Source: Octopus sinensis
Taxonomy: Eukaryota
NCBI RefSeq assembly: GCF_006345805.1
Contig: NC_043004.1
Span: forward strand, 83,266,001 to 83,330,000
Reading direction: 5' to 3'
Length of the DNA stretch: 64,000 nucleotides
Shown here: one piece after another, positions 1 to 64,000 of the stretch
Layout: every line of letters starts with the position of its first letter
Numbering within the stretch: the stretch's first letter is position 1
The notes under the pieces: model-generated
The model's input: only the letters and a program-made list of their open reading frames with translations
The model's database searches: none
Told to the model about the DNA's origin: nothing
Translations under genes and position numbers: made by a program

Positions 1-484
1 AACTGTTGAAGAACTAGCAGAGAAGCTCGGATTGGCTCATTCAACCAGTCATTCAAATGAGCGCTACAAGAAAAACGATCATTTTTGGATTCAAGACCAA
101 AGATGTTCTTCCATTAGGATAATGCTTGGCTGGACACAGCCTGGATGACATTCCCAAGGCTTGAGCAGTTTGAATAGCAAACGATGCCTCACCCACCATC
201 TTCACCGGACATTGCCTCATCTGATTATCATATATTCCGCAGTTTTCAAACTCATTTAGATGCAAAAATACGAAATCTGTAGACGAGATTCAGAACTGTC
301 CCGGAGGAGTATTTTTCGTCACCGACAGTGAATTTTGGAAACAAGAACTTGCTATTCTTCTTGATAAATGGAAGAGCATTGTAGAAATGAAAGAGAGTAT
401 ATATAACATTAAAAAGTAACTATGTTTATCTTAAGTTTGAAAAATAAATGACTTAAAAACCGCATCATTTATGGGATAACCCAT
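1..484 (+). mobile_element. Decayed mariner transposon, 3' part with right terminal repeat
   Basis: 184-261 reads MPHPPSSPDIASSDYHIFRSFQTHLD, matching the mariner HPPYSPDLAPSDYHLF motif. Frameshifts and stops flank it, and it ends in cgcatcatttatgggataaccca next to TA. Confidence 0.8.
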
Positions 485-499
485 TATATATATTTTTGT

Positions 500-542
500 G
501 CGTGTGTGTGTATGTATATATGTATATATATATGTATATGTA

Positions 543-585
<43 letters not shown>

Positions 586-790
586 TAGAAGATAATATAT
601 ATACATACATATATATTGTATTTTGGAATGGTCTGTTTCAACACACGACTTCACATAAAAAATCTTTCACAACAAATATATAAACATACATATATACATA
701 TATATATATATGTGTGTGTGTGTGTGTATTTATATGTATGAATATATATATATATATTCATTCATATAAATACACACACACTCACACACA
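500..790. repeat. Compound (TG)n/(TA)n/(CA)n microsatellites
   Basis: Direct inspection. Confidence 0.9.
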
Positions 791-1269
791 CACACACATA
801 CACACACATATAAACACAGACGTGGATTTGTGGAAAGAGTCTTATTTCCCAATCACTTGGATCCAGTTTCAGTCCCACTGCGTGTCACCTTGGGCTAGTA
901 TGTTCATATTATATTGTCGGGTCGTCTAAAGCCTTGAGCGTAGATTTTTTATGTACGTGTTTGTGTGCGTATATGACTGTTCCCCCTACCATCACTTGAC
1001 AACCGATGCAAGTGCGTTCAAGTCTCCGTACCTTAACGGTTCTTCAAATCGATTCCTCATTGCGGCCGCACTCCAATGACCGAAACAGGTAAAAAGAATA
1101 AAAATATATGATATAAGAAATATAACGTACGACACACCTTGTCTCAACAAGCCTACATTGCTCATTGCATGTACCTTGGTCCTCTGTATTTCATATTTAC
1201 TAAATTTTTCCGCTGTGAGTTTTTAAGATTTTGTTGTATTCAGAAATGCGTAAACTGCATACTTAATCC

Positions 1270-1510
1270 TCTTATTGGATTCTAATTGCGGATCTTATTG
1301 GATTCTAATTGCGGATCCGTGGAACAAGCTGCCAGACGAGATGGTGAAGATGCCGACGACCGCTTTGTTCAAAGCCTCCCTTGACCTCAAGTGGCCTGAA
1401 CTCTTTACATGAACACCACCCTGTACTTAACTCCATGTCCCCCTACATGGCCTTGCTATTTGCTTTTGAGCCAAATTAACTAACTAACTAACTAACTAAC
1501 AAACTAACTA
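1270..1510 (+). mobile_element. CR1-type LINE 3' end with (AACT)n tail and a 23-bp tandem duplication at its 5' junction
   Basis: Reads PWNKLPDEMVKMPTTALFKASLDLKWPELFT*, resembling a CR1 ORF2 C-terminus. A short UTR and (aact)n follow. tcttattggattctaattgcgga occurs twice at 1270-1315. Confidence 0.65.
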
Positions 1511-3989
1511 ACTAATTTCATTGCAGGGCTATGTGTTATCACAGAAATTCCTGTTGTCTAAGTGAAATTCTGAGATAAGAATATGCCAACTCATTAAACG
1601 ATACATATATTTCACATTCTATGCTCTTGTACTCAGTTTAATGGCCCTAACGATGTTATGGTGTGTTGTATAAGCCCTGAGCTTATATATGTATATTTAT
1701 ATATGTATATATATATGTATGCGTAGCGGCACAAACAATCAGCGCCATATTAGATGAGATCGCGCGGCAGCCATTTCCCATCACCGAGACTGGAGCGACA
1801 CCTCACCTGCATCCATTTGCCATGCGCGAGATCACAACAAGGCTCGCGATGGCAAACCGGATATAAAGGCCCAACAAACATCCGATATCGGGAACCTTGC
1901 CACCCAATATATATGTGTATATGTGTGTGTGTGTGTGTGTGTTTGTGTGTGTGTTACTGTTTCACCACTACTGTACTAGCTATCGTTGTTTTTAATGTCC
2001 TCGTCTCAAAACTGATCGATAAAAAGAAGCGACACACAAAGCACCTGATAAGCATCAGGTGCGGTCTGTCGGGCTAAATGTTCGAAGAGTGTGCTCTAGT
2101 ATGGCCAGTGTTGATCCACCGCTGAAGATAACAAAAACGGAAAACATAAGATTTCTGTAGAAATACTGATATACTGGTTCCTCATATGTCGTCTATTTCA
2201 ACCGTTGAGATGGAATGCAAAATCATTAAATAGATACCGCTATTTATATAGATTTATCCAATTTAATCGCTATCTTGACATTGAGAAAAATCAATGAAGA
2301 AATTTGGATCTGAAAATATGCGATTTATTTCCTTTAATGTGTTTACATATTCTCTTAATTTCCGCTTTTAAAAAATGCTAGAAATTGATCCCATCGTACT
2401 GGACAGTATCTATGGGAGATAACTCTCATATATTTAACGGGGTTTCGTCCCTTGAAATTAGAATACAATTTTTATTTTCAGGTATTCAGTTAAGTGAAAG
2501 TTATTTAGATTTTGTACAGATTAACCATGGGACGTAATTTTAGAATTGAAAACAGTGTCTTCGTCCTTGAAATTGTGAGCTACTGTGTGAGTGTGTGTTT
2601 GTGTGTGTGTGTGTGTATACACACACATACATGCATGCTTATATATACATATTTATATATTTTCTTGAGGCTTTAAGCAAAATATAGTCACGAATGTGTA
2701 TTCATGTGTATGCCAGTGTTTACGTAATCTTCACAATGGTCGAAATCAGGTTCGAGAAGTAAAGTTCATTACAGGAAATGTATAAAAGCCAGATGCTGGA
2801 GTTCCCTCTTAAAATGACTTTATGTTAATCAGTTGGATGCGATACATCTGGATGCAGTTTATGAAACCTCTAGGTGCAACCATAGCTCCATGGAAACTGC
2901 AGAAGTAACACTCCATCTTTAGCTTGACATCAATATTATAGAACATCAATAATTGTTGACTGAAAATTCGTCAATCTCTGAAATAATGCTTAGATATTGT
3001 GTTACAGTCCGCAGGTACCATGAAAACAATAATGTTCATAATTACTCACTTAACGGTGCTGTAAACATCTCTTTTATAAGGCGGCACGCTAGCAGAATCG
3101 TTGTGCGCTGGCACAAGTGCTAAGCGGCATTTTGTGTCAGCGCGCTTGCGTGTGTGTGGCCACTGCTTCACTATCGTTATCGTTCTTTCCATGTTCTCGT
3201 CACGTAGCTCTTCAGTAAAAAGGATTGATCAACAAAACACCAGATAAGATAAGGTTGTTGGACTAAAATTTTCAAGTATGTGCTCCTGTATGGCCAATGT
3301 TCAATGAACGTTGACTGCAACAAAATATACGAAATTCTTAACATCAAAAATAAATTTCTGTACAAATACTGAATTATTGGTCACTTATAGATCAATAGTT
3401 CAACAACTGAAAAGGAATGCAAAATAATTGTTCACCCGGTGTCTTTGAGGAATTATGAGTTCGAGTCCAATGGCTGGAAGTTGAAAAATGTTTCGGTCTT
3501 GTAAATGTAATTTACCCAGTATTTCTGTTATTCTAAAGGCAACTCTGCATTCGAAAAATATCTTGCTTGTATCGTAGAATACACCTTTTCTACGCTTCTA
3601 ATAAATGATTAATACACACATAACTGTTCTGAGTTTAAATGGCGCATGGATAACCTTTTTTCTTTCATCCTTTCGAGTCAATAAAATGAATATCAGTTGA
3701 ACAGTGAAGTCGATGTCATTGGTTTAGCTTCATCCCCGAAACCGCTGGTTTTGTACCAAAATTTGAAATCAATTTCTTACATAGCGTATAAGGGGTTAGC
3801 GTAGGTGAACATTTTCTTCAGGTACATGTGGGTAGCTTAATTAAAATGTGAAAAATGAACTGCGGCGCAATTTGACCATATTATGTCCATACCAACGTCG
3901 AACGTCGAATTGTCGTACAGTTCGGTTAAAACCACCCAGTCACCAAGCAGGTTTATTATATCGGGTGACAGATGGAATCAACCAAGCAT

Positions 3990-4235
3990 GTGCAGTAACC
4001 TATTTCTTTATTACCCACAAGGGGCTAAACACAGAGGGGGACAAACAAGGACAGACATAGGTATTAAGTCGATTAGATCGACCCCAGTGCGTAACTGGTA
4101 CTTAATTTATCGACCCCGAAGGATGAAAGGCAAAGTCGACCTCGGCGGAATTTGAACTCAGAACGTAACGGCAGACGAAATACGGCTACGCATTTCGCCC
4201 GGCGTGCTAACGTTTCTGCCAGCTCGCCGCCTTAA
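3990..4235 (-). mobile_element. tRNA-derived SINE, family B
   Basis: Reverse complement aaggcggcgagctggcagaaacgttagcacgccgggcg...gagttcaaattccgcc (A/B-box-like). Related copies at 18857, 30640 and 54400. Confidence 0.8.
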
Positions 4236-5576
4236 GCATGTGCAGTAACCGTTTATCGGATGGGTGTCGTAATTTTCTTAGTTGCCGATTTAACATATAC
4301 AACCTAGGTTCACCGGCTGTTATGGCATAATCCCCTATACCAAATGTACCATCTCAACGCCAAAATAACTATTGGGGTGCTAAAATTTTTTAAGTGAACA
4401 ATTTTACCTGAGCTCATAATCATGTGAAACATTTATTTCATCAAATTTTTAAAATATCACACTAAGGAAACAAAACGCAAAATCACATTTATTTTAACAA
4501 ATTTATTCAATGATGGCCATATATGTATATCGAAATTTAGTATTACGTTTCGCGGAAAAGTGCAGAAATGTACCTCATATGTACTAGGTATAATTATATG
4601 AACTATTTTAGACCTTTATAAATATGCAGCCTTTATGATATATTAACAAATGATACATATGTGTGTGTTTTCGTGTGTATTTGTAACTATGTGTGTGTAT
4701 TTGTGCGTGTGTGCGTGTGTGTGTGTGTGTCGTTGTCATTGGCCGTCGTATTCTACTTCACTCTGGACAAGACACTAAACTCCACCCAGGAGCAAGTTTA
4801 CTTCTCAGGAGTACATGAGTTTTGGTGAGTGTGGAGCTATGCTTTAGATGTTACTGGTCCCAGGTCTACTGTTGTTAGGTGTGATAGCGCCTATTAACTA
4901 TTGTCACAGCAGCAATGTGTGAAGTAGCAGGAGTCTATTTATGTGAAACAGAAGATCGGCCGCATGGCCTGAGACAATCAGGCCCACTGGTTGAAGGATA
5001 TGTTTGTTGCCAGGTAAACGAGTTTCCCTACTTAAAATCCACATAGGTTATGCACCTTAGTCGAATGTTCGAGGGCGTTCGAGATACTTGAACAAATTGT
5101 AAATAAATACATGGAAGGTCAACAAGAAATTATTGCTGTACCATTCCAAGGAAAATTAAATCGTTAAACATCGGGATAAAGGTCCGTGAATGCCGACGCT
5201 AGTATGCAGAGCACATGAAACAGCGAAAGAGAGAGAGAGGGGGGAGAGAAAGAGAGTGAGAGAGAGAGTGAGAGAGAGAAAGACAGAGAGAGAGAAAGAG
5301 AGAAAGAGAGTGAGAGAGAGAAAGAGAGTGTGTGTGAGAGAGAGAGGGTGGTAGAGGACTGAAATATACGCTAGTCACACAAAAACGTGCAGTGTATTGT
5401 GTTTATATTTGTTTAGCTTTTCTTGATTGAATACACATTGCAACGGGGCTGAAGATTAAACTGTAAAACGTTGAATGAAAACTATTACTTTGCAATAATT
5501 GGAAATTGAGTATCATTGAATTTCCTTTTAAAGTTTCACGAATATATATTCTTTAAATTTGCGGACAAAGACGTTC

Positions 5577-5582
5577 TTTATT
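5577..5582 (-). promoter_or_regulatory. Polyadenylation signal AATAAA of GRL-A
   Basis: Plus-strand tttatt lies 47 nt downstream of the predicted TGA at 5630-5632. Confidence 0.55.
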
Positions 5583-5629
5583 ACAGCTTTTTGTAATTCA
5601 AATTGCCACTATTTCTGATGCTTGATTTC

Positions 5630-5689
5630 TCATACTAAATTTTTGCGCTGCAGACAGTACACAGTGAAGGTCATCATAAAACTGATAAT
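5630..5689 (-). CDS. GRL-A exon 4 (last), TM7b: IISFMMTFTVYCLQRKNLV*
   Basis: Acceptor cttattcttatttgttttctcttattcag|ATT, phase 0. TF-TVYCL-Q fits the Gr/GRL TYhhhhhQF motif. Confidence 0.85.
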   Translation of the reverse strand: MISFMMTFTVYCLQRKNLV

Positions 5690-6165
5690 CTGAATAAGAG
5701 AAAACAAATAAGAATAAGAAAAGCAACGACATTGACATGACTTTTTAAAATGCTTAGCGGTATTTAGTCTGCTTTCACGTTCTGAGTTCAAATTCCGCCG
5801 AGGTCAACTTTACCTTTCATCTTTTCACACACACATAAACGCACACATGCATATACACATACACGCATACATGCACACCGCTCTGAAAAAGGTAACATAC
5901 TCATGCACATGCACACATGGAAACACATACAGCGCCGTGACCAATAAACCACACACGCATGCACTCGTACATGCACACGCATACCCACATACACACGAAA
6001 ACCACCCTAACAAGCACAACACACACATACACACGCACACATGCATACCGCCTTAACAAATGTAACACACACACATACACATGCACACACGCACATGGAC
6101 ACACAGCGCCTCGACTCATATAACACATAAACTCACATACAAACTTACAGACGTACGCAATCTGC

Positions 6166-6840
6166 CTGGACGCGAAATTCGTTTTCCCAAGCGAGTTCCG
6201 GAAGCACGTAATGAACTCATTTGCATACAACCAATCAGAGCTCACCTTGACCTTGTTGTACACCAACAGCTACGAAGAAACAGCCAATCAGATAACGAAG
6301 GATCAGATCCGTTCAGTTCTTATACTATGCCTAGACGCAAAGCCCAACATTACATTCCTGAATGTATTAAAAACAACCAATCTATTGGTAATACGCACTC
6401 GACCAAGACGAAGAACTGTGTTATAAGTTGACCGATCGTCAAGTTATGCCTTATTTTCGAAGGGGACAAGTAATTAGAGATAGATTTGCATCTACACTTA
6501 ATATCGGATTTTGTTAGGGCTCCATATGATAAAGATTTGGTTGGGAAAAGTGTGAGAAGAGGGTGATGTGTGAGCAATCTTCTCCCCTTACTGTTTTATA
6601 AAGTAAACAACAACACAAATAATTACGCAGAGGCCGCCATGGTTGAAGCAAGAACAAGGACAACAAGCATTATTAAACGAGAAAAGAAGCATGGTCGTTC
6701 CTTATCCAAGTGGCCTTATCTTATCGCCCATCATTTGTTATGCGCTCATAAATTACTTTGATAGTTGAGCTCTGATTGGCTGTATACAAACGAGTTCATA
6801 ATTCCGGAACTCACGTGGGAAAAAAAAATTCGCCGCCCAG
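6166..6840. mobile_element. Non-autonomous terminal-inverted-repeat (MITE-like) element inside a CA-rich cryptic satellite
   Basis: Left end ctggacgcgaaattcgttttcccaagcgagttccggaa...ccaatcagagctca matches the reverse complement of 6765-6840 over about 75 bp. No clear target-site duplication. Confidence 0.65.
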
Positions 6841-7409
6841 ATAGTTATAACACACACTGATACACAGACACACATACATATCCATGTGTATGCTCACACA
6901 GCTTTGACCAACACAGTGCACACGCATATAAACATACACACGCATACACACATACGCACACATGCACACCCCACCGACAAACGTAACACATATACACACC
7001 CTCACATGCACGCGCACTGCCCTGACAAATATAACACATGCATACACGGGTACACACATACATACACACGCGCTCACATACACACACACGCATGCACGCA
7101 AATGGAACACCTATATACACGCGCAAAGGTTCACTCTAACAATCACACACATAAACACAATGTGTTAAGTGCCAGTTCTTTTCTATTGAAATATGGAATA
7201 AAAATGCGTCGAATGATATCTAAATTTTATATAAGGCGCATGTGTTACTGTGTGGAAAGTAGCTTGCTTACCAAGCACATGGTTCCGAGTTCAGTCCCAC
7301 AGCATGTCACTTTGGGTAAGTGTCTTTTACTATAGCCTCGGGCTGACCAAAGCCTTGTGACAGGATTTGGTAGATGGAAACTGAAAGATGCCCGTCATAT
7401 ATATGTATG

Positions 7410-7448
<39 letters not shown>

Positions 7449-8571
7449 CCTGCTCGCTTAGCCAGCGGGATGGCGTCATTTGAAGGCTAAAACAATGCGA
7501 AGCGCATTGTGACCAGGATATGTAATCTTTGTAACTCTGAACTTTTCCACATATTGTTCGCCACAGGCCGTTTGGTAAACGGGCTTTTACAGACTGCTTT
7601 TCGATGTCTCCATTGGCGGCGTCATACGTTTCTTACATATAAATGACACCTAAGACAATTAACACCTTGATATCCTAATAAAAGAAAAAAATTTTTGAAA
7701 AAATTTTTGGGGAAAAAAATCCCTGAATAAATTTTGCAAGGGGAAATTACTCCCCTTGGGCGATTGGTCGGTTTTTTAGAAGCAAGGGCAGGAATTATAC
7801 CCCCCTGATTTTTGACGAGGTTAATTTAGACAAGCAGGCCACTGACGGACACACGAACACAGAATTATTTCAGCCGCCTGACCGGCTCTTTTCAGCAGTG
7901 CTCACTATCTGCGCCCCCTCGCCACATACGGCCACGCATACATAGGCTTGCATACACCACAATGCATGTAGGTAGGTAGTTTCTTTTCTCGCACCTAAAT
8001 AAGACACCCTGAATTCTTAAAATATTCAGAGCATTAACTTTGGTTACACAGAATATCTTCACACCCCTTGTTTTCATTATTTCCTCACCTACCAGATTTG
8101 ACCGCGGCCTGACCTTGATTTATTCCAACGGACTTTTTTGTCGGCCTCCACCAACCCCCCGATTTCAACGTACATTGAGAAACAGTTTACTCCACCCCAT
8201 GGGCTCCTAGGGAGCGTTCTTGTTCGAGTTGCTTGCTGCGCCTTTGTTTTGTTTGGACATCGTAATTCCTGGATTTTCCTGAAGAGAAAGCTGCAATATG
8301 GTATCCTTATTCAATCAGAATTTGGAAATTTGTGGCCTTTGAAACATGTGTAGAATGTAATAAAAGGAATTCTGTAGAATCTTCGTTCAGCTCCATTTCT
8401 TCCATTCACTAATTATATTAAACTTCAATTATCCACGCCAACGCACGGTTGCAACACCCTATGGTCATAACTCCAACGGTGTTTTTTCTGCTGTGATTTT
8501 TGCTACCCAGGTATCGGTTAAACTTTTGAATAATCCGTAAGAAGATAATTCATCTTTCCATTTCAACAAAC

Positions 8572-8648
<77 letters not shown>

Positions 8649-8687
8649 GTGTGTGTGTGTATGTGTGTGTGTGTGTGTGTGTGTGGT

Positions 8688-8725
<38 letters not shown>

Positions 8726-9079
8726 GTTCCCCCACCCAACATCGCTTGACAACCGATGCTGGTGTGTTTCCGTTCCCGTAACTTAGCGGTTCAGCAAAAG
8801 AGACCGATAGAATAAATCATAGGCTTACAAAGAATAAGTCCTGCGGTCGATTTGCTCGACTAAAAGGCGGTGCTCTAGCATGGCCCCAGTCAAGTGACTG
8901 AAACAAGTAAAAGAGTAAAAAGAGTAAAGAGAATAACATAAATCTACGTATGTTTAGGCAGAATACTTTTTCGAAACTGATTTACCATTTCACAATCAAA
9001 CGAAACTGTTCTAAATCGCCCTGTATCATATTCTCCATGATAGGGGTTGCTCTAAATTGGTGTATGTATTGATACTTAC

Positions 9080-9169
9080 AGAGATTAATGTCGAAGGCTT
9101 TATAGTCACATACGCACTCATTTTAATACCCAGTGTAAATAAAGACATCCGCTTTAACACCAGCATCAA
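9080..9169 (-). CDS. GRL-A exon 3: LMLVLKRMSLFTLGIKMSAYVTIKPSTLIS
   Basis: cttgctgtattttcag|TTG ... TCT|gtaagt; 90 nt, phase 0-0. 14/30 aa identical to the paralogous exon at 21738-21827. Confidence 0.9.
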
Positions 9170-9535
9170 CTGAAAATACAGCAAGAAAACATCTCTGTGA
9201 CATATAAATGTACTTAAATCAAGGCAACAAATGCAGACACATGTATGTAGGCCCGTATGCAAAGGGTAGCAGGTAAGCTTCTGTGAACACATACATGTAT
9301 TTATCTATAGGGTTGTAAAATATACTTCTTTATCACACTGCATACGTGCATTTGAATAATTAGTATTAGGTGTGGGTAAGACTGCGTTGTAAGACGGTTG
9401 CTTCTCAGCCATATGGTTACGGCTACAGCCCTGCTACATGTCATCTTCAGCAGGTGTCTTATAATATAGCCTCTGGCCGGCCCACGTCTTGTAAATGGGT
9501 TTCATAGAAGGAAACTAAAGAATCACGTCGTATAT

Positions 9536-9940
9536 AGGCGTAGGAGTGGCTGCGTGATAAGTAGCTTGATTACGAACCACATGGTTCCGAGTTCACTCCC
9601 ACTGCGTCGCACCTTGGGCGAGTGTCTTCTACTAAAGCCTCGGGCCGACCAAAGCATGTGACAGGATTTGGTAGATGGAAACTGAAAGAAGCCCATCGTA
9701 TATATGTATGTATATATAAATATATGTATGTGTGTGTATATGTTTGTGTGTCGGCGTTTGCCCCCACCCCGCTTGACAACCGATGCTGGTATGTTTACGT
9801 CCCCGTAACTTAGCGGTTCGGCAATAGAGACGGATAGGATAAGTACTAGTCTTACAAAGAATAAGTCCTCGGGTCGATTTGCTCGACTAAAGGCGGTGCT
9901 CCAGCATGGCCGCAGTCAAATGATTGAAACACGTAAAAGA
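9536..9940 (+). mobile_element. tRNA-derived SINE, family A (CORE-like centre, internal microsatellite)
   Basis: Head ggcgtaggagtggctgcgtgataagtagcttg...gagttcactccc, then gcaccttgggcgagtgtctt, an internal (TA/TG)n and tail cttgacaaccgatgctgg...gactaaaggcggtgctccagcatggcc. Many partial copies (about 975, 7245, 8725, 19390, 33890, 57060). Confidence 0.85.
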
Positions 9941-10303
9941 GTATATGCGTATGTGCGTGTCTATATGTGTGTATGTATGTACGTTCGTTTGCGTGTGTGT
10001 TTGTGTGCTTGTCTGTGTGTATGTATGTGTCGTGGTGGGATGTTTGTGTGTGTTGGTGTGTTCGATTGTCCCCACTACATCTTGTCAACAGGTGATGGCT
10101 TGTTTATGTCACCGTTGCTTAGCCGTTCGGCAAAAAGGGGCCGATAGAATAAGTAACACACTTAAAGAATAAGTACAGTGGTTGATGCCGTCGATTGAAA
10201 AATCTGCAAAGTGGTGCCCCAGGATGGCCACTATCTTATACTGAAACGACTAAAATAAAAATAAGCAAATCGAGTAGAGACGCGTCTTTGAAACAAAACT
10301 TAC

Positions 10304-10372
10304 CTTTAATTTAAAATCAGGTATTTTAAAGCCTTGTTTAATATTGAACATACTTCTACGTACTTCAGTTAT
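10304..10372 (-). CDS. GRL-A exon 2: ITEVRRSMFNIKQGFKIPDFKLK
   Basis: tatttattttgcag|ATA ... AAG|gtaagt; 69 nt, phase 0-0, stop-free. Not in the ORF track. Confidence 0.85.
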
Positions 10373-10489
10373 CTGCAAAATAAATATCAAGGCTTATGTA
10401 AAAGATAACCACATACTTGTTATTACTGAAAATTCGTATATTTAACAATAACATTGTAAGAATATTTATTATAACAGAAACGTACGTTA

Positions 10490-10635
10490 TTTACATTATT
10501 TACATTTGACGGATATTTGCTCTCATCTTGTTTGTTGTTACCTAAACGTTTCGCCTGATATATCTACCAGCCTTCATCAGATGTCTTGGGGAAATTTCGA
10601 ACCTGGGTTCTCAGTCCTAAGGTATTTTTCGACGT
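10490..10635 (-). mobile_element. Penelope-like-derived repeat with a hammerhead-like core (family H1)
   Basis: Minus strand gacatCTGATGAaggctggtagatatatcaggcGAAAcgtt. Inverted relative to the copy at 11195-11380. Confidence 0.65.
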
Positions 10636-10652
10636 TGTTATTATTATCATTG

Positions 10653-10741
<89 letters not shown>

Positions 10742-10750
10742 GCTACTACT
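10636..10750. repeat. (TTA)n-(CTA)n microsatellite
   Basis: Direct inspection. Confidence 0.95.
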
Positions 10751-10751
10751 T

Positions 10752-11050
10752 GTGGAGGTGCAATGGCCCAGTGGTTAGGGCAGCGGACTCGCGGTCGGAG
10801 GATCGCAGTTTCGATTCCCAGACCGGGCGTTGCGTGTGTTTATTGAGCGAAAATACCTAAAGCTCCACGAGGCCCCGACAGGAGGTGATGGCGACCCCTG
10901 TTGTACACTTTCGCCCCAACTTTCTCTCACTCTTTCTTCCTGTTTCTTCGGTAACGCTGCGATGGACTGGCGTCCCGTCCAGCTGGGGGGAACACATACG
11001 CCACAGAAACCGAAAACCGGTCCCGTGAGCCTGGCTTGAAAAGGGCGCAT
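10752..11050 (+). mobile_element. tRNA-derived SINE, family C (central domain resembling V/Meta-type SINEs)
   Basis: A box tggcccagtgg, B box gtttcgattcc, and gcgatggactggcgtcccgtccag...gaaaccg. Second copy on the minus strand at 56190-56455. Confidence 0.75.
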
Positions 11051-11113
11051 AAATAAAAATAAAATTATTATTATTATCATCATCATTATTATTACTATTA
11101 TTATTATTATTAT

Positions 11114-11190
11114 TCAGGTCACTACCTGGGATCGAACTCGGAATCTTGGGGTTAGTAGACCGCGCTCTTAACCACTACGCCATATGCCCG
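11114..11190 (-). mobile_element. Short tRNA-derived retroposon (tRNA head plus (AAT)n tail)
   Basis: gggcatatggcgtagtggttaagagcgcggtctactaaccccaagattccgagttcgatcccagg has A and B boxes, but its acceptor and T stems are mispaired. (aat)n follows. Confidence 0.65.
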
Positions 11191-11194
11191 TGGA

Positions 11195-11380
11195 CATCAA
11201 AACAAAAGACCTTAGGAATGAGAACTCTTGTTCGAAATTTCCTCAAGACACCTGATGATGGCTGAAGGATATATCAGACGAAACGTTGTGTTAACAGCAG
11301 ACAAGATGAGGACAGATATCCGTCAAATGTAAATCATGTAAATAATGTACATAATTCTTCATCTCTTAAATAAAGAACAC
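11195..11380 (+). mobile_element. Penelope-like-derived repeat with a type-I hammerhead motif at 11247-11292 (family H1)
   Basis: gacac CTGATGA t ggctga-aggatata-tcagac GAAA cgtt gtgtt: stem I gacac/gtgtt and a palindromic ACGT stem III. A 3' fragment of the same family lies at about 40280-40330. Confidence 0.7.
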
Positions 11381-11939
11381 AAACGTAGTTATGGAAAAGA
11401 ATATCTCCAATGCTTCAGTATCAATTGTTAATTTTATAACAGAAAATAAACGTCGAAGTTTGTTAATAGGTCATAAGCAACTCAAAATTTATAAATTTGA
11501 AACATGAGAACATCCACCCTAAATGTCATAGAGAACAGCGCTCGATACGGATATTCTTGACTTGAACTTTAAAAGACCGGAAGTTGGTGAAAAGAAATGA
11601 AAAAAAAGTAAAGCAGAAAACATTCGTCTTCTCTTCCGTTTTACACAACGTCAAGGGAACACTTATATATATGTATGTATATATGTCATTATTCAGTTTT
11701 ATTTCAAAATTTCTGGCCAAGGGAGAAAGAACCGGGTTCTAGCCTACATCCAAGGCATCTTCATTGGAATTTCAATATTAAAAAAAAGGGTATTTTTGTA
11801 TCTATATATATATGTATGTAAGTGTATATGTATGTATGGATATGTGCAGATTTGTATGTTTTGTTTTATGTATGTATGCGCAGGCATATAGTTGCATATC
11901 TAGACATATTCATATATATTTAAATGATAATGTTCCGGA

Positions 11940-12480
11940 AAGTTTTACAGACAAAGCTGTTATATTTTAACCAGCTTCAGATTCATGTTATGAACCGGAT
12001 ATTTTCCTTCAAAGCACAAAATTGAATAATTTAGATAGATTTGTGTATCTTGGAATTATGCAGGATAGTATTTGATACGGCAGATCATCATCAAAAAACA
12101 TCTTAGGATTTCAAAAATCTTGAAGGGCGAGTTTTGTCTAATAGAAATATCTGTGAACAGAGCTTGTGTGCTTTCATCTCTTCGCTACTTATGTGAAACA
12201 TGGGTAGTATATAAGAATCAACTCAAATTATTAAAGCAATTTCAGCAGCGATGTTTGCAGCCTAAACAGAAAAATCAAATGGGTGCCCAAAGTATCAGAT
12301 TCTGAAGTACTTGCGTGTGCTAGTGTGGATGACATTGATACACAAATTCATTGACAAAAGCTCCGGTGGACTGGTCATCTAATAAAGGAATCAGATCAAC
12401 GGATGCCCAGATGACTGTAATATGGTCAAATAAAAGGAGCAAAGGGGCTGCAATGGAAACCAAAATTCTGTTACAAATGT
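11940..12480 (+). mobile_element. Decayed RTE-clade LINE, C-terminal region
   Basis: RACVLSSLRYLCETWVVYKNQLKLLKQFQQRCL...IKWVPKVSDSEVL...KLRWTGHL...QRMPR, with stops and frameshifts. Confidence 0.75.
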
Positions 12481-12520
12481 TTAATAATTAGTTCTCAAAA
12501 GGACATCAACATGTATATCA

Positions 12521-12608
<88 letters not shown>

Positions 12609-12649
12609 TGTATGTGTGTGTGTATGTGTGTGCGTGCGTAGGTAGAGTT

Positions 12650-12830
12650 CACAAAAAAAGCAAAAGACGATGATCGGTGGTGTAGACAACAAACAGATGT
12701 ATTAGTTTAACGATCAGGAAGAGAAAAAGTCTTTAACGTTTCGAGCCTATGCTCCTCCACAGAAAGAAATACAGAAAGAAACAGGAAGAGAAAATAAATA
12801 ATGTATAGTGGCTAGCGATCTATCATAGCG
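12650..12830 (-). mobile_element. Repeat with a variant hammerhead-like motif at 12729-12771 (family H2)
   Basis: Minus strand tcttt CTGTGGA g gagc-atag-gctc GAAA cgtt aaaga. Second copy at 38400-38590. Confidence 0.55.
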
Positions 12831-12974
12831 AATAACAGACAAAGGGGTCACAGAGGAGAGCTAGGAATAAAGGGATACAATAAAGTAGTGGTGATCCCAA
12901 AACGAAGGTGCGCGTGCTTGTGCATAAAAGAGCATGAATTTGCGTGTGGAGGAGGACAGGTTGCCTTCACGTGT

Positions 12975-13212
12975 GCATTTGTGGATAGATAGATAGATAC
13001 TTACATACATTCATACATACATAGATAAATAGATAGATATATGCATATATAGATACATAGATGGATAGATAGATGCATATATAGATACATAAATGGATAG
13101 ATAGATAGATGCATATATAGATAGATACATACATGCATACATACATACATACATTCATACATATACATACATACATACATACATACATACATACATACAT
13201 ACATACATACAT
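12975..13212. repeat. (ATAG)n/(ATAC)n tetranucleotide array near the start of GRL-A intron 1
   Basis: Direct inspection. Confidence 0.9.
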
Positions 13213-13278
13213 TACATGCGTGTGCGGTTAGCCGATTTTTAACATGATAAATAATTAAATATATGACTTTTTACTTAC

Positions 13279-14301
13279 TGAATCATGCAATTTTAATCCT
13301 TTTCTAATAACATATATAGTTAAAATTCCAACCAAGTGCGTTAAAATCAACACATAAGAGTCATCAATGTGTAGTTTACGATTGGCGATGTAACCGAAGA
13401 TAAGGCCGCAACTTGAAATAATGAAGGAAAGTACAAAATATCCAAAATAATTCTGGAACAAATCATTCGTCAATTCCAGTAGAGTACAGAGTTCTTGAAA
13501 ATTATCGAAAAACATGGTGAGTTCTTTACCTGTGTTCTCATCATGTGTGCTTTTGTTTTCCGTGTTATTTATTATTCCACTGCTTAGCAAATTGAATTCT
13601 TTTTCCAAAGTGTTTATAACGAAGTAGTGAATTGGTAATAATGTGAAAATAGGCATACGTTTTATGGTGCTTATTATAAAGTGAACTATTAAGCAAATAT
13701 CGCTAAGTTCACTGGTTCGAGACACGGGGTATATGAAGTGATCCATAAATGTATTACTATCCTTGGTGAAAATTGGTAAAATAAATTCAGTAATAAAGAA
13801 AATTCCAAAGAAAAGGAAAATATAAAGATATTTGTAGATTTTCTCGACAAAATCTTTTTCAGATTTAAGTTTCAGATTAGATTCAATACATTTAATTTTG
13901 GTTATTTTATTCAAAATTTTAATATTTTTCTCGGCATTGAATGCAACGCTAAGCCATATGAATATTGCTAAGAATTGCTGAACAGCGATAGATACTCTAA
14001 TATAGTATGCAGTTTTATTTTCGGTAGAATCCAATCCGATATATACGAAGATTTTCACAAATTCTGCTAACATACATATTTCTAGAATGCGACAAATTAT
14101 GTAAAAACATTTTCTCTTTAAATTATATGATTCCCAAAGAGTTAAAGAAATTTTCATATTTATAAGCTGGTGAAACCTTATAAAAAACTGAATAGAATCG
14201 TGTGTGCTTTGGGGATATTGCCCTTCTTTCTGGATATTAGCGGTCCATGAAATGGAAGATGGCTGCACGTTGTGACTGTTTAAAGAATATATTGTACACA
14301 T
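13279..14301 (-). CDS. GRL-A exon 1 (341 aa, TM1-TM6) of a gustatory-receptor-like 7TM chemoreceptor
   Basis: Stop-free 1-kb ORF in very AT-rich DNA with six hydrophobic segments and the Gr-like intracellular pattern FQELCTLLELTNDLF. The ORF-track tail VSKKSYI* is read-through of the donor TCA|gtaagt at 13278. The first ATG is at 14301 (the track start at 14313 is TTG). Confidence 0.85.
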
Positions 14302-14593
14302 TTTATTCAGCAATATTTCTGATAATATATTTCATAAATAAAATGTATTGTGCAAATATGTATACTTTTGATAAGAAATAAAACAAGTTTTCTTTCTCAT
14401 TAGGTGCATTTAATTATTTTGAATATTTAGGCGCTTCTTTCTGAATGAAACTGCTTTTTATAGATAATATATCAACTGATATGCGCCCTTCTTATATCTC
14501 GTGCATTATTTTTTCATGCGTTCGAATGTCGTCTCTAAAATAACACAAATGACGCCGTAAAGTAGAGAATAATTGATGCTAGCTAATTAATTT

Positions 14594-14632
<39 letters not shown>

Positions 14633-15554
14633 TATATATATATATATATCTTATATATATATATATATATATATATGTTCAAAGTCCTTTCAAATATTAT
14701 ATGAAAGCCAACATTAATGATCTGATATAAAATAAGACCATAAAAACGATAAGATGCTTTGATCGCTTCAGAATAGAAAAAAAAAGGATTATTAGAACTT
14801 ACTTCTATCTACTCAATGATCAATACATTAGTTCTTAAATAACTACCTATTGCTGTAAGCTAAGTCAGTTTTCTTTGTGCTTGGCTGTAACATAGTAGAT
14901 GGCATTATAGTATATTACAAGTTGTTTTGTTTTCCTTGAAATATCAATAGAACCTGAACGAGACAGCTATAGGAATCATTCTGAAATTTATGTAGAAATA
15001 AGGTGAAATTACATGATGATTGTATGCCAAGAAACACATCCATGCATATATTATTTGTGAATATTTATTCATCTTTATCAATTTGTATTCTCATTTTAAT
15101 TTATATAGTTAACTGACAAAACCCTTCCTTCTAAATGACTAGTGTATTTCTGCATGATATTAAATTTGGGACATGTATTTTCACAATTTATGTATCAACT
15201 TATGAATAAAATATGATTAAAATCTCATTCTGTTTTTGGTGATGATTTTTTTATATTTTGCGATTACTATTTCACACGTCGATGAGTTCATCTATAACCG
15301 TTCACTAAAGACTGTGCAGCATTTAAGTTTTCTGTCTCATTTTTATGGTGTCGGTCTTTGCATTTTAATTTCTTTCTTTTCTATTGATCATAACTTCATA
15401 CAAATACTTACAATCACTGATATGACCATAATAGAACCATGCAATGTAAACGCATTTAAATTTAAACACTCAATGCTGATATGGAATGCCCCATATTTTG
15501 TTGTCGCTTCCTGTCCGATGCTTCTGTCTCGCTTCAAAATGTCACCTTATGTAT

Positions 15555-15817
15555 ATATATATATGAAAGAAAAAAGATGTTCAGAATGCTGGATGGTTGT
15601 AAAAATATATATTTATTTATATATCACATATTATTACTTCATATTAGCGCTTTCAACTACTCCTGTAGTTTCATCAGAAAATGAGACTGCAGGAGTAGTT
15701 GAAAGCGCTAACATGAAGTAATGTGATATATATGATATATATATTTGTGATATATAAATAAATATATTATTTTACAATCATCCAGCATTCTGAACATCTT
15801 TTTTCTTTCATATATAT
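15555..15817. repeat. Long foldback inverted repeat with a 6-nt loop (15675-15680)
   Basis: ttagcgctttcaactactcctgtagtttcat-cagaaa-atgagactgcaggagtagttgaaagcgctaa. Outer arms gaaagaaaaaagatgttcagaatgctggatg / catccagcattctgaacatcttttttctttc. Confidence 0.9.
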
Positions 15818-15845
15818 TAAATCTGTACATTACCCCCAATACTTC

Positions 15846-15877
<32 letters not shown>

Positions 15878-15879
15878 AC

Positions 15880-15911
<32 letters not shown>

Positions 15912-17185
15912 GAAGAGGTTTGTATGATTGTGTATAGAGAGATACATATTATTCAAAGGAATTCCAACTCTGTTTTTTATGTTTTATTTATATTGTTTAT
16001 AATATTAATGTAGAATATATATTATAAATAGTATATATAGTAAAATGAAATGGAGTATTGATTGTCTTATTGAATAGATGAAATATTGAATATCAAATAT
16101 TAAGGGACTAGTACACTTTCTTGCATTAAATCAGTTTTCAAGGTCCCAGGTTGTAACAGGCGTGATTCAATATATATATGTTACAATTACAGTCATATGG
16201 GTCAATATGAATTTCTCTGAACTTATCCGAGGGTGTACTCTATTTTGCGTTGTCTTTACGTTGTTAACAGCGAATGAGTGACAAGGACCTCTAAAGTTCA
16301 AATTTATTCTTCACAGCTCAAGGCAAGTGAACGTCACTGACGTCTCTATAGACAGAACTATTAGCTAATTGTCCGTAGTTACCAATCCTCTACATATTCC
16401 TCATATTCTGAATTGTATTTTGATTACATTTACTACACTGCGATCATTTTCCTTTACGAGTAATCATGCCTACTGTGGGAAAGACACCAAACTACATCTG
16501 TCGGCGGATTCCATCTCGGGCGTTGCAGAACTTAGAGAAGTTTGAGGCTACCTGTTAGGTGCTACTAGTCCTGGGTCTGCCCTTGAATGGTATGAAAACA
16601 TAGCACCTATCAAGTAATGTATCAAATAGTAGTAGTCATTTTGTTGCTAAGGATACCGGTTTCGGAACAGGTTACTCTTGTGTTACAGGCCCACTTATAT
16701 TTGGACATAGTTGCTGTCACGTGAACTAGGTTCTCAACATAAATCTAAGTAGGCCCCTATGCTTTAGTCTCAAGTTTGATGGTGACTCTCAGAGATAAAA
16801 TGACACTAAATCAACACGAAGTCACAGCTGTATCTTTTCCAGAAAAAAAAAGCAGTAAATCTTTAAACTTTGGCATGAAGTTCCATAAACGCGGACACCT
16901 GACGGTAGTGCACAGGAGAAGTCAAACAGATTAAATATGCGTCTATGCGCTTGACAGAAAAGAAATCAAAAATGCGTGGTCTATGATGTGTGTATTTGTT
17001 TAGTCATTTCCGTGAATGAATGTACACATCCTCATTAGCTGAATATTGCACTGATAAACATTAGAACGACACGATTGCGCAATAATTATAACGGAAATAT
17101 TATTGAATTAATTTTTGTTTAAAGTTATAAAAACTTACGTATTGCAGTTCTGAACAGTAGCAAAATATTTTTGGTGCTTGGTATC

Positions 17186-17236
17186 TCAGATTAAGTTGTA
17201 ATGCAACACGATGGTGCTCGCTAAAGAACCAACAAT
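17186..17236 (-). CDS. GRL-B last exon, TM7b: IVGSLASTIVLHYNLI*
   Basis: Acceptor caattttttttcttttctttag|ATT, phase 0. Aligns without gaps to GRL-A IISFMMTFTVYCLQ (T to S, Q to N). Confidence 0.7.
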   Translation of the reverse strand: MVGSLASTIVLHYNLI

Positions 17237-17302
17237 CTAAAGAAAAGAAAAAAAATTGTTAGAAAAGCAATAAAGTCTCAAAAAGATGTTATTATTATTA
17301 TT

Positions 17303-17771
17303 GAGTGAGCGAGCAGAGCATGCCATCAAAGTGACACTGGGGTAAAATATACGAAGCCCAGTATGCCCATCATGACTACCCGTACCCGTGATAAGGGTAC
17401 ACCAGGCACATGCATCACAACCATATGTGCGCGACATGGTGATCTCATATCAAGATAAACAGACACATGACCTTGCAGGTGGAGCCCAGTTAGAATTTTT
17501 CTTCAGATCGAGTAACCCATCCCGCTCAAAAGGGTCCCTGAATAGGGTGTTTAAGGACGTTGAAACGAAACACCCATGTTTCCAAAGGTGAATTATCCAA
17601 CCCCAAAGAATCCCTCTCAACCACATGGCTATGATGCTCCCCCACTACTACTTCTGCTCGTGATCAGAGATGCACATATCGTCAGCCACTAAGGGACATG
17701 CTCACTGGTTAAGGTCAAACAACTGACAAGCAAATCTGTGGTATTGAGCAGAATATTTGCTGTAGCCCATC

Positions 17772-17776
<5 letters not shown>
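17303..17776 (-). mobile_element. ~470-bp non-coding interspersed element associated with (TAA)n arrays, copy 1
   Basis: Closely similar to 53609-54075 in the opposite orientation. Both copies end in ...cactc followed by (AAT)n. Confidence 0.8.
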
Positions 17777-17815
<39 letters not shown>

Positions 17816-17837
17816 GTTATCATCATCATCATCATCA

Positions 17838-17891
<54 letters not shown>

Positions 17892-17947
17892 CATCATCAT
17901 CATCATTATTATTATTATTATTATCATCATCATCATCATTATCATCA

Positions 17948-18038
<91 letters not shown>

Positions 18039-18145
18039 ATTATTATTATCATCATCATCATCATCATCATCATCGTCATCATTATTATTATTATTATATT
18101 ATTATTATTATTATTATTATATTATCATCATCATCATCATCATCA

Positions 18146-18182
<37 letters not shown>

Positions 18183-18194
18183 TTATCATTATCA

Positions 18195-18263
<69 letters not shown>

Positions 18264-18275
18264 TACTACTATTAC

Positions 18276-18311
<36 letters not shown>

Positions 18312-18323
18312 TACTACTATTAC

Positions 18324-18377
<54 letters not shown>

Positions 18378-18480
18378 ATATTATTATTATTATATTATTA
18401 TTATTATTATTATTACTATTACTATTACTATTACTATTACTATTATTATATTATTATTATTATCATTATTATCATTATTA

Positions 18481-18542
<62 letters not shown>
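17777..18542. repeat. ~765-bp compound (TTA)n/(TCA)n/(CTA)n microsatellite
   Basis: Direct inspection; source of the poly-L/I/Y/H ORFs. Confidence 0.95.
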
Positions 18543-18545
<3 letters not shown>

Positions 18546-18680
18546 TAGTTTTATTTTTATAGCGTGCTTTCACTTCACTACCGAGCGCAGCTCTGTGTGC
18601 CTTAGGTATGTGCTGTGATTTGTTGTGATGCTCTGATGGTTATTGTATGGAAAGTGTTCTGCGTAGGATGTGTGCAGTGC
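18543..18680 (-). mobile_element. 5'-truncated 3' end of the R4/Dong-type LINE
   Basis: Near-identical reverse complement of 48927-49064 (TAHILRRTLSIQ* plus 3' UTR), with (TTA)n on both sides. Confidence 0.9.
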
Positions 18681-18684
18681 TGTG

Positions 18685-18755
<71 letters not shown>

Positions 18756-18856
18756 TAGGTATACCCGTGAAAAATTCAGGGAAAATATATTAAAAATGTA
18801 AGTATCTGTAAATTGTGAGCTGGTTTCATGAGAAATATTACTATATTGTGACAGCT

Positions 18857-19260
18857 AAAGGCGGCGACCTGGCAGAAACGCTAGCACGCCGGGCGAAATG
18901 CGTAGCCGTATTTCGTCTGCCGTTACGTTCTGAGTTCAAATTCCGCCGAGGTCGACTTTGCCTTTCATCCTTCGGGGTCGATAAATTAAGTACCAGTTAC
19001 GCACTGGGGTCGATCTAATCGACTTAATGCGTTTGTCTGTCTTTGTTTGTCCCCTCTGTGTTTAGCCCCTTGTCGGTAGTAAAGAAATAGGTATTTCGTC
19101 TGTCTTTACGTTCTGAGTTCAAATTCTGCCAGGGTCGACTTTGACTTTCATCTTTCGAAATCGATAAATTAAGTACCACTTGTGTACCGGGATCGATCTA
19201 ATCGACTGGAGCCCTCCAACCCCAAATCTCAGAACTTGTGCCTATAGTAGAAAAGTGTAT
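18857..19260 (+). mobile_element. SINE family B with a partially duplicated body
   Basis: aaggcggcgacctggcagaaacgctagc... followed by a second cgtctgtctttacgttctgagttcaaattc unit. Confidence 0.8.
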
Positions 19261-19604
19261 TGTGACAATTACAGAATATAGAACGAAGTGTAAAGCCGAT
19301 AACTATATAATCCAACCAAATGTAAACAGAATTACTATTTAGCCTTAAAATCGCTCTTTTAGTGCTCCGGAACGTTCTTCTGCTATTCTTTTATTCTTCT
19401 ACACGTTCCAGTCATTTGACGCTGGTCATGCTGGAACACCACCCTTTAGTCGAAGAAATCGACCCCTGGACTTATTTCCTGTAAACCTAGTGCTTATTCT
19501 ATCAGTCTCTTCTGCTGAACAGCTAAGTAACACGGACGCCAACACACCACCATCGGTTGTGAAGCAATGGTTGTGGGTAGAAACAAAGAAACAAACACTT
19601 ACAC

Positions 19605-19844
<240 letters not shown>

Positions 19845-20159
19845 GGCGAAGAACAAATCTAGTGAGTAATCCTTTGACTCGCTAAAATAAGATCAGGAAC
19901 CAATTGGTCCAAGAAACTAGAGGGTAAATGTTTTTCACTTCTAAATGAATTCCTTTCGAATTTTATCTCTAACTTTTGTGGTTATAGAACCTAGCTGTTC
20001 TTTCTAGCATGTAGAATCCCTATAAGGAGATTCCTTATGTATTTAGATATACACTATATCGTATGACTAATATATAGTCTTTTTGACTAATCTTTTTACA
20101 CGTTAGACCACTTGAAATGTAAATTTTATTTAATTTCCATTTCCCTTTGATATGATTAC

Positions 20160-20251
<92 letters not shown>

Positions 20252-20389
20252 TGTGTGTGTGTGTGTATGTGTTTGTGTGTGTGTCCGTGTATATATATAT
20301 ATATACATATATGACGAGCTTGGACGTGGAGGTGATACAAGCTGGTGCGATTTTGTGGTTTGATGGTATGCCGAGAGAGATCCAGGTCT

Positions 20390-20602
20390 GTTTCTGATAT
20401 TTTCTAAGTACAGCTGCTTCTGCTCTTGACTCGTGTGTTCTCGATTCTGTTGATCTCTGTCTCTCTTATTCTGAAAATACACTCCTCTTTGGTCCTGCTT
20501 CATTTGTTCTATCCGTTGCTGATTTCTTTCCTTCATATGCCGTAGGATTCGTTCCCACCACTCTTGGCTTATTTCAACCATAGCTTTTACCAATTTTGAC
20601 AT
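20390..20602 (-). pseudogene. Fragment with 23-aa periodic repeats, probably the N-terminus of another Helitron Rep-Hel family
   Basis: ISQEWWERILRHMKERNQQRIEQ / MKQDQRGVYFQNKRDRDQQNREH / TSQEQKQLYLENIRNR. Confidence 0.45.
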
Positions 20603-20852
20603 ATTTTGTTCAAACCTGATGTCTGCATTACATAGGACTCAGGGGATCATTGAATGCTTTAAGTTCTCAAATCGATGAGTGGAAATAATTGTTAAACGGA
20701 TTCCTTATGGAATTTCCCAATTAAATTGCTGGCAACTCATTTTCATCCAAACGTTTACCAATTTCAACGGATTTCGCTCAAATTTGATGTTGGTGTCACT
20801 TATTTTGGTTTGAAATGAAGCGCTTGATCACTTAATAATCCCAACTTAATCT

Positions 20853-20878
20853 CCGGCAACGCCGGGCTACACTGTTAG
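20853..20878 (+). mobile_element. Helitron-type 3' terminus (hairpin plus TTAG) of a small non-autonomous element
   Basis: ccggcaacgccgggctacactgttag|t, compared with cccgggcaacgccgggctatgctgctag|t in Helitron 1. Confidence 0.6.
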
Positions 20879-21267
20879 TCTATATGTGTATATATAAATT
20901 GTATTATGTATGTATGTATGTATGTATGTATGTATGTATGTATGTATGTATGTATGTATGTATGTATGTATGTATGCATGTATATTTATTTTATTATATG
21001 AACATTGGCTCCATTTTGAAGTAACTGATTAAAATCTAGCAATATCACCCACTAGGCATTTTGCTCTGTGCTAACAACACATCATACGAAATCTATTACC
21101 TACCCACCATCTCTTTATGTTTACTTCCAGACGTCGACCTAAAGGTCTTTGTGACAACTTTTACGAAAACAAACCTTGTTGGATTCAAAGAATTCGCAGG
21201 GGATAAGGATCTAGATCGTTCCTCTTAAAAGCAACCTAATGAAAACCTTGCATTTTATAGCCATATA

Positions 21268-21600
21268 CATAGGCATGTGAAGGAGCGTAGCTTAGTGGTT
21301 TAGGCAATAGGTGAATGGTCTTAAGGTCGGGAGTTGGATTCCCAGCGGCAGGGTGTGTCCTTGAGCAAGACACTTTATTTCACAAATTCCAGTTCACTCA
21401 GCAAGCAAAAATGAGTAGTACTTGTAATTCAAATGGCCAGCTTTTCACATACTGTGTCACGCTGAATCGTCTTGAGAACTACGTACAGGGCACAAGTTTT
21501 TGTGAAATGCTCAGCCACTGTCACGTTAATTTCACGAGGAGGCTGTTCTCTTGATCAGGTCGACTGGAACCCTTCTAGTAGTAACTGACGGGGTGCCAGT
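21268..21600 (+). mobile_element. tRNA-derived CORE-like SINE
   Basis: ggagcgtagcttagtggtt...gagttggattccc then gtgtccttgagcaagacactt. A related head lies at about 31900-32030. Confidence 0.6.
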
Positions 21601-21737
21601 TTTACTTTGCCATATATACTTGTGCATATTGTGACAGTAATTTCTCACCATTCAGATATCCTTTAGACCTCGATCAAAATTTTCTGTACGATGAAGCTCC
21701 GTGATGGGAGTTGCTTTAAATAGATTTTTATACTTAC

Positions 21738-21827
21738 GGTTAGTAATGTCAAAGGAGTTATAGTCATTAACGAACCGATGTTAATCCCCAATGTAGTTGA
21801 AGACATTCGCTTGAACAGCAACAGCAT
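21738..21827 (-). CDS. GRL-B penultimate exon: MLLLFKRMSSTTLGINIGSLMTITPLTLLT
   Basis: ccttgtgtttccag|ATG ... ACC|gtaagt; 90 nt, phase 0-0, same length as GRL-A exon 3. Confidence 0.85.
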
Positions 21828-22411
21828 CTGGAAACACAAGGAAACATCTATGTCACATGTAAATTGACATAAATCAAGTATAACTGTAAATACGTCGTGT
21901 ATGTCTGTATGAATATGTGAAATTTGGTTGATAGTATGTATGATGTTATGACAGTAAGCCAGTGTATTTAAATATTGCATCATGTTATGTAATAGGGTTT
22001 CCAACCCAATATTTCCGTCCTAGTATTTATAAATTTATGCGATTGGAGAGCTACTGCTTTAATGCAAATATACACACACATACATGCATACCTACAAAAA
22101 TCTGCACACCTATCAATGAAGTATATATGAGAATGTCTAGATATGTAACTATATGAATGAAAATATATACAGAAAAACAAAATATACAAGTCTGCACATA
22201 AACATACATACATATATAAATACATGCATCCATCAATCCAACCATCCATCAATCCATACATACATACATACATACATACATTGATCCATCCATCCATCCA
22301 TCCATCCATCCATCCATCCATCCATCCATCCATACATACATACATACATACATACATACATACATACATACATACATACATACATACATACAGATATACA
22401 CACAAAAGTAC

Positions 22412-22492
22412 CTGTTGTTGATGTTGAAATTCCAATGAAGGAACCATGGTTCTATGTAAAAAAAACCGACTCTTTCGCTCTTGGCAAGAAAT
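22412..22492 (-). CDS. Candidate GRL-B exon 2: [27 protein letters not shown]
   Basis: cccttgttcacatttattttcaag|ATT ... CAG|gtactt; 81 nt, phase 0-0. RKSRF resembles RRSMF in GRL-A exon 2. The AAG acceptor is weaker, so the 5' boundary is uncertain. Confidence 0.5.
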
Positions 22493-22914
22493 CTTGAAAA
22501 TAAATGTGAACAAGGGCACTCGGAGAGCGCAAACCTCTTCCAATGCACACCAAAGTCCTCTCAACGATTAGTGGGAGAGGATTTTTAGAATGAGAATATC
22601 TGAAATAAACTTAACTGCTCTCACAAACGAGAATACTAAAAATGAACCCAACCGTTCTCAAAAATTAAGTAAAAAAAAACAGGAAAAATAATGCAAAAGC
22701 TAATCAGTTCGTACAAGTCACGAAGCCAAACTTCCCTCAGAGGTTCGTACGAATCCTTCCAGCGGTTCTTGAGATATCTTGTCGACGGACAAACAATCAA
22801 ACAAACAAACACAACTGATAACAACATATCTGACTTCGCTAAGGCGGAGATAATGAAGATATGCATCTATTCATCCATACATACACAAATACATACACAC
22901 TGTGTATGTATATA

Positions 22915-23340
22915 TATACTCTTTTTTTTACTCTTTTACTTGTTTCAGTCGTTTGACTGCGGCTATGCTGGAGCACCACCTTTAGTCGAGCAAATCGACC
23001 CCGGGACTTATTCTTTGTAAGCCCAGTACTTATTCTATCGGTCTCTTTTTGCCGAACCGCTAGGTGACAGGGACGTAAACACACCAGCATCGGTTGTCAA
23101 GCAATGCTAGGGGGACAAACACACATACACAAACACTCACACACATACACACACATATATATATATACATATATACGACAGGCTTCTTTCAGTTTCCGTC
23201 TACCAAATCCACTCACAAGGCATTAGTCGGCCCGGAGCTATAGCAGAAGACACTTGCCCAGGATGCCACGCAGTGGGACTGAACCCGGAACCATGTGGTT
23301 GGTTAGCAAGCTACTTACCACACAGCCACTCCTGCGCCTA
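22915..23340 (-). mobile_element. Full SINE family A copy abutting Helitron 1
   Basis: Tail, internal microsatellite and head all present on the minus strand. Confidence 0.85.
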
Positions 23341-23342
23341 TA

Positions 23343-26300
23343 TCTATATATATAAACGGCAGTTTGTCTGTCTGTGTGTCTGTCAGGTTATACCCTCACC
23401 CTGACCACAGCTTTCAACCGATTCTGATGAAACTTGACACACATAGCCCAATGTCATAATTCAAAATTAACGCAGCGAAAATTTTGAAATGTTCCCCCAG
23501 TTCTGAAAAAAATTGATAAATTCGACATGGGGTCGAGAATCTATAAGCTTTTTATATTCAACACATTTTCTTTTGTAGTTTTCGCAACTTGCAATCGATA
23601 TTCACCAAACTCATGGTGAAGCTTAATGTTACCCTAAGAAACTTAATTCTGATGTTAGTTTTCCATGCAATACCTTACCATCAGAAAAAATCGATAAAAT
23701 CATGCCATTTTGGGAAATCGCGTTCAAATTCAAGATGACATATTTTCGACAATATCTTTCACAAATTGGCAGGACTTTTTTTAAAAAATTCACAGCGAGC
23801 ATCATGCCTGCTCAAAGGACTCTATGACCCTTTTATTCCAAATCATATGTGGCACACATAGAAAACCGATTTGTGTATTAAACACAAAACACAGACTGTC
23901 TAGGGGACGCAACTCGACTTTTTAACTCTCTTACACTCCCAAATAACTATCAAACAGCTATCGATAATTCAACCCAAACAATTCCTACCAAGAAGAAATT
24001 ACATTCGAAACTTTACCCCCAACACCGCCACTTCTGCTAATAGCTGCTGCTGCCGCAAGTTATTCGAATGCTTTTTTTGTTTAAACTTTCTCTATAACTA
24101 CCACCCCAAACGTTTTACCTTCAATTTCTGACGTACCCTAAGGGTCCTCGGACGCTACTTGCAAACTCTTGGTTTATTATAAGCCGCTTTTGTCGTGTGC
24201 ACCAAAAAACCTTTTCCATTCGCTTGTTCAGTTTGGTCACTTTTGACTTTTTCGTTGTTGTCACTCACATTGCTGTCCGCTTTCTTGCCGTTTTTGTACA
24301 TTTTCATAAATTTTGGGATACTTACCGACGTGTTCCTTTTTATTACACCTTTGCCAAACACATTGCTATCCACCTAAATGCCACCCAAGAAGAGAAGGAC
24401 GCTCCTCAGTCCTCGGACGACCAAAACATCGGCTGCTAGGGCTACAAGGGCATGCGAAACCCAAGAGGAAACCGCCTTGCGCCTCTCGCAAAAAGCTTTC
24501 CGTTCTGCCGCTGCTCAGGCATCTGAAACTACTAGCGACCGTTCTACCCGACTTGCAAGGGCCACAGGGTCAATGACAATTGTATGCCAGTTTTGCAAAG
24601 CCAAGAAATGACCCGGAGAGTCACCTGGTTTGTGCTGCTCTGGTGGCAAAGTGGACCTGCCACCGCAAAGACTTTCTTCTCCGTCTCCAAACCATGCTTC
24701 AGGATATCAACAGGTACGTCTGCTGCTAGAGGTATGCCTTGGACAGTGCTCCGTCTCCAAACTTCACCGTTGTCATTGATACCGATAAACGACCCCACAG
24801 GGAGCACGAACGCCGTTTCAACGCACCTGCGTGCAACGAAATTGCCGCAGTCATACACGGAGGGCAACACAACAGCCGTGACATAATCATCTCCTCCCGT
24901 GGTAACAGCCTACGCAGGATCAGCGAGACTCACAGATCTTATGACGCGCTTCAGTATCCATTGCTTTTCCCTTATGGGGAAGACGGCAACCACTTCGGAA
25001 TTCCTTTACGGCAGCCCTCCAATCAAACTACTGCGGCATCAAAGACGGTTTCCTGCAGGGCGTTCTACTCATACCGGTTCATGTTCAGGGAGGGTGAGTT
25101 CAACTTATTGCCCCGTTGTCGTCAGCTATTCAACCAGTTCACCGTCGACATGGCCGCCAAAATGGCGGAAAGGCTGCTATACATTAAACTTTATCAGACC
25201 AAACTTCGCTCCGATTCCTACATTCATCTCCGTGACGGCTTGCAACAAGAAAATGACCCTCGCAACATCGGCAAGCCATGCATTCTACCCTCCACCTTCA
25301 CGGGAGGACCGCGATATATGCGTGAAAGGACCCAAGACGCCTTGACCTACGTGCGCATTTACGGCCGGCCGGACCTCTTTATCACCTACACGTGCAATCC
25401 CAACTGCGACGAAATTACTCGCGATCTCCTCCCGGATCAGAATCACACCCATCGACACGACGTCTTTGCTAGGGATTTCCGTCTGAATTTGGGCAAAATG
25501 ATGGATTTGATAGTTAAGGGTCAGATTTTCGGGCATGTCAGGGGCCACATGCTTTCGGTCGAGGGGCAAAAGAGGGGCTTGCCACATGCTCACGTCTTAA
25601 TTTGGCTAATTAATAAAATCGAGACTAATGACATTGACTAATTCATTTCCGCCGAGATTCCTGACCCCGATGAGGACCCCGAACTGTACGAAATTGTCCT
25701 CAAAACCATGGTACACGGGCCTTGTGGACCAAATTACGCCAACACACCATGCTGCAAAATCGGATTAGCCTGCTCAAAGAGATTCCCTAAACGGTTCACT
25801 TTGGAGACTCAAACAGGCGGCGATGGGTATCCGCTGTACAAACGAAGGAGTCCAGCCAATGGAGGCCGCACGATTACGGTTGGGCGACATCAAGTGGACA
25901 ACAGCTACATTGTCCCCTACTGTCCTCTCCTGTCGAAGATATTCAAAGCCCACGTCAACGTTGAGTCCTGCAGCTCCATCAGGTCAATACAATATGTCTG
26001 CAAATATATCAACAAGGGCAGCGATGCTGCCATGTTCGGCATCCAGAGGACCACCCGTCACGACGAAGTGTCCAACTACTTGGCAGGCCGGTACCTCAGC
26101 AGCAATGAAGCGTTTTGGCGAATTTACGGCTTCCCGCTCGATCAGAGACACCCGGCTGTAGTGCAGCTTGCTGTACACTTGGAAAATGGACAGCGGATTT
26201 ACTTCACAGAGCAAACTGCTGCGCAGGTAGCCACCAACCCTAAAGACACAACGTTGACCGGTTTCTTCAAATTATGCCAACGTGATGACTTCGCTCGAAC

Positions 26301-28451
26301 GCTTTTGTACCCCCAGGTCCCATCGTACTTCGTGTGGTATAACAACACCTGAGTTCGACGGAAATCCGGCAAAAACGTCGAAGGCTTCTCACGTGTCAAG
26401 CTTGACTCCTGCCTGGGTCGAGTTTACAACATCCCGCCAAACCAGCTAGAATGCTTCTACCTCCGTCTCCTTCTACATGAGGTCACTGGTCCAACAGGTT
26501 TCGGCAATATACGTACCGTCAATGGATTCTGTGCGACACCTTCAGGGAAGCATGTATGAGACTTGGCCTTCTAGAGGATGACTCCCAGTGGGACACCACT
26601 ATGGCAGAGGGCGCTTTACTGCAAACGCCTTCGGCCCTACGACATCTTTTCGCAATCCTTCTTCAAAAGTGTCAGCTTAATGACCCACTAAGTCTCTGGA
26701 TGAAATACAGGGATGACATGTCGCAGGACCTCTTACGTACGGCTCAGCAACACTGCCCTTCCGTCGAGATCACGTTCAACAACTTCATTTACAATTTTGC
26801 GCTTATTCAACTCGAAGACGCTGTCATCGATATGGGTGGCCCTGCTTTAACGGAGTACGGCCTTACACCACCCACACGTGAACACGCCAATGTTATGTCT
26901 GCTGAATTGTTACGCGAAACTTCCTACTGCATTGAGGAACTGCACCAGTACGTCCAAGATAATGAACCACGACTGCTTCCAGACCAGCGCATAGCCTACA
27001 ACACCATCTGTCAGACAGCAACATGAGCGAATTTACTTCTTTGACGCACCTGGCGGCACTGGCAAAACCTTCGTGACGAAACTAATTCTGGTGGAGGTCA
27101 GACGCAACACGGACATTGCCCTGGCTGTAGCTTCCTCTGGTATCGCGGCCACGTTGCTTCCGGGTGGCAGAACCTCCCACTCTGCCTTCAGACTCCCGCT
27201 CGATCTGGCAAAGTCCGAGTCACCTATCTGCAACATCGTCAAGACCTCAGAACAGGCCGACATTCTGCGAAGATGAAAACTCATCTTATGGGACGAGTGC
27301 AATATAGCACACAAAGGTGCCCTTGAGGCACTGGACAGGTCCCTGCAAGACATCAGAGACTCTATGGCCCCATGAGAGGATTGACTTTACTTCTTTCTGG
27401 AGACTTCAGGCAGACTCTACTTGTTATTCCAAAAGGAACCCGTGCCGATGCTGTACGCGCGTGTCTTAAGTCGTCAGCTCTTTGGGCACATGTGCGGCCC
27501 TTGCACCTCCAAATTAACATGCGCGCGCAGTTGAGTGGTGACAGCGGATCCGCTGCATTCTCCAGGGATCTTTTATTGCTCGGTGAAAATAGGATGCCGG
27601 CTGATGCGGATGGCTGCGTTCAATTGGACTCACTTTGCACCACTGTCGACACCCCTGCTAGCTTCCGGGATGCTGTCTTCCACGACCTACAAAACAATTT
27701 ACGCGACCTAAAATGGCTGGCAGGCAGAGCTATTTCGCACCCAAAAATACAACCGTTATCTCCATCAATATCCAGCTACTTGAAGCTATTCCTGGTGATG
27801 TCCAGGTCTACAAATCTATAGATAGGACAGCAGACCCCGCCGAGCTTGCCGATTATCCTGTTGAATTCCTGAATTCACTTGAACCGCCAGGCCTGCCGCC
27901 ACACATCCTGAAGTTAAAAGTCGGTGCGCCCATTATGCTCATCAGGAATATGGTTCCACCTAAACAGGGCAACGGCACACGTCTGGTTGTGAAGCATTTG
28001 GCACCACATTTAATAACGGTCACAATACTTACCGGTTGTGGGAAGGGAGAGGATGTCTTCATTCCACGCATGCACCTTCAACCGTCGGGCGCTGACCTAC
28101 CAATCTACTTCAGGCGTTCTCAGTTTCCTGTTAAACTCTGCTTCGCAATGTCCATCAATAATTCCCAAGGCGAAACGCTACAAGTCGCTGGGTTACATTT
28201 GGGCGAACAGTGCTTCGCCACGGTCAACTCTACGTGGGCTGTTCACGCGTTGGGAGGGACAATGATGTTTTCATGTTTTCGCACAAAGGGACAGCTAGGA
28301 ACATCGTATACACAGAAGTATTCGAGTGAAGAGAAGACATTGCAACCTACACTTGCGCCTTCGTTCCCTAGAGGGAAAGGACTAGATTGGGATTAGTCGT
28401 TGCCTACTAGGGGCGTTTACATACCCGGGCAACGCCGGGCTATGCTGCTAG
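23343..28451 (+). mobile_element. Helitron copy 1 (5.1 kb, internally deleted)
   Basis: A|TC 5' end at 23343. 3' hairpin cccgggcaacgccggg plus CTAG|T at 28448-28451. Colinear with copy 2. Confidence 0.95.
24378..28329 (+). pseudogene. Rep/PIF1-helicase pseudogene of Helitron 1
   Basis: Rep motifs GRPDLFITYTCNP, QKRGLPHAH and KYINKG; helicase motifs DAPGGTGKT, WDEC and FAMSINNSQG. Several frameshifts and stops. Confidence 0.95.
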
Positions 28452-30639
28452 TATATACATATATATATATATATGGTTTGCGTATGTATGTATGTAACGT
28501 ATATATATGTGTGTGTCTAGGTTTAGTTGCTTGGATATAAGCATAACGTGGTTTGCTGTAGGAAAAATGAAAATGGTTATACACCTGTCTATACCCGTGT
28601 GTGTTGGTGTGTATATAGTAGTGTGTAGATACTTACGGCTACTTTTCTTTAAACATGTTATCAACGTCCTAAACATCCTCTCTGTTTTTTCTTAGAGCTG
28701 GAATCAAAGCGCCTTTTGGGGTTTTGAAAGTAAAACTTACTAACAGAGTGTAATCAGTCAAAGTCACTCAAGTGAGTGCGGCTGAGTTCCATTATGAAAA
28801 TGAAAATGCTGCAACCGATGAAATCCGAAGCTTTCTGCCCAAAGAATTTCTTATACGATTTTCTTATGCGAGAAGACATTTATAGAAGGTGATATGCGAA
28901 GAGTCGAAACTGAATCTACATAGCTGTCAGGCAAAATTAACCATACCAGCGTTTTCTAGTAAGGAGGTTACAAATGCTGAAATATTACTATAAAACGGAA
29001 GGTTTTAATACATCAACGCTAGTAATTTTGATGGGAGGGGAAGTTGATTACATCGAACTTTGTGCACAACTGGTACTTATTTATCGAACGTAAAAGATAA
29101 AATGTAAAATTTGCAGCCTTGGTATTTTAACTCAAAACAAAGAGATTTGTCGAGTACGCTATCAATTCCGCTACATTTCTACAGTGTGTAAATGGTTTCA
29201 AATTTTGTTCCGAAACCAATAATTTCGAGGAGAGTTTCACATCGATTAGATATACACCAACTTATACATGTACTTAATGAAAACTCTATCTAAATAACGG
29301 CCACGAAGGTACTGCATGGAGAATTGAAAACGAAATTACAGAGCTGTCGATCGAATTAAAACTATATGACCGTGCTATGCTTCATATAAGTTTGAGGTAA
29401 GAGCTACTAAACTATTGGTTTCAAATTTGGTACAAGGCCAGCAATTTCGTGGGAGGAGGTAAATTCATTACCTGAACCCCAGTGCTCAACTTCTACTTAT
29501 TTTATAGACACCAAAAGGATGAAAGATTAAGTCGACCTCAGTGATATATCAAAATGAAGACGGACGAAATGGCATCAAGTACTTTGCCCGACGTTTTAAC
29601 AATTCTACTAACTGCTGCTGTAGAGACACTGAAATATTAGCAATTGAAAATATGAAACATGTTGAGAAAACGACTACTGGTGGATCTATATAATAAGACA
29701 TTATAAAAAACGGCCATTCCCCACAAAAATAATAACAAACACGCCGACAGAAAGGAAAGCAGTGATAGCAAGTAAAACAAACTCTGAGAACAGAATGAAT
29801 GCATAAATTCATATATATCTAACGAAAACATTCGTTAATAATAAACGAGGAATCTGTTTACACTAAGGGCTATCTTGTTTATTTAAAAATTATAATATTC
29901 AAATGATGGTATGATACCAATAGAATGTAATTATATAAAGACTGGTGAGAAAATGTCTGTAATGAATAAATGACATAGAGGAATTTGAAGTTTAGAGTAA
30001 GATTTTCATTTCCTATAAGCATTTCATAATCATTAGAGTAAATATTTATTAGCAAATAATAATATCGGAAATTGTAATGGTCAACGATACATGGTGAGTG
30101 TAAGTGGCTGGCAATGAAAGAGACGCTTTATATGGCTGCCTAAATGACTTATGTAATAAGTGTGGAAGGTAAATTTTCTAGGAACCAAATGTGGTAATCT
30201 ATAAACATACACCTGCAACGAAGAACAATGTCAGGTGTTAGAAAAAAGAACAAAAACAGAAAACAATTCAGACCAAAGATTTTAAAATACAGAAATTATC
30301 TGCTAATTGTAATTAAAATATTTCCCCACTGCTATTCTACACACCGTATGCAGCATGTTGGATAATTTTTATTATAAAATACAAAGCAAAATTTATAACG
30401 TAATATACAAGTGTCAACAGGTGATGGAAAAGAAGTAAAAATGATTGATGCTTAAATTGTGACTGTGCAACAAAGAAATAATTACAGGGACATTAACGGA
30501 GAAACATCAATAATGAATAATTTAACTGCACTACGTGACATGCAAAGACTGAAAAAGGAAAGCTTTTCTCAAAGGAACAGAGACTCAAATCCAGTGAAAT
30601 ATTCTTTTCTACTCTATGTACAAGGCCCAAAATATTTGG

Positions 30640-31000
30640 GGAGGGCTCCAGATTAGATCGACCCCAGTACGCAACTGGTAATTAAATTATTGGCCCCGAA
30701 GGGAGGAAAGGCAAAGTTGACCTCGGCAGAATTTGAACTCAGAACGTAAAAACAGACGAAGTACCTATTTCTTTACTACCCACAAGGGGCTAAACACAGA
30801 GAGGACAAACAAGGACAGACAAACGGATTAAGTCGATTATATCGACTCCAGTGCGTACTGGTACTTAATTTATCGACCCCGAAAGGATGAAAGGCAAAGT
30901 CGACCTCGGCAGGATTTGAACTCACGACGTAGCGGCAGAGGAAATACCGCTAAGCATTTCGCCCGCGTGCTAACGATTCTGCCAGGTCGTCGCCTTAACT
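30640..31000 (-). mobile_element. SINE family B (compound copy)
   Basis: Same structure as 3990-4235 and 18857-19260. Confidence 0.8.
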
Positions 31001-31280
31001 TCAGTAAAATATTAGCTGTAATAGGAAGACTTGGAAGTGAATAAGTAACACTTAACATTCATACACTGTTGTTATAAACCGAGAGTAGAAGACATCTCAC
31101 CTAATGTCTCATAAAATATTATTAACGTCTTCAGAGAAGGAAGACACCCAACGAATAGCCACTGTTGAGTAATGTTGTTTCAGACGTCTATCGGGAATAT
31201 ATTTGTTAGAACACTGCCCTTTCCACTCAACTGTGGTGACATCATTGGTATGTATTTACATATGTACCAGTTATAGAAGC

Positions 31281-31685
31281 TCATAAGCGTCCGTACTCCG
31301 TTTTCTTTAACTTAATCAAAGGCTTTTGATGTAGCAAATTATGGAATGAAGTGATACTAAAATACGGTATCACATTCAACACAACTGCAAGAAAACCGAT
31401 GTGTTGTGTCACCTTTACGCTACTTAATTCAAATAGGAACAAGGGTGTTCCTATATACCAATCTCCCTCCCAGCAAAGCAAGCTGTCATTCTCGGAATAT
31501 TCCGGTATGGAGTTCATATACCATATTTCCCAGATTTCACGGTATTCTATTCCCCTCATTTGTTCTAAAGTTTTGATTATATTGGAAAATAAAATTGAAT
31601 ATGTATATGATGCCACTCTTAATGCATTTTCTGCTGTATAATAATTTACTATTATTGACATTATCAATGATGCATAATAGAAGTC
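31281..31685 (-). other. Orphan open frame of 134 codons behind a splice-acceptor-like site; unknown, possibly an exon
   Basis: tttgttttaattag|GAC followed by DFYYASLIMSIIVNYY...WEGDWYIGTPLFLF...HIGFLAVVLNVIPYF. No family recognised. Confidence 0.3.
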
Positions 31686-32113
31686 CTAATTAAAACAAAT
31701 GTATTGCATCAAAAGGCAAAAAGCCAGAACAGGTTACTGCCATGTTTGCTCATGCTGTAATGCTAGAAAATTAAAAGCATTGTTATTTCTGCGCAACTTA
31801 ATGTGATATAAATCAAATAAAAATCAACAGATACACTGTCAGGCAAAATGCGCTTGGGCAAATTATGTACGTTTCATTAGATGGGCGTATAACGATCATC
31901 GTGAAGGTCCTTGGGTCACTTGCTAGAGTGTCGAACTCAGAATCATGAGATATTAGTTCGATTCCCGTCAGGGTTGTGTTTTGTGTTCTTGAGCCGGACA
32001 CTTTATTACCCGTTGCTCCAGTTCTCTTTGTTGCTTCTAATACATTGGCCGCCAAATTCTAACTTTTTTCTAAGTTTGACCTAAGTTTGAAACCGGTTTG
32101 TGTATAATGTGGT

Positions 32114-32990
32114 ATCACTGAGTTTAAAAATGGCAATAGTTTATTTCCATCACGTCAAGTTGTTTTTATTTTTTATGGGCTGGCACATATTGGCCCCACT
32201 CGTAGCTCCATGTTCTTGAAATTTCTCAAAAATTGGGAACAAAAACTCTGGCCAGTCAAGAAAGGTTTGACTGTTCGGGAGAAGAATATCATATACGAAC
32301 CACCTGTTGAGCACGTGAAAATCATCTTCTCACCACTATTAATGTGGAAGGTAACTTTCAAATTCATATGTGCATTTCTTGGCCTAAATCGTGATAAAAT
32401 AATGGCTGATGGTTATGATAGGCCAGAATATCTCGAGCTCAATGACCGACGAGAAAAAAGATCATGGACTTCATTTGTGGCTGTTGTGAAAGGATATGAG
32501 ATGGGGGTGAAACGGCTGCAGACTTCACAGTTTTGGAGGAGACATCACTTAGTGTCTTTCATCTTTTAGGCTGCAACATGAGCATAAAGCTTCATTTCCT
32601 CAATAGTCATCTTGATGAGTGTCCTGCTAATCTTAGAGGCGTAAGTGATGAGCTTGGTCAGTGTTGTCCTCAAGCAAGATTATGGAGGAGAACTATCAAG
32701 GCCCATGGAACGCACACACGACGAGAAACTACTGTTGGAGCACACAAAGAGGTTGTGTAGACATGAGGCATACCAGACATTCTCGTTAGTGGAAATTTGT
32801 TCCATGTATATAAAGCTATGAGTAATGATGGATTGCGTTTTGTCCATCATATTAGAGAATGTATTTAGTAAAAGGAGATGTTATATTACATTTCATTTCT
32901 TATTTCATAATCTTTGATATTATAATTTGAGATTTGAAGCGATAAGACTTGGCCAAGTAAATTATTTATACAGTACATCATAAAGAAAAG
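32114..32990 (+). mobile_element. Decayed DNA transposon, Chapaev3-like (CMC)
   Basis: WPVKKGLTVREKNIIYEPPV...LGCNMSIKLHFLNSHLDECPANLRGVSDELG and a CACTG-type start. The superfamily is assigned from motif memory. Confidence 0.6.
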
Positions 32991-34000
32991 GGATATGCTA
33001 TAGCATGAAAACCTAATATGTTAGAAACCAACGGGTGCCATCTTTGAGATCACCATCTCAAAATAAGCTAAAAGCAACTAAAAGCAACAAAAATATCACA
33101 AAAAATGTGATATTGCTTCTCTGTCCGAACAGATTCCTGCCGTCTGCAATCTCTCGCTAGTAGCTAAAGTATATAGCAGTGGTCTTGCTCAGAAAATGTT
33201 CGGGAGAGGGAGACGGGGAGATTGGAAATGTAGGGGAGATATTTCTGCAACCTCTTCCCCTTTATCCTGTGGTAAAACTGAGAAGGGTATAGGGAAATGT
33301 ACAGAAGAAGGCCGCACACCGTTCTTCTGGGGGAGGAGGCGTTGCTCTCCTTTTTTCTGGCTAGTAAGTAATGTTAGTTATCAGCATAAAATATTTTAAA
33401 ATCTCTATCCAAGTATAATTACTGACATTTGATTTAAAATAGAAATGTCCAGTGTTAATAAGTCGAGTTGCACCACGAATATTAGAAATAGGTAATATCA
33501 GATAACAACATAGATAGTATTTTTCAATCCATATCCAACAATAAATACTCACATCGGATTTATATGTGAAACATCAAGTGTTAATAGGACGAGTTGTTTC
33601 AAAAATATTCAAAATATGTATTGAAATTTTATCAAGATATGACATTTTGAATCCCTATCCAGTAGAAATAGTCATATCTGATTTAAGTATGAAATATCGA
33701 ATGTACTCTACTTAATGTTATTAACTCCGTTCCACAAACAATTATTTGAATAACTCATGTCGGTGTCTCTAACTTATGTCACAGGTATCTAGAACTTTAA
33801 AATTTATAAAGTTTATCATATAAATTGAAAGATATCCAACAGTGTATATTGCTTAATGAACCGAATGAATGACATCAATGTAATAAGAAGTTTTACTGAG
33901 GCTATAGTAGAAGACACATGCCCAAGGTGCTATGCAGTGGGACTGAACCTGGAACCATGTGATTGGTAAGCAAGCTACTTACCACGCAGCCATGCCTGTG

Positions 34001-34044
<44 letters not shown>

Positions 34045-34662
34045 CAGTCTGGTACTTATTCAATTAGTCTCTTTAGCCAAACTGCTAAGTTATGGGGACA
34101 TGAACTAACAAACACTGGCTGACAAGTATATGACAGACTCCCACAGTTTCTGTCTACCAAATTTATTCACAAGACATTAGTCAGCCTGAGGCTACAGAAG
34201 GAGACACTTGCCCAAGGTGCCATGCAGCAGGACTGAACCCCAAACCAATATGCGTGTGAAGACCTTTCGTTATTTAGAAACGACTCCGTTTCTTTTTCTT
34301 CTTAAAATTACATAAGTCGTGTGTAAGATCGAATTTTAAGATTTACATTATAGTAATTCCCGTTCTTCGCGGAGACCCCTTGCTTATGCAGGGGATGCAA
34401 CGGTCTAGCGCCAGTCTTATAGTTAAAAAAATTATGGTTTATGGTTAAAATTAGAGTTAGTATTTAGCGAGTATGGTGTTATTGTAAATATTTATCAAAC
34501 TTTTATCCAGTCACAAATATGTTTATCAGCAACAAACCCTTTCCGTGAAAGTGTTGGTGTGAATGCGCGCACGACAGGACCGTACACAGAAAAGTACTTC
34601 TACCATACCTTGCTGTCAATTGATTAAATTAATTCCAAGAACATGCTACAAGTGTGTGTGTA

Positions 34663-34694
<32 letters not shown>

Positions 34695-35216
34695 TGGGAT
34701 TGGTGGGGGCAGGTTGGTGCGCAATAAGAACATTTACGGAAAGGATTCTGGAAGGGATCGATTCCACACGGTAAAGATTGACCATCGGAGGAATCAAGTT
34801 GAGGGGATGTATACATGAAAAACAAGAGAAAGCAAAAAAATGGAGGATGCACGAGCAGATGCCTCCCTAGAGCCTCGAACACATCTTACATTATTATACA
34901 GAAATAAACACCGATGAATGGCAAAAACAGTAGAATATTATTTAATTCTGTCTCTAAGTTTAGACCTCTTATATTAATCGTCCCTTTATTAGCCTCAGCG
35001 GTTTCATATAAATATTGGTGAGAAATGCACGTATATAACAACCCCACTATGAGGAGACCCCCCCCCAACGAAAAATAATGAAAGCTACGAAAATTACACT
35101 CATTTATGAGCGGGTATGTAAAGGTATGTGTGTGTGTGTATAAATATATATGTATATATATGTATGCAATTTAATGTAAAAAAGAAAAAATATATACATA
35201 CACACACAAACATATA

Positions 35217-35285
<69 letters not shown>

Positions 35286-35418
35286 AGAACAGCTGAGCTT
35301 ACATGTATTGTATAGCTGCGAATATCAGCAGAAGCCGTGTTATTTAAAGTAACAGACCGAATTTGTTTATAATCATCACGAAAATCATCATAATCTCCTT
35401 TTGTTGTTGTTGTTATAA

Positions 35419-35482
<64 letters not shown>

Positions 35483-35652
35483 TGTAGTAGTAGCAGCAGC
35501 AGCACTGTTCCAGTAGTATAAATAAAGAAAAAGCATAAAAGCAGTAGTTGTTTTATGCGTTTAGAAATATTCGTATAAGGAAAGAAATCAATTTTTTTAA
35601 AATAAAAATACTGTTCAAACGAAAGCGGAAGCCGAAGAAATAGAAGGAAAGA

Positions 35653-35660
35653 TATATAAG
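35653..35660 (+). promoter_or_regulatory. Candidate TATA box (tatataag) of the secreted-protein gene
   Basis: About 70 nt upstream of the ATG at 35728, in non-microsatellite context. Confidence 0.4.
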
Positions 35661-35727
35661 GGTGTGTTACTATAACAGTGGGTTACTTGAAGTTATATGT
35701 TATAGTAGAACTCCACCTTTGGTGAAG

Positions 35728-36714
35728 ATGATGAAAGTAAACATCCCTTGCTTGATGGGTTATATTTTAGCAATTATCGTGCTGGTCGTCGTTGTTAGAG
35801 GTAAAAAGGACACTGAAATTCCCAAAAAGTCGCAAATTCAGAAATGTATGGTGTTGGCTCGGAAGCGAAGACTTAAAGGTCTCGATAAGGATGAAGGAAA
35901 AAGATTAGTTTGTAAACCGTCATATAACCTGACCATTGATTGTATAATAAAAAACAGCTTAAAGTCCAAGCATCCGTTAGACATTTCAGTGCGAAATTCC
36001 ACAAGTATGGCACGTTGGAAAGAATCTAACAAGTATCTGTGTAACCAGTATCGCCGTGTAAATGAAGACAAGGAGCCATGCGCAAGCAGTTCAATGGAAT
36101 GTATGAAGATTTTAAACATGCATATTTATACCTGGTGTCGCCCGGATACTCGCTGCTTCTATGAAAAAATACATAATTGCAGTGAATTCGTCGCTATAAT
36201 TTGGGCGAAATACGTCCTTTTGGGCAAAAGCAACGTTTGTATTGTATCGGATCAATATTTTCAGTTATATCCATTATATGGACCTGAATTAAAATGTTAT
36301 CCGATTACCAATGTAGATGTTCACGCGACATTGGATAGGGTATACAGAGATTTCTGCGCACGTTTTCAGTTTCGCGGAACCCTTGAATGTATACGTGATG
36401 AAGTTGGGAAATTATCTTCTGCGGATTTAGATGATAATAAATCTGATTATATCCTTAAAGCTGTGAAATTTGCACGTGGCCGGAATAGTCTCTGTAAGAA
36501 TCTGAAGGATTTGCCGGCAAAAACTTGCAATATTATTCAAGAAGATATTACAAAAACTTGCCTGAAGAAGCTGTATTACACACATCGGAAACAAGAAAAA
36601 TCTTTATCGGATTCGGTAGAAATATATGCAAAATGCATACAAAAGCAATACAAGCAGTGTGACGTGAACTTAGCTCGACTTATTGGAAAAAACATTCGAT
36701 CATATAACAAGTAG
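35728..36714 (+). CDS. Intronless secreted cysteine-rich protein (328 aa), family unknown
   Basis: Signal peptide MMKVNIPCLMGYILAIIVLVVVVRG, 18 Cys in the mature chain, an RKRR site, and a 987-nt intact ORF. The track start at 35662 is GTG. Confidence 0.85.
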   Translation: MMKVNIPCLMGYILAIIVLVVVVRGKKDTEIPKKSQIQKCMVLARKRRLKGLDKDEGKRLVCKPSYNLTIDCIIKNSLKSKHPLDISVRNSTSMARWKESNKYLCNQYRRVNEDKEPCASSSMECMKILNMHIYTWCRPDTRCFYEKIHNCSEFVAIIWAKYVLLGKSNVCIVSDQYFQLYPLYGPELKCYPITNVDVHATLDRVYRDFCARFQFRGTLECIRDEVGKLSSADLDDNKSDYILKAVKFARGRNSLCKNLKDLPAKTCNIIQEDITKTCLKKLYYTHRKQEKSLSDSVEIYAKCIQKQYKQCDVNLARLIGKNIRSYNK

Positions 36715-36995
36715 CATTGACCGACGAATAACCACTGTTGAGTAATATTGTTTCAGACGTCTATCGGGAATATATTTACCGACTGCATCTATGTGGATTA
36801 TATGTTATCTTGTAGTAGTATACTTACATGCAATGACACTTTTAACTGCTTAAAGCGCGGAAAGCAAAGTAGGTAATTTAAAATAGGCTTTATACACGCA
36901 GGCACACACGTACAAACACGCACACACACATATACAAATTTACATACATACATAAATATATGTCACATTTATATGAATTTACATTTACATATATA

Positions 36996-37108
<113 letters not shown>

Positions 37109-37837
37109 TATTTTATATATATATATATATAATATACATATATATACACACACACACACACACATATATATATACATACATACATATGCACATACAACAT
37201 ATGAAACAATTTATACCATTTTATTATATTTATACTGTTATATTTTGTTATGTTTTATGTACGTGCCCTCACTAATATTGTTATAACTTCTTTCAATTGA
37301 ATTATATTTTGTAAAGAGGAATTTTGCTTTCAAAAAAAAAAAGAAAAAATTAAAAATATCGAAAAATAAGAATATGAATATCAATTGAACGAATAAAATA
37401 TTAAGAAAATGCAAAAAATATGAAGCATAATGTATTCTTTAATTATTTCTAATATTATATTGCTTGAATGTACGTGAGTTGATTGCGACTACTCTTAAAA
37501 CGAGCAATTTTACGCGCGTGTGTAGCAAAAACTTTCAGGTAAGTATACATTTATTATTTTACCGCAGTTTAAAGTTCCAGTTATTTCCTATCGAGTTTAT
37601 TTTTTATTAACAGTTTAACCTCTGGTCATATATATATTGTTTATTTTTTTAGAAAAATTGGTTTATAATATTTGTAAACTTATGGAATTCAATTTCTTCT
37701 TCACAAAACACAACTATGCTAGCATGCGTGTATTCATATATGTATGTATATTTACATGTGCATATGTGCTTGAATGTACGTCTGTGTGTATATATATATA
37801 TGTTGTATATGCTTGTATTCCCACTTATCTCGTTTTC

Positions 37838-37881
<44 letters not shown>

Positions 37882-37882
37882 C

Positions 37883-38345
37883 ATGCTTAACCACCTCCCA
37901 AAAACAGTCAATGAGAAAACCCTACTAGTATCCTTCGACGTAATTAACCTTTATCCAAACATCCCTCACACCCTAGGAATAGACGCGATCACTTTCTGGC
38001 TAAATAACTACTCCTTTGAACTCCCAACTCGCATAAATAAAGAACTTATAACAGGACTTAGATTTATTTTAGAAAACAATTACTTTATTTTTGACAATAA
38101 TTTCTACAGACAAATAACGGGAACAGCGATGGGCACACGTACTGCACCTTCTTTTGCCAACCTAGTGATGGGATACCTCGAGAAAATACTCTACCAGAAA
38201 ACACTCCTCGAGAAATATGGAAACACCTTCTCCACCTATTTCCAGAACAACTGGAAAAGATACCTCGACGACTGTTTTATCCTCTGGGATAAAAGTATAG
38301 AGAAACTTGAGGAATTTAAAATACTATTAAATGGAATAAATGATA
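37883..38345 (+). pseudogene. Penelope-like reverse transcriptase fragment
   Basis: LVSFDVINLYPNIP...ILENNYFIFDNNFYRQITGTAMGTRTAPSFANLVMG...WKRYLDDCF. Confidence 0.9.
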
Positions 38346-38399
38346 ATATGTTATTTTGGGTATGTATGTATGTTGTATATATATAGCTATACATATATA

Positions 38400-38589
38400 G
38401 GGAGAGTTTATGAGAAAGCAAAAGACGAAAACAGGTGGTGTACGAAACAAACAGATGTATTATTATACCGCTCAGGAATAGAAAAGTCTTTTACGTTTCC
38501 AGCCTACGCTCTTCTACAGAAAGGGACACAGAAAAAACAAGGAGAGAAACAAGGAGAAAGAATGTGTATAGTGGCTAACGATCTATCAA

Positions 38590-38590
<1 letters not shown>
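38400..38590 (-). mobile_element. Family H2 repeat with a variant hammerhead-like motif at 38486-38527, next to the Penelope RT
   Basis: Minus strand cttt CTGTAGA a gagc-gtag-gctg GAAA cgta aaag. Confidence 0.55.
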
Positions 38591-38632
<42 letters not shown>

Positions 38633-38790
38633 ATATATATATATACATATACATTTATACCTTTATACATACATTTAATATAATATAATATAATATATTT
38701 ATACTATAAAATTGGATTTAATCCTAAATCTCATTTTCCCTGTAAGTTTGGATTTATTCCCTAATATTATTATTATTATAATTATTATTA

Positions 38791-38843
<53 letters not shown>

Positions 38844-39519
38844 TATATTCATAAACCTTTATTCGCATAATCACCGAAGCTGGAACTTAACTATTGTCTA
38901 TCTATAGAACTTATTCAGTATTACCTGACACCTTTGCGTCTTAATGACACCATTACCATTTATAAACTCTCTATATGTATATTTATGTATGTATGAATTT
39001 ATGCATGTATATAATATGTGTGTATGATTCTTTGTGTGCGGGGGCGTTTGTGTGTGTGTGTGTGTATGTGTGTGTGTGTGTGTATGGGGGAGTTTCTACG
39101 TGGCTTTCACCTACAAGACAGATTCGGACAAGAGTTATAGTAGCAGGCACTTGTGGAAGCTGTCAAGTCATGGTATTGCGAGCTTCTCTCCATTCAGTTA
39201 TGCCAACGCTTATTAATTAAAAATAATTTTTTAAATCATAATTTCTAATATAATCACAGGTTCGAAATTTGAAGGATAAATACACTGCATTACAAATCCT
39301 CCAACAGTTGACTAGGATTTCATTTATTTCATTGTGCCCGGGTGGGGGTGGGTGGGATTCAAATCTAGTCGTATTTGAACAGAAACTGCAAAGGGCTGAA
39401 ATTAAGAAATCCACTTCTTTTCTGTCAAATCTATCAATTCCAGCGTCAATAACTTTTATTAGAAAACATTACGTCCGTCTAGGCATTAACGTATGGGAGT
39501 TGTTAAAATTTATCTGTGT

Positions 39520-39586
<67 letters not shown>

Positions 39587-40330
39587 TGAGTGTCTCAACT
39601 ATACTGCGTGATGACCGCTTGGTTTGTTTACTTTTCCGTATTTAAGCAGTTCAGCGAAAATCGTCGATAAGATAAGTACCCAAGGCGAAAGCAATAAGTG
39701 ATGTCTGTGGAATGATTTATTCAAGCTGTTGCCTTAGCATGAGGGCAGTCCAATGCCTGAATCAAGTAAAAGGGAAAAGATACAAAATATTGATAAATTC
39801 CTCAAAAATTTGTCGATTTCGATCAGCTAAGAATTTGGTAAGGTATTGCATGCAAAACTAACGTCAGAATTAAGTTATAATAATTGTGGTTTTAGGGTCT
39901 GATATACTATGAATTCGGGATGGATGATAATAAACAAATTCAAAGATAAGCTGCAATTCACCGCTCGGAAATATTTATTACTATTGCTAAAATTTGAAAC
40001 AACAAACTCGTAGAACATTAATAATTGTCAATACATTGTATAGTCTTAAATTCTCATTAAAAGGGAGAGAGAAAGATTACAAAATCCTAAAATAGAGCAT
40101 CACTAAAATTTTGGCGACAATTTTATTCGAATGTTGGAACGATGCGAAGCATAACGTCAAGAATTCTGGTTTGAATTCTGCTCAAGCTGAAAAGAGCAAA
40201 GTGAAATGAAATTGTTCCACATGAATGTCCCAGGTCGCTCGTAGCTAAGCTTTCCTCTCGAGGTAACTAGCGAGTCAGAACTTCTTATTTTATAGTTCTA
40301 TATTTAAGAGATGAAGAATTATGTACATTA

Positions 40331-41230
40331 CACTGGTCAACAAAATGAAACTTGGTTTAATCATCAGAGTTGCTGATTGACATTTCTAGATTAATTTTTG
40401 ATGCTGATTACGAATCTGAATTCCGATTTCCCCTATCAGGTCACATTTTCATGCTAATGATGCCTGCTTTTTTAACTTATAGGATACGTAAAGCATATCT
40501 ATATAAAGTTTACTGAATACAAGATACGATAATGTCATGGCTTTTTATTGTACAAAATTAAAATCTTTGGGATTTGGATATTCTATGATGTTTTGTCTCA
40601 GATCCATCCCTATATAACATCCAACAGCAGTCAGCAAACATTCCTGCATTCCAAAATCCTTGATATCGTTGTCCAATCGATGCAATATCTTGATGAAAGC
40701 GTTATCCTTGCTCATCAGACACTGCTCCAAGGCTTTCTGCATAAACGTCTAAATATGAATCAAGGAAATGGACTTTTAGTGGCATCTGACAGCCCATTGC
40801 AGCGTAGGAGTCTAGAAGACATATCACTCCATTTCTAAACTCTAGAGATCTCGTGTTGCCTAGGAAATTTTCACAGAGCCATTTGAAGGATTCCCAGGCT
40901 TTAAGCTTAATTTCATCCAGTGCTGTGAGGAAGTGCTTGTCCTTCAGGAGTTCTTTTATCTGCGGACCTATGAAGACATCCTCCTTCAGTTTTGCCTCGG
41001 TGATGTTTCGAAATTTGGCGTTCAAATATTCAAAACTTTTGGAGCCTTTCCCGGCAAGTGTCTTCACGAATTGTTTCGTGAGGACAAACTTTATGCGAAA
41101 AGGTGGAAGAAGAACATTTTCTGGGTTTAAAAGCGGTTCACTCTGGGCGCTAGAAACTCCCGGCTCACATGATTTTCGCAAACGCCACTCTGAGTTAGAT
41201 AGGATACAAAATAGAGAGTGAGAATATAGA
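40331..41230 (-). mobile_element. Chapaev3-like transposase remnant with a terminal CACTG end
   Basis: PLLNPENVLLPPFRIK...FIGPQIKELL...AWESFK...FLGN...GCQMPLKVHFLDSYLD..ESLGAVSDEQG; terminus cactggtcaacaaa at about 40331. Confidence 0.7.
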
Positions 41231-41307
41231 TGTAAGATATGTAGGGATATTGAAGTTGTAGATCCATTTTTTAGACAGAATGGTATATATGTAAGATTCA
41301 CATACCT

Positions 41308-41384
<77 letters not shown>

Positions 41385-42719
41385 CGAGAGATATTATATA
41401 TAAATATATATATATGAGATATTTCAAGTTATATGGCAAGGTAGTGTTAATCCAGTGTCTATAGCACAAGGTACTTTGCAGCGGGACCGAACCAGAAATC
41501 TTGTGGTGGCAACACGTACTTCTTAATCACACAGCCATGCCAGCCCCTATATGAAGATTTTCCTGGCGTAAACTGCCCATGAAACGATTTTGTCAGAAGT
41601 TTCATAATTATAGACACGATCCTCTGCATTTTTATTGTTGACACGGTGTATAAAACTATTTATTTTTTGATAAGGTATTTGCATATTTTATGATCTAGAA
41701 TTCAATGATAACAGATTTATTAGGACAAGTGTTAGCTCCTCCTTCACCTGATCGACCTCATCATTTGTCGGTATTAGAAAGAACTAAGAAGATTTCCGTG
41801 TCTTTCCATGATGACTTTCATTTTTATGTGTTTGATGATCGATGGTGAGGTGTGAATCTAGCCTCGTGAATATTCCATTCCCTTAAACATTCAAAAAAAT
41901 CTTTTTCTTGCAAATTGAGTGTCAAGATGATTATGTACAAAGCTTAGAACAGAGAAAAATAAAGGATAAGGAGAAGCAGCGTTGTATAACGCCCTGAATA
42001 ATTGCATTCTCCTGTGCAAATGAGAAAATATAATGCGCAAATTTATCCAGTGTTCTCAAAGTGCAAACGCTACCCATTTTCTAAATGGTTATTAAATGAT
42101 AGTCACTGTTAACTGTGTGAGTTGGTCCAGCGCATTGCAATATTGATGAAGGATTAAACTCACATATATATCACACAACCTAATTTTAACCTTAACATAC
42201 TATCTTAATCAATTATTATAATTTGGTGTACATGTCGGGCAAGTATTTTCAGTTGTGTTGAAACTAAAACAATGACAGCGTGAAAACTATTCAAAAACAC
42301 AAGTATAAACCATTCTAAAAGACAAATTCTACTAACTTCACTTAAATTTTCACTACTTGGTGTCAAAATCTTCGTCGCACTAACTGCGACCTCGTAATGG
42401 ACCTGATTTCAGAGCACGGTATGTTACAGACTTTGTGTAATTTTAAGTAGTTAATATTTGTCTTCCACGATGTATTACCAACGTAACAACGATGCCAGGC
42501 TTTGTAATTTAAAAGGAATCCTATGAAAAAAAACCTATTGCATTTTTTTCCGTTTAGATTAAAGGTATGCTCTCTGTTTTCAAAAGTTTATTTTATCGAT
42601 CCTGGACAGATGCAAAGTAAAGATGGCCTCTAGAGGTTTTAAACTCAAGTTACAAAGAACCGGAAAGAAATGCAGCATGACAGTTTAGAAATTTTGCTTT
42701 CATTTGAACTGCACTCTTT

Positions 42720-43790
<1,071 letters not shown>

Positions 43791-44339
43791 ACTATATACT
43801 TTGAATTTTTTGTTTTTATTTTTAATTCTATTTTGTGGAGCGAGTAACAAAGGTGTCCGACAACTCTAGTGACTTGTATAACAAGATAATCTCATAAAAC
43901 CAAAAAATACGGTTTAAAGAAATTCTCAAACAATTTCAGATTCAGAAATGGTTAAAATTCTCAACCGCCACACAGCTTCACCACACGTCAACAGTCACAA
44001 ACTTAGACCTGCTGCCGCTTATTATGTATACTATGCTTACTATATACACATCTACTACAATTCAATAAGTTACAGACAGATCCAGCAAAACACTTATATC
44101 TGACATATACAAAAGATCTCATGCAAGGGTTTCATTATATTCACAGAATCTGAGATTCCTATATTTCTGGGAGTACACTAAATTGAACGTACGCGTGCAC
44201 ACAATCACACACACACACCGACAAAGGCACACACATACACACAGCTATTAAGTAAATGAATAACGATGGTTTCAAATGGCGGTACTAGGCTAGACATTTC
44301 CGTGGGGTGGAGGACAAGTCGATTATATTGACCCAACTG

Positions 44340-44403
44340 CTCAAACGTTAGCTATTTTATCGAGTTCGAAGGGATTAATGGCATAATCATAATAATGATG
44401 ATG

Positions 44404-44446
<43 letters not shown>

Positions 44447-44551
44447 TAATAATAATAATATATGACGCAAGTGCTCAAATGTTACATATTTTATCGAGTC
44501 CGAAGGGATAAATGGCAATAATCACAATAATGATTATAATAGTAAAAATAT

Positions 44552-44585
<34 letters not shown>

Positions 44586-44716
44586 TAATAATAACAATGA
44601 TAATAATAATATATTGACGCAAGTGCTCAAATGTTACTTATTTTATCGAGTCCGAAGGGATAAATGGCAATAATAATAATAATAATAATAATATAATAAT
44701 AATAATAATAATAATA
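44340..44716 (+). repeat. Three tandem units of a SINE-like ~50-bp motif plus (AAT)n
   Basis: gctcaaatgttac.tattttatcgagtccgaagggataaatggca recurs at about 44340, 44475 and 44624. Confidence 0.8.
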
Positions 44717-44717
44717 A

Positions 44718-45140
44718 CAACAATAGGGTAATCTGCAAAAACCTGGATTTGCCCCATGGAAAAAACTGGTGGGAACACAAACCACCCCCAGTGCTTGAAA
44801 TTGACCACATCTCATTCCTCTGGAACTTCACCATTCAAACTGACAGGAAGATAGATGCAAATAGGCCAGACATCATATTGAAAGACTTCAGACAAAGAAC
44901 ATGCCTCCTCATTGATATGACTGTCCCAACCGATATAATCGTATCTGTCAAAACCTACCAAAAACTGAGCAAATATAAAGATCTTGAAATAGCAATCAGC
45001 AAAATGTTGAACCTGAAGACTAAAACAATACCTGTTGCCATAGGTGCCCTGGGATGATAGCAAAATGGGCTGATTGCTACCTAACTCAGATACCAGGAAA
45101 CCCAAAAATGGCAGAAATTCAAAATATAGTGCTCATGGGG
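44718..45140 (+). mobile_element. RLE-type LINE fragment (endonuclease region), truncated at both ends
   Basis: LWNFTIQTDRKIDANRPDIIL...LIDM...KLSKYKDL...IPVAIGALG. Confidence 0.85.
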
Positions 45141-48100
45141 ATATAAATTAAATATTACCGGTATTATTCAACCCAAGAATAACAATCGGAAAGTACGTAC
45201 TGTAAACTTACAACATAAAATGTACGAAAAACTACACGTGCAAAACAATGTGACAACTGAAATGAACGGACCGGTACCCTACGAAAATGACGACCTTCAA
45301 AATAATGGGTCGGACGTTGTCCCTCACGTCCCGAAAATAAAATCAAAAAGGCATACATTTCAATCCTACACGCTTACTTTACAGCAGTGCTCTACACAAA
45401 GAGCGAAAACACAAGAACATATACATATAAAATATGGAAGCAAAATAACATAAATAAAGACCTGGATACAGCAATGAACCGTATAATCTAGCTAACGTGG
45501 GAAGATATATTCTCAACGCAAAAAATATTCAGGAATAGAAATAGAACGTTTAAAAGAAAAAATACATCAGGAAAAAAATGTAGATAGAAGCAACACAACA
45601 ATGCCAAATAATATAAACACTGAAACAGTAAAACACGAAGACAAACGTAACATTTCCAACAAAAACGATGTAAGCAAAAAACAACAAAACCAGACCGTAA
45701 TGATGCATAATAATACACGACAAACAGCAAGCCAAAACACGACAAACAAACATACGAATGAGAAAGAAAGCGACACAAATCTAAAACCTGGAAACAACGA
45801 AGGGGACCCTAATGATTATGATACTATAAAAAGTAGAATAATCAAAGAACTGAAAACCACAGTGCTCAAAATGGAACACCGACCATAACTCCCAAAAACA
45901 AAGTAGACAAAACAACAACATCAATTATAAACAGCATAAAGCTAGCCGTCACGGAACTAATAGCCACTGAAACAAAAAGCGATATCACTGAGCTAAATGA
46001 TTTAGTATACGCAGCAGCCACTGCCCACAAAAGAAGCTAGATACTCATTCAAACTCATCCAAACAGGAGTACCACCACCCAAACAAACCCTGTGGATAAA
46101 TAACATCCAAAACTAAATTTAAAAAATGAGAAAAGATCTGTCGATTATTAATGAAATCAGTAGACAATCAACGCTACTAAGCAACAAAAAGAAAAGAAAA
46201 ATACTCCGAAATACAACATCAAAATACTCCGAATATACAAATACTCCGCAAATATAACATCACAGAAAAAGATTTACCTGAGATAAAAGAAAAGCTAATG
46301 CAAGATATCCTTGCCAAAGCACAAAGGATCTGCCGGTACGAGAAACGCCAACGTTTCTTTGAACAAAACAAACAGTTCAACTCCAACCACAAAAAGTTCT
46401 ACCAAGAACTTGGCAAAAATAAAATAGAAATCACTGTAGCACCAACGGCAGAAGAAGTGGAAGAATTATGGAGAGAAATATGGTCGGCGAACGAACAACC
46501 CAAAAAGGAGTATTAAAACAACAAACTCAGCATCTGAGCAACTTTGGACCCCCATAACAACTGAAGAGGTCACTCAAGCACTGCAAAGACTACGCAACTG
46601 GAAGGCACCTGGGCATGACAAGATCCCCAAATTCTGGTTGAAATATCTAACAGGAATGCACAAAAAGCTGGCTGAAAACTTTAACAACATACTAGCAGAG
46701 CCAGAGACAATGCCTGAATGGCTCATGAAGGGGAAAACCATCTTAATTCTCAAATCAAATGAGACAGCAAAACCAGAAAACTACAGACCTATACCTGTCT
46801 CCCTACAATGTACAAAGCATTTTACTGCAGTAATATCACAAAGATTGAAGAAGCACCTGGACGAAAAAAACCTGTTTCCAGAGGAGCTGAAAGGATTCCG
46901 CAAAGGCTCATATGGCTGTAAAGATCAACTAATGATCAATAAAGCCATAACTGAAGACAGCCACAGAAAGAAGAAAGGCCTCAATATGGCCTGGATCGAC
47001 CACAAAATGGCGTTTGATAGCATCCCCCACACATGGATCCTCGAAATACTAGTCATTAACAAAGTTGCGCCAACAATTATAAAATACATAGGACACTCTA
47101 TGAATAAATGGCTGACAGTGCTACAGCTCCAAACAAAAGAGGGACTGCTGAAAACCAAATTCATCCTCATTAGAAGAGGAATATTCCAGGGAGACACGCT
47201 CTCCACTCCTTTTCTGCTTGGCACTCTCACCTCTATCGGATATGCTAAATAGAACTGGATGCGGATATAAATGTTACGGCAAAACGATCAGCCACCTTTT
47301 ATATATGGATGACCTAAAACTATTCGCCACAAATGACAAACAGCTGGAAACACTACTACAGGCAGTTCATGGATTTACCAAAGAAATAGATATGAAATTT
47401 GGATTAGAAAAATGCGCCAAAGTAACCCTGAAAAGAGGAAAACTAGTTAAGATTAGCAACATCACACTAGATAAAACCAATGAAATAAAAGAATTAGACC
47501 AAAGCCAAACTTACAAATACTTAAAAATCCATGAACAAGATAAGACACAATACACACAAATGAAAGAGAAAAGAAACAAAGAATATTACAGACGAGTTAT
47601 ATCAATACTGAAAACAGAGCTCAATGCTAAAACAAGATAATAGGTATCAACACTTTAGCCGTCCCAGTTATAAGTTACAGCTACAATATCCTTAACTGGA
47701 CACTAAATGAACTGACCAAAATAGATAGGAAAACAAGAAAAATAATGACAGGATCTAGGATGCATCACCCAAAATCTGTCTTTGAAAGGCTATATATACA
47801 ACGTATAGAAGGTGTTAAATGCCTTTCACAGCTGGAAAACTACTATAAAATAACCACCATAGGACTGCAAAAATATCTACTTCAGAAGGAAGAAAAACTG
47901 ATGCAAGTAGCGGCAAAACACGAGCAAAACAGAAAACAGTTCTCAGTATTTAAGGAAGCTGACAAATACAAACAAGAAATCTTACCACCTAACAAATTTG
48001 AAGAAGAAGAAGAAGAAGAAGAAGAAGAAGAAGAAGAAGAAGAAGAAGAGGAGAGAAGAAGAAGAAGGAGAAGAGGAAGAAGAAGAGAAGAAGAAGAAGA

Positions 48101-49064
48101 AGAAGAAGAAGAAGAAGAAGAAGAAGAAGAAGAAGAAGAAGAAGAAAAGAAACAACAAATTCTATAAAACAAATGAAATCCAAACTAAAAATGATAAAAC
48201 GATGGCAAGAAAAGACCCTTCATGGCAAATACTGGACTAAACTATATGCAAAAGAAATAGACAAAGAAAAATCCCAACAATGGTTGAGAAGCTCAGGACT
48301 CAAAGCAGAGACAGAAGGATTTTTAATTGCAGCACAGGACCAAAGCCTCCCCACCAGAAATTACCAAAAACATGTAATGAAAAGAAATATAACAAGTAAC
48401 TGCAGAATATGTGGAGATGGACAAGAAACAAGAAATCATATTATCTCTGGCTGCCCAGTCCTGGTTAAGAAGGAATATATTCACAGACACGACATAGTTG
48501 GGACCTATATACAGTGGAAACTATGCCAACATTATGGAATAACAACAGAAAAAAGATGATATAGGCACACACCAGAAAATGTCACAGAAAACGAGAAAAC
48601 AACCATACTCTGGGATATGCCAATACACACAGATAGAGGAATTAAGGCCAGCAGACCAGATATAGTTGTCACAGATCATGAAAAAAAAATGTTTCTAATC
48701 GATGTATCAATGACAGCAGATGACAACGTATCTCTAAAAGAAATGGAGAAACTCTCAAAATACAAAGACCTGGAAATAGATGTAATTAGAATGTGGAATC
48801 TGAAAACAGAAACAATTCCTATCATAGTAGGTGCATTAGGCATGATAAAAAAATATTCAGACAAATACATTACAAAAACACCAGGACTTACAAACACATA
48901 TAACATACAGAAAATTGCACTACTAGGCACTGCACACATCCTACGCAGAACACTTTCCATACAATAACCATCAGAGCATCACAACAAATCACAGCACATA
49001 CCTAAGGCACACAGAGCTGTGCTCGGTAGTGAAGTGAAAGCACGATATAAAAAATATAATACTG
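45141..49064 (+). mobile_element. Near-full-length, decayed R4/Dong-type non-LTR retrotransposon (RT, CCHC, RLE) with an (AAT)n/(AAC)n tail to 49215
   Basis: RT motifs GIFQGD and LLYMDDLKLF; zinc knuckle CRICGDGQETRNHIISGC and RHD; RLE motifs RPDIVV, IDVS, KLSKYKDL and PIIVGALG. Multiple frameshifts. Confidence 0.9.
48000..48146 (+). repeat. (GAA)n expansion inside the LINE coding region
   Basis: Direct inspection. Confidence 0.95.
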
Positions 49065-49069
49065 AATAA

Positions 49070-49123
<54 letters not shown>

Positions 49124-49145
49124 CAACAACAACAACAACAACAAC

Positions 49146-49215
<70 letters not shown>

Positions 49216-49217
<2 letters not shown>

Positions 49218-49640
49218 GATTAGTAAATATAAAGACCTTCAAATAGAAATTGGAAAAATGTGGCAAGATTAGTAAATATAAAGACCTGCTAATAGAAATT
49301 GATAAAATATGGCTCCTCAAGGCGACTACAGTACCAGTGACTGTAGGATCTCTAGGAATGATAAAAAAATGTACTGAAACCTATTTGAAAATGATTCCAG
49401 GCTTACCATCCCTGCAGGAAATGCAAAAAATCGTATTAACTGGAACGGCTCACATACAGAGAAGAGCATTATCGCTGTGAAAATAACATCCATCCATGAA
49501 TTTATTTATTTATTAATTTGTAAATACATATTTTATCTGTGAATTTGCGTGTGTAATCTTGGAATGCATACAATGAGCTTCTATGCCCTAGGTGTATGGA
49601 AAACACTCGGCGAGAAACGGCAGAAAAATTGAAGAAAGAA
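49216..49640 (+). mobile_element. 5'-truncated RLE LINE 3' end of a different subfamily, with a 49-bp chimeric 5' duplication
   Basis: KISKYKDLLIEIDKIW...VTVGSLG...GTAHIQRRALSL* plus a distinct UTR. Confidence 0.85.
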
Positions 49641-49914
49641 GGAAAAAACATAACAATAATAATAATATGATGATGAGGAGGAGGAGGAGGAGAAGGAGGA
49701 GGAAGAGGTGGAGGATAAACAAACAAAATGTTCGTATGGTTTTTTAGTACAAAACCATATATATGGCACCCTAGGCATAACACCAACACGAACTTCCAAT
49801 CTGTTGTCTCTTGAGGTCACTGGGTGAGACTTGGAGACAGCTTGTGCAAATGTAAAGCAAAAGTCAAACATAGAATAATAAATATAATAATAGTAATAAT
49901 GAGAACAGGATCAA

Positions 49915-50890
49915 TCGATGAAAACAAATAACTTGAGGGAAAATATATATGGAGAAAATGATTTAGAAAAATATAGAGCCTTATGTGACTTGGAAATTGG
50001 AACTTGACAGTGGTAAACCTTCTGATAGGCTACCCCAAGTTGGCCCAGGAAGAATATAAAAGATGGAGGTACAACCTGGTTATAAATTTTGTCCACTGGA
50101 ATCTGTGCCAACTTGTGTAAGGTTTAAATTTTTTTTATATGTCTGTAGTAAGGAAATCCATGCATCTCCCTCATAAAATAAAATATTTCTGTACACTTAT
50201 TTTAATTTACAAACAGATACAATGTTCATTCCATAGAAGATTTGAAAGTTTTCGAAGTGTAATTGCAACCTCACATATTCTGACATTGATTGCGTCTTCA
50301 AGATTACTCTTAAATTTTAATGTCAGAATAGATAAGAAGCTCACATTACGGTACAACGTAATAGAAAAAAAATGGTTATTTGAAGCTGGAGACACATGGT
50401 ACTATCACTGAGTCTAAAGAGTACAAAAGTCGGAGCAATCTAAGATTTTGTGGGACTTTCCTATTCAAACAGACAAGAAATTAGAAAACAATAGTCCACA
50501 TATAACGATTATAGATAAAGAAGAGCGAAGTTACTTTCTTATCGACCCATCATGCCCGTTTGATTTCAGGATCAATAAGACAGATAAAGAAAACAAAATA
50601 CAATTTCTTACTATTTGAAATAGGAAGGATTTGGGGAATGCGCACAGTAATGTTCATGCCTATGATAATTGCTGCGGTTGGTGCAGTAAGCAAAGATATA
50701 CACAAATGGCTGAAGTAGATTGAAATAGGATTCCCAGTAGGGCTCTTATAGAAATGTTGTTTCTTAGGGACAGCATGGATTATCAGGAGTGTTCTAACCA
50801 CTTGAAAAACTGCTGTAAACTTTTGGATACCTAAGATAACAGATAGTAACCCGCTATCCACATAGTTCCTACCTGGAATAAGACCGAGGC
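49915..50890 (+). mobile_element. Older RLE LINE 3' portion interrupted by an RTE fragment
   Basis: PKLAQEEYKR and NFVHWNLC lie before the insert; KILWDFPIQTDKKLENNSPHITIIDK and FLGTAWIIRSVL lie after it. Confidence 0.7.
50116..50345 (-). mobile_element. Decayed RTE-clade LINE fragment
   Basis: Homologous to 52780-53020, which reads TSSLRKLPNLV..HGINL..KISV..FLYEGEAW. Confidence 0.6.
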
Positions 50891-50928
<38 letters not shown>

Positions 50929-50934
50929 ATGGTG

Positions 50935-50979
<45 letters not shown>

Positions 50980-51029
50980 CGTGGAACAAATAGGGGCTGC
51001 AATAAAAGTGGAGCACTTGCAGAAAACAG

Positions 51030-51160
51030 CAATATTTGGAACCGCTCGAATACTCCGGAAGGTGCTGGAAAAATAAGAGATGTTACCTTAGTTCAGTGGT
51101 AATGAACAGCTGACACTGTAGTACATCCCCAGCGTTAGAAGCTGTGCAATGGCAATGATA
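51030..51160 (+). mobile_element. Very short RLE LINE 3' end
   Basis: FGTARILRKVLEK* plus a UTR, followed by (AAC/AAT)n. Confidence 0.65.
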
Positions 51161-51783
51161 ACAACAACAAAAACAACAACAACAACAACAACAATAATAA
51201 TAATTATAATAATAAAAATAATGAAGGCGATGATAATGATGATAATGATGATACTGGTGATGTTGATGATGATCATGATGGTCATTACATCAAATTTGTT
51301 GGATGATTTTTTTCAGGAAAGAATTTAAAAAAGAAAAAAAGCGATTCAAAATAAAGGCTGCATTTATTTGCGACGGATGCGCGATTATAATTTGGATCCA
51401 TACTTGTATTTTGCTACAATATCACGACGAGGACTATGATGGTTTTCCTTTTGCTTCGTATTGGACAAATATGTCTGTTGGTTCCTGAATAAAAGTTTTT
51501 TTTTCATTTAAATGCAGCATGAGATATTTTACGCCACTCAGATCGATCTGCGCAATAACTGCTCCAAGATACTAAATTATGCTGTAGAGATTTTAGTCAT
51601 TGTTTCAACCTACCCTTAGACCTAAGGTTGGGTCTTCCCGCTGAATCCTTCTACCTGTTGGCCGTACAAAAGATCATCTTACATTCAAACAATATGTCCT
51701 GCCCATTTCAATGAAATCTCAACACCATGCTTTCGATCTTGAAGATGCCTCTTGTTCCTAAAATTTTGACAATCGATATCCTA

Positions 51784-52737
51784 CGAGGGACGTTCAATAA
51801 GTAATGCCTCTGACCCACTTGCAGTTGTTTGATCTAGCTGAAATTTTGCATGTGCAATTATTCATATAGATTAAGTGGCAAATTACAGCTCTGAACTAAT
51901 TGTGGTTTCTGATTTACAGGTGTTTGAACTGAGTCAAGTGTGAAATGGAGGCTGTTGAGTGTCGAGCAGTGATCCGGTTTTTGTATTTGAAAGGACGCAC
52001 ACCACGGGAGACTTTTGATGAAATGAAAGTAACTTATGGTGATGATGTCCCATCATATGACCTTGTAAAACGATGGCATCGTGGATTCAAACATGGTTGG
52101 AACACTGTGGAAACAGCTCCCAGATCTGGTCGCCCCACCCCTTCTGCCATTGATGAGGCATCTGTCCGTCAAGTTGAGGCTGCCATTTTGGAAGATCGAC
52201 GCATAACTATTCGCCAAATAACCCATGAGGTCAAGATTAGTACCGGGTCTGTGGAAACTATCATTCATGACCATTTGCATATGCAAAAGGTGTCTGCCAG
52301 ATGGATTCCCAGGTTGCTCACACCTTTCCAGAAGCAAGAACGCGTCGAGTGCTTGAGGATGAATTTGGAGATGTGCCAAGAAGATGAGTCAAAATTTTTC
52401 AAAAGACTGATTACACAGGATGAAACCTGGGTCCATCACTATGATCCAGAGACCAAAGCCCAGTCAATGCAGTGGAATCACCGTGACTCACATCCTCCAA
52501 AGAAAGCAAGGGTGCAGCCCTCCGCTGGCAAGGTCATGCTCACAGTCTTCTGGGACCAGGACGGAGTAGTGATGACAGATTTCCTGACAAAGGGTCTTCA
52601 CAGCTGCATCAAACGATGGGAGAAATGCGGAGCTCTGGGTGGTTCCTATGTAGAAAAAGACTAATAACTTTGCCAAGTTTCGTTGCTGTACTGCTATGGG
52701 AAGTGGGTCAGGGTCATTACTTATTGAACGCCCCTCG
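51784..52737 (+). mobile_element. Internally deleted mariner (irritans-like), 954 bp, with intact inverted repeats and TA duplication
   Basis: ta|cgagggacgttcaataagtaatg ... cattacttattgaacgcccctcg|ta. Confidence 0.95.
51945..52664 (+). CDS. In-frame-deleted mariner transposase (239 aa)
   Basis: Retains the HTH region, WIPRLL, ITQDETWVHHYDPE and SAGKVMLTVFWD, then jumps to GLHSCIKRWEKC. The second and third catalytic Asp regions are missing. Confidence 0.8.
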   Translation: MEAVECRAVIRFLYLKGRTPRETFDEMKVTYGDDVPSYDLVKRWHRGFKHGWNTVETAPRSGRPTPSAIDEASVRQVEAAILEDRRITIRQITHEVKISTGSVETIIHDHLHMQKVSARWIPRLLTPFQKQERVECLRMNLEMCQEDESKFFKRLITQDETWVHHYDPETKAQSMQWNHRDSHPPKKARVQPSAGKVMLTVFWDQDGVVMTDFLTKGLHSCIKRWEKCGALGGSYVEKD

Positions 52738-52779
52738 TATCTTCCCATTTCATGTTGCAGATATTGCGAAGATAGCACA

Positions 52780-53020
52780 TATGTAAGGTTTAAATTTTGT
52801 TTATCTGTCTGTAGTAAGGAAATCCATGCTTCTCCCTCGTACAGAAATATGTCCAAAATACAAGATTTCTGTACACTTATTTTAATTTACAAATTGATGC
52901 CATGTTCATTTCACACAAGATTCGGAAGTTTTCGAAGACTACTTGTAGCCACAGATGTTCTAACTTTTGCTGCGTCATCAAGAATACTCTTAAATTTTAA
53001 TGTCAGAATAGCTACAAACT
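52780..53020 (-). mobile_element. Decayed RTE-clade LINE fragment
   Basis: Homologous to 50116-50345. Confidence 0.6.
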
Positions 53021-53381
53021 AATAAAAAAAAACAATACTAGTTATGAAAAATGACTGCAGATGGTTTACCTCAGTTGTCCTTTTGTCAAGTTTGGTTTAA
53101 CAATTACCAAAACAATATTTCAGCAGACGGATAAATATAAAAACACCTGGAAGCATTTTCGATTTGGCAGGTGACAAATGCTGACACTCTGTCATAATTA
53201 AGAACAAAATTGCAGTAATGTTAGATTAACTACAGCTCACAAAATGGTTTATTATAATTGTTGTTATTGCTCTCCTTTTCTCCAGAACGTGGAGACGGAT
53301 GAAATAGCATTAAGCATTTCGACCGGCATGCTAAAGATTCTGTCCACTCGCCGCCATGACAATAACTGTAATACTTAATAG

Positions 53382-53483
<102 letters not shown>

Positions 53484-53503
53484 TGATGATGATGATGATG
53501 ATA

Positions 53504-53538
<35 letters not shown>

Positions 53539-53608
53539 AATAATAATAATATTAATAATAATAATAAACTGACTGGAAGTGTTATCATGTACATTGTTTT
53601 GTCATGGT

Positions 53609-54075
53609 ATAAAAGATGGGCTACAGCAAATATTCTGCTCAATACCACAGATTTGCTTGTCAGTTGTTTGACCGTAACCAGTTGAGCATGTCCTTTAGTG
53701 GCTGACGATATGTGCATCTCTGATCACGAGCAGAAGTAGCGGGGGAGCATCATAGCCATGTGTTGACAGGGATTCTTTGGGGTTTGAATAATTCACCTCT
53801 GAAAACATGGGTGGTTCTTTCAACATCCTTAAACAACCCTTATTCAGGGACCTTTTGAGCGGGATGGGTTACTCGACCTGAAGAAAATTCTAACTGGGCT
53901 CCACCTGCAAGGTCATGTGCTGTTTATCTTGATATGAGATCGCCATGTCGCGCACATATGGTTGTGATGCATGTGCTTGGTGTACCTTTATCAGACGGGT
54001 AGTCATGATGGGTATATTGGGCTTCGTATATTTTACCCCAGTGTCACTTTGATGGCATGAACTGCTCTCTCACTC
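53609..54075 (+). mobile_element. ~470-bp (TAA)n-associated element, copy 2
   Basis: Matches the reverse complement of 17303-17776 and is flanked by (AAT/GAT)n arrays at 53380-53570 and 54076-54280. Confidence 0.8.
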
Positions 54076-54079
54076 AATG

Positions 54080-54152
<73 letters not shown>

Positions 54153-54235
54153 TAATAATAATGATGATGATGATGATGATAATAATAATAATAATGATGA
54201 TGATGATGATGACGATGATGATGATGATGATGATG

Positions 54236-54280
<45 letters not shown>

Positions 54281-54399
54281 GGAGTTCCAACAAAAACTGA
54301 GTTAAAAAGAACAGCAACAAGCATAATGGTTTGAAATTTTTGCCACTAGAGAAGTAGTTTTAGGGTGGGTGGATAGTGGGTTACATCCGCCCCATTTCT

Positions 54400-54785
54400 T
54401 GACTGATACTTAACTTATCGACCCCGAAAGGATGAAAGGCAAAATCGACCATGGACGAATATGGACGCATAACTTATCGGCAGACGAAATACCGCAAAGC
54501 ATTTCGTTCAGCGCGCTAGCGACTCGGCCGCCTTAACAACAACAATAATAATAATAATGTTAAAACTAATCCTTTATATTATAGGCACAAGGCCTGAAAT
54601 TTGGTGGGGAGGAGTTAAGTATATTACATCGACCCCACTGCGCTACTGGTACTTATATCAACGACTCCGAAAGTATGAAGAGTAATGTCGACCTCTGTGG
54701 AATTTGAACTCAGAACACGAAGATGGATGAAATAGCGCTAAGCCTTTCGCCCAGCATGCTAAAGATTCTGCCCACTTGACGCCTT
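54400..54785 (-). mobile_element. Two tandem SINE family B copies
   Basis: Repeated atcgaccccgaaaggatgaaaggc...gaatttgaactcagaac motifs. Confidence 0.7.
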
Positions 54786-54805
54786 CATAATAATAGTAAC
54801 ACTTC

Positions 54806-54862
<57 letters not shown>

Positions 54863-54899
54863 GTAATAATAATAATAATAATAATTTACAAATTGGTGA

Positions 54900-55260
54900 G
54901 TTTGATTCCAAGATCGTAAGGAAAGAGGATGAAACATTTTAAAAATTTCAGTTCCTTGAAATTTGAAATTGCCAGAATTTGGAGAATCAAAACTGTAAAG
55001 GTATTTTAGTAATTGGTGCATTGTAAACTGTAAGCAAAGATATAGAGAAATGGTTGAAGGAGATTGGAATTGAATGTCCTATGGTGCATCTACAGAAAGT
55101 TTGTCTCTTAGAGACAGGAAATATTATCTTGAGGATTCTAAGCACCTGAATGATTGAATGACTATTGAAAACTTGCGGGTGTCTAATTTTAGAGGAAGTG
55201 AATCACTGCACGTATAAAGCCTACCAGGAATAAGACTGAACCTGAGTCAAATCAATAACG
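54900..55260 (+). mobile_element. Decayed RLE LINE 3' end
   Basis: FEIARIWRIKTV...VIGAL..VSKDIEKWLKEIGIECPMVHLQKVCLLETGNII. Confidence 0.7.
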
Positions 55261-56072
55261 ATGATCCTCTCATCTAAAGGCACAAAGCCTGAACGTTGGA
55301 GGAGGCAGCTTGTCTATTTCATCCAGCTCAGTACTCACCTGGTACTTATTTTATCAACAGTAGAAGCATGAAATACTTAGTTGACATCGAACGGATTTGA
55401 TCTTAAAACATTCAGCATATAAAAATTAACGATTTTTTCAATACACTACTTTCAATGCTACACTGATTCTTTTTTTACAGTCCTCCAACATCAATACTCC
55501 ATTAACTCTAGTAATAATATACTATATGTTCCTAAGTCGGCATAAATATTGATAAATCTACAAAGACTTACGCAAATTACTGAGTCATATTTCAGTACTT
55601 TATTATGAGCTTAATTCTCACTCTCTAAGAAATTTACTTAAGCATGGCGAACTAATGATCAGATAAAATGAAAGATGCATCAATCTATAATGCCAGTGAA
55701 GCAGTGTGTGCTCACATTAACACTTTATGGATTACAGTATTACGAGTGGAATAGAATCGATTTGTAAATCCTACATATTAATACTAGAAGAGAACATCGA
55801 TAAATTAAACCTACGAATAACGAAACTGATATCTAAAATCTTGTACTTTTTTCAGTCATTGGACTGGGGATATGCTAGGGCATCATGTTGAAGATCCAGT
55901 ACTTATTTTAATATATAGGTACTTATTTTATTCCTAAATTAAGTGGATGTAAACAAAACAACTCTGGTTGTCAAGAAGTGGAAGGGGACAGATATAGAAA
56001 CAAATTTACACGCATGCTCACGCGCACGCATGCACGTACATACATTTATTTACATACATTTACATACATTTA

Positions 56073-56139
<67 letters not shown>

Positions 56140-56189
56140 GTATGTATGTATATGTGTATATAAATATATATATATATATATTGTTGTTG

Positions 56190-56455
56190 TTTGTTGTTTG
56201 TTCCTTCTCGAGACACGCCTGGCTCATTAGGGCCGGTTTCCCCGGTTTCCTTGGCGTATAGGTTCCCCACCTGGAGGGGACGCCGGTCCGTCGCAGGTGA
56301 GCTACAAGATTCAGGAGGAAAGAGTGAGAGAAAGTTGTAGCGAAAGTCTCAGCAGAAGTTCGCCATTACCTTCTGCCGGAGCCGCGTGGAACTTAGGTGT
56401 TTCACTCATAAACACACACATCGCTCGGTCTGAGATTCGAACACGCGATCCCTCG
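56190..56455 (-). mobile_element. SINE family C copy
   Basis: Homologous to 10752-11050. Confidence 0.75.
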
Positions 56456-56587
56456 ATATACGTACCCGTATATCAAAATGAGTATTGGAGCTTCAACATG
56501 ATGCCCCAGTATGTCCCCCAGCCCAATGACTGAAACAAGTACTAGATTTTAGATAAAGATTCGTTATTCGTAGTTTATATATATATA

Positions 56588-56963
56588 CTAGCAGTATTGC
56601 CCGCGTTGCTTGGGTTTGTTTCGACCCTTTAGAATTTAAATTTTTGAAAAGTAAAACTTTTGCATTATGTAGCTTGTTATTCTCTTTAAGTGAACATTTT
56701 TCTAGTTGAAATACACCGAAAAATGGCAACTCAGCAGTAAAAAAATCGTAAATAATAGGGATTTTCAAAGAAAAAAAAAACATCTTTTTGGTGTAAATAA
56801 TTTTTGGTGTTAACATGGTCCGATTTGAGTTTTTCTTCTATGGAATGAAAAGCAAGCCTTCTTCTAGCATACATTCAATTTTGGTCAACTTGCGCTGCAG
56901 GGTCTCGGAGGAGATAGTGTTAGTTGAAGGCTACCAAGCCTGTCATACACAGACAACTTCTGC

Positions 56964-56965
<2 letters not shown>
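56588..56965 (-). mobile_element. Small non-autonomous Helitron-type element
   Basis: The minus-strand 3' end cccaagcaacgcgggcaatactgCTAG|t sits inside (TA)n. Confidence 0.6.
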
Positions 56966-57038
<73 letters not shown>

Positions 57039-57303
57039 TGTGTGTGTATATACACATACATATACATATTCTTTTAAGTTTCGATCATTTGACTACGGCC
57101 ATGCTGGAGCACCAACTTTAGTCGAAGAAATCAACCCTAGGACTTATTCTTTGTTAGCCTAGTACTTATTCTATTGGTCTCTTTTTTGCCGAACCACTAA
57201 GTTACAGTGATGTAAACACACCAGCATCGGTTGTCAAGCAATGTTGGCAGTGACAAACACAGGCACACACACAAACGCGTATATATATTTTTCATTTTTA
57301 TAA

Positions 57304-60300
57304 TCTCTCTCTATATAAACGGCAGTTTGTCTGTCTGTGTGTCTGTGTGTCTGTCAGGTTGCACCCACACCCTGACCATGGCTTTCAACCGATTCTCATG
57401 AAACTTGAGACACACATAGCCCAATGTCATAATTCAAAACTAACGCAGCGAAAATTCTGAAAAGTTCCTCCAGTTCTGAAATAAATTGATAAATTCGACA
57501 TGGGGTCGAGAATCTAGGCTTTTTATATGCAACACATTTTCTGTTGTAGTTTTCGCAACTTGCAATCGATATTCACCAAACTCATGGTGAAGCCTAATGT
57601 TAACCTAAGAAACTTAATTCTGACGTTAGTTTTCCATGCGATACCTTACCATCAGAAAAAAATCAATAAAATCATGCCATTTTGGGAAATCGCGTTCAAA
57701 TTCAAGATGTCACATGTTCGACAATATCTTTTACAAATTGGCAGGAATTTTTTTTAAATTCCCAGCGAGCATCATGTCTGCTCCACCCTTTTTATTCCAA
57801 TAGGATACTTTATTACTGGGAAAAATCGGTTAATGAAATCATATGTGGCACACATAGCAAACCGATTTGTGTATTAAACACAAAACACAGACTGTCTAGG
57901 GGACGCAACTCGACCTTTTTAACTCTCTTACACTCCCAAATTACTATCAAACAGCTATCGATAATTCAACCCAACCAATTCCTATCTGGAAGAAATTACA
58001 TTCGAGACTTTACCCCCAACACCACCACTCTGCTAATAGCTGCTGCAGCAGCAAGTTATTCGAATATTTTTTTTGTTTAAACTTTCTCTATAACTACCAC
58101 CCCAAACGTTTTACCTTCAATTTTTGACGTCCCCTAAGGGTCATCGGACGCTACTTGCAAACTCTTGGATTATTATAAGCCACTTTTGTCGTGTGCACCA
58201 AAAAACCTTTTCCATTCGTTTGTTCAGTTTGGTCACTTTTGACTTTTTCGTTGTTGTCACTCAATTGCTACCCGCTTTTTTGCCGTTTTTGTACATTTTT
58301 ATACATTTTGGGATACTTACCCCACGTGTTCCTTTTTATTGCACCTTTGCCAAACACATTGCTATCCACCAAAATGCCACCCAAGAAGGGAAGGACACTC
58401 CTCAGCCCTCGGACGGCCAAGGCATCGGCTGCTAGGGCTAGAAGGCACGCAAGACCCAAGAGGAAACCGCCTTGCGCCTCTCGCAAAAAACTTCCCGTTC
58501 AGCCGCTGCTCAGGCATCTGAAACTACTAGCGACCGTTCTAGCCGACTTGCAAGGGCCGCAGCATACATATCTTCCCTCCGCTCGAGGTTGACGAAAGAG
58601 CAACAGTCCAGCCAAAACATGCGGGCTTCTTCCTGTGCTTCCATCCGCAGAGCTCGCGAGAACCCCAAACAAAGGGCCATGGGGAATGCGGCTAACGCCA
58701 CTAGCACCGCCAGGACACGATCTGTCGAAACCTCACAGCAGAGGAGAACTCGCCAAGCTGCTGCCGCCGCAAACACAGCCATGGCCCGATCTGCCGAAAC
58801 ACCTCAACAGAGGAGAGATCGCCAAGCTGCTAACGCCGCAAACACAGCCACGGCTCGATCTCCCATAACTCCATACCAACGAACTATTCGGACATCCAGA
58901 GATGCCATTAACACTGCTTCTGCTAAGGCTTCAGAGGGTGCTGAGGCGAGAGCTGAAAGGCATTCAAGGGATGCCACTGCTACCGCTGTCGCACGCGCAT
59001 CTCAATCTGCTGAGGCACGGCGCACTCGACTTGAGAGTATCAACCAACGTCGGGATATCATTCGTGGTGGTGTACGTATCCCTGCCCCCGTTTTCTGGTC
59101 GTCACTAGCATTCAACTACGACGCCACAATTAACTTCTCCTTGCGTGACGACATCAAGATAGGGTCAATGACAATTGTATGCCAGTTTTGTAAAAGCCAA
59201 GAAATGGCACGGAGAGCCACCTGGGTTTTGCTGCTCTGGTGGCAAAGTGGACCTGCCACCCCTACGGGAACCACCTCAAACACTGAAGGATCTCGCGGCG
59301 GGTTTAACCCCCGAATCGTCACAATTCCTTGAAATCATTCGAAAATACAACAGCTCAATCCAAATGACCTCTTTCGGTGCCAAAATTCCTCCTAGAGAAG
59401 GCTGGATGCCTACTTTTAAAGTGCAGAGACAGGTCTACAATCTTATTGGGTCACTTCTGCCAGACGAAATTCAGCAGTCTTCTTGCCTCCAAATCTACTT
59501 CATTGCCGACTACAACCAGCAGGTTGATGCACGCCTTGGAATAATACCGGGTACATGCTATGTTCCCCGCAAATACGTTCTTCTCCGTCTCTAAACCATG
59601 CTTCATGATATCAACAGCTACGTCTGCAGCTTCAGGTATGCCTTGGACACTGCTCCGTCTCCAAACTTCACCGTTGTCATTGATGCTGATAAACAACCCC
59701 ACAGGGAGCACGAACGCCGTTTCAACGCACCTGCGTGCAACGAAATTGCCGCAGTCTTACACAGAGAGCAACACAACAGCCGTGACATAATCATCTCCTC
59801 CCGTGGTAACAGCCTAGACAGGATCAGCGAGACTCACAGATCTTAAGACGCGCTTCAGTATCCATTGCTTTTCCCTTATGGGGAAGACGGCAACCACTTC
59901 GGAATTCCTTTACGGCAGCCCTCCAATCAAACTACTGCGGCATCAAAGACGGTTTCCTGCAGGGCGTTCTACTCATACCGGTTCATGGTCAGGGAGGGTA
60001 AGTTCAACTTATTGCCCCGTTGTCGTCAAATATTCAACCAGTTCGCCGTCGACATGGCCGCGAAAATGGAATCGGAAAGGCTGCTATACCTTAAACTTAA
60101 TCAGACCAAACTTCGCTCCGACTCCTACATTCATCTCCGTGACGGCTTGCAACGAGAAAATGACCCTCGCAACATCGGCAAGCCATGCATTCTACCCTCC
60201 ACCTTCACGGGAGGACCGCGATATATGCGTGAAAGGACCCAAGACACCTTGACCTACGTGCGCATTTACGGCCGGCCGGACCTCTTTATCACCTACACGT

Positions 60301-63300
60301 GCAATCCCAACTGCGACGAAATCACTCGCGAACTCCTCCCGGATCAGAATCACACCCATCGACACCACATCGTTGTAGGGTTTTCCGTCTGAATTTGGGC
60401 AAAATGATGGATTTGATAGTTAAGGGTCAGATTTTCGGGCATGTCTGGTGCCACATGCTTTCGGTCGAGTGGCAAAAGAGGGGCTTGCCACATGGTCACA
60501 TCTTAATTTGGCTAACTAATGAAATCGACACTAATGACATTGACTAATTCATTTCCGCCGAGATTCCTGACCCCGATGAGGACCCCGAACTGTACGAAAT
60601 TGTCCGCACTACCATGGTACACGGGCCCTGTGGACCAAATTACGCCAACACACCATGCTGCAAAAACGGATAAGCCTGCTCAAAGGGATTCCCTAAACGG
60701 TTCACTTCGGAGACTCAAACAGGCGGCGATGGGTATCCGCTGTACAAACAAAGGAGTCCAGCCAATGGAGGCCGCACGACTACGGTTGGGCGACATCAAG
60801 TGGACAACAGCTACGTTGTCCCCTACTGTCCTCTCCTGTCGAAGATATTCAAAGCCCACGTCAACGTTGAGTCCTGCAGCTCCATCAGGTCAATACAATA
60901 TTTCTGCAATTATATCAACAAGGGCAGCGATGCTGCCATGTTCAGCATCCAGAGGTCCATCAGTCGCGACGAAGTGTCCAACTACTTGGTAGGCCGGTAC
61001 CTCAGCAGCAACGAAGCGTTTTGGCACATTTACGGCTTCCCGCTCCATCAGAGACACCCGGCTATGGTGCAGCTTTCTGTACACTTGGAAAATGGACAGC
61101 GGATTTACTTCACATAGCAAACTGCTGCGCAGGTAGCCACCAAACCTAAAGACACAACGTTGACCGGTTTCTTCAAATTATGCCAACCTGATGACTTCGC
61201 TCGAACGCTTTTGAACCCCCAGGTCCCATCGTACTTCGTGTGGTATAACAACACCTGGGTTCGACGGAAATCCGGCAAAAACGTCGAAGGCTTCCCAGGT
61301 GTCAAGTTTGACTCCTGCCTGGGTCGAGTTTACAACATCCCGCCAAACCAGCAAGAATGCTTCTACCTCCGACTCCTTCTACATGAGGTCACTGGTCCAA
61401 CAGGTTTCGGCAATATACGTACCGTCAATGCGGTTCAGTGCGACACCTTCAGGGAAGCATATATAAGACTTGGCCTTCTAGAGGATGACTCCCAGTGGGA
61501 CGCCACTATGGCAGAGGGCGTTTTACTGCAAACGCCTTCGGCCCTACGACATCTTTTCGCAATCCTTCTTCAAAAATGTCAGCTTAGTGACCCACTAAGT
61601 CTCTGGATGAAATTCAGGGATGATATGTCGCAGGACTTCTCACGTACGGCTCAGCAACACAGCCCTTCCGTCGAGATCACGTTCACCAACTTCATTTACA
61701 ATTTTGCGCTTATTCAACTCGAAGACGCTGTCATCGATATGGGTGGCCCTGCTTTAACGGAGTACGGCCTTACACCACCCACACGTGAACACGCCAATGT
61801 TATATCTGCTAGATTGTTACGCGAAACTTCCTACTGCATTGAGGAACTGCACCAGTACGTCCAAGATAATGAACCACGACTGCTTCCAGAGCACCGCATA
61901 GCCTACAACACCATCGTAGATTCTGTCAGACAGCAACGTGGGGGGATATACTTCCTTGACGCACCTGGTGGCACAGGCAAAACCTTCGTCACGAAACTAA
62001 TTCTGGCGGAGGTCAGACGCAACACGGACATTGCCCTGGCTGTAGCTTCCTCTGGTATCGCGGCCACGTTGCTTCCGGGTGGCAGACCCGCTCACTCTGC
62101 CTTCAGACTCCCGCTCGATCTGGCAAAGTCCAACTCACCTATCTGCAACATCGCCAAGAACTCAGAACAGGCCGACATTCTGCGCAGATGCAAACTCATC
62201 GTATGGGACGAGTGCACTATGGCACACAAAGGCGCCCTCAGGCACTGGTCAGGTCCCTGCAAGACATCAGAGACTCTACGGCCCCCATGGAAGGATTGAC
62301 TTTACTTCTTTCTGGAGACTTCAGGCAGACTCTACATGTTATTCCAAAATGAACCCGTGCCGATGCCGTACGCGCGTGCCTTAAGTCGTCAGCTCTTTGG
62401 GCACATGTGCGGCCCTTGCACCTCCAAACTAAGATGCGCGCGCAGTTGATTGGTGACAGCGGATCCGCTGCATTCTCCAGGGATCTTTTATCGCTCGGTT
62501 AAAATACGATGCCGGCTGATGCGGATGGCTGCGTTCAATTGGACTCACTTTGCACCACTGTCAACACCCCTGCTAGCCACTGGGACGCTGTCTTCCATGA
62601 CCTACAAAACAATTTACGCGACCTAAAATGGCTGGCAGGCAGAGCTATTCTCGCACCCAAAAATACAACCGGCAACTCCATCAATATCCAGCTACTTGAA
62701 GTTATTCCTGGTGATGTCCAGGTCTACAAATCTATAGATAGGACAGCAGACCCCGCCGAGCTTGCCGATTATCCTGCTGAACTCCTGAATTCACTTGAAC
62801 CGTCAGGCCTGCCGTCACACATCCTGAAGTTAAAGGTCGGTGCGCCCATTATGCTCATCAGGAATATGGTTCCACCAAAACAGTGCAACGGCACACGTCT
62901 GGTTCTGAAACATTTGGCACCACATTCAATAACTGCCACAATACTTACCGGTTGTGGGAAGGGAGTGGACGTCTTCATTCCACGCATGCACCTTCAACCG
63001 TCGGGCGCTGACCTACCAATGCACCTCAGGCGTTCTCAGTTTCCTGTTAAACTCTGCTTCGCAATGTCCATCAATAAATCCCAAGGCCAAACGCTACAAG
63101 TCGCTGGGTTACATTTGGGCGAACAGTTCTTCGCCCACGGTCAACTCTACGTGGGCTGTTCACGCGTTGGGAGGCGCAATGTTGTTTTCATGTTTTCGCC
63201 CAAAGGGACAGCTAGGAACATCGTATACACAGAGGTATTCGAGTGAAGAGAAGACATTGCAACCTACACATGCGCCTTCGTTCCCTAGAGGGAAAGGACT

Positions 63301-63368
63301 AGAATGGGATCAGTCGTTGCCTACTTGGGGCTCTTACATACCCGGGCAACGCCGGGCTATGCTATTAG
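57304..63368 (+). mobile_element. Helitron copy 2 (6.07 kb, near full length)
   Basis: A|TC 5' end at 57304; hairpin cccgggcaacgccggg plus TTAG|T (CTAG variant) at 63365-63368. Confidence 0.95.
58374..63246 (+). pseudogene. Rep/PIF1-helicase pseudogene with an N-terminal 23-aa repeat array
   Basis: Same motifs as copy 1 plus EWQKRGLPH and HGQLYVGCSR, with frameshifts and stops. Confidence 0.95.
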
Positions 63369-63502
63369 TATATATATATATATATACAATAATATGTTAC
63401 ATTACTCGATAGTCAAGATAAAACTCTGAGTTTAAGATGCCGAAGTTTCAGATCCTCACAGAAAACCAGCCGCTGAGGTTCAGGCCTTCTATTTTTATCT
63501 GG

Positions 63503-63539
<37 letters not shown>

Positions 63540-63637
63540 TAAAACGGTAAAATAACAAAAGAAAGAAAGAGACCTCAATATTATGTAAATAGAGGAAATT
63601 TATCTATACAATAATATGTTACATTACTCGATAGTCA

Positions 63638-63697
63638 AGATAAAACTCTGAGTTTCAGATGCCGAAGTGGGAATCCACGACATCTCTTCGGTTATCT
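63638..63697 (-). ncRNA. Type-I hammerhead-like motif (family H3) in a 222-bp partial tandem repeat
   Basis: agataa CCGAAGA gatgtcg-tggattcccactt-cggcatc t GAAA ctc-a-gag tt ttatct: 6-bp stem I, 7-bp stem II and a near-palindromic stem III. The core has U4C and one extra U. Confidence 0.55.
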
Positions 63698-64000
63698 GGC
63701 TATTTGAAAACGCTATGAAAAAATACCGTTATACAAAGGGAAATTACTGTGTTATAACTCTGCTTGCCTGCGTACTTATACATCGCTCGCATTTTTCGCC
63801 ATAAAAATTATATAAAAATACATAAAAAATATATAAAAAATATATAAAAATATATAAAATGTATGATAGAAGGTGTGATGAGGTAAAAAAAACCTTTCAT
63901 TAACTGGATAATATCCTTCCTAAACGATCTTGTGCTGGTCCATTTGTATTAGCTGTTAAGACCTTACTTTTCAGTGAGAACGCAAAGTGGGTAAAAAACA

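What the first reader, a model, noticed from the sequence alone, without database searches (positions are those of the whole stretch)
5630..14301. Complete four-exon gustatory-receptor-like (7TM ion channel) gene hidden from the ORF track
Seen: the 352-aa ORF reads through a TCA|GTAAGT donor. Three small phase-0 exons (69, 90 and 60 nt) with canonical sites complete a 413-aa protein with about seven hydrophobic segments. It ends ...LGIKMSAYVTIKPSTLIS|IISFMMTFTVYCLQ, and AATAAA follows the stop. Known: insect Gr and animal GRL genes have a large first exon, conserved C-terminal phase-0 introns and a TM7 TYhhhhhQF motif, and they form ligand-gated channels rather than GPCRs. Inference: this is a highly diverged GRL. 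Octopus contact chemosensation is best known through nAChR-derived chemotactile receptors, so an intact GRL lineage could be a second, little-described chemoreceptor system. TY to TF and QF to QR in the pore-lining helix may alter gating or selectivity.
Basis: partly seen in the sequence, partly recalled or inferred. Interest (0 to 1): 0.92.

Follow-up and report, generated by a model that had tools for sequence, protein, structure and literature searches.

The report
Unannotated octopus gustatory-receptor-like channel gene
The window holds an intact four-exon gene of the insect-type gustatory receptor (GR/GRL) ion-channel family that is missing from the protein collections searched; related octopus genes are already in public databases, so it is a new member of a known family and its function is untested.

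Summary
Minus-strand exons 14301-13279, 10372-10304, 9169-9080 and 5689-5630 are all phase 0. They have three GTAAGT donors and polypyrimidine-CAG acceptors. They splice to a 413-aa protein with seven hydrophobic segments, a TGA stop and an AATAAA 48 nt downstream.

The GRL reading is supported by four independent lines:
- **Sequence.** The protein matches three Octopus proteins at E 2e-13 to 1e-6 against 1.84 billion representatives. All three pass Pfam 7tm_7's curated cut-off. One is UniProt A0A0L8FL56, named 'Gustatory receptor'.
[quoted passage not shown] This is the canonical GR/GRL structure, and the O. sinensis relative has the same 69/90-nt exons.
- **Fold.** The top 21 PDB matches of an AlphaFold model (pLDDT 69) are all insect OR/GR/Orco channels. 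GPCRs score TM below 0.2.
- **TM7 motif.** TFTVYCLQR fits TYhhhhhQF at T, Y-to-F and Q. Arg sits where BmGr9 has its gate Phe.

The protein itself gets no direct Pfam hit. Expression, channel activity and a chemosensory role are untested. Its closest relative, in another octopod dataset, is a pseudogene. Novelty is modest: mollusc GRLs have been known since 2015 and octopus ones are already catalogued.

The parts
13279..14301 (-). Exon 1 (1023 nt, 341 codons): start ATG at 14301-14299. It encodes the N-terminus and TM1-TM6 and ends at a phase-0 donor TCA|GTAAGT.
   Evidence: The N-terminus MxxI(Y/F/V)(S/T)(L/I) aligns with the starts of P0003 and P0006. phmmer hits to P0003-P0009 cover this exon. 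The homologous GTAAGT donor is seen in L003, L006 and L011.
10373..13278 (-). Intron 1 (2906 nt, phase 0), rich in microsatellites and interspersed repeats.
10304..10372 (-). Exon 2 (69 nt, 23 codons, ITEVRRSMFNIKQGFKIPDFKLK): the cytoplasmic extension after TM6.
   Evidence: It is the only one of 16 candidates with consensus sites. It has the same 69-nt size and phase as O. sinensis LOC118764606 and as the canonical GR structure (PMC13388675). Shuffle p is about 0.006-0.015.
9170..10303 (-). Intron 2 (1134 nt, phase 0).
9080..9169 (-). Exon 3 (90 nt, 30 codons, LMLVLKRMSLFTLGIKMSAYVTIKPSTLIS): helix 7a, a loop and the start of TM7b.
   Evidence: The 90-nt size and phase match O. sinensis and the canonical GR structure. 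Shuffle p < 5e-5. It ranks second of 2655 six-frame fragments with an HMM built only from the three Octopus proteins.
5690..9079 (-). Intron 3 (3390 nt, phase 0), containing SINE-like repeats and CA/TG microsatellites.
5630..5689 (-). Exon 4 coding part (57 nt plus TGA at 5632-5630; IISFMMTFTVYCLQRKNLV*): TM7b, the predicted pore helix.
   Evidence: Shuffle p is about 3-7e-4 against O. sinensis terminal exons.
5645..5671 (-). TM7 signature T401-F402-TVYCL-Q408-R409, the counterpart of TYhhhhhQF.
   Evidence: This is the only T[YF]h5Q match on the minus strand below 14.4 kb. The paralogues have TYVIVVLQT and TYILVVIQT. The roles of Q and F in BmGr9 come from PMC11062906.
5577..5582 (-). AATAAA polyadenylation signal, 48 nt after the stop codon.
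   Evidence: read directly. Its use is inferred.
14456..14462 (-). TATAAAA, a candidate core-promoter element about 155 nt upstream of the ATG.
   Evidence: read directly. Function is inferred only.

Best explanation
This is an intact protein-coding gene of the gustatory receptor / gustatory-receptor-like family (Pfam 7tm_7, 7TMIC superfamily). It is absent from the protein collections searched. The genome is probably an octopod's. The gene belongs to a small, fast-diverging octopod GRL family. It keeps the ancestral four-exon layout: a long first exon encoding TM1-6, then 69-nt, 90-nt and short terminal exons, all joined by phase-0 introns.

By analogy with solved insect GRs and ORs, the 413-aa product is predicted to insert with its N-terminus inside the cell. 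It would assemble into a tetramer. The cytoplasmic extensions of TM4-6 plus helix 7a would form the anchor domain, and TM7b (exon 4) would line a central pore. A ligand pocket within each subunit's extracellular half would couple to TM7b. Q408 corresponds to the glutamine that lines the open pore in BmGr9. The position of the hydrophobic gate Phe is occupied by Arg409, so gating or ion selectivity probably differs from insect GRs.

Shown here: the gene model, family homology, fold class and motif. Inferred: topology, tetramer, channel activity, ligand gating and any sensory role.
For: - Gene model. Exon sizes and phases are identical to O. sinensis LOC118764606 and to the canonical GR/GRL structure (PMC13388675).
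- Homology: a phmmer search of 1.84e9 representatives gave P0004 at E 2.2e-13, P0005 at 1.1e-10 and P0008 at 1.4e-6, aligned through to residues 410-412. These three pass the 7tm_7 gathering score of 26.6 bits with 35.0, 31.7 and 27.4 bits. They are UniProt A0A0L8FL56 'Gustatory receptor' (O. bimaculoides) and XP_036361416.1 / XP_036361419.1 (O. sinensis).
- Fold: an AlphaFold2 model with a 10-sequence alignment has pLDDT 69.3 and pTM 0.65. Its long TM4, TM5 and TM6 helices and split helix 7a/7b match the family architecture. The top 21 Foldseek PDB hits are all insect OR/GR/Orco, with probability 1.00 and TM 0.44-0.64. The next hits are GPCRs with TM below 0.2.
- Topology: K+R counts are 8 and 11 in the TM2-3 and TM6-7 loops, against 0, 2, 2 and 1 in the predicted external loops and tail.
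- Intactness: 413 codons are open in DNA of about 33-40% G+C (33-36% across exons 1-2, up to about 40% at exons 3-4). All six splice sites are consensus.
- Constraint: dN/dS is about 0.54 against a relative that is itself a pseudogene.
Against: - The protein itself gives no Pfam hit, even at E <= 10, either whole or as its C-terminal half. It also gives no GR hit in PDB sequence searches. Membership therefore rests on pairwise links, gene structure and a medium-confidence model built from only 10 sequences.
- No transcript evidence could be consulted.
- The nearest relative found (L002, 47% identity) has three in-frame stops and no start codon. This sub-lineage therefore does decay.
- The signature's last residue is Arg rather than Phe. 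In BmGr9, changing the gate Phe or the Gln to Ala abolished activity (PMC11062906).
Confidence: 0.9

Rival explanations
1. It is a GRL-family sequence that is no longer functional: a young, still-open pseudogene or a never-expressed duplicate in a birth-and-death chemoreceptor family.
For: The closest relative (L002) is a pseudogene with three in-frame stops and a lost ATG. dN/dS of 0.54 is only mildly constrained. The gate Phe is replaced by Arg and Tyr by Phe. No gene model for it exists in the collections searched. A probable orphan remnant of another GRL gene lies just upstream.
Against: The 413-codon frame is open in AT-rich DNA. All three donors are perfect GTAAGT and all acceptors are good. 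The start codon, stop and AATAAA are intact. A dN/dS below 1 against a neutrally evolving partner implies constraint on this lineage.
Confidence: 0.2
2. It is a functional GRL that is not an external chemoreceptor. It could be a developmental, internal-nutrient, thermal or light/redox sensor, as known for Nematostella Grl1, Drosophila Gr43a and Gr28b(D), and C. elegans LITE-1/GUR-3.
For: No non-arthropod GRL has a proven external chemosensory role (my own knowledge; Saina 2015 is cited in PMC7746228). GR28b(D) is a thermosensor (PMC11526382). The octopod family appears small: at least four distinct first exons turn up in one set of related sequencing runs, and P0006 may be a fifth. O. bimaculoides by contrast has up to 26 chemotactile receptors.
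Against: Nothing here discriminates between these roles. Rapid divergence (about 20-25% identity between paralogues) and pseudogenisation are more typical of environmental receptors.
Confidence: 0.3
3. It is some other kind of multi-pass membrane protein, such as a GPCR or transporter, and the GRL resemblance is coincidental.
For: The protein gives no direct Pfam or PDB sequence hit.
Against: Foldseek places 21 OR/GR/Orco structures first, and GPCRs and transporters have TM below 0.2. Pairwise E-values to 7tm_7-positive proteins reach 2e-13. The gene structure matches the family exactly.
Confidence: 0.02

Closest known systems
Octopus GRLs already in databases: O. sinensis LOC118764606 (XP_036361416.1, 408 aa), LOC118764607 (XP_036361419.1) and O. 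bimaculoides A0A0L8FL56 ('Gustatory receptor')
   Same: They have the same four-exon layout, with 69- and 90-nt phase-0 exons. They are collinear over the whole length. They carry a TM7 T-(Y/F)-h5-Q motif with a non-Phe last position.
   Different: Identity is only about 19-24%. Those proteins pass Pfam 7tm_7 and this one does not. They have TY...QT where this gene has TF...QR. In the O. sinensis locus two long first exons precede one set of exons 2-4; here only one first exon is visible.
Insect gustatory receptors with solved structures (BmGr9, DmGr43a, DmGr64a) and ORs/Orco
   Same: Predicted fold. Canonical gene structure. TM7 signature with the conserved pore-lining Gln. Predicted inside-N topology.
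   Different: Sequence identity in structural alignments is 10-14%. The hydrophobic gate Phe (F444 in BmGr9) is Arg here. No ligand, tetramer or conductance has been shown.
Non-arthropod animal GRLs (Robertson 2015; Saina 2015; e.g. SpurGRL1, Nematostella Grl1, gastropod and bivalve GRLs)
   Same: It is a member of the same animal-wide family, defined by 7 TMs, the TM7 motif and conserved 3' phase-0 introns (PMC7746228). A Y-to-F variant also occurs in SpurGRL1.
   Different: It comes from a cephalopod, and I found no paper analysing cephalopod GRLs in the library searched. I made no direct sequence comparison with those proteins.
Octopus chemotactile receptors (nAChR-derived CRs)
   Same: They are candidate ionotropic sensory receptors in the same animals (PMC11526382).
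   Different: They have an unrelated pentameric Cys-loop fold. Their function and sucker expression are proven, and neither is known for this gene.

Membership tests
GR/GRL (Pfam 7tm_7, PF08395; 7TMIC superfamily) | Detectable sequence homology to established members, either by a direct profile hit or by a significant match to proteins that pass the profile's curated threshold | tested here: met
   There is no direct hit: hmmscan of the whole protein and of its C-terminal half finds no 7tm_7 match at E <= 10. The pairwise route succeeds. phmmer against 1.84e9 sequences gives E 2.2e-13, 1.1e-10 and 1.4e-6 to P0004, P0005 and P0008. These score 35.0, 31.7 and 27.4 bits against the 26.6-bit gathering cut-off of 7tm_7.
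GR/GRL (Pfam 7tm_7, PF08395; 7TMIC superfamily) | [quoted passage not shown] | tested here: met
   Exons are 1023, 69, 90 and 60 nt, all phase 0. The definition is quoted. The O. sinensis paralogue has the same sizes.
GR/GRL (Pfam 7tm_7, PF08395; 7TMIC superfamily) | TM7 signature TYhhhhhQF in the terminal exon | tested here: inconclusive
   The gene has T401-F402-TVYCL-Q408-R409. T and Q are kept. Y-to-F is conservative and seen in SpurGRL1. The final F is Arg here and Thr in the two O. sinensis paralogues. The register was assigned by pattern and by alignment to paralogues, not by alignment to a solved GR.
GR/GRL (Pfam 7tm_7, PF08395; 7TMIC superfamily) | Seven transmembrane helices with an intracellular N-terminus | tested here: met
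   This is prediction only. There are seven hydrophobic segments. The AlphaFold helices are 61-90, 96-135, 146-179, 198-249, 255-305, 312-353, 359-377 (7a) and 389-412 (7b). K+R residues are enriched in the TM2-3 loop (8) and TM6-7 loop (11), against 0-2 in the predicted external loops.
GR/GRL (Pfam 7tm_7, PF08395; 7TMIC superfamily) | 7TMIC fold: long TM4-6 forming a cytoplasmic anchor, split TM7a/7b | tested here: met
   Foldseek against PDB ranks only insect OR/GR/Orco chains at positions 1-21, with E 1e-4 to 2e-2, probability 1.00 and TM 0.44-0.64. The model is of medium confidence (pLDDT 69.3, pTM 0.65, 10-sequence alignment).
GR/GRL (Pfam 7tm_7, PF08395; 7TMIC superfamily) | Forms a tetrameric ligand-gated cation channel | not testable with these tools
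   This needs expression, electrophysiology or calcium imaging, and structure determination.
GR/GRL (Pfam 7tm_7, PF08395; 7TMIC superfamily) | Transcribed and correctly spliced, with expression in sensory cells | not testable with these tools
   No RNA-seq resource was available. The related Logan contigs read through the exon-1 donor, so they are genomic rather than spliced.
Rhodopsin-like or other GPCRs | GPCR seven-helix bundle fold | tested here: not met
   The best GPCR matches have TM 0.10-0.18 and probability at most 0.33, and they rank below all 21 7TMIC structures.

The most novel reading that the evidence does not exclude
Octopod GRLs, including this gene, may be working sensory channels with a non-canonical pore gate. 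The Phe that closes insect GR pores is Thr in the O. sinensis paralogues and Arg here. This gene's product would then gate differently or pass different ions (for example anions, or reduced cation flux), or act as a modulatory subunit in heteromers. On this reading it would be a second ionotropic receptor system in octopus, alongside the nAChR-derived chemotactile receptors.
Probability: 0.15. Interest if true: 0.65.

Novelty: new member of a known kind. Interest (0 to 1): 0.35.

Why it matters
Cephalopod chemosensation is currently explained by nAChR-derived chemotactile receptors and by GPCRs. GRLs, the family that dominates insect taste and smell, are recorded for octopus only as automatic database entries. 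I found no study of them in the literature searched.

This gene shows that gene callers miss divergent members, because they stop at the first exon or skip the locus. The octopod GRL repertoire is therefore probably under-counted. A proper census using the long-first-exon plus 69/90-nt 'conserved core' signature would be straightforward.

The non-Phe residues at the gate position (Arg here, Thr in the O. sinensis paralogues) give a concrete handle on how conserved the GR gating mechanism is outside arthropods. The finding itself is otherwise an ordinary family member with no functional data.

Tried and rejected
- Direct Pfam scan of the 413-aa protein and of its C-terminal 213 and 150 residues gave no 7tm_7, Trehalose_recp or 7tm_6 hit.
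- PDB sequence searches with the protein and with the 10-sequence profile returned only chance hits: AlkL, sarcoglycan and nAChR epsilon at E >= 0.03.
- The word-indexed search of 5.8e9 proteins found nothing for the protein, and nothing new for the profile or for P0005.
- Single-sequence AlphaFold gave pLDDT 39 and was unusable.
- Exact look-ups of the window's exon-1 ORF and of the 350-aa ORF found no record, so the source species could not be named. Shared repeats with O. sinensis at 80-90% identity point to an octopod.
- A look-up of P0008 found no record.
- I searched for a second first exon or further GRL genes in the window. tblastn with all homologues found only 14301-13273.
- I searched for exon 2 and exon 1 of the upstream remnant and found none.
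- The HMM hit over 22019-21666 that seemed to extend from exon 3 into exon 2 is alignment run-on into the homologous intron end. It is not an intronless copy.
- P0010 is a repeat protein and a spurious hit.
- Literature searches for cephalopod or octopus GRLs found no dedicated study. Robertson 2015 is not in the library, so I could not check whether it covers cephalopods.

Full report
**1. Observation**

- The longest non-transposon ORF of the window is 13255..14313 (352 aa from a TTG). Its first ATG is at 14301.
- The ORF runs through TCA|GTAAGT at 13279/13278.
- Three small segments follow, each with a pyrimidine-rich CAG acceptor:
  - 10372-10304 (69 nt), ending in a GTAAGT donor.
  - 9169-9080 (90 nt), ending in a GTAAGT donor.
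  - 5689-5630 (60 nt), ending in TGA.
- AATAAA lies at 5582-5577.
- Joined, the exons give 1242 nt in frame and 413 aa, with seven hydrophobic segments.

All junction coordinates in the finding are right.

**2. Is the exon model real?**

I could consult no transcripts, so support comes from comparison.

- *Homologues.* A full HMMER scan of 1.84 billion representative proteins found nine genuine relatives. Three of them (P0004, P0005, P0008) align right through to residues 410-412, that is through exons 2-4.
- *The O. sinensis relative.* P0005 is O. sinensis XP_036361416.1. Mapped on its chromosome (L001), its gene has a long first exon ending ...NLHKN|GTAAGT. Its next exons are 69 nt, 90 nt and 66 nt, all phase 0. 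These are the same sizes and phases as in the window.
- *Exon-by-exon scores.* Aligned ungapped, exon against exon, the window's small exons beat shuffled versions:
  - exon 2: p about 0.006-0.015
  - exon 3: p < 5e-5
  - exon 4: p about 3-7e-4
- *Alternative exon 2 candidates.* Of 16 open AG...GT segments of 66-75 nt between exons 1 and 3, only the proposed exon 2 has consensus sites.
- *Donor conservation.* Three paralogous first exons on short genomic contigs (L003, L006, L011) carry an in-frame GTAAGT at the homologous codon. This is why gene callers extended them with 'VS...'.
- *Start codon.* It is supported by N-terminal alignment with P0003 and P0006.

Exon 2 is the least well supported exon, but it is still the only good candidate.

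**3. What family?**

The protein itself has no Pfam hit, whole or as its C-terminal half. It also has no meaningful PDB sequence hit. Four other lines agree.

- *(a) Pairwise homology.*
  - P0004, P0005 and P0008 match the window protein at E 2.2e-13, 1.1e-10 and 1.4e-6 for the whole library.
  - Each passes the curated threshold of Pfam 7tm_7 ('7tm chemosensory receptor'), with 35.0, 31.7 and 27.4 bits against 26.6. P0005's match covers profile positions 33-366 of 370.
  - P0004 is UniProt A0A0L8FL56_OCTBM, named 'Gustatory receptor'.
- *(b) Gene structure.*
  - Benton and Himmel describe three conserved 3' phase-0 introns and the TYhhhhhQF motif (PMC9998090).
  - The window gene fits this exactly.
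- *(c) Fold.*
  - With the 10-sequence alignment A1, AlphaFold2 gave pLDDT 69.3 and pTM 0.65.
  - The model has very long helices at 198-249, 255-305 and 312-353, and a split last helix at 359-377 and 389-412.
  - Foldseek against the PDB ranked 21 insect OR/GR/Orco chains first: AgamOR28, DmGr43a, MhOR5, Gr64a, BmGr9 and Orco, with probability 1.00 and TM 0.44-0.64.
- The next hits were GPCRs with TM 0.10-0.18.
- *(d) TM7 signature.*
  - The terminal exon encodes T401-F402-TVYCL-Q408-R409.
  - The O. sinensis paralogues have TYVIVVLQT and TYILVVIQT.
  - Y-to-F is regarded as conservative and occurs in SpurGRL1 (PMC7746228).

Basic residues cluster in the TM2-3 and TM6-7 loops, as expected for the family's N-in topology.

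**4. How it probably works**

This section is inference from solved relatives. In BmGr9 the receptor is a tetramer.
- Phe444 of the QF pair forms the closed hydrophobic gate.
- On ligand binding, TM7b rotates so that Gln443 lines the open pore.
- Changing either residue to Ala kills activity (PMC11062906).

The window protein keeps the Gln (Q408) but has Arg409 at the Phe position, and its paralogues have Thr. If the register is right, the canonical hydrophobic gate is absent in the octopus proteins compared here. Four arginines would then sit at the outer mouth of the pore in a homotetramer.

Several outcomes are possible. The gate may be displaced (Leu407 is a candidate), gating energetics may change, selectivity may change, or the protein may act only within heteromers. 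None of this was tested. The register rests on pattern and on alignment to paralogues, not on a structural superposition that I could inspect.

**5. Is it a live gene?**

In favour:
- 413 open codons in DNA of about 33-40% G+C (33-36% across exons 1-2, up to about 40% at exons 3-4).
- Perfect splice sites, an intact start codon, stop codon and poly(A) signal.

Against:
- The closest relative is a 1.9-kb contig from run SRR11869385 (L002), at 47% aa and 70% nt identity. It has three in-frame stops and no ATG.
- Nei-Gojobori dN/dS between the two copies is about 0.54, with dS about 0.66. Since one partner is decaying, this implies some constraint on the window's lineage, but the evidence is weak.

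I put the chance of a non-functional gene at about 0.2.

**6. Family context**

- All the unnamed homologues come from one series of sequencing runs, SRR11869384-94. P0007, P0009 and the pseudogene lie in one and the same run. That genome therefore has at least four distinct GRL first exons, and P0006 (not looked up) may be a fifth.
- Paralogues are only about 20-25% identical. This is typical of birth-and-death receptor families.
- In the O. sinensis locus two long first exons (L001 10001-11014 and 23267-24277, 43% identical) precede one set of exons 2-4.
  - The O. sinensis model uses the distal first exon.
  - The O. bimaculoides protein P0004 corresponds to the proximal one joined to the same 3' exons.
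  - This is the alternative-first-exon arrangement described for insect GRs.
- The window shows only one first exon.

**7. Novelty**

GRLs in molluscs have been known since Robertson 2015 (cited in PMC7746228). Octopus members exist as automatic UniProt and NCBI entries. My searches found no paper that analyses cephalopod GRLs. Reviews of octopus chemosensation discuss chemotactile receptors instead. The library lacks many subscription papers, so the absence is not proof.

The gene is therefore a new, divergent and so far unannotated member of a known family. The Arg at the gate position is the only unusual feature.

**8. Surroundings**

The region is transposon-rich:
- Two Helitron copies (24.7-28.4 kb and 58.5-63.2 kb).
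- A Mos1/mariner fragment.
- LINE reverse-transcriptase fragments.

Interspersed repeats are shared with O. sinensis at 80-90% identity, which supports an octopod origin.

Upstream of the gene, on the same strand, lies a well-preserved paralogous exon 3 at 21828-21738.
- It has 30 codons with cag|...|gtaagt sites and is 47% identical to the gene's exon 3.
- A possible terminal exon follows at 17236-17186 (IVGSLASTIVLHYNLI*, with a strong acceptor).
- I found no matching exon 1 or exon 2 in the window.

**Verdict**

Function is untested. Interest is moderate to low at 0.35.

Noticed in passing
window 21738-21828 (-): A paralogous GRL exon 3 lies upstream of the gene on the same strand. It has 30 codons (MLLLFKRMSSTTLGINIGSLMTITPLTLLT) and intact cag| and |gtaagt sites. 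It is 14/30 identical to the gene's exon 3, and the intron ends are also similar. It is the top hit of an HMM built only from Octopus proteins (E 8e-4).
   Followed up: partly
window 17186-17236 (-): A possible terminal exon for that upstream remnant. It has a 14/14 pyrimidine tract before AG and encodes IVGSLASTIVLHYNLI*, which resembles IFGSLFTYVIVVLQT of O. sinensis but lacks both TY and Q. The score is weak. No exon 1 or exon 2 for it was found anywhere in 21.8-64 kb.
   Followed up: partly
window 15537-15623 (-): A short open fragment ...QPSSILNIFFLSYIYIHK resembles the exon 3/exon 4 junction of Octopus GRLs (RPSSILT|IFGSLFTY) without an intron (HMM E about 0.2). It sits in AT-rich, low-complexity DNA and may be chance.
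   Followed up: no
L001 10001-11014 and 23267-24277; shared exons at 27093-27164, 30160-30258, 37704-37781: The O. sinensis GRL locus has two long first exons (43% identical) upstream of one set of 69/90/66-nt exons. The NCBI model uses the distal first exon. The O. bimaculoides UniProt protein matches the proximal one plus the same 3' exons. This is an alternative-first-exon arrangement like insect Gr28b/Gr39a. The proximal exon's donor reads GCAAGT in O. sinensis.
   Followed up: partly
L002 634-1653: The closest relative of the window's exon 1 comes from run SRR11869385 (47% aa, 70% nt identity). It is a pseudogene with three in-frame stops and Ile in place of the start Met, but no frameshift.
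   Followed up: yes
window 24739-28396 (+) and 58472-63246 (+): Two Helitron-like copies carry Helitron_like_N, PIF1 helicase and Pif1_2B domains. The reading frame is broken into several ORFs in both copies. These stretches have about 50% G+C, against about 35% around them.
   Followed up: partly
window 35662-36714 (+): A 350-aa ORF has an N-terminal hydrophobic segment and many cysteines. It has no Pfam hit and no exact record in the gene-position collection. It is as long as the GRL first exon and remains unexplained.
   Followed up: partly
window 51945-52664 (+), 37883-38386 (+), 46638-47252 (+): A Mos1/mariner transposase fragment (HTH_48 plus partial DDE) and two reverse-transcriptase (RVT_1) fragments.
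   Followed up: partly
window 17738-18562 and 10586-10846: Long trinucleotide and other simple-repeat tracts produce spurious poly-Ile, poly-Leu, poly-Ser and poly-Tyr 'ORFs' of up to 274 aa.
   Followed up: no

What the first reader, a model, noticed from the sequence alone, without database searches (positions are those of the whole stretch)
35728..36714. Orphan intronless secreted protein with 18 cysteines and a two-domain repeat beside the GRL cluster
Seen: a signal peptide, a TATA-like box, a lysine-rich mature chain with an even 18 Cys, and a furin-type RKRR site. Two similar modules are present: VC-x9-CII...YLC and FC-x10-CIR...SLC. The ORF is intact amid decayed repeats. Inference: a helical, disulfide-stapled secreted protein, loosely reminiscent of DUF19-type repeats. 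Its position in a chemoreceptor locus (possibly nested antisense in GRL-B intron 1) raises a ligand-carrier role analogous to odorant-binding proteins; a venom, mucus or reproductive secretion role is equally possible. The lack of introns may indicate a retrogene.
Basis: partly seen in the sequence, partly recalled or inferred. Interest (0 to 1): 0.7.

Follow-up and report, generated by a model that had tools for sequence, protein, structure and literature searches.

The report
Unnamed octopod cysteine-rich surface protein, tail lost
The ORF is a real, selectively maintained gene for an all-helical extracellular protein with nine predicted disulfides, from an unnamed family found in octopods and in unidentified organisms; most relatives carry a tail that looks like a lipid (GPI) membrane anchor, and this copy has lost it, so it is probably secreted.

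Summary
Window 35728-36714 (+) is an uninterrupted 328-codon ORF with an N-terminal hydrophobic signal, 18 cysteines in the mature chain, RKRR at residues 45-48 and a TATATAA 75 nt upstream. It is not an orphan. Orthologues exist in an unidentified octopod-like sample (73% identity) and in Argonauta hians (52%), with all 18 cysteines invariant and dN/dS 0.36. An exhaustive profile search found about five further subfamilies, two of them seen as polyadenylated mRNAs. No member matches any Pfam model. An AF2 model (pLDDT 79.8, all-alpha) matches nothing in the PDB or BFVD. The two-module repeat is supported (hhalign score 25.8 against a shuffle null of 11 +/- 2). Most relatives end in a GPI-signal-like hydrophobic tail. 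Here a TAG stop and about 34 extra bases cut the still-recognisable tail frame (36773-36853) off the ORF, so a soluble product is predicted, as in the naturally tail-less P0003/P0004 subfamily. The links to DUF19, a retrogene origin and a GRL/chemoreceptor locus are not supported. The furin site is not conserved and has a 21% chance expectation. Function is inferred only: an extracellular binding scaffold. Interest is moderate to low.

The parts
35653..35659 (+). TATA-like box (TATATAA), 75 nt upstream of the ATG. It lies inside a block (about 35630-35700) conserved with the L001 orthologue and partly with Argonauta.
35728..36714 (+). Single-exon coding sequence: 328 aa plus a TAG stop. It is the octopod orthologue of Argonauta hians Ahia01_000311300.
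   Evidence: dN/dS 0.36 against L001
35728..35802 (+). N-terminal signal segment, residues 1-25. The hydrophobic core is residues 6-23 and the likely cleavage is after VRG. The core is long enough that an uncleaved signal anchor cannot be excluded.
   Evidence: Hydropathy; it aligns with canonical signal peptides of relatives. No signal-peptide predictor was available.
35860..35871 (+). RKRR (residues 45-48), a furin-type motif in a variable basic linker between C40 and C62. It is not conserved.
35905..36312 (+). Module 1 (about residues 60-195): five helices and ten cysteines (62, 72, 105, 118, 125, 137, 143, 151, 171, 190).
36259..36300 (+). Most conserved segment of the family, FQLxPxYGPELxCY (residues 178-191). 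It is a non-helical loop at the junction of the modules. P182, G185, C190 and Y191 are invariant.
36313..36711 (+). Module 2 (residues 196-328): five or six helices, seven cysteines (210, 221, 256, 267, 278, 303, 311), mostly pLDDT > 90.
36711..36756 (+). 46-nt GT...AG segment that spans the stop codon. Removing it would join the ORF in frame to the tail and give 359 aa. It has a weak donor and no counterpart in the orthologues. It is more likely part of a disrupted linker than an intron.
36773..36853 (+). Cryptic tail frame, out of frame with the ORF: YLPTASMWIICYLVVVYLHAMTLLTA*. It is homologous to the hydrophobic, GPI-signal-like C-terminus of P0001 (HLPTASTWIIWGLQVAYIYLMIFLTVSI*).

Best explanation
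**What it is**
- The ORF is a genuine, selectively maintained single-exon gene. It belongs to an undescribed family of extracellular glycoproteins present in octopods and in further, unidentified organisms.

**Family architecture** (shown by sequence comparison and modelling)
- A cleavable signal peptide comes first.
- It is followed by an all-alpha ectodomain of about 300 aa.
- The ectodomain consists of two homologous five-helix modules held by an 18-cysteine (nine-disulfide) framework.
- An invariant inter-module loop, FQLxPxYGPELxCY, joins the modules.
- In most members a C-terminal stretch of small residues, a spacer and an uncharged hydrophobic tail follows. This is the layout of a GPI-attachment signal.

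**What happened in this copy**
- The two orthologues still have the tail.
- Here the linker has acquired a TAG stop plus about 34 extra bases, which throw the still-recognisable tail out of frame.
- The predicted product is therefore a soluble, secreted, basic (pI 9.4), N-glycosylated version of a protein that was ancestrally membrane-tethered.
- A tail-less state also occurs naturally in another subfamily (P0003/P0004).

**How it probably works** (inferred, not shown)
- It is a rigid, disulfide-stapled helical binding scaffold acting at the cell surface or in the extracellular space, binding a protein, glycan or other anionic partner.
- Loss of the tail would convert a tethered binder or co-receptor into a diffusible one.
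For: - **Real ORF:** the 356-codon open frame compares with a shuffled maximum of 180.
- **Orthologues:** P0001 is 73% identical (E 2e-158) and Argonauta P0002 is 52% identical (E 1e-102). All 18 mature cysteines are invariant among the three.
- **Selection:** dN/dS is 0.36, with dS 0.42, and differences by codon position are 50/37/84. The relative-rate test shows no significant acceleration in this lineage: 27 against 17 unique changes, p = 0.13.
- **Promoter:** the TATA box and proximal blocks are conserved.
- **Family size:** 11 representatives reach E < 1e-3 among 1.84 billion proteins, all 290-355 aa long. The 18-Cys framework is kept in most of them.
- **Disulfide hints:** C125 and C143 are lost together, as are C267 and C311, which indicates disulfide partners.
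- **GPI-like tails:** they are present in all sampled subfamilies except P0003/P0004.
- **Expression of the family:** tail-less P0003 and tailed P0022 are both polyadenylated mRNAs with an ATTAAA signal. P0022 is seen in more than 100 sequencing runs.
- **Fold:** the AF2 model has pLDDT 79.8 and pTM 0.76 and is all-alpha. The internal repeat is supported.
- **Tail remnant:** it lies out of frame downstream of the stop.
- **Secretory route:** sequons N67 and N90 are conserved.
Against: - There is no transcript or protein evidence for this gene in the window's own species. L001 looks like genomic DNA, since it runs into the same flanking microsatellites.
- GPI anchoring and signal-peptide cleavage are inferred from sequence layout only. 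No predictor was available and nothing has been tested experimentally.
- The N-terminal hydrophobic core is long (about 18 residues) and could act as a signal anchor.
- The truncation could instead be an assembly error, or be bypassed by splicing of the 46-nt GT...AG segment.
- The binding function is pure inference. No homologue has a known function, and the model coordinates could not be inspected for pockets.
Confidence: 0.6

Rival explanations
1. The gene still makes the tailed, membrane-anchored protein. Either the 46-nt GT...AG segment (36711-36756) is spliced out as a mini-intron to give a 359-aa protein, or the stop and the extra bases are an assembly or sequencing error.
For: - Removing 36711-36756 joins the ORF in frame to a 26-residue hydrophobic tail homologous to that of P0001.
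- The acceptor side (TTGTTTCAG) looks good.
- The tail frame is still open and scores like the family's tails (maximum 12-residue hydropathy 2.51, no charged residue in the last 18).
Against: - The donor GTAGCA is weak, and by general knowledge 46 nt is very short for an animal intron.
- Both orthologues read straight through with no intron at this point.
- Part of the segment is homologous to their coding linker.
- The tail region is the most diverged part of the locus: 70% nucleotide identity, against 83% for the CDS and 77-78% for the flanks.
Confidence: 0.12
2. The gene is a young pseudogene or is on its way to loss. Losing the anchoring signal disabled the protein, and the upstream ORF is intact only because the lesion is recent.
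For: - There are two lesions, a stop and a frame-shifting length change, in the linker.
- No product of this exact gene is present in a collection of about 15 billion proteins.
- There is a slight excess of window-specific substitutions, 27 against 17.
Against: - The excess is not significant (p = 0.13).
- All 18 cysteines, both conserved sequons, the invariant loop and the promoter block are intact.
- dN/dS is 0.36, though that is averaged over both lineages.
- Tail-less members are expressed as mRNA in another subfamily, so a soluble form is viable.
Confidence: 0.17
3. One reading: an odorant-binding-protein-like ligand carrier that works with neighbouring GRL chemoreceptors, possibly nested in a GRL intron.
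For: - A long multi-helix ORF does exist at 13258-14313 on the minus strand. It has 5 TM-like segments and about 8 long predicted helices.
- The target protein is small-ish, helical, disulfide-rich and secreted, as insect OBPs are.
Against: - That ORF cannot be identified as a GRL by Pfam, motif, homologue search or fold model (pLDDT 40).
- It is single, 21 kb away and separated from the target by a Helitron.
- No receptor-like exons flank the target.
- The Argonauta orthologue has no such neighbour within 10 kb.
- Most family members look membrane-anchored, unlike soluble carriers.
- There is no match to OBP families in Pfam.
Confidence: 0.04
4. A very divergent relative of the GDNF-receptor/GAS1 domain superfamily: GPI-anchored tandem five-helix cysteine-rich modules acting as a co-receptor.
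For: - The architecture resembles it: signal peptide, two all-alpha modules of about five helices with about five and four disulfides, a GPI-type tail and a single coding exon.
- By general knowledge, GAS1 is GPI-anchored, has two GFR-alpha-like domains and is intronless.
Against: - None of 16 members hits PF02351 or any other Pfam model at E <= 10.
- The family profile finds no PDB sequence.
- Foldseek finds no GFR-alpha structure. The best PDB hit of any kind has E 2.8 and TM <= 0.23.
- From memory, the cysteine spacing differs.
Confidence: 0.07

Closest known systems
Argonauta hians hypothetical proteins Ahia01_000311300 (orthologue, P0002) and Ahia01_000864600 (GAB1605823.1, paralogue P0012)
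   Same: Same family. The orthologue is 52% identical and the paralogue about 18-24%. They share the 18-Cys framework (16 Cys in P0012), the FQLxPxYGPELxCY-type loop, a signal peptide and a single coding exon.
   Different: Both keep the hydrophobic C-terminal tail that the window ORF has lost. Both are unnamed and uncharacterised.
GAS1 / GFR-alpha receptors (GDNF/GAS1 domain, PF02351)
   Same: They have a similar build: GPI-anchored extracellular proteins made of tandem all-alpha, roughly five-helix, disulfide-rich modules. GAS1 also has a single coding exon (general knowledge).
   Different: No HMM, profile or fold match was found, and the cysteine spacing differs. The resemblance is one of architecture only.
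   Same: Cysteine-rich secreted proteins with repeated modules.
   Different: No Pfam hit for any of the 16 members, even at E <= 10.
Insect odorant-binding proteins, and plant GPI-anchored lipid-transfer proteins (LTPG)
   Same: Small all-alpha, disulfide-stapled extracellular binders. LTPGs also occur in GPI-anchored and soluble forms (general knowledge).
   Different: Those domains are about 100-120 aa with 6-8 Cys, whereas this is a two-module 300-aa ectodomain with 18 Cys. No sequence or fold match was found. The analogy is functional only and is untested.

Membership tests
Unnamed octopod family (window ORF, P0001-P0012) | Significant full-length sequence similarity to other members | tested here: met
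   E values of 2e-158 and 1e-102 to the orthologues. The profile recovers 11 representatives at E < 1e-3.
Unnamed octopod family (window ORF, P0001-P0012) | 18-cysteine framework and the invariant FQLxPxYGPELxCY loop | tested here: met
   All 18 Cys are present, along with P182, G185, C190 and Y191.
Unnamed octopod family (window ORF, P0001-P0012) | N-terminal signal peptide | tested here: inconclusive
   There is a strong hydrophobic N-terminus that aligns with canonical signal peptides. The core is long, however, and no dedicated predictor was available.
Unnamed octopod family (window ORF, P0001-P0012) | C-terminal GPI-signal-like hydrophobic tail (in most members) | tested here: not met
   The ORF stops before the tail, and a homologous tail frame survives out of frame at 36773-36853. 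The P0003/P0004 subfamily also lacks a tail.
GDNF/GAS1 domain proteins (PF02351) | Match to the domain HMM | tested here: not met
   No Pfam hit for any of the 16 members at E <= 10.
GDNF/GAS1 domain proteins (PF02351) | Fold similarity to solved GFR-alpha structures | tested here: not met
   The best Foldseek PDB hit has E 2.8 and no GFR-alpha chain is listed. Caveat: Foldseek is less sensitive for all-alpha folds.
DUF19 (PF01579) | Match to the domain HMM | tested here: not met
Insect-type odorant-binding proteins (PBP_GOBP) | HMM match; a single domain of about 120 aa with six Cys | tested here: not met
   No Pfam hit. The architecture is 300 aa with two modules and 18 Cys.
Furin-processed proprotein | R-x-K/R-R site conserved in position among orthologues | tested here: not met
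   RKRR is present here only, with RKRK in P0001 and RIRD in Argonauta. The chance expectation is 0.21.
Processed retrogene | Intronless copy of an intron-containing parent gene | tested here: not met
   Distant paralogues are also single coding exons in genomic DNA. The orthologous locus and promoter are conserved to Argonauta.
Processed retrogene | Poly(A) remnant and target-site duplications | not testable with these tools
   Any such event would predate the split from Argonauta (synonymous sites are saturated), so the hallmarks would have decayed.
Gustatory-receptor-like 7TM channels (the neighbouring ORF 13258-14313, not the target) | 7tm_7 / GR HMM match, the TM7 TYxxxxxQF motif, and a GR-like fold | tested here: inconclusive
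   There is no Pfam hit, no motif and no homologue. The AF2 model (pLDDT 40.5) is too poor to search with. The ORF is helical and has 5 or more TM-like segments.

The most novel reading that the evidence does not exclude
The family has a new extracellular fold, possibly restricted to cephalopods, in which the choice between a GPI-tethered and a soluble form is repeatedly switched at one short 3' linker. The switch would be by mutation between species and subfamilies, and possibly by splicing of the 46-nt GT...AG segment within this species. The same binding scaffold could then act either as a membrane co-receptor or as a diffusible decoy or carrier.
Probability: 0.1. Interest if true: 0.6.

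Novelty: new variant of a known kind. Interest (0 to 1): 0.33.

Why it matters
- Cephalopod genomes contain many lineage-restricted genes of unknown function. Few of them come with a defined architecture, evidence of selection and a confident structural model.
- This gene defines an unnamed family with no Pfam model. Its only named database entries are two 'hypothetical proteins'.
- The predicted all-helical, nine-disulfide, two-module ectodomain has no solved structural relative.
- The family has both membrane-tethered and soluble forms.
- If the architecture is confirmed, it would merit a new domain family. It would also give a tractable case of how loss of an anchoring signal turns a surface protein into a secreted one.
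- The finding does not support a new chemosensory carrier system.

Tried and rejected
- **Pfam:** scans of the ORF and of all 16 family members at E <= 10 found nothing relevant.
- **PDB by sequence:** single-sequence and profile searches gave only noise, E >= 0.3.
- **Foldseek:** the AF2 model has no match in the PDB (best E 2.8) or in the viral BFVD library (best E 1.4). A viral or transposon envelope-like origin is also rejected, because the gene is single-copy in the window and sits at an orthologous locus with conserved flanks.
- **Annotated collection:** the family profile search added no named members.
- **Taxonomy of unnamed members:**
  - Literature searches on the run accessions found nothing.
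  - Cluster look-ups of a gene neighbouring the family copies on L003 failed.
  - L003 shares no transposons with the window.
  - The family's spread beyond octopods is therefore unknown.
- **Prior description:** a literature search for such a family found nothing relevant.
- **The 'GRL' claim:** Pfam, PDB, motif, paralogue, homologue and single-sequence AF2 tests on ORF 13258-14313 were all negative or uninformative. I did not run Foldseek on that model because pLDDT 40 would give meaningless hits.
- **Origin of the extra 34 nt:** no convincing local duplication source was found.
- **Cryptic tail in P0003:** I looked for one after the stop of the tail-less P0003 transcript, to test for a conserved splice switch, and found none.

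Full report
**1. The observation**

Window 35728-36714 (+) is an uninterrupted ORF of 328 codons ending in TAG.
- The open frame spans 356 codons. The longest frame in 200 shuffles of the surrounding 20 kb reached 180 codons (mean 115). With the local base composition, the probability of such a run is about 1e-14.
- The protein starts with a strongly hydrophobic segment (residues 6-23) and has 19 cysteines. One is inside that segment and 18 follow it.
- It is 11.9% lysine, and the mature chain has pI 9.4.
- It carries RKRR at residues 45-48 and four N-x-S/T sequons.
- A TATATAA lies at 35653, 75 nt upstream of the ATG.
- The gene sits between microsatellites, (TAG)n at 35419-35493 and (AT)n at 36989-37146, and transposon debris.

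**2. It is a gene under selection, not an orphan**

A search of 5.8 billion proteins found two relatives.
- P0001 is 73% identical and 368 aa long. It comes from a 1.5-kb contig of an unidentified sequencing run (L001).
- P0002 is 52% identical and 367 aa long. It is a 'hypothetical protein' of the octopod Argonauta hians (L002).
- All 18 mature cysteines are invariant among the three.

Several measures point to purifying selection.
- Against L001, dS is 0.42, dN is 0.15 and dN/dS is 0.36. Differences by codon position are 50/37/84.
- Against Argonauta, synonymous sites are saturated.
- A relative-rate test with Argonauta as outgroup gives 27 window-specific against 17 L001-specific replacements (p = 0.13). 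This lineage is therefore not clearly accelerated.

The flanks also indicate an orthologous locus with a conserved core promoter, not a mobile element.
- The 5' flank is 77% identical to L001 and shares the TATA box. Short blocks (CGAAGAAAT, TTGAAGT) are conserved even in Argonauta.
- The gene has no second copy in the window.

**3. The family**

An exhaustive HMMER search of 1.84 billion representatives with the three-sequence profile found 11 proteins at E < 1e-3. All are 290-355 aa long, apart from one fragment.
- Nearly all come from unnamed short assemblies. One is a second Argonauta gene, GAB1605823.1.
- They fall into about five subfamilies that are only 18-30% identical to each other.
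- In a 16-sequence alignment, twelve cysteines are invariant, along with D85, P182, G185, Y191 and Y300. Two more cysteines are nearly invariant. The segment FQLxPxYGPELxCY (residues 178-191) is the family signature.
- Most members keep all 18 cysteines. Where cysteines are missing they go in pairs: C125 with C143 in four proteins, and C267 with C311 in two. This points to those being disulfide partners.
- Two members are certainly expressed. Contigs for P0003 and P0022 end in poly(A) preceded by ATTAAA, and P0022 recurs in more than 100 runs.
- Distant members are also encoded by one uninterrupted coding exon in genomic DNA. P0012 spans exactly 981 nt. P0027 sits on L003 next to a broken tandem copy.
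- The lack of introns is therefore a family trait and says nothing about a recent retrogene.

**4. Structure and known families**

- No member matches any Pfam model, even at E <= 10.
- Neither the sequence nor the family profile matches any PDB sequence.
- AlphaFold2 with the family alignment gives a usable model: mean pLDDT 79.8, pTM 0.76, and mostly above 90 in the C-terminal half. It is entirely alpha-helical.
- Foldseek finds nothing in the PDB (best E 2.8, TM <= 0.23) or among viral models (best E 1.4).
- I had considered GFR-alpha/GAS1, folate receptors and glypicans as look-alikes, since they are GPI-anchored, helical and cysteine-rich. None was recovered.
- The two-module idea is supported.
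  - The score is 25.8, against 11.0 +/- 2.1 for 60 column shuffles and 10.6 for the reversed profile.
  - The predicted helices correspond one to one between the modules.

**5. The missing tail**

Both orthologues are about 40 residues longer than the window protein.
- Each ends in small residues (GNS, NGS), a spacer, and an uncharged hydrophobic stretch at the extreme C-terminus.
- The same layout closes every other sampled subfamily except P0003/P0004.
- This is the standard arrangement of a GPI-attachment signal (general knowledge). No predictor was available, so GPI anchoring is an inference.

In the window the ORF stops right after the last helix.
- The DNA downstream is still homologous to L001.
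- In another frame it encodes YLPTASMWIICYLVVVYLHAMTLLTA*, against HLPTASTWIIWGLQVAYIYLMIFLTVSI* in P0001.
- Between the two lies a linker with a TAG and a TGA, and about 34 more bases than in L001 (67 against 33 nt). The tail is therefore out of frame.
- The simplest reading is that this lineage lost the anchoring signal recently and now makes a soluble protein.
- That state is viable. The P0003 subfamily ends at the same alignment column, is expressed, and has no cryptic tail.

One alternative deserves mention.
- The 46 nt at 36711-36756 begin with GT and end with a good acceptor (TTGTTTCAG). Removing them gives a 359-aa protein with the tail.
- I rate this low. The donor is weak, the segment is very short, the orthologues have no intron there, and part of the segment is homologous to their coding linker.
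- An assembly error cannot be excluded with these tools.

**6. Other claims**

*The furin site.* RKRR lies in a variable basic linker between C40 and C62.
- It reads RKRK in P0001 and RIRD in Argonauta.
- Such a motif appears in 21% of shuffles of this basic chain.
- It is not evidence of processing.

*The chemoreceptor locus.*
- The only receptor-like feature in the window is a 358-codon open frame at 13258-14331 on the minus strand. It has five or more TM-like segments.
- It has no Pfam match, no PDB match and no gustatory-receptor TM7 motif.
- It has no paralogue in the window and no homologue at all.
- A single-sequence AF2 model is too poor to use, at pLDDT 40.5.
- It lies 21 kb from the target, beyond a Helitron.
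- No TM-rich exons flank the target.
- The Argonauta orthologue has only transposon fragments within 10 kb.
- The nesting and the functional link are therefore unsupported.

**7. Mechanism**

*Shown:*
- a conserved, selectively maintained secretory-pathway protein;
- two homologous helical modules;
- an 18-cysteine framework;
- a family-wide C-terminal hydrophobic tail that this ORF has lost.

*Inferred:*
- cleavage of the signal peptide;
- nine disulfides;
- GPI anchoring of the tailed members;
- secretion of this one.

*Proposed function (low confidence):* it is a rigid extracellular binding scaffold or co-receptor-like module. Its basic surface may favour anionic partners such as sulfated glycans or mucus. 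In this species it is released instead of tethered. The fairly fast divergence (dN/dS 0.36, subfamilies below 30% identity) fits surface recognition proteins in general.

**8. Verdict**

It is an unnamed family with a predicted fold that has no solved relative, and with both tethered and soluble forms.
- The specific functional ideas (OBP-like carrier for GRLs, DUF19, retrogene, furin processing) do not hold up.
- Lineage-restricted cysteine-rich secreted families are common in cephalopods, so interest is moderate to low unless expression or binding data reveal a role.
- No step had to be referred.

Noticed in passing
window 24700-28400 and 58400-63400 (+): Two Helitron-like elements stand out at about 50% GC against a background of about 35%. 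Their Helitron_like_N, PIF1 and Pif1_2B domains are split over several ORFs, so both copies are frameshifted.
   Followed up: partly
window 13258-14331 (-): A 358-codon open frame with five or more TM-like helices. It has no Pfam match and no homologue among 5.8 billion proteins, and a single-sequence AF2 model reaches only pLDDT 40. It looks like a real orphan membrane protein; the 'GRL' label could not be verified.
   Followed up: partly
window 51945-52664 (+); 37883-38386 (+); 46638-47640 (+): A Mos1/mariner transposase remnant (HTH_48 plus a partial DDE domain) and two reverse-transcriptase fragments.
   Followed up: no
window 7308-7396, 9603-9698, 23176-23288, 43625-43742; L002 2633-2743, 18608-18725, 19281-19358: A SINE-like repeat of about 90-118 bp is shared between the window and the Argonauta hians locus at 73-84% identity. 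It appears to be an old octopod repeat family.
   Followed up: no
L003 1250-2233 and 9977-10960: Two family genes lie in tandem about 8.7 kb apart on an unidentified genomic contig. The upstream copy is split into two ORFs (1250-1561 and 1625-2233), so it is either a pseudogene or contains a sequence error.
   Followed up: no
window 17690-18620 (+): About 0.9 kb of trinucleotide-type simple repeats stays open in several frames and produces 240-300-codon pseudo-ORFs of poly-I/L/S/Y/H.
   Followed up: no
window 40702-41469 (-): A 255-aa ORF whose C-terminal half looks like a transposon-derived protein. It has no Pfam match.
   Followed up: no
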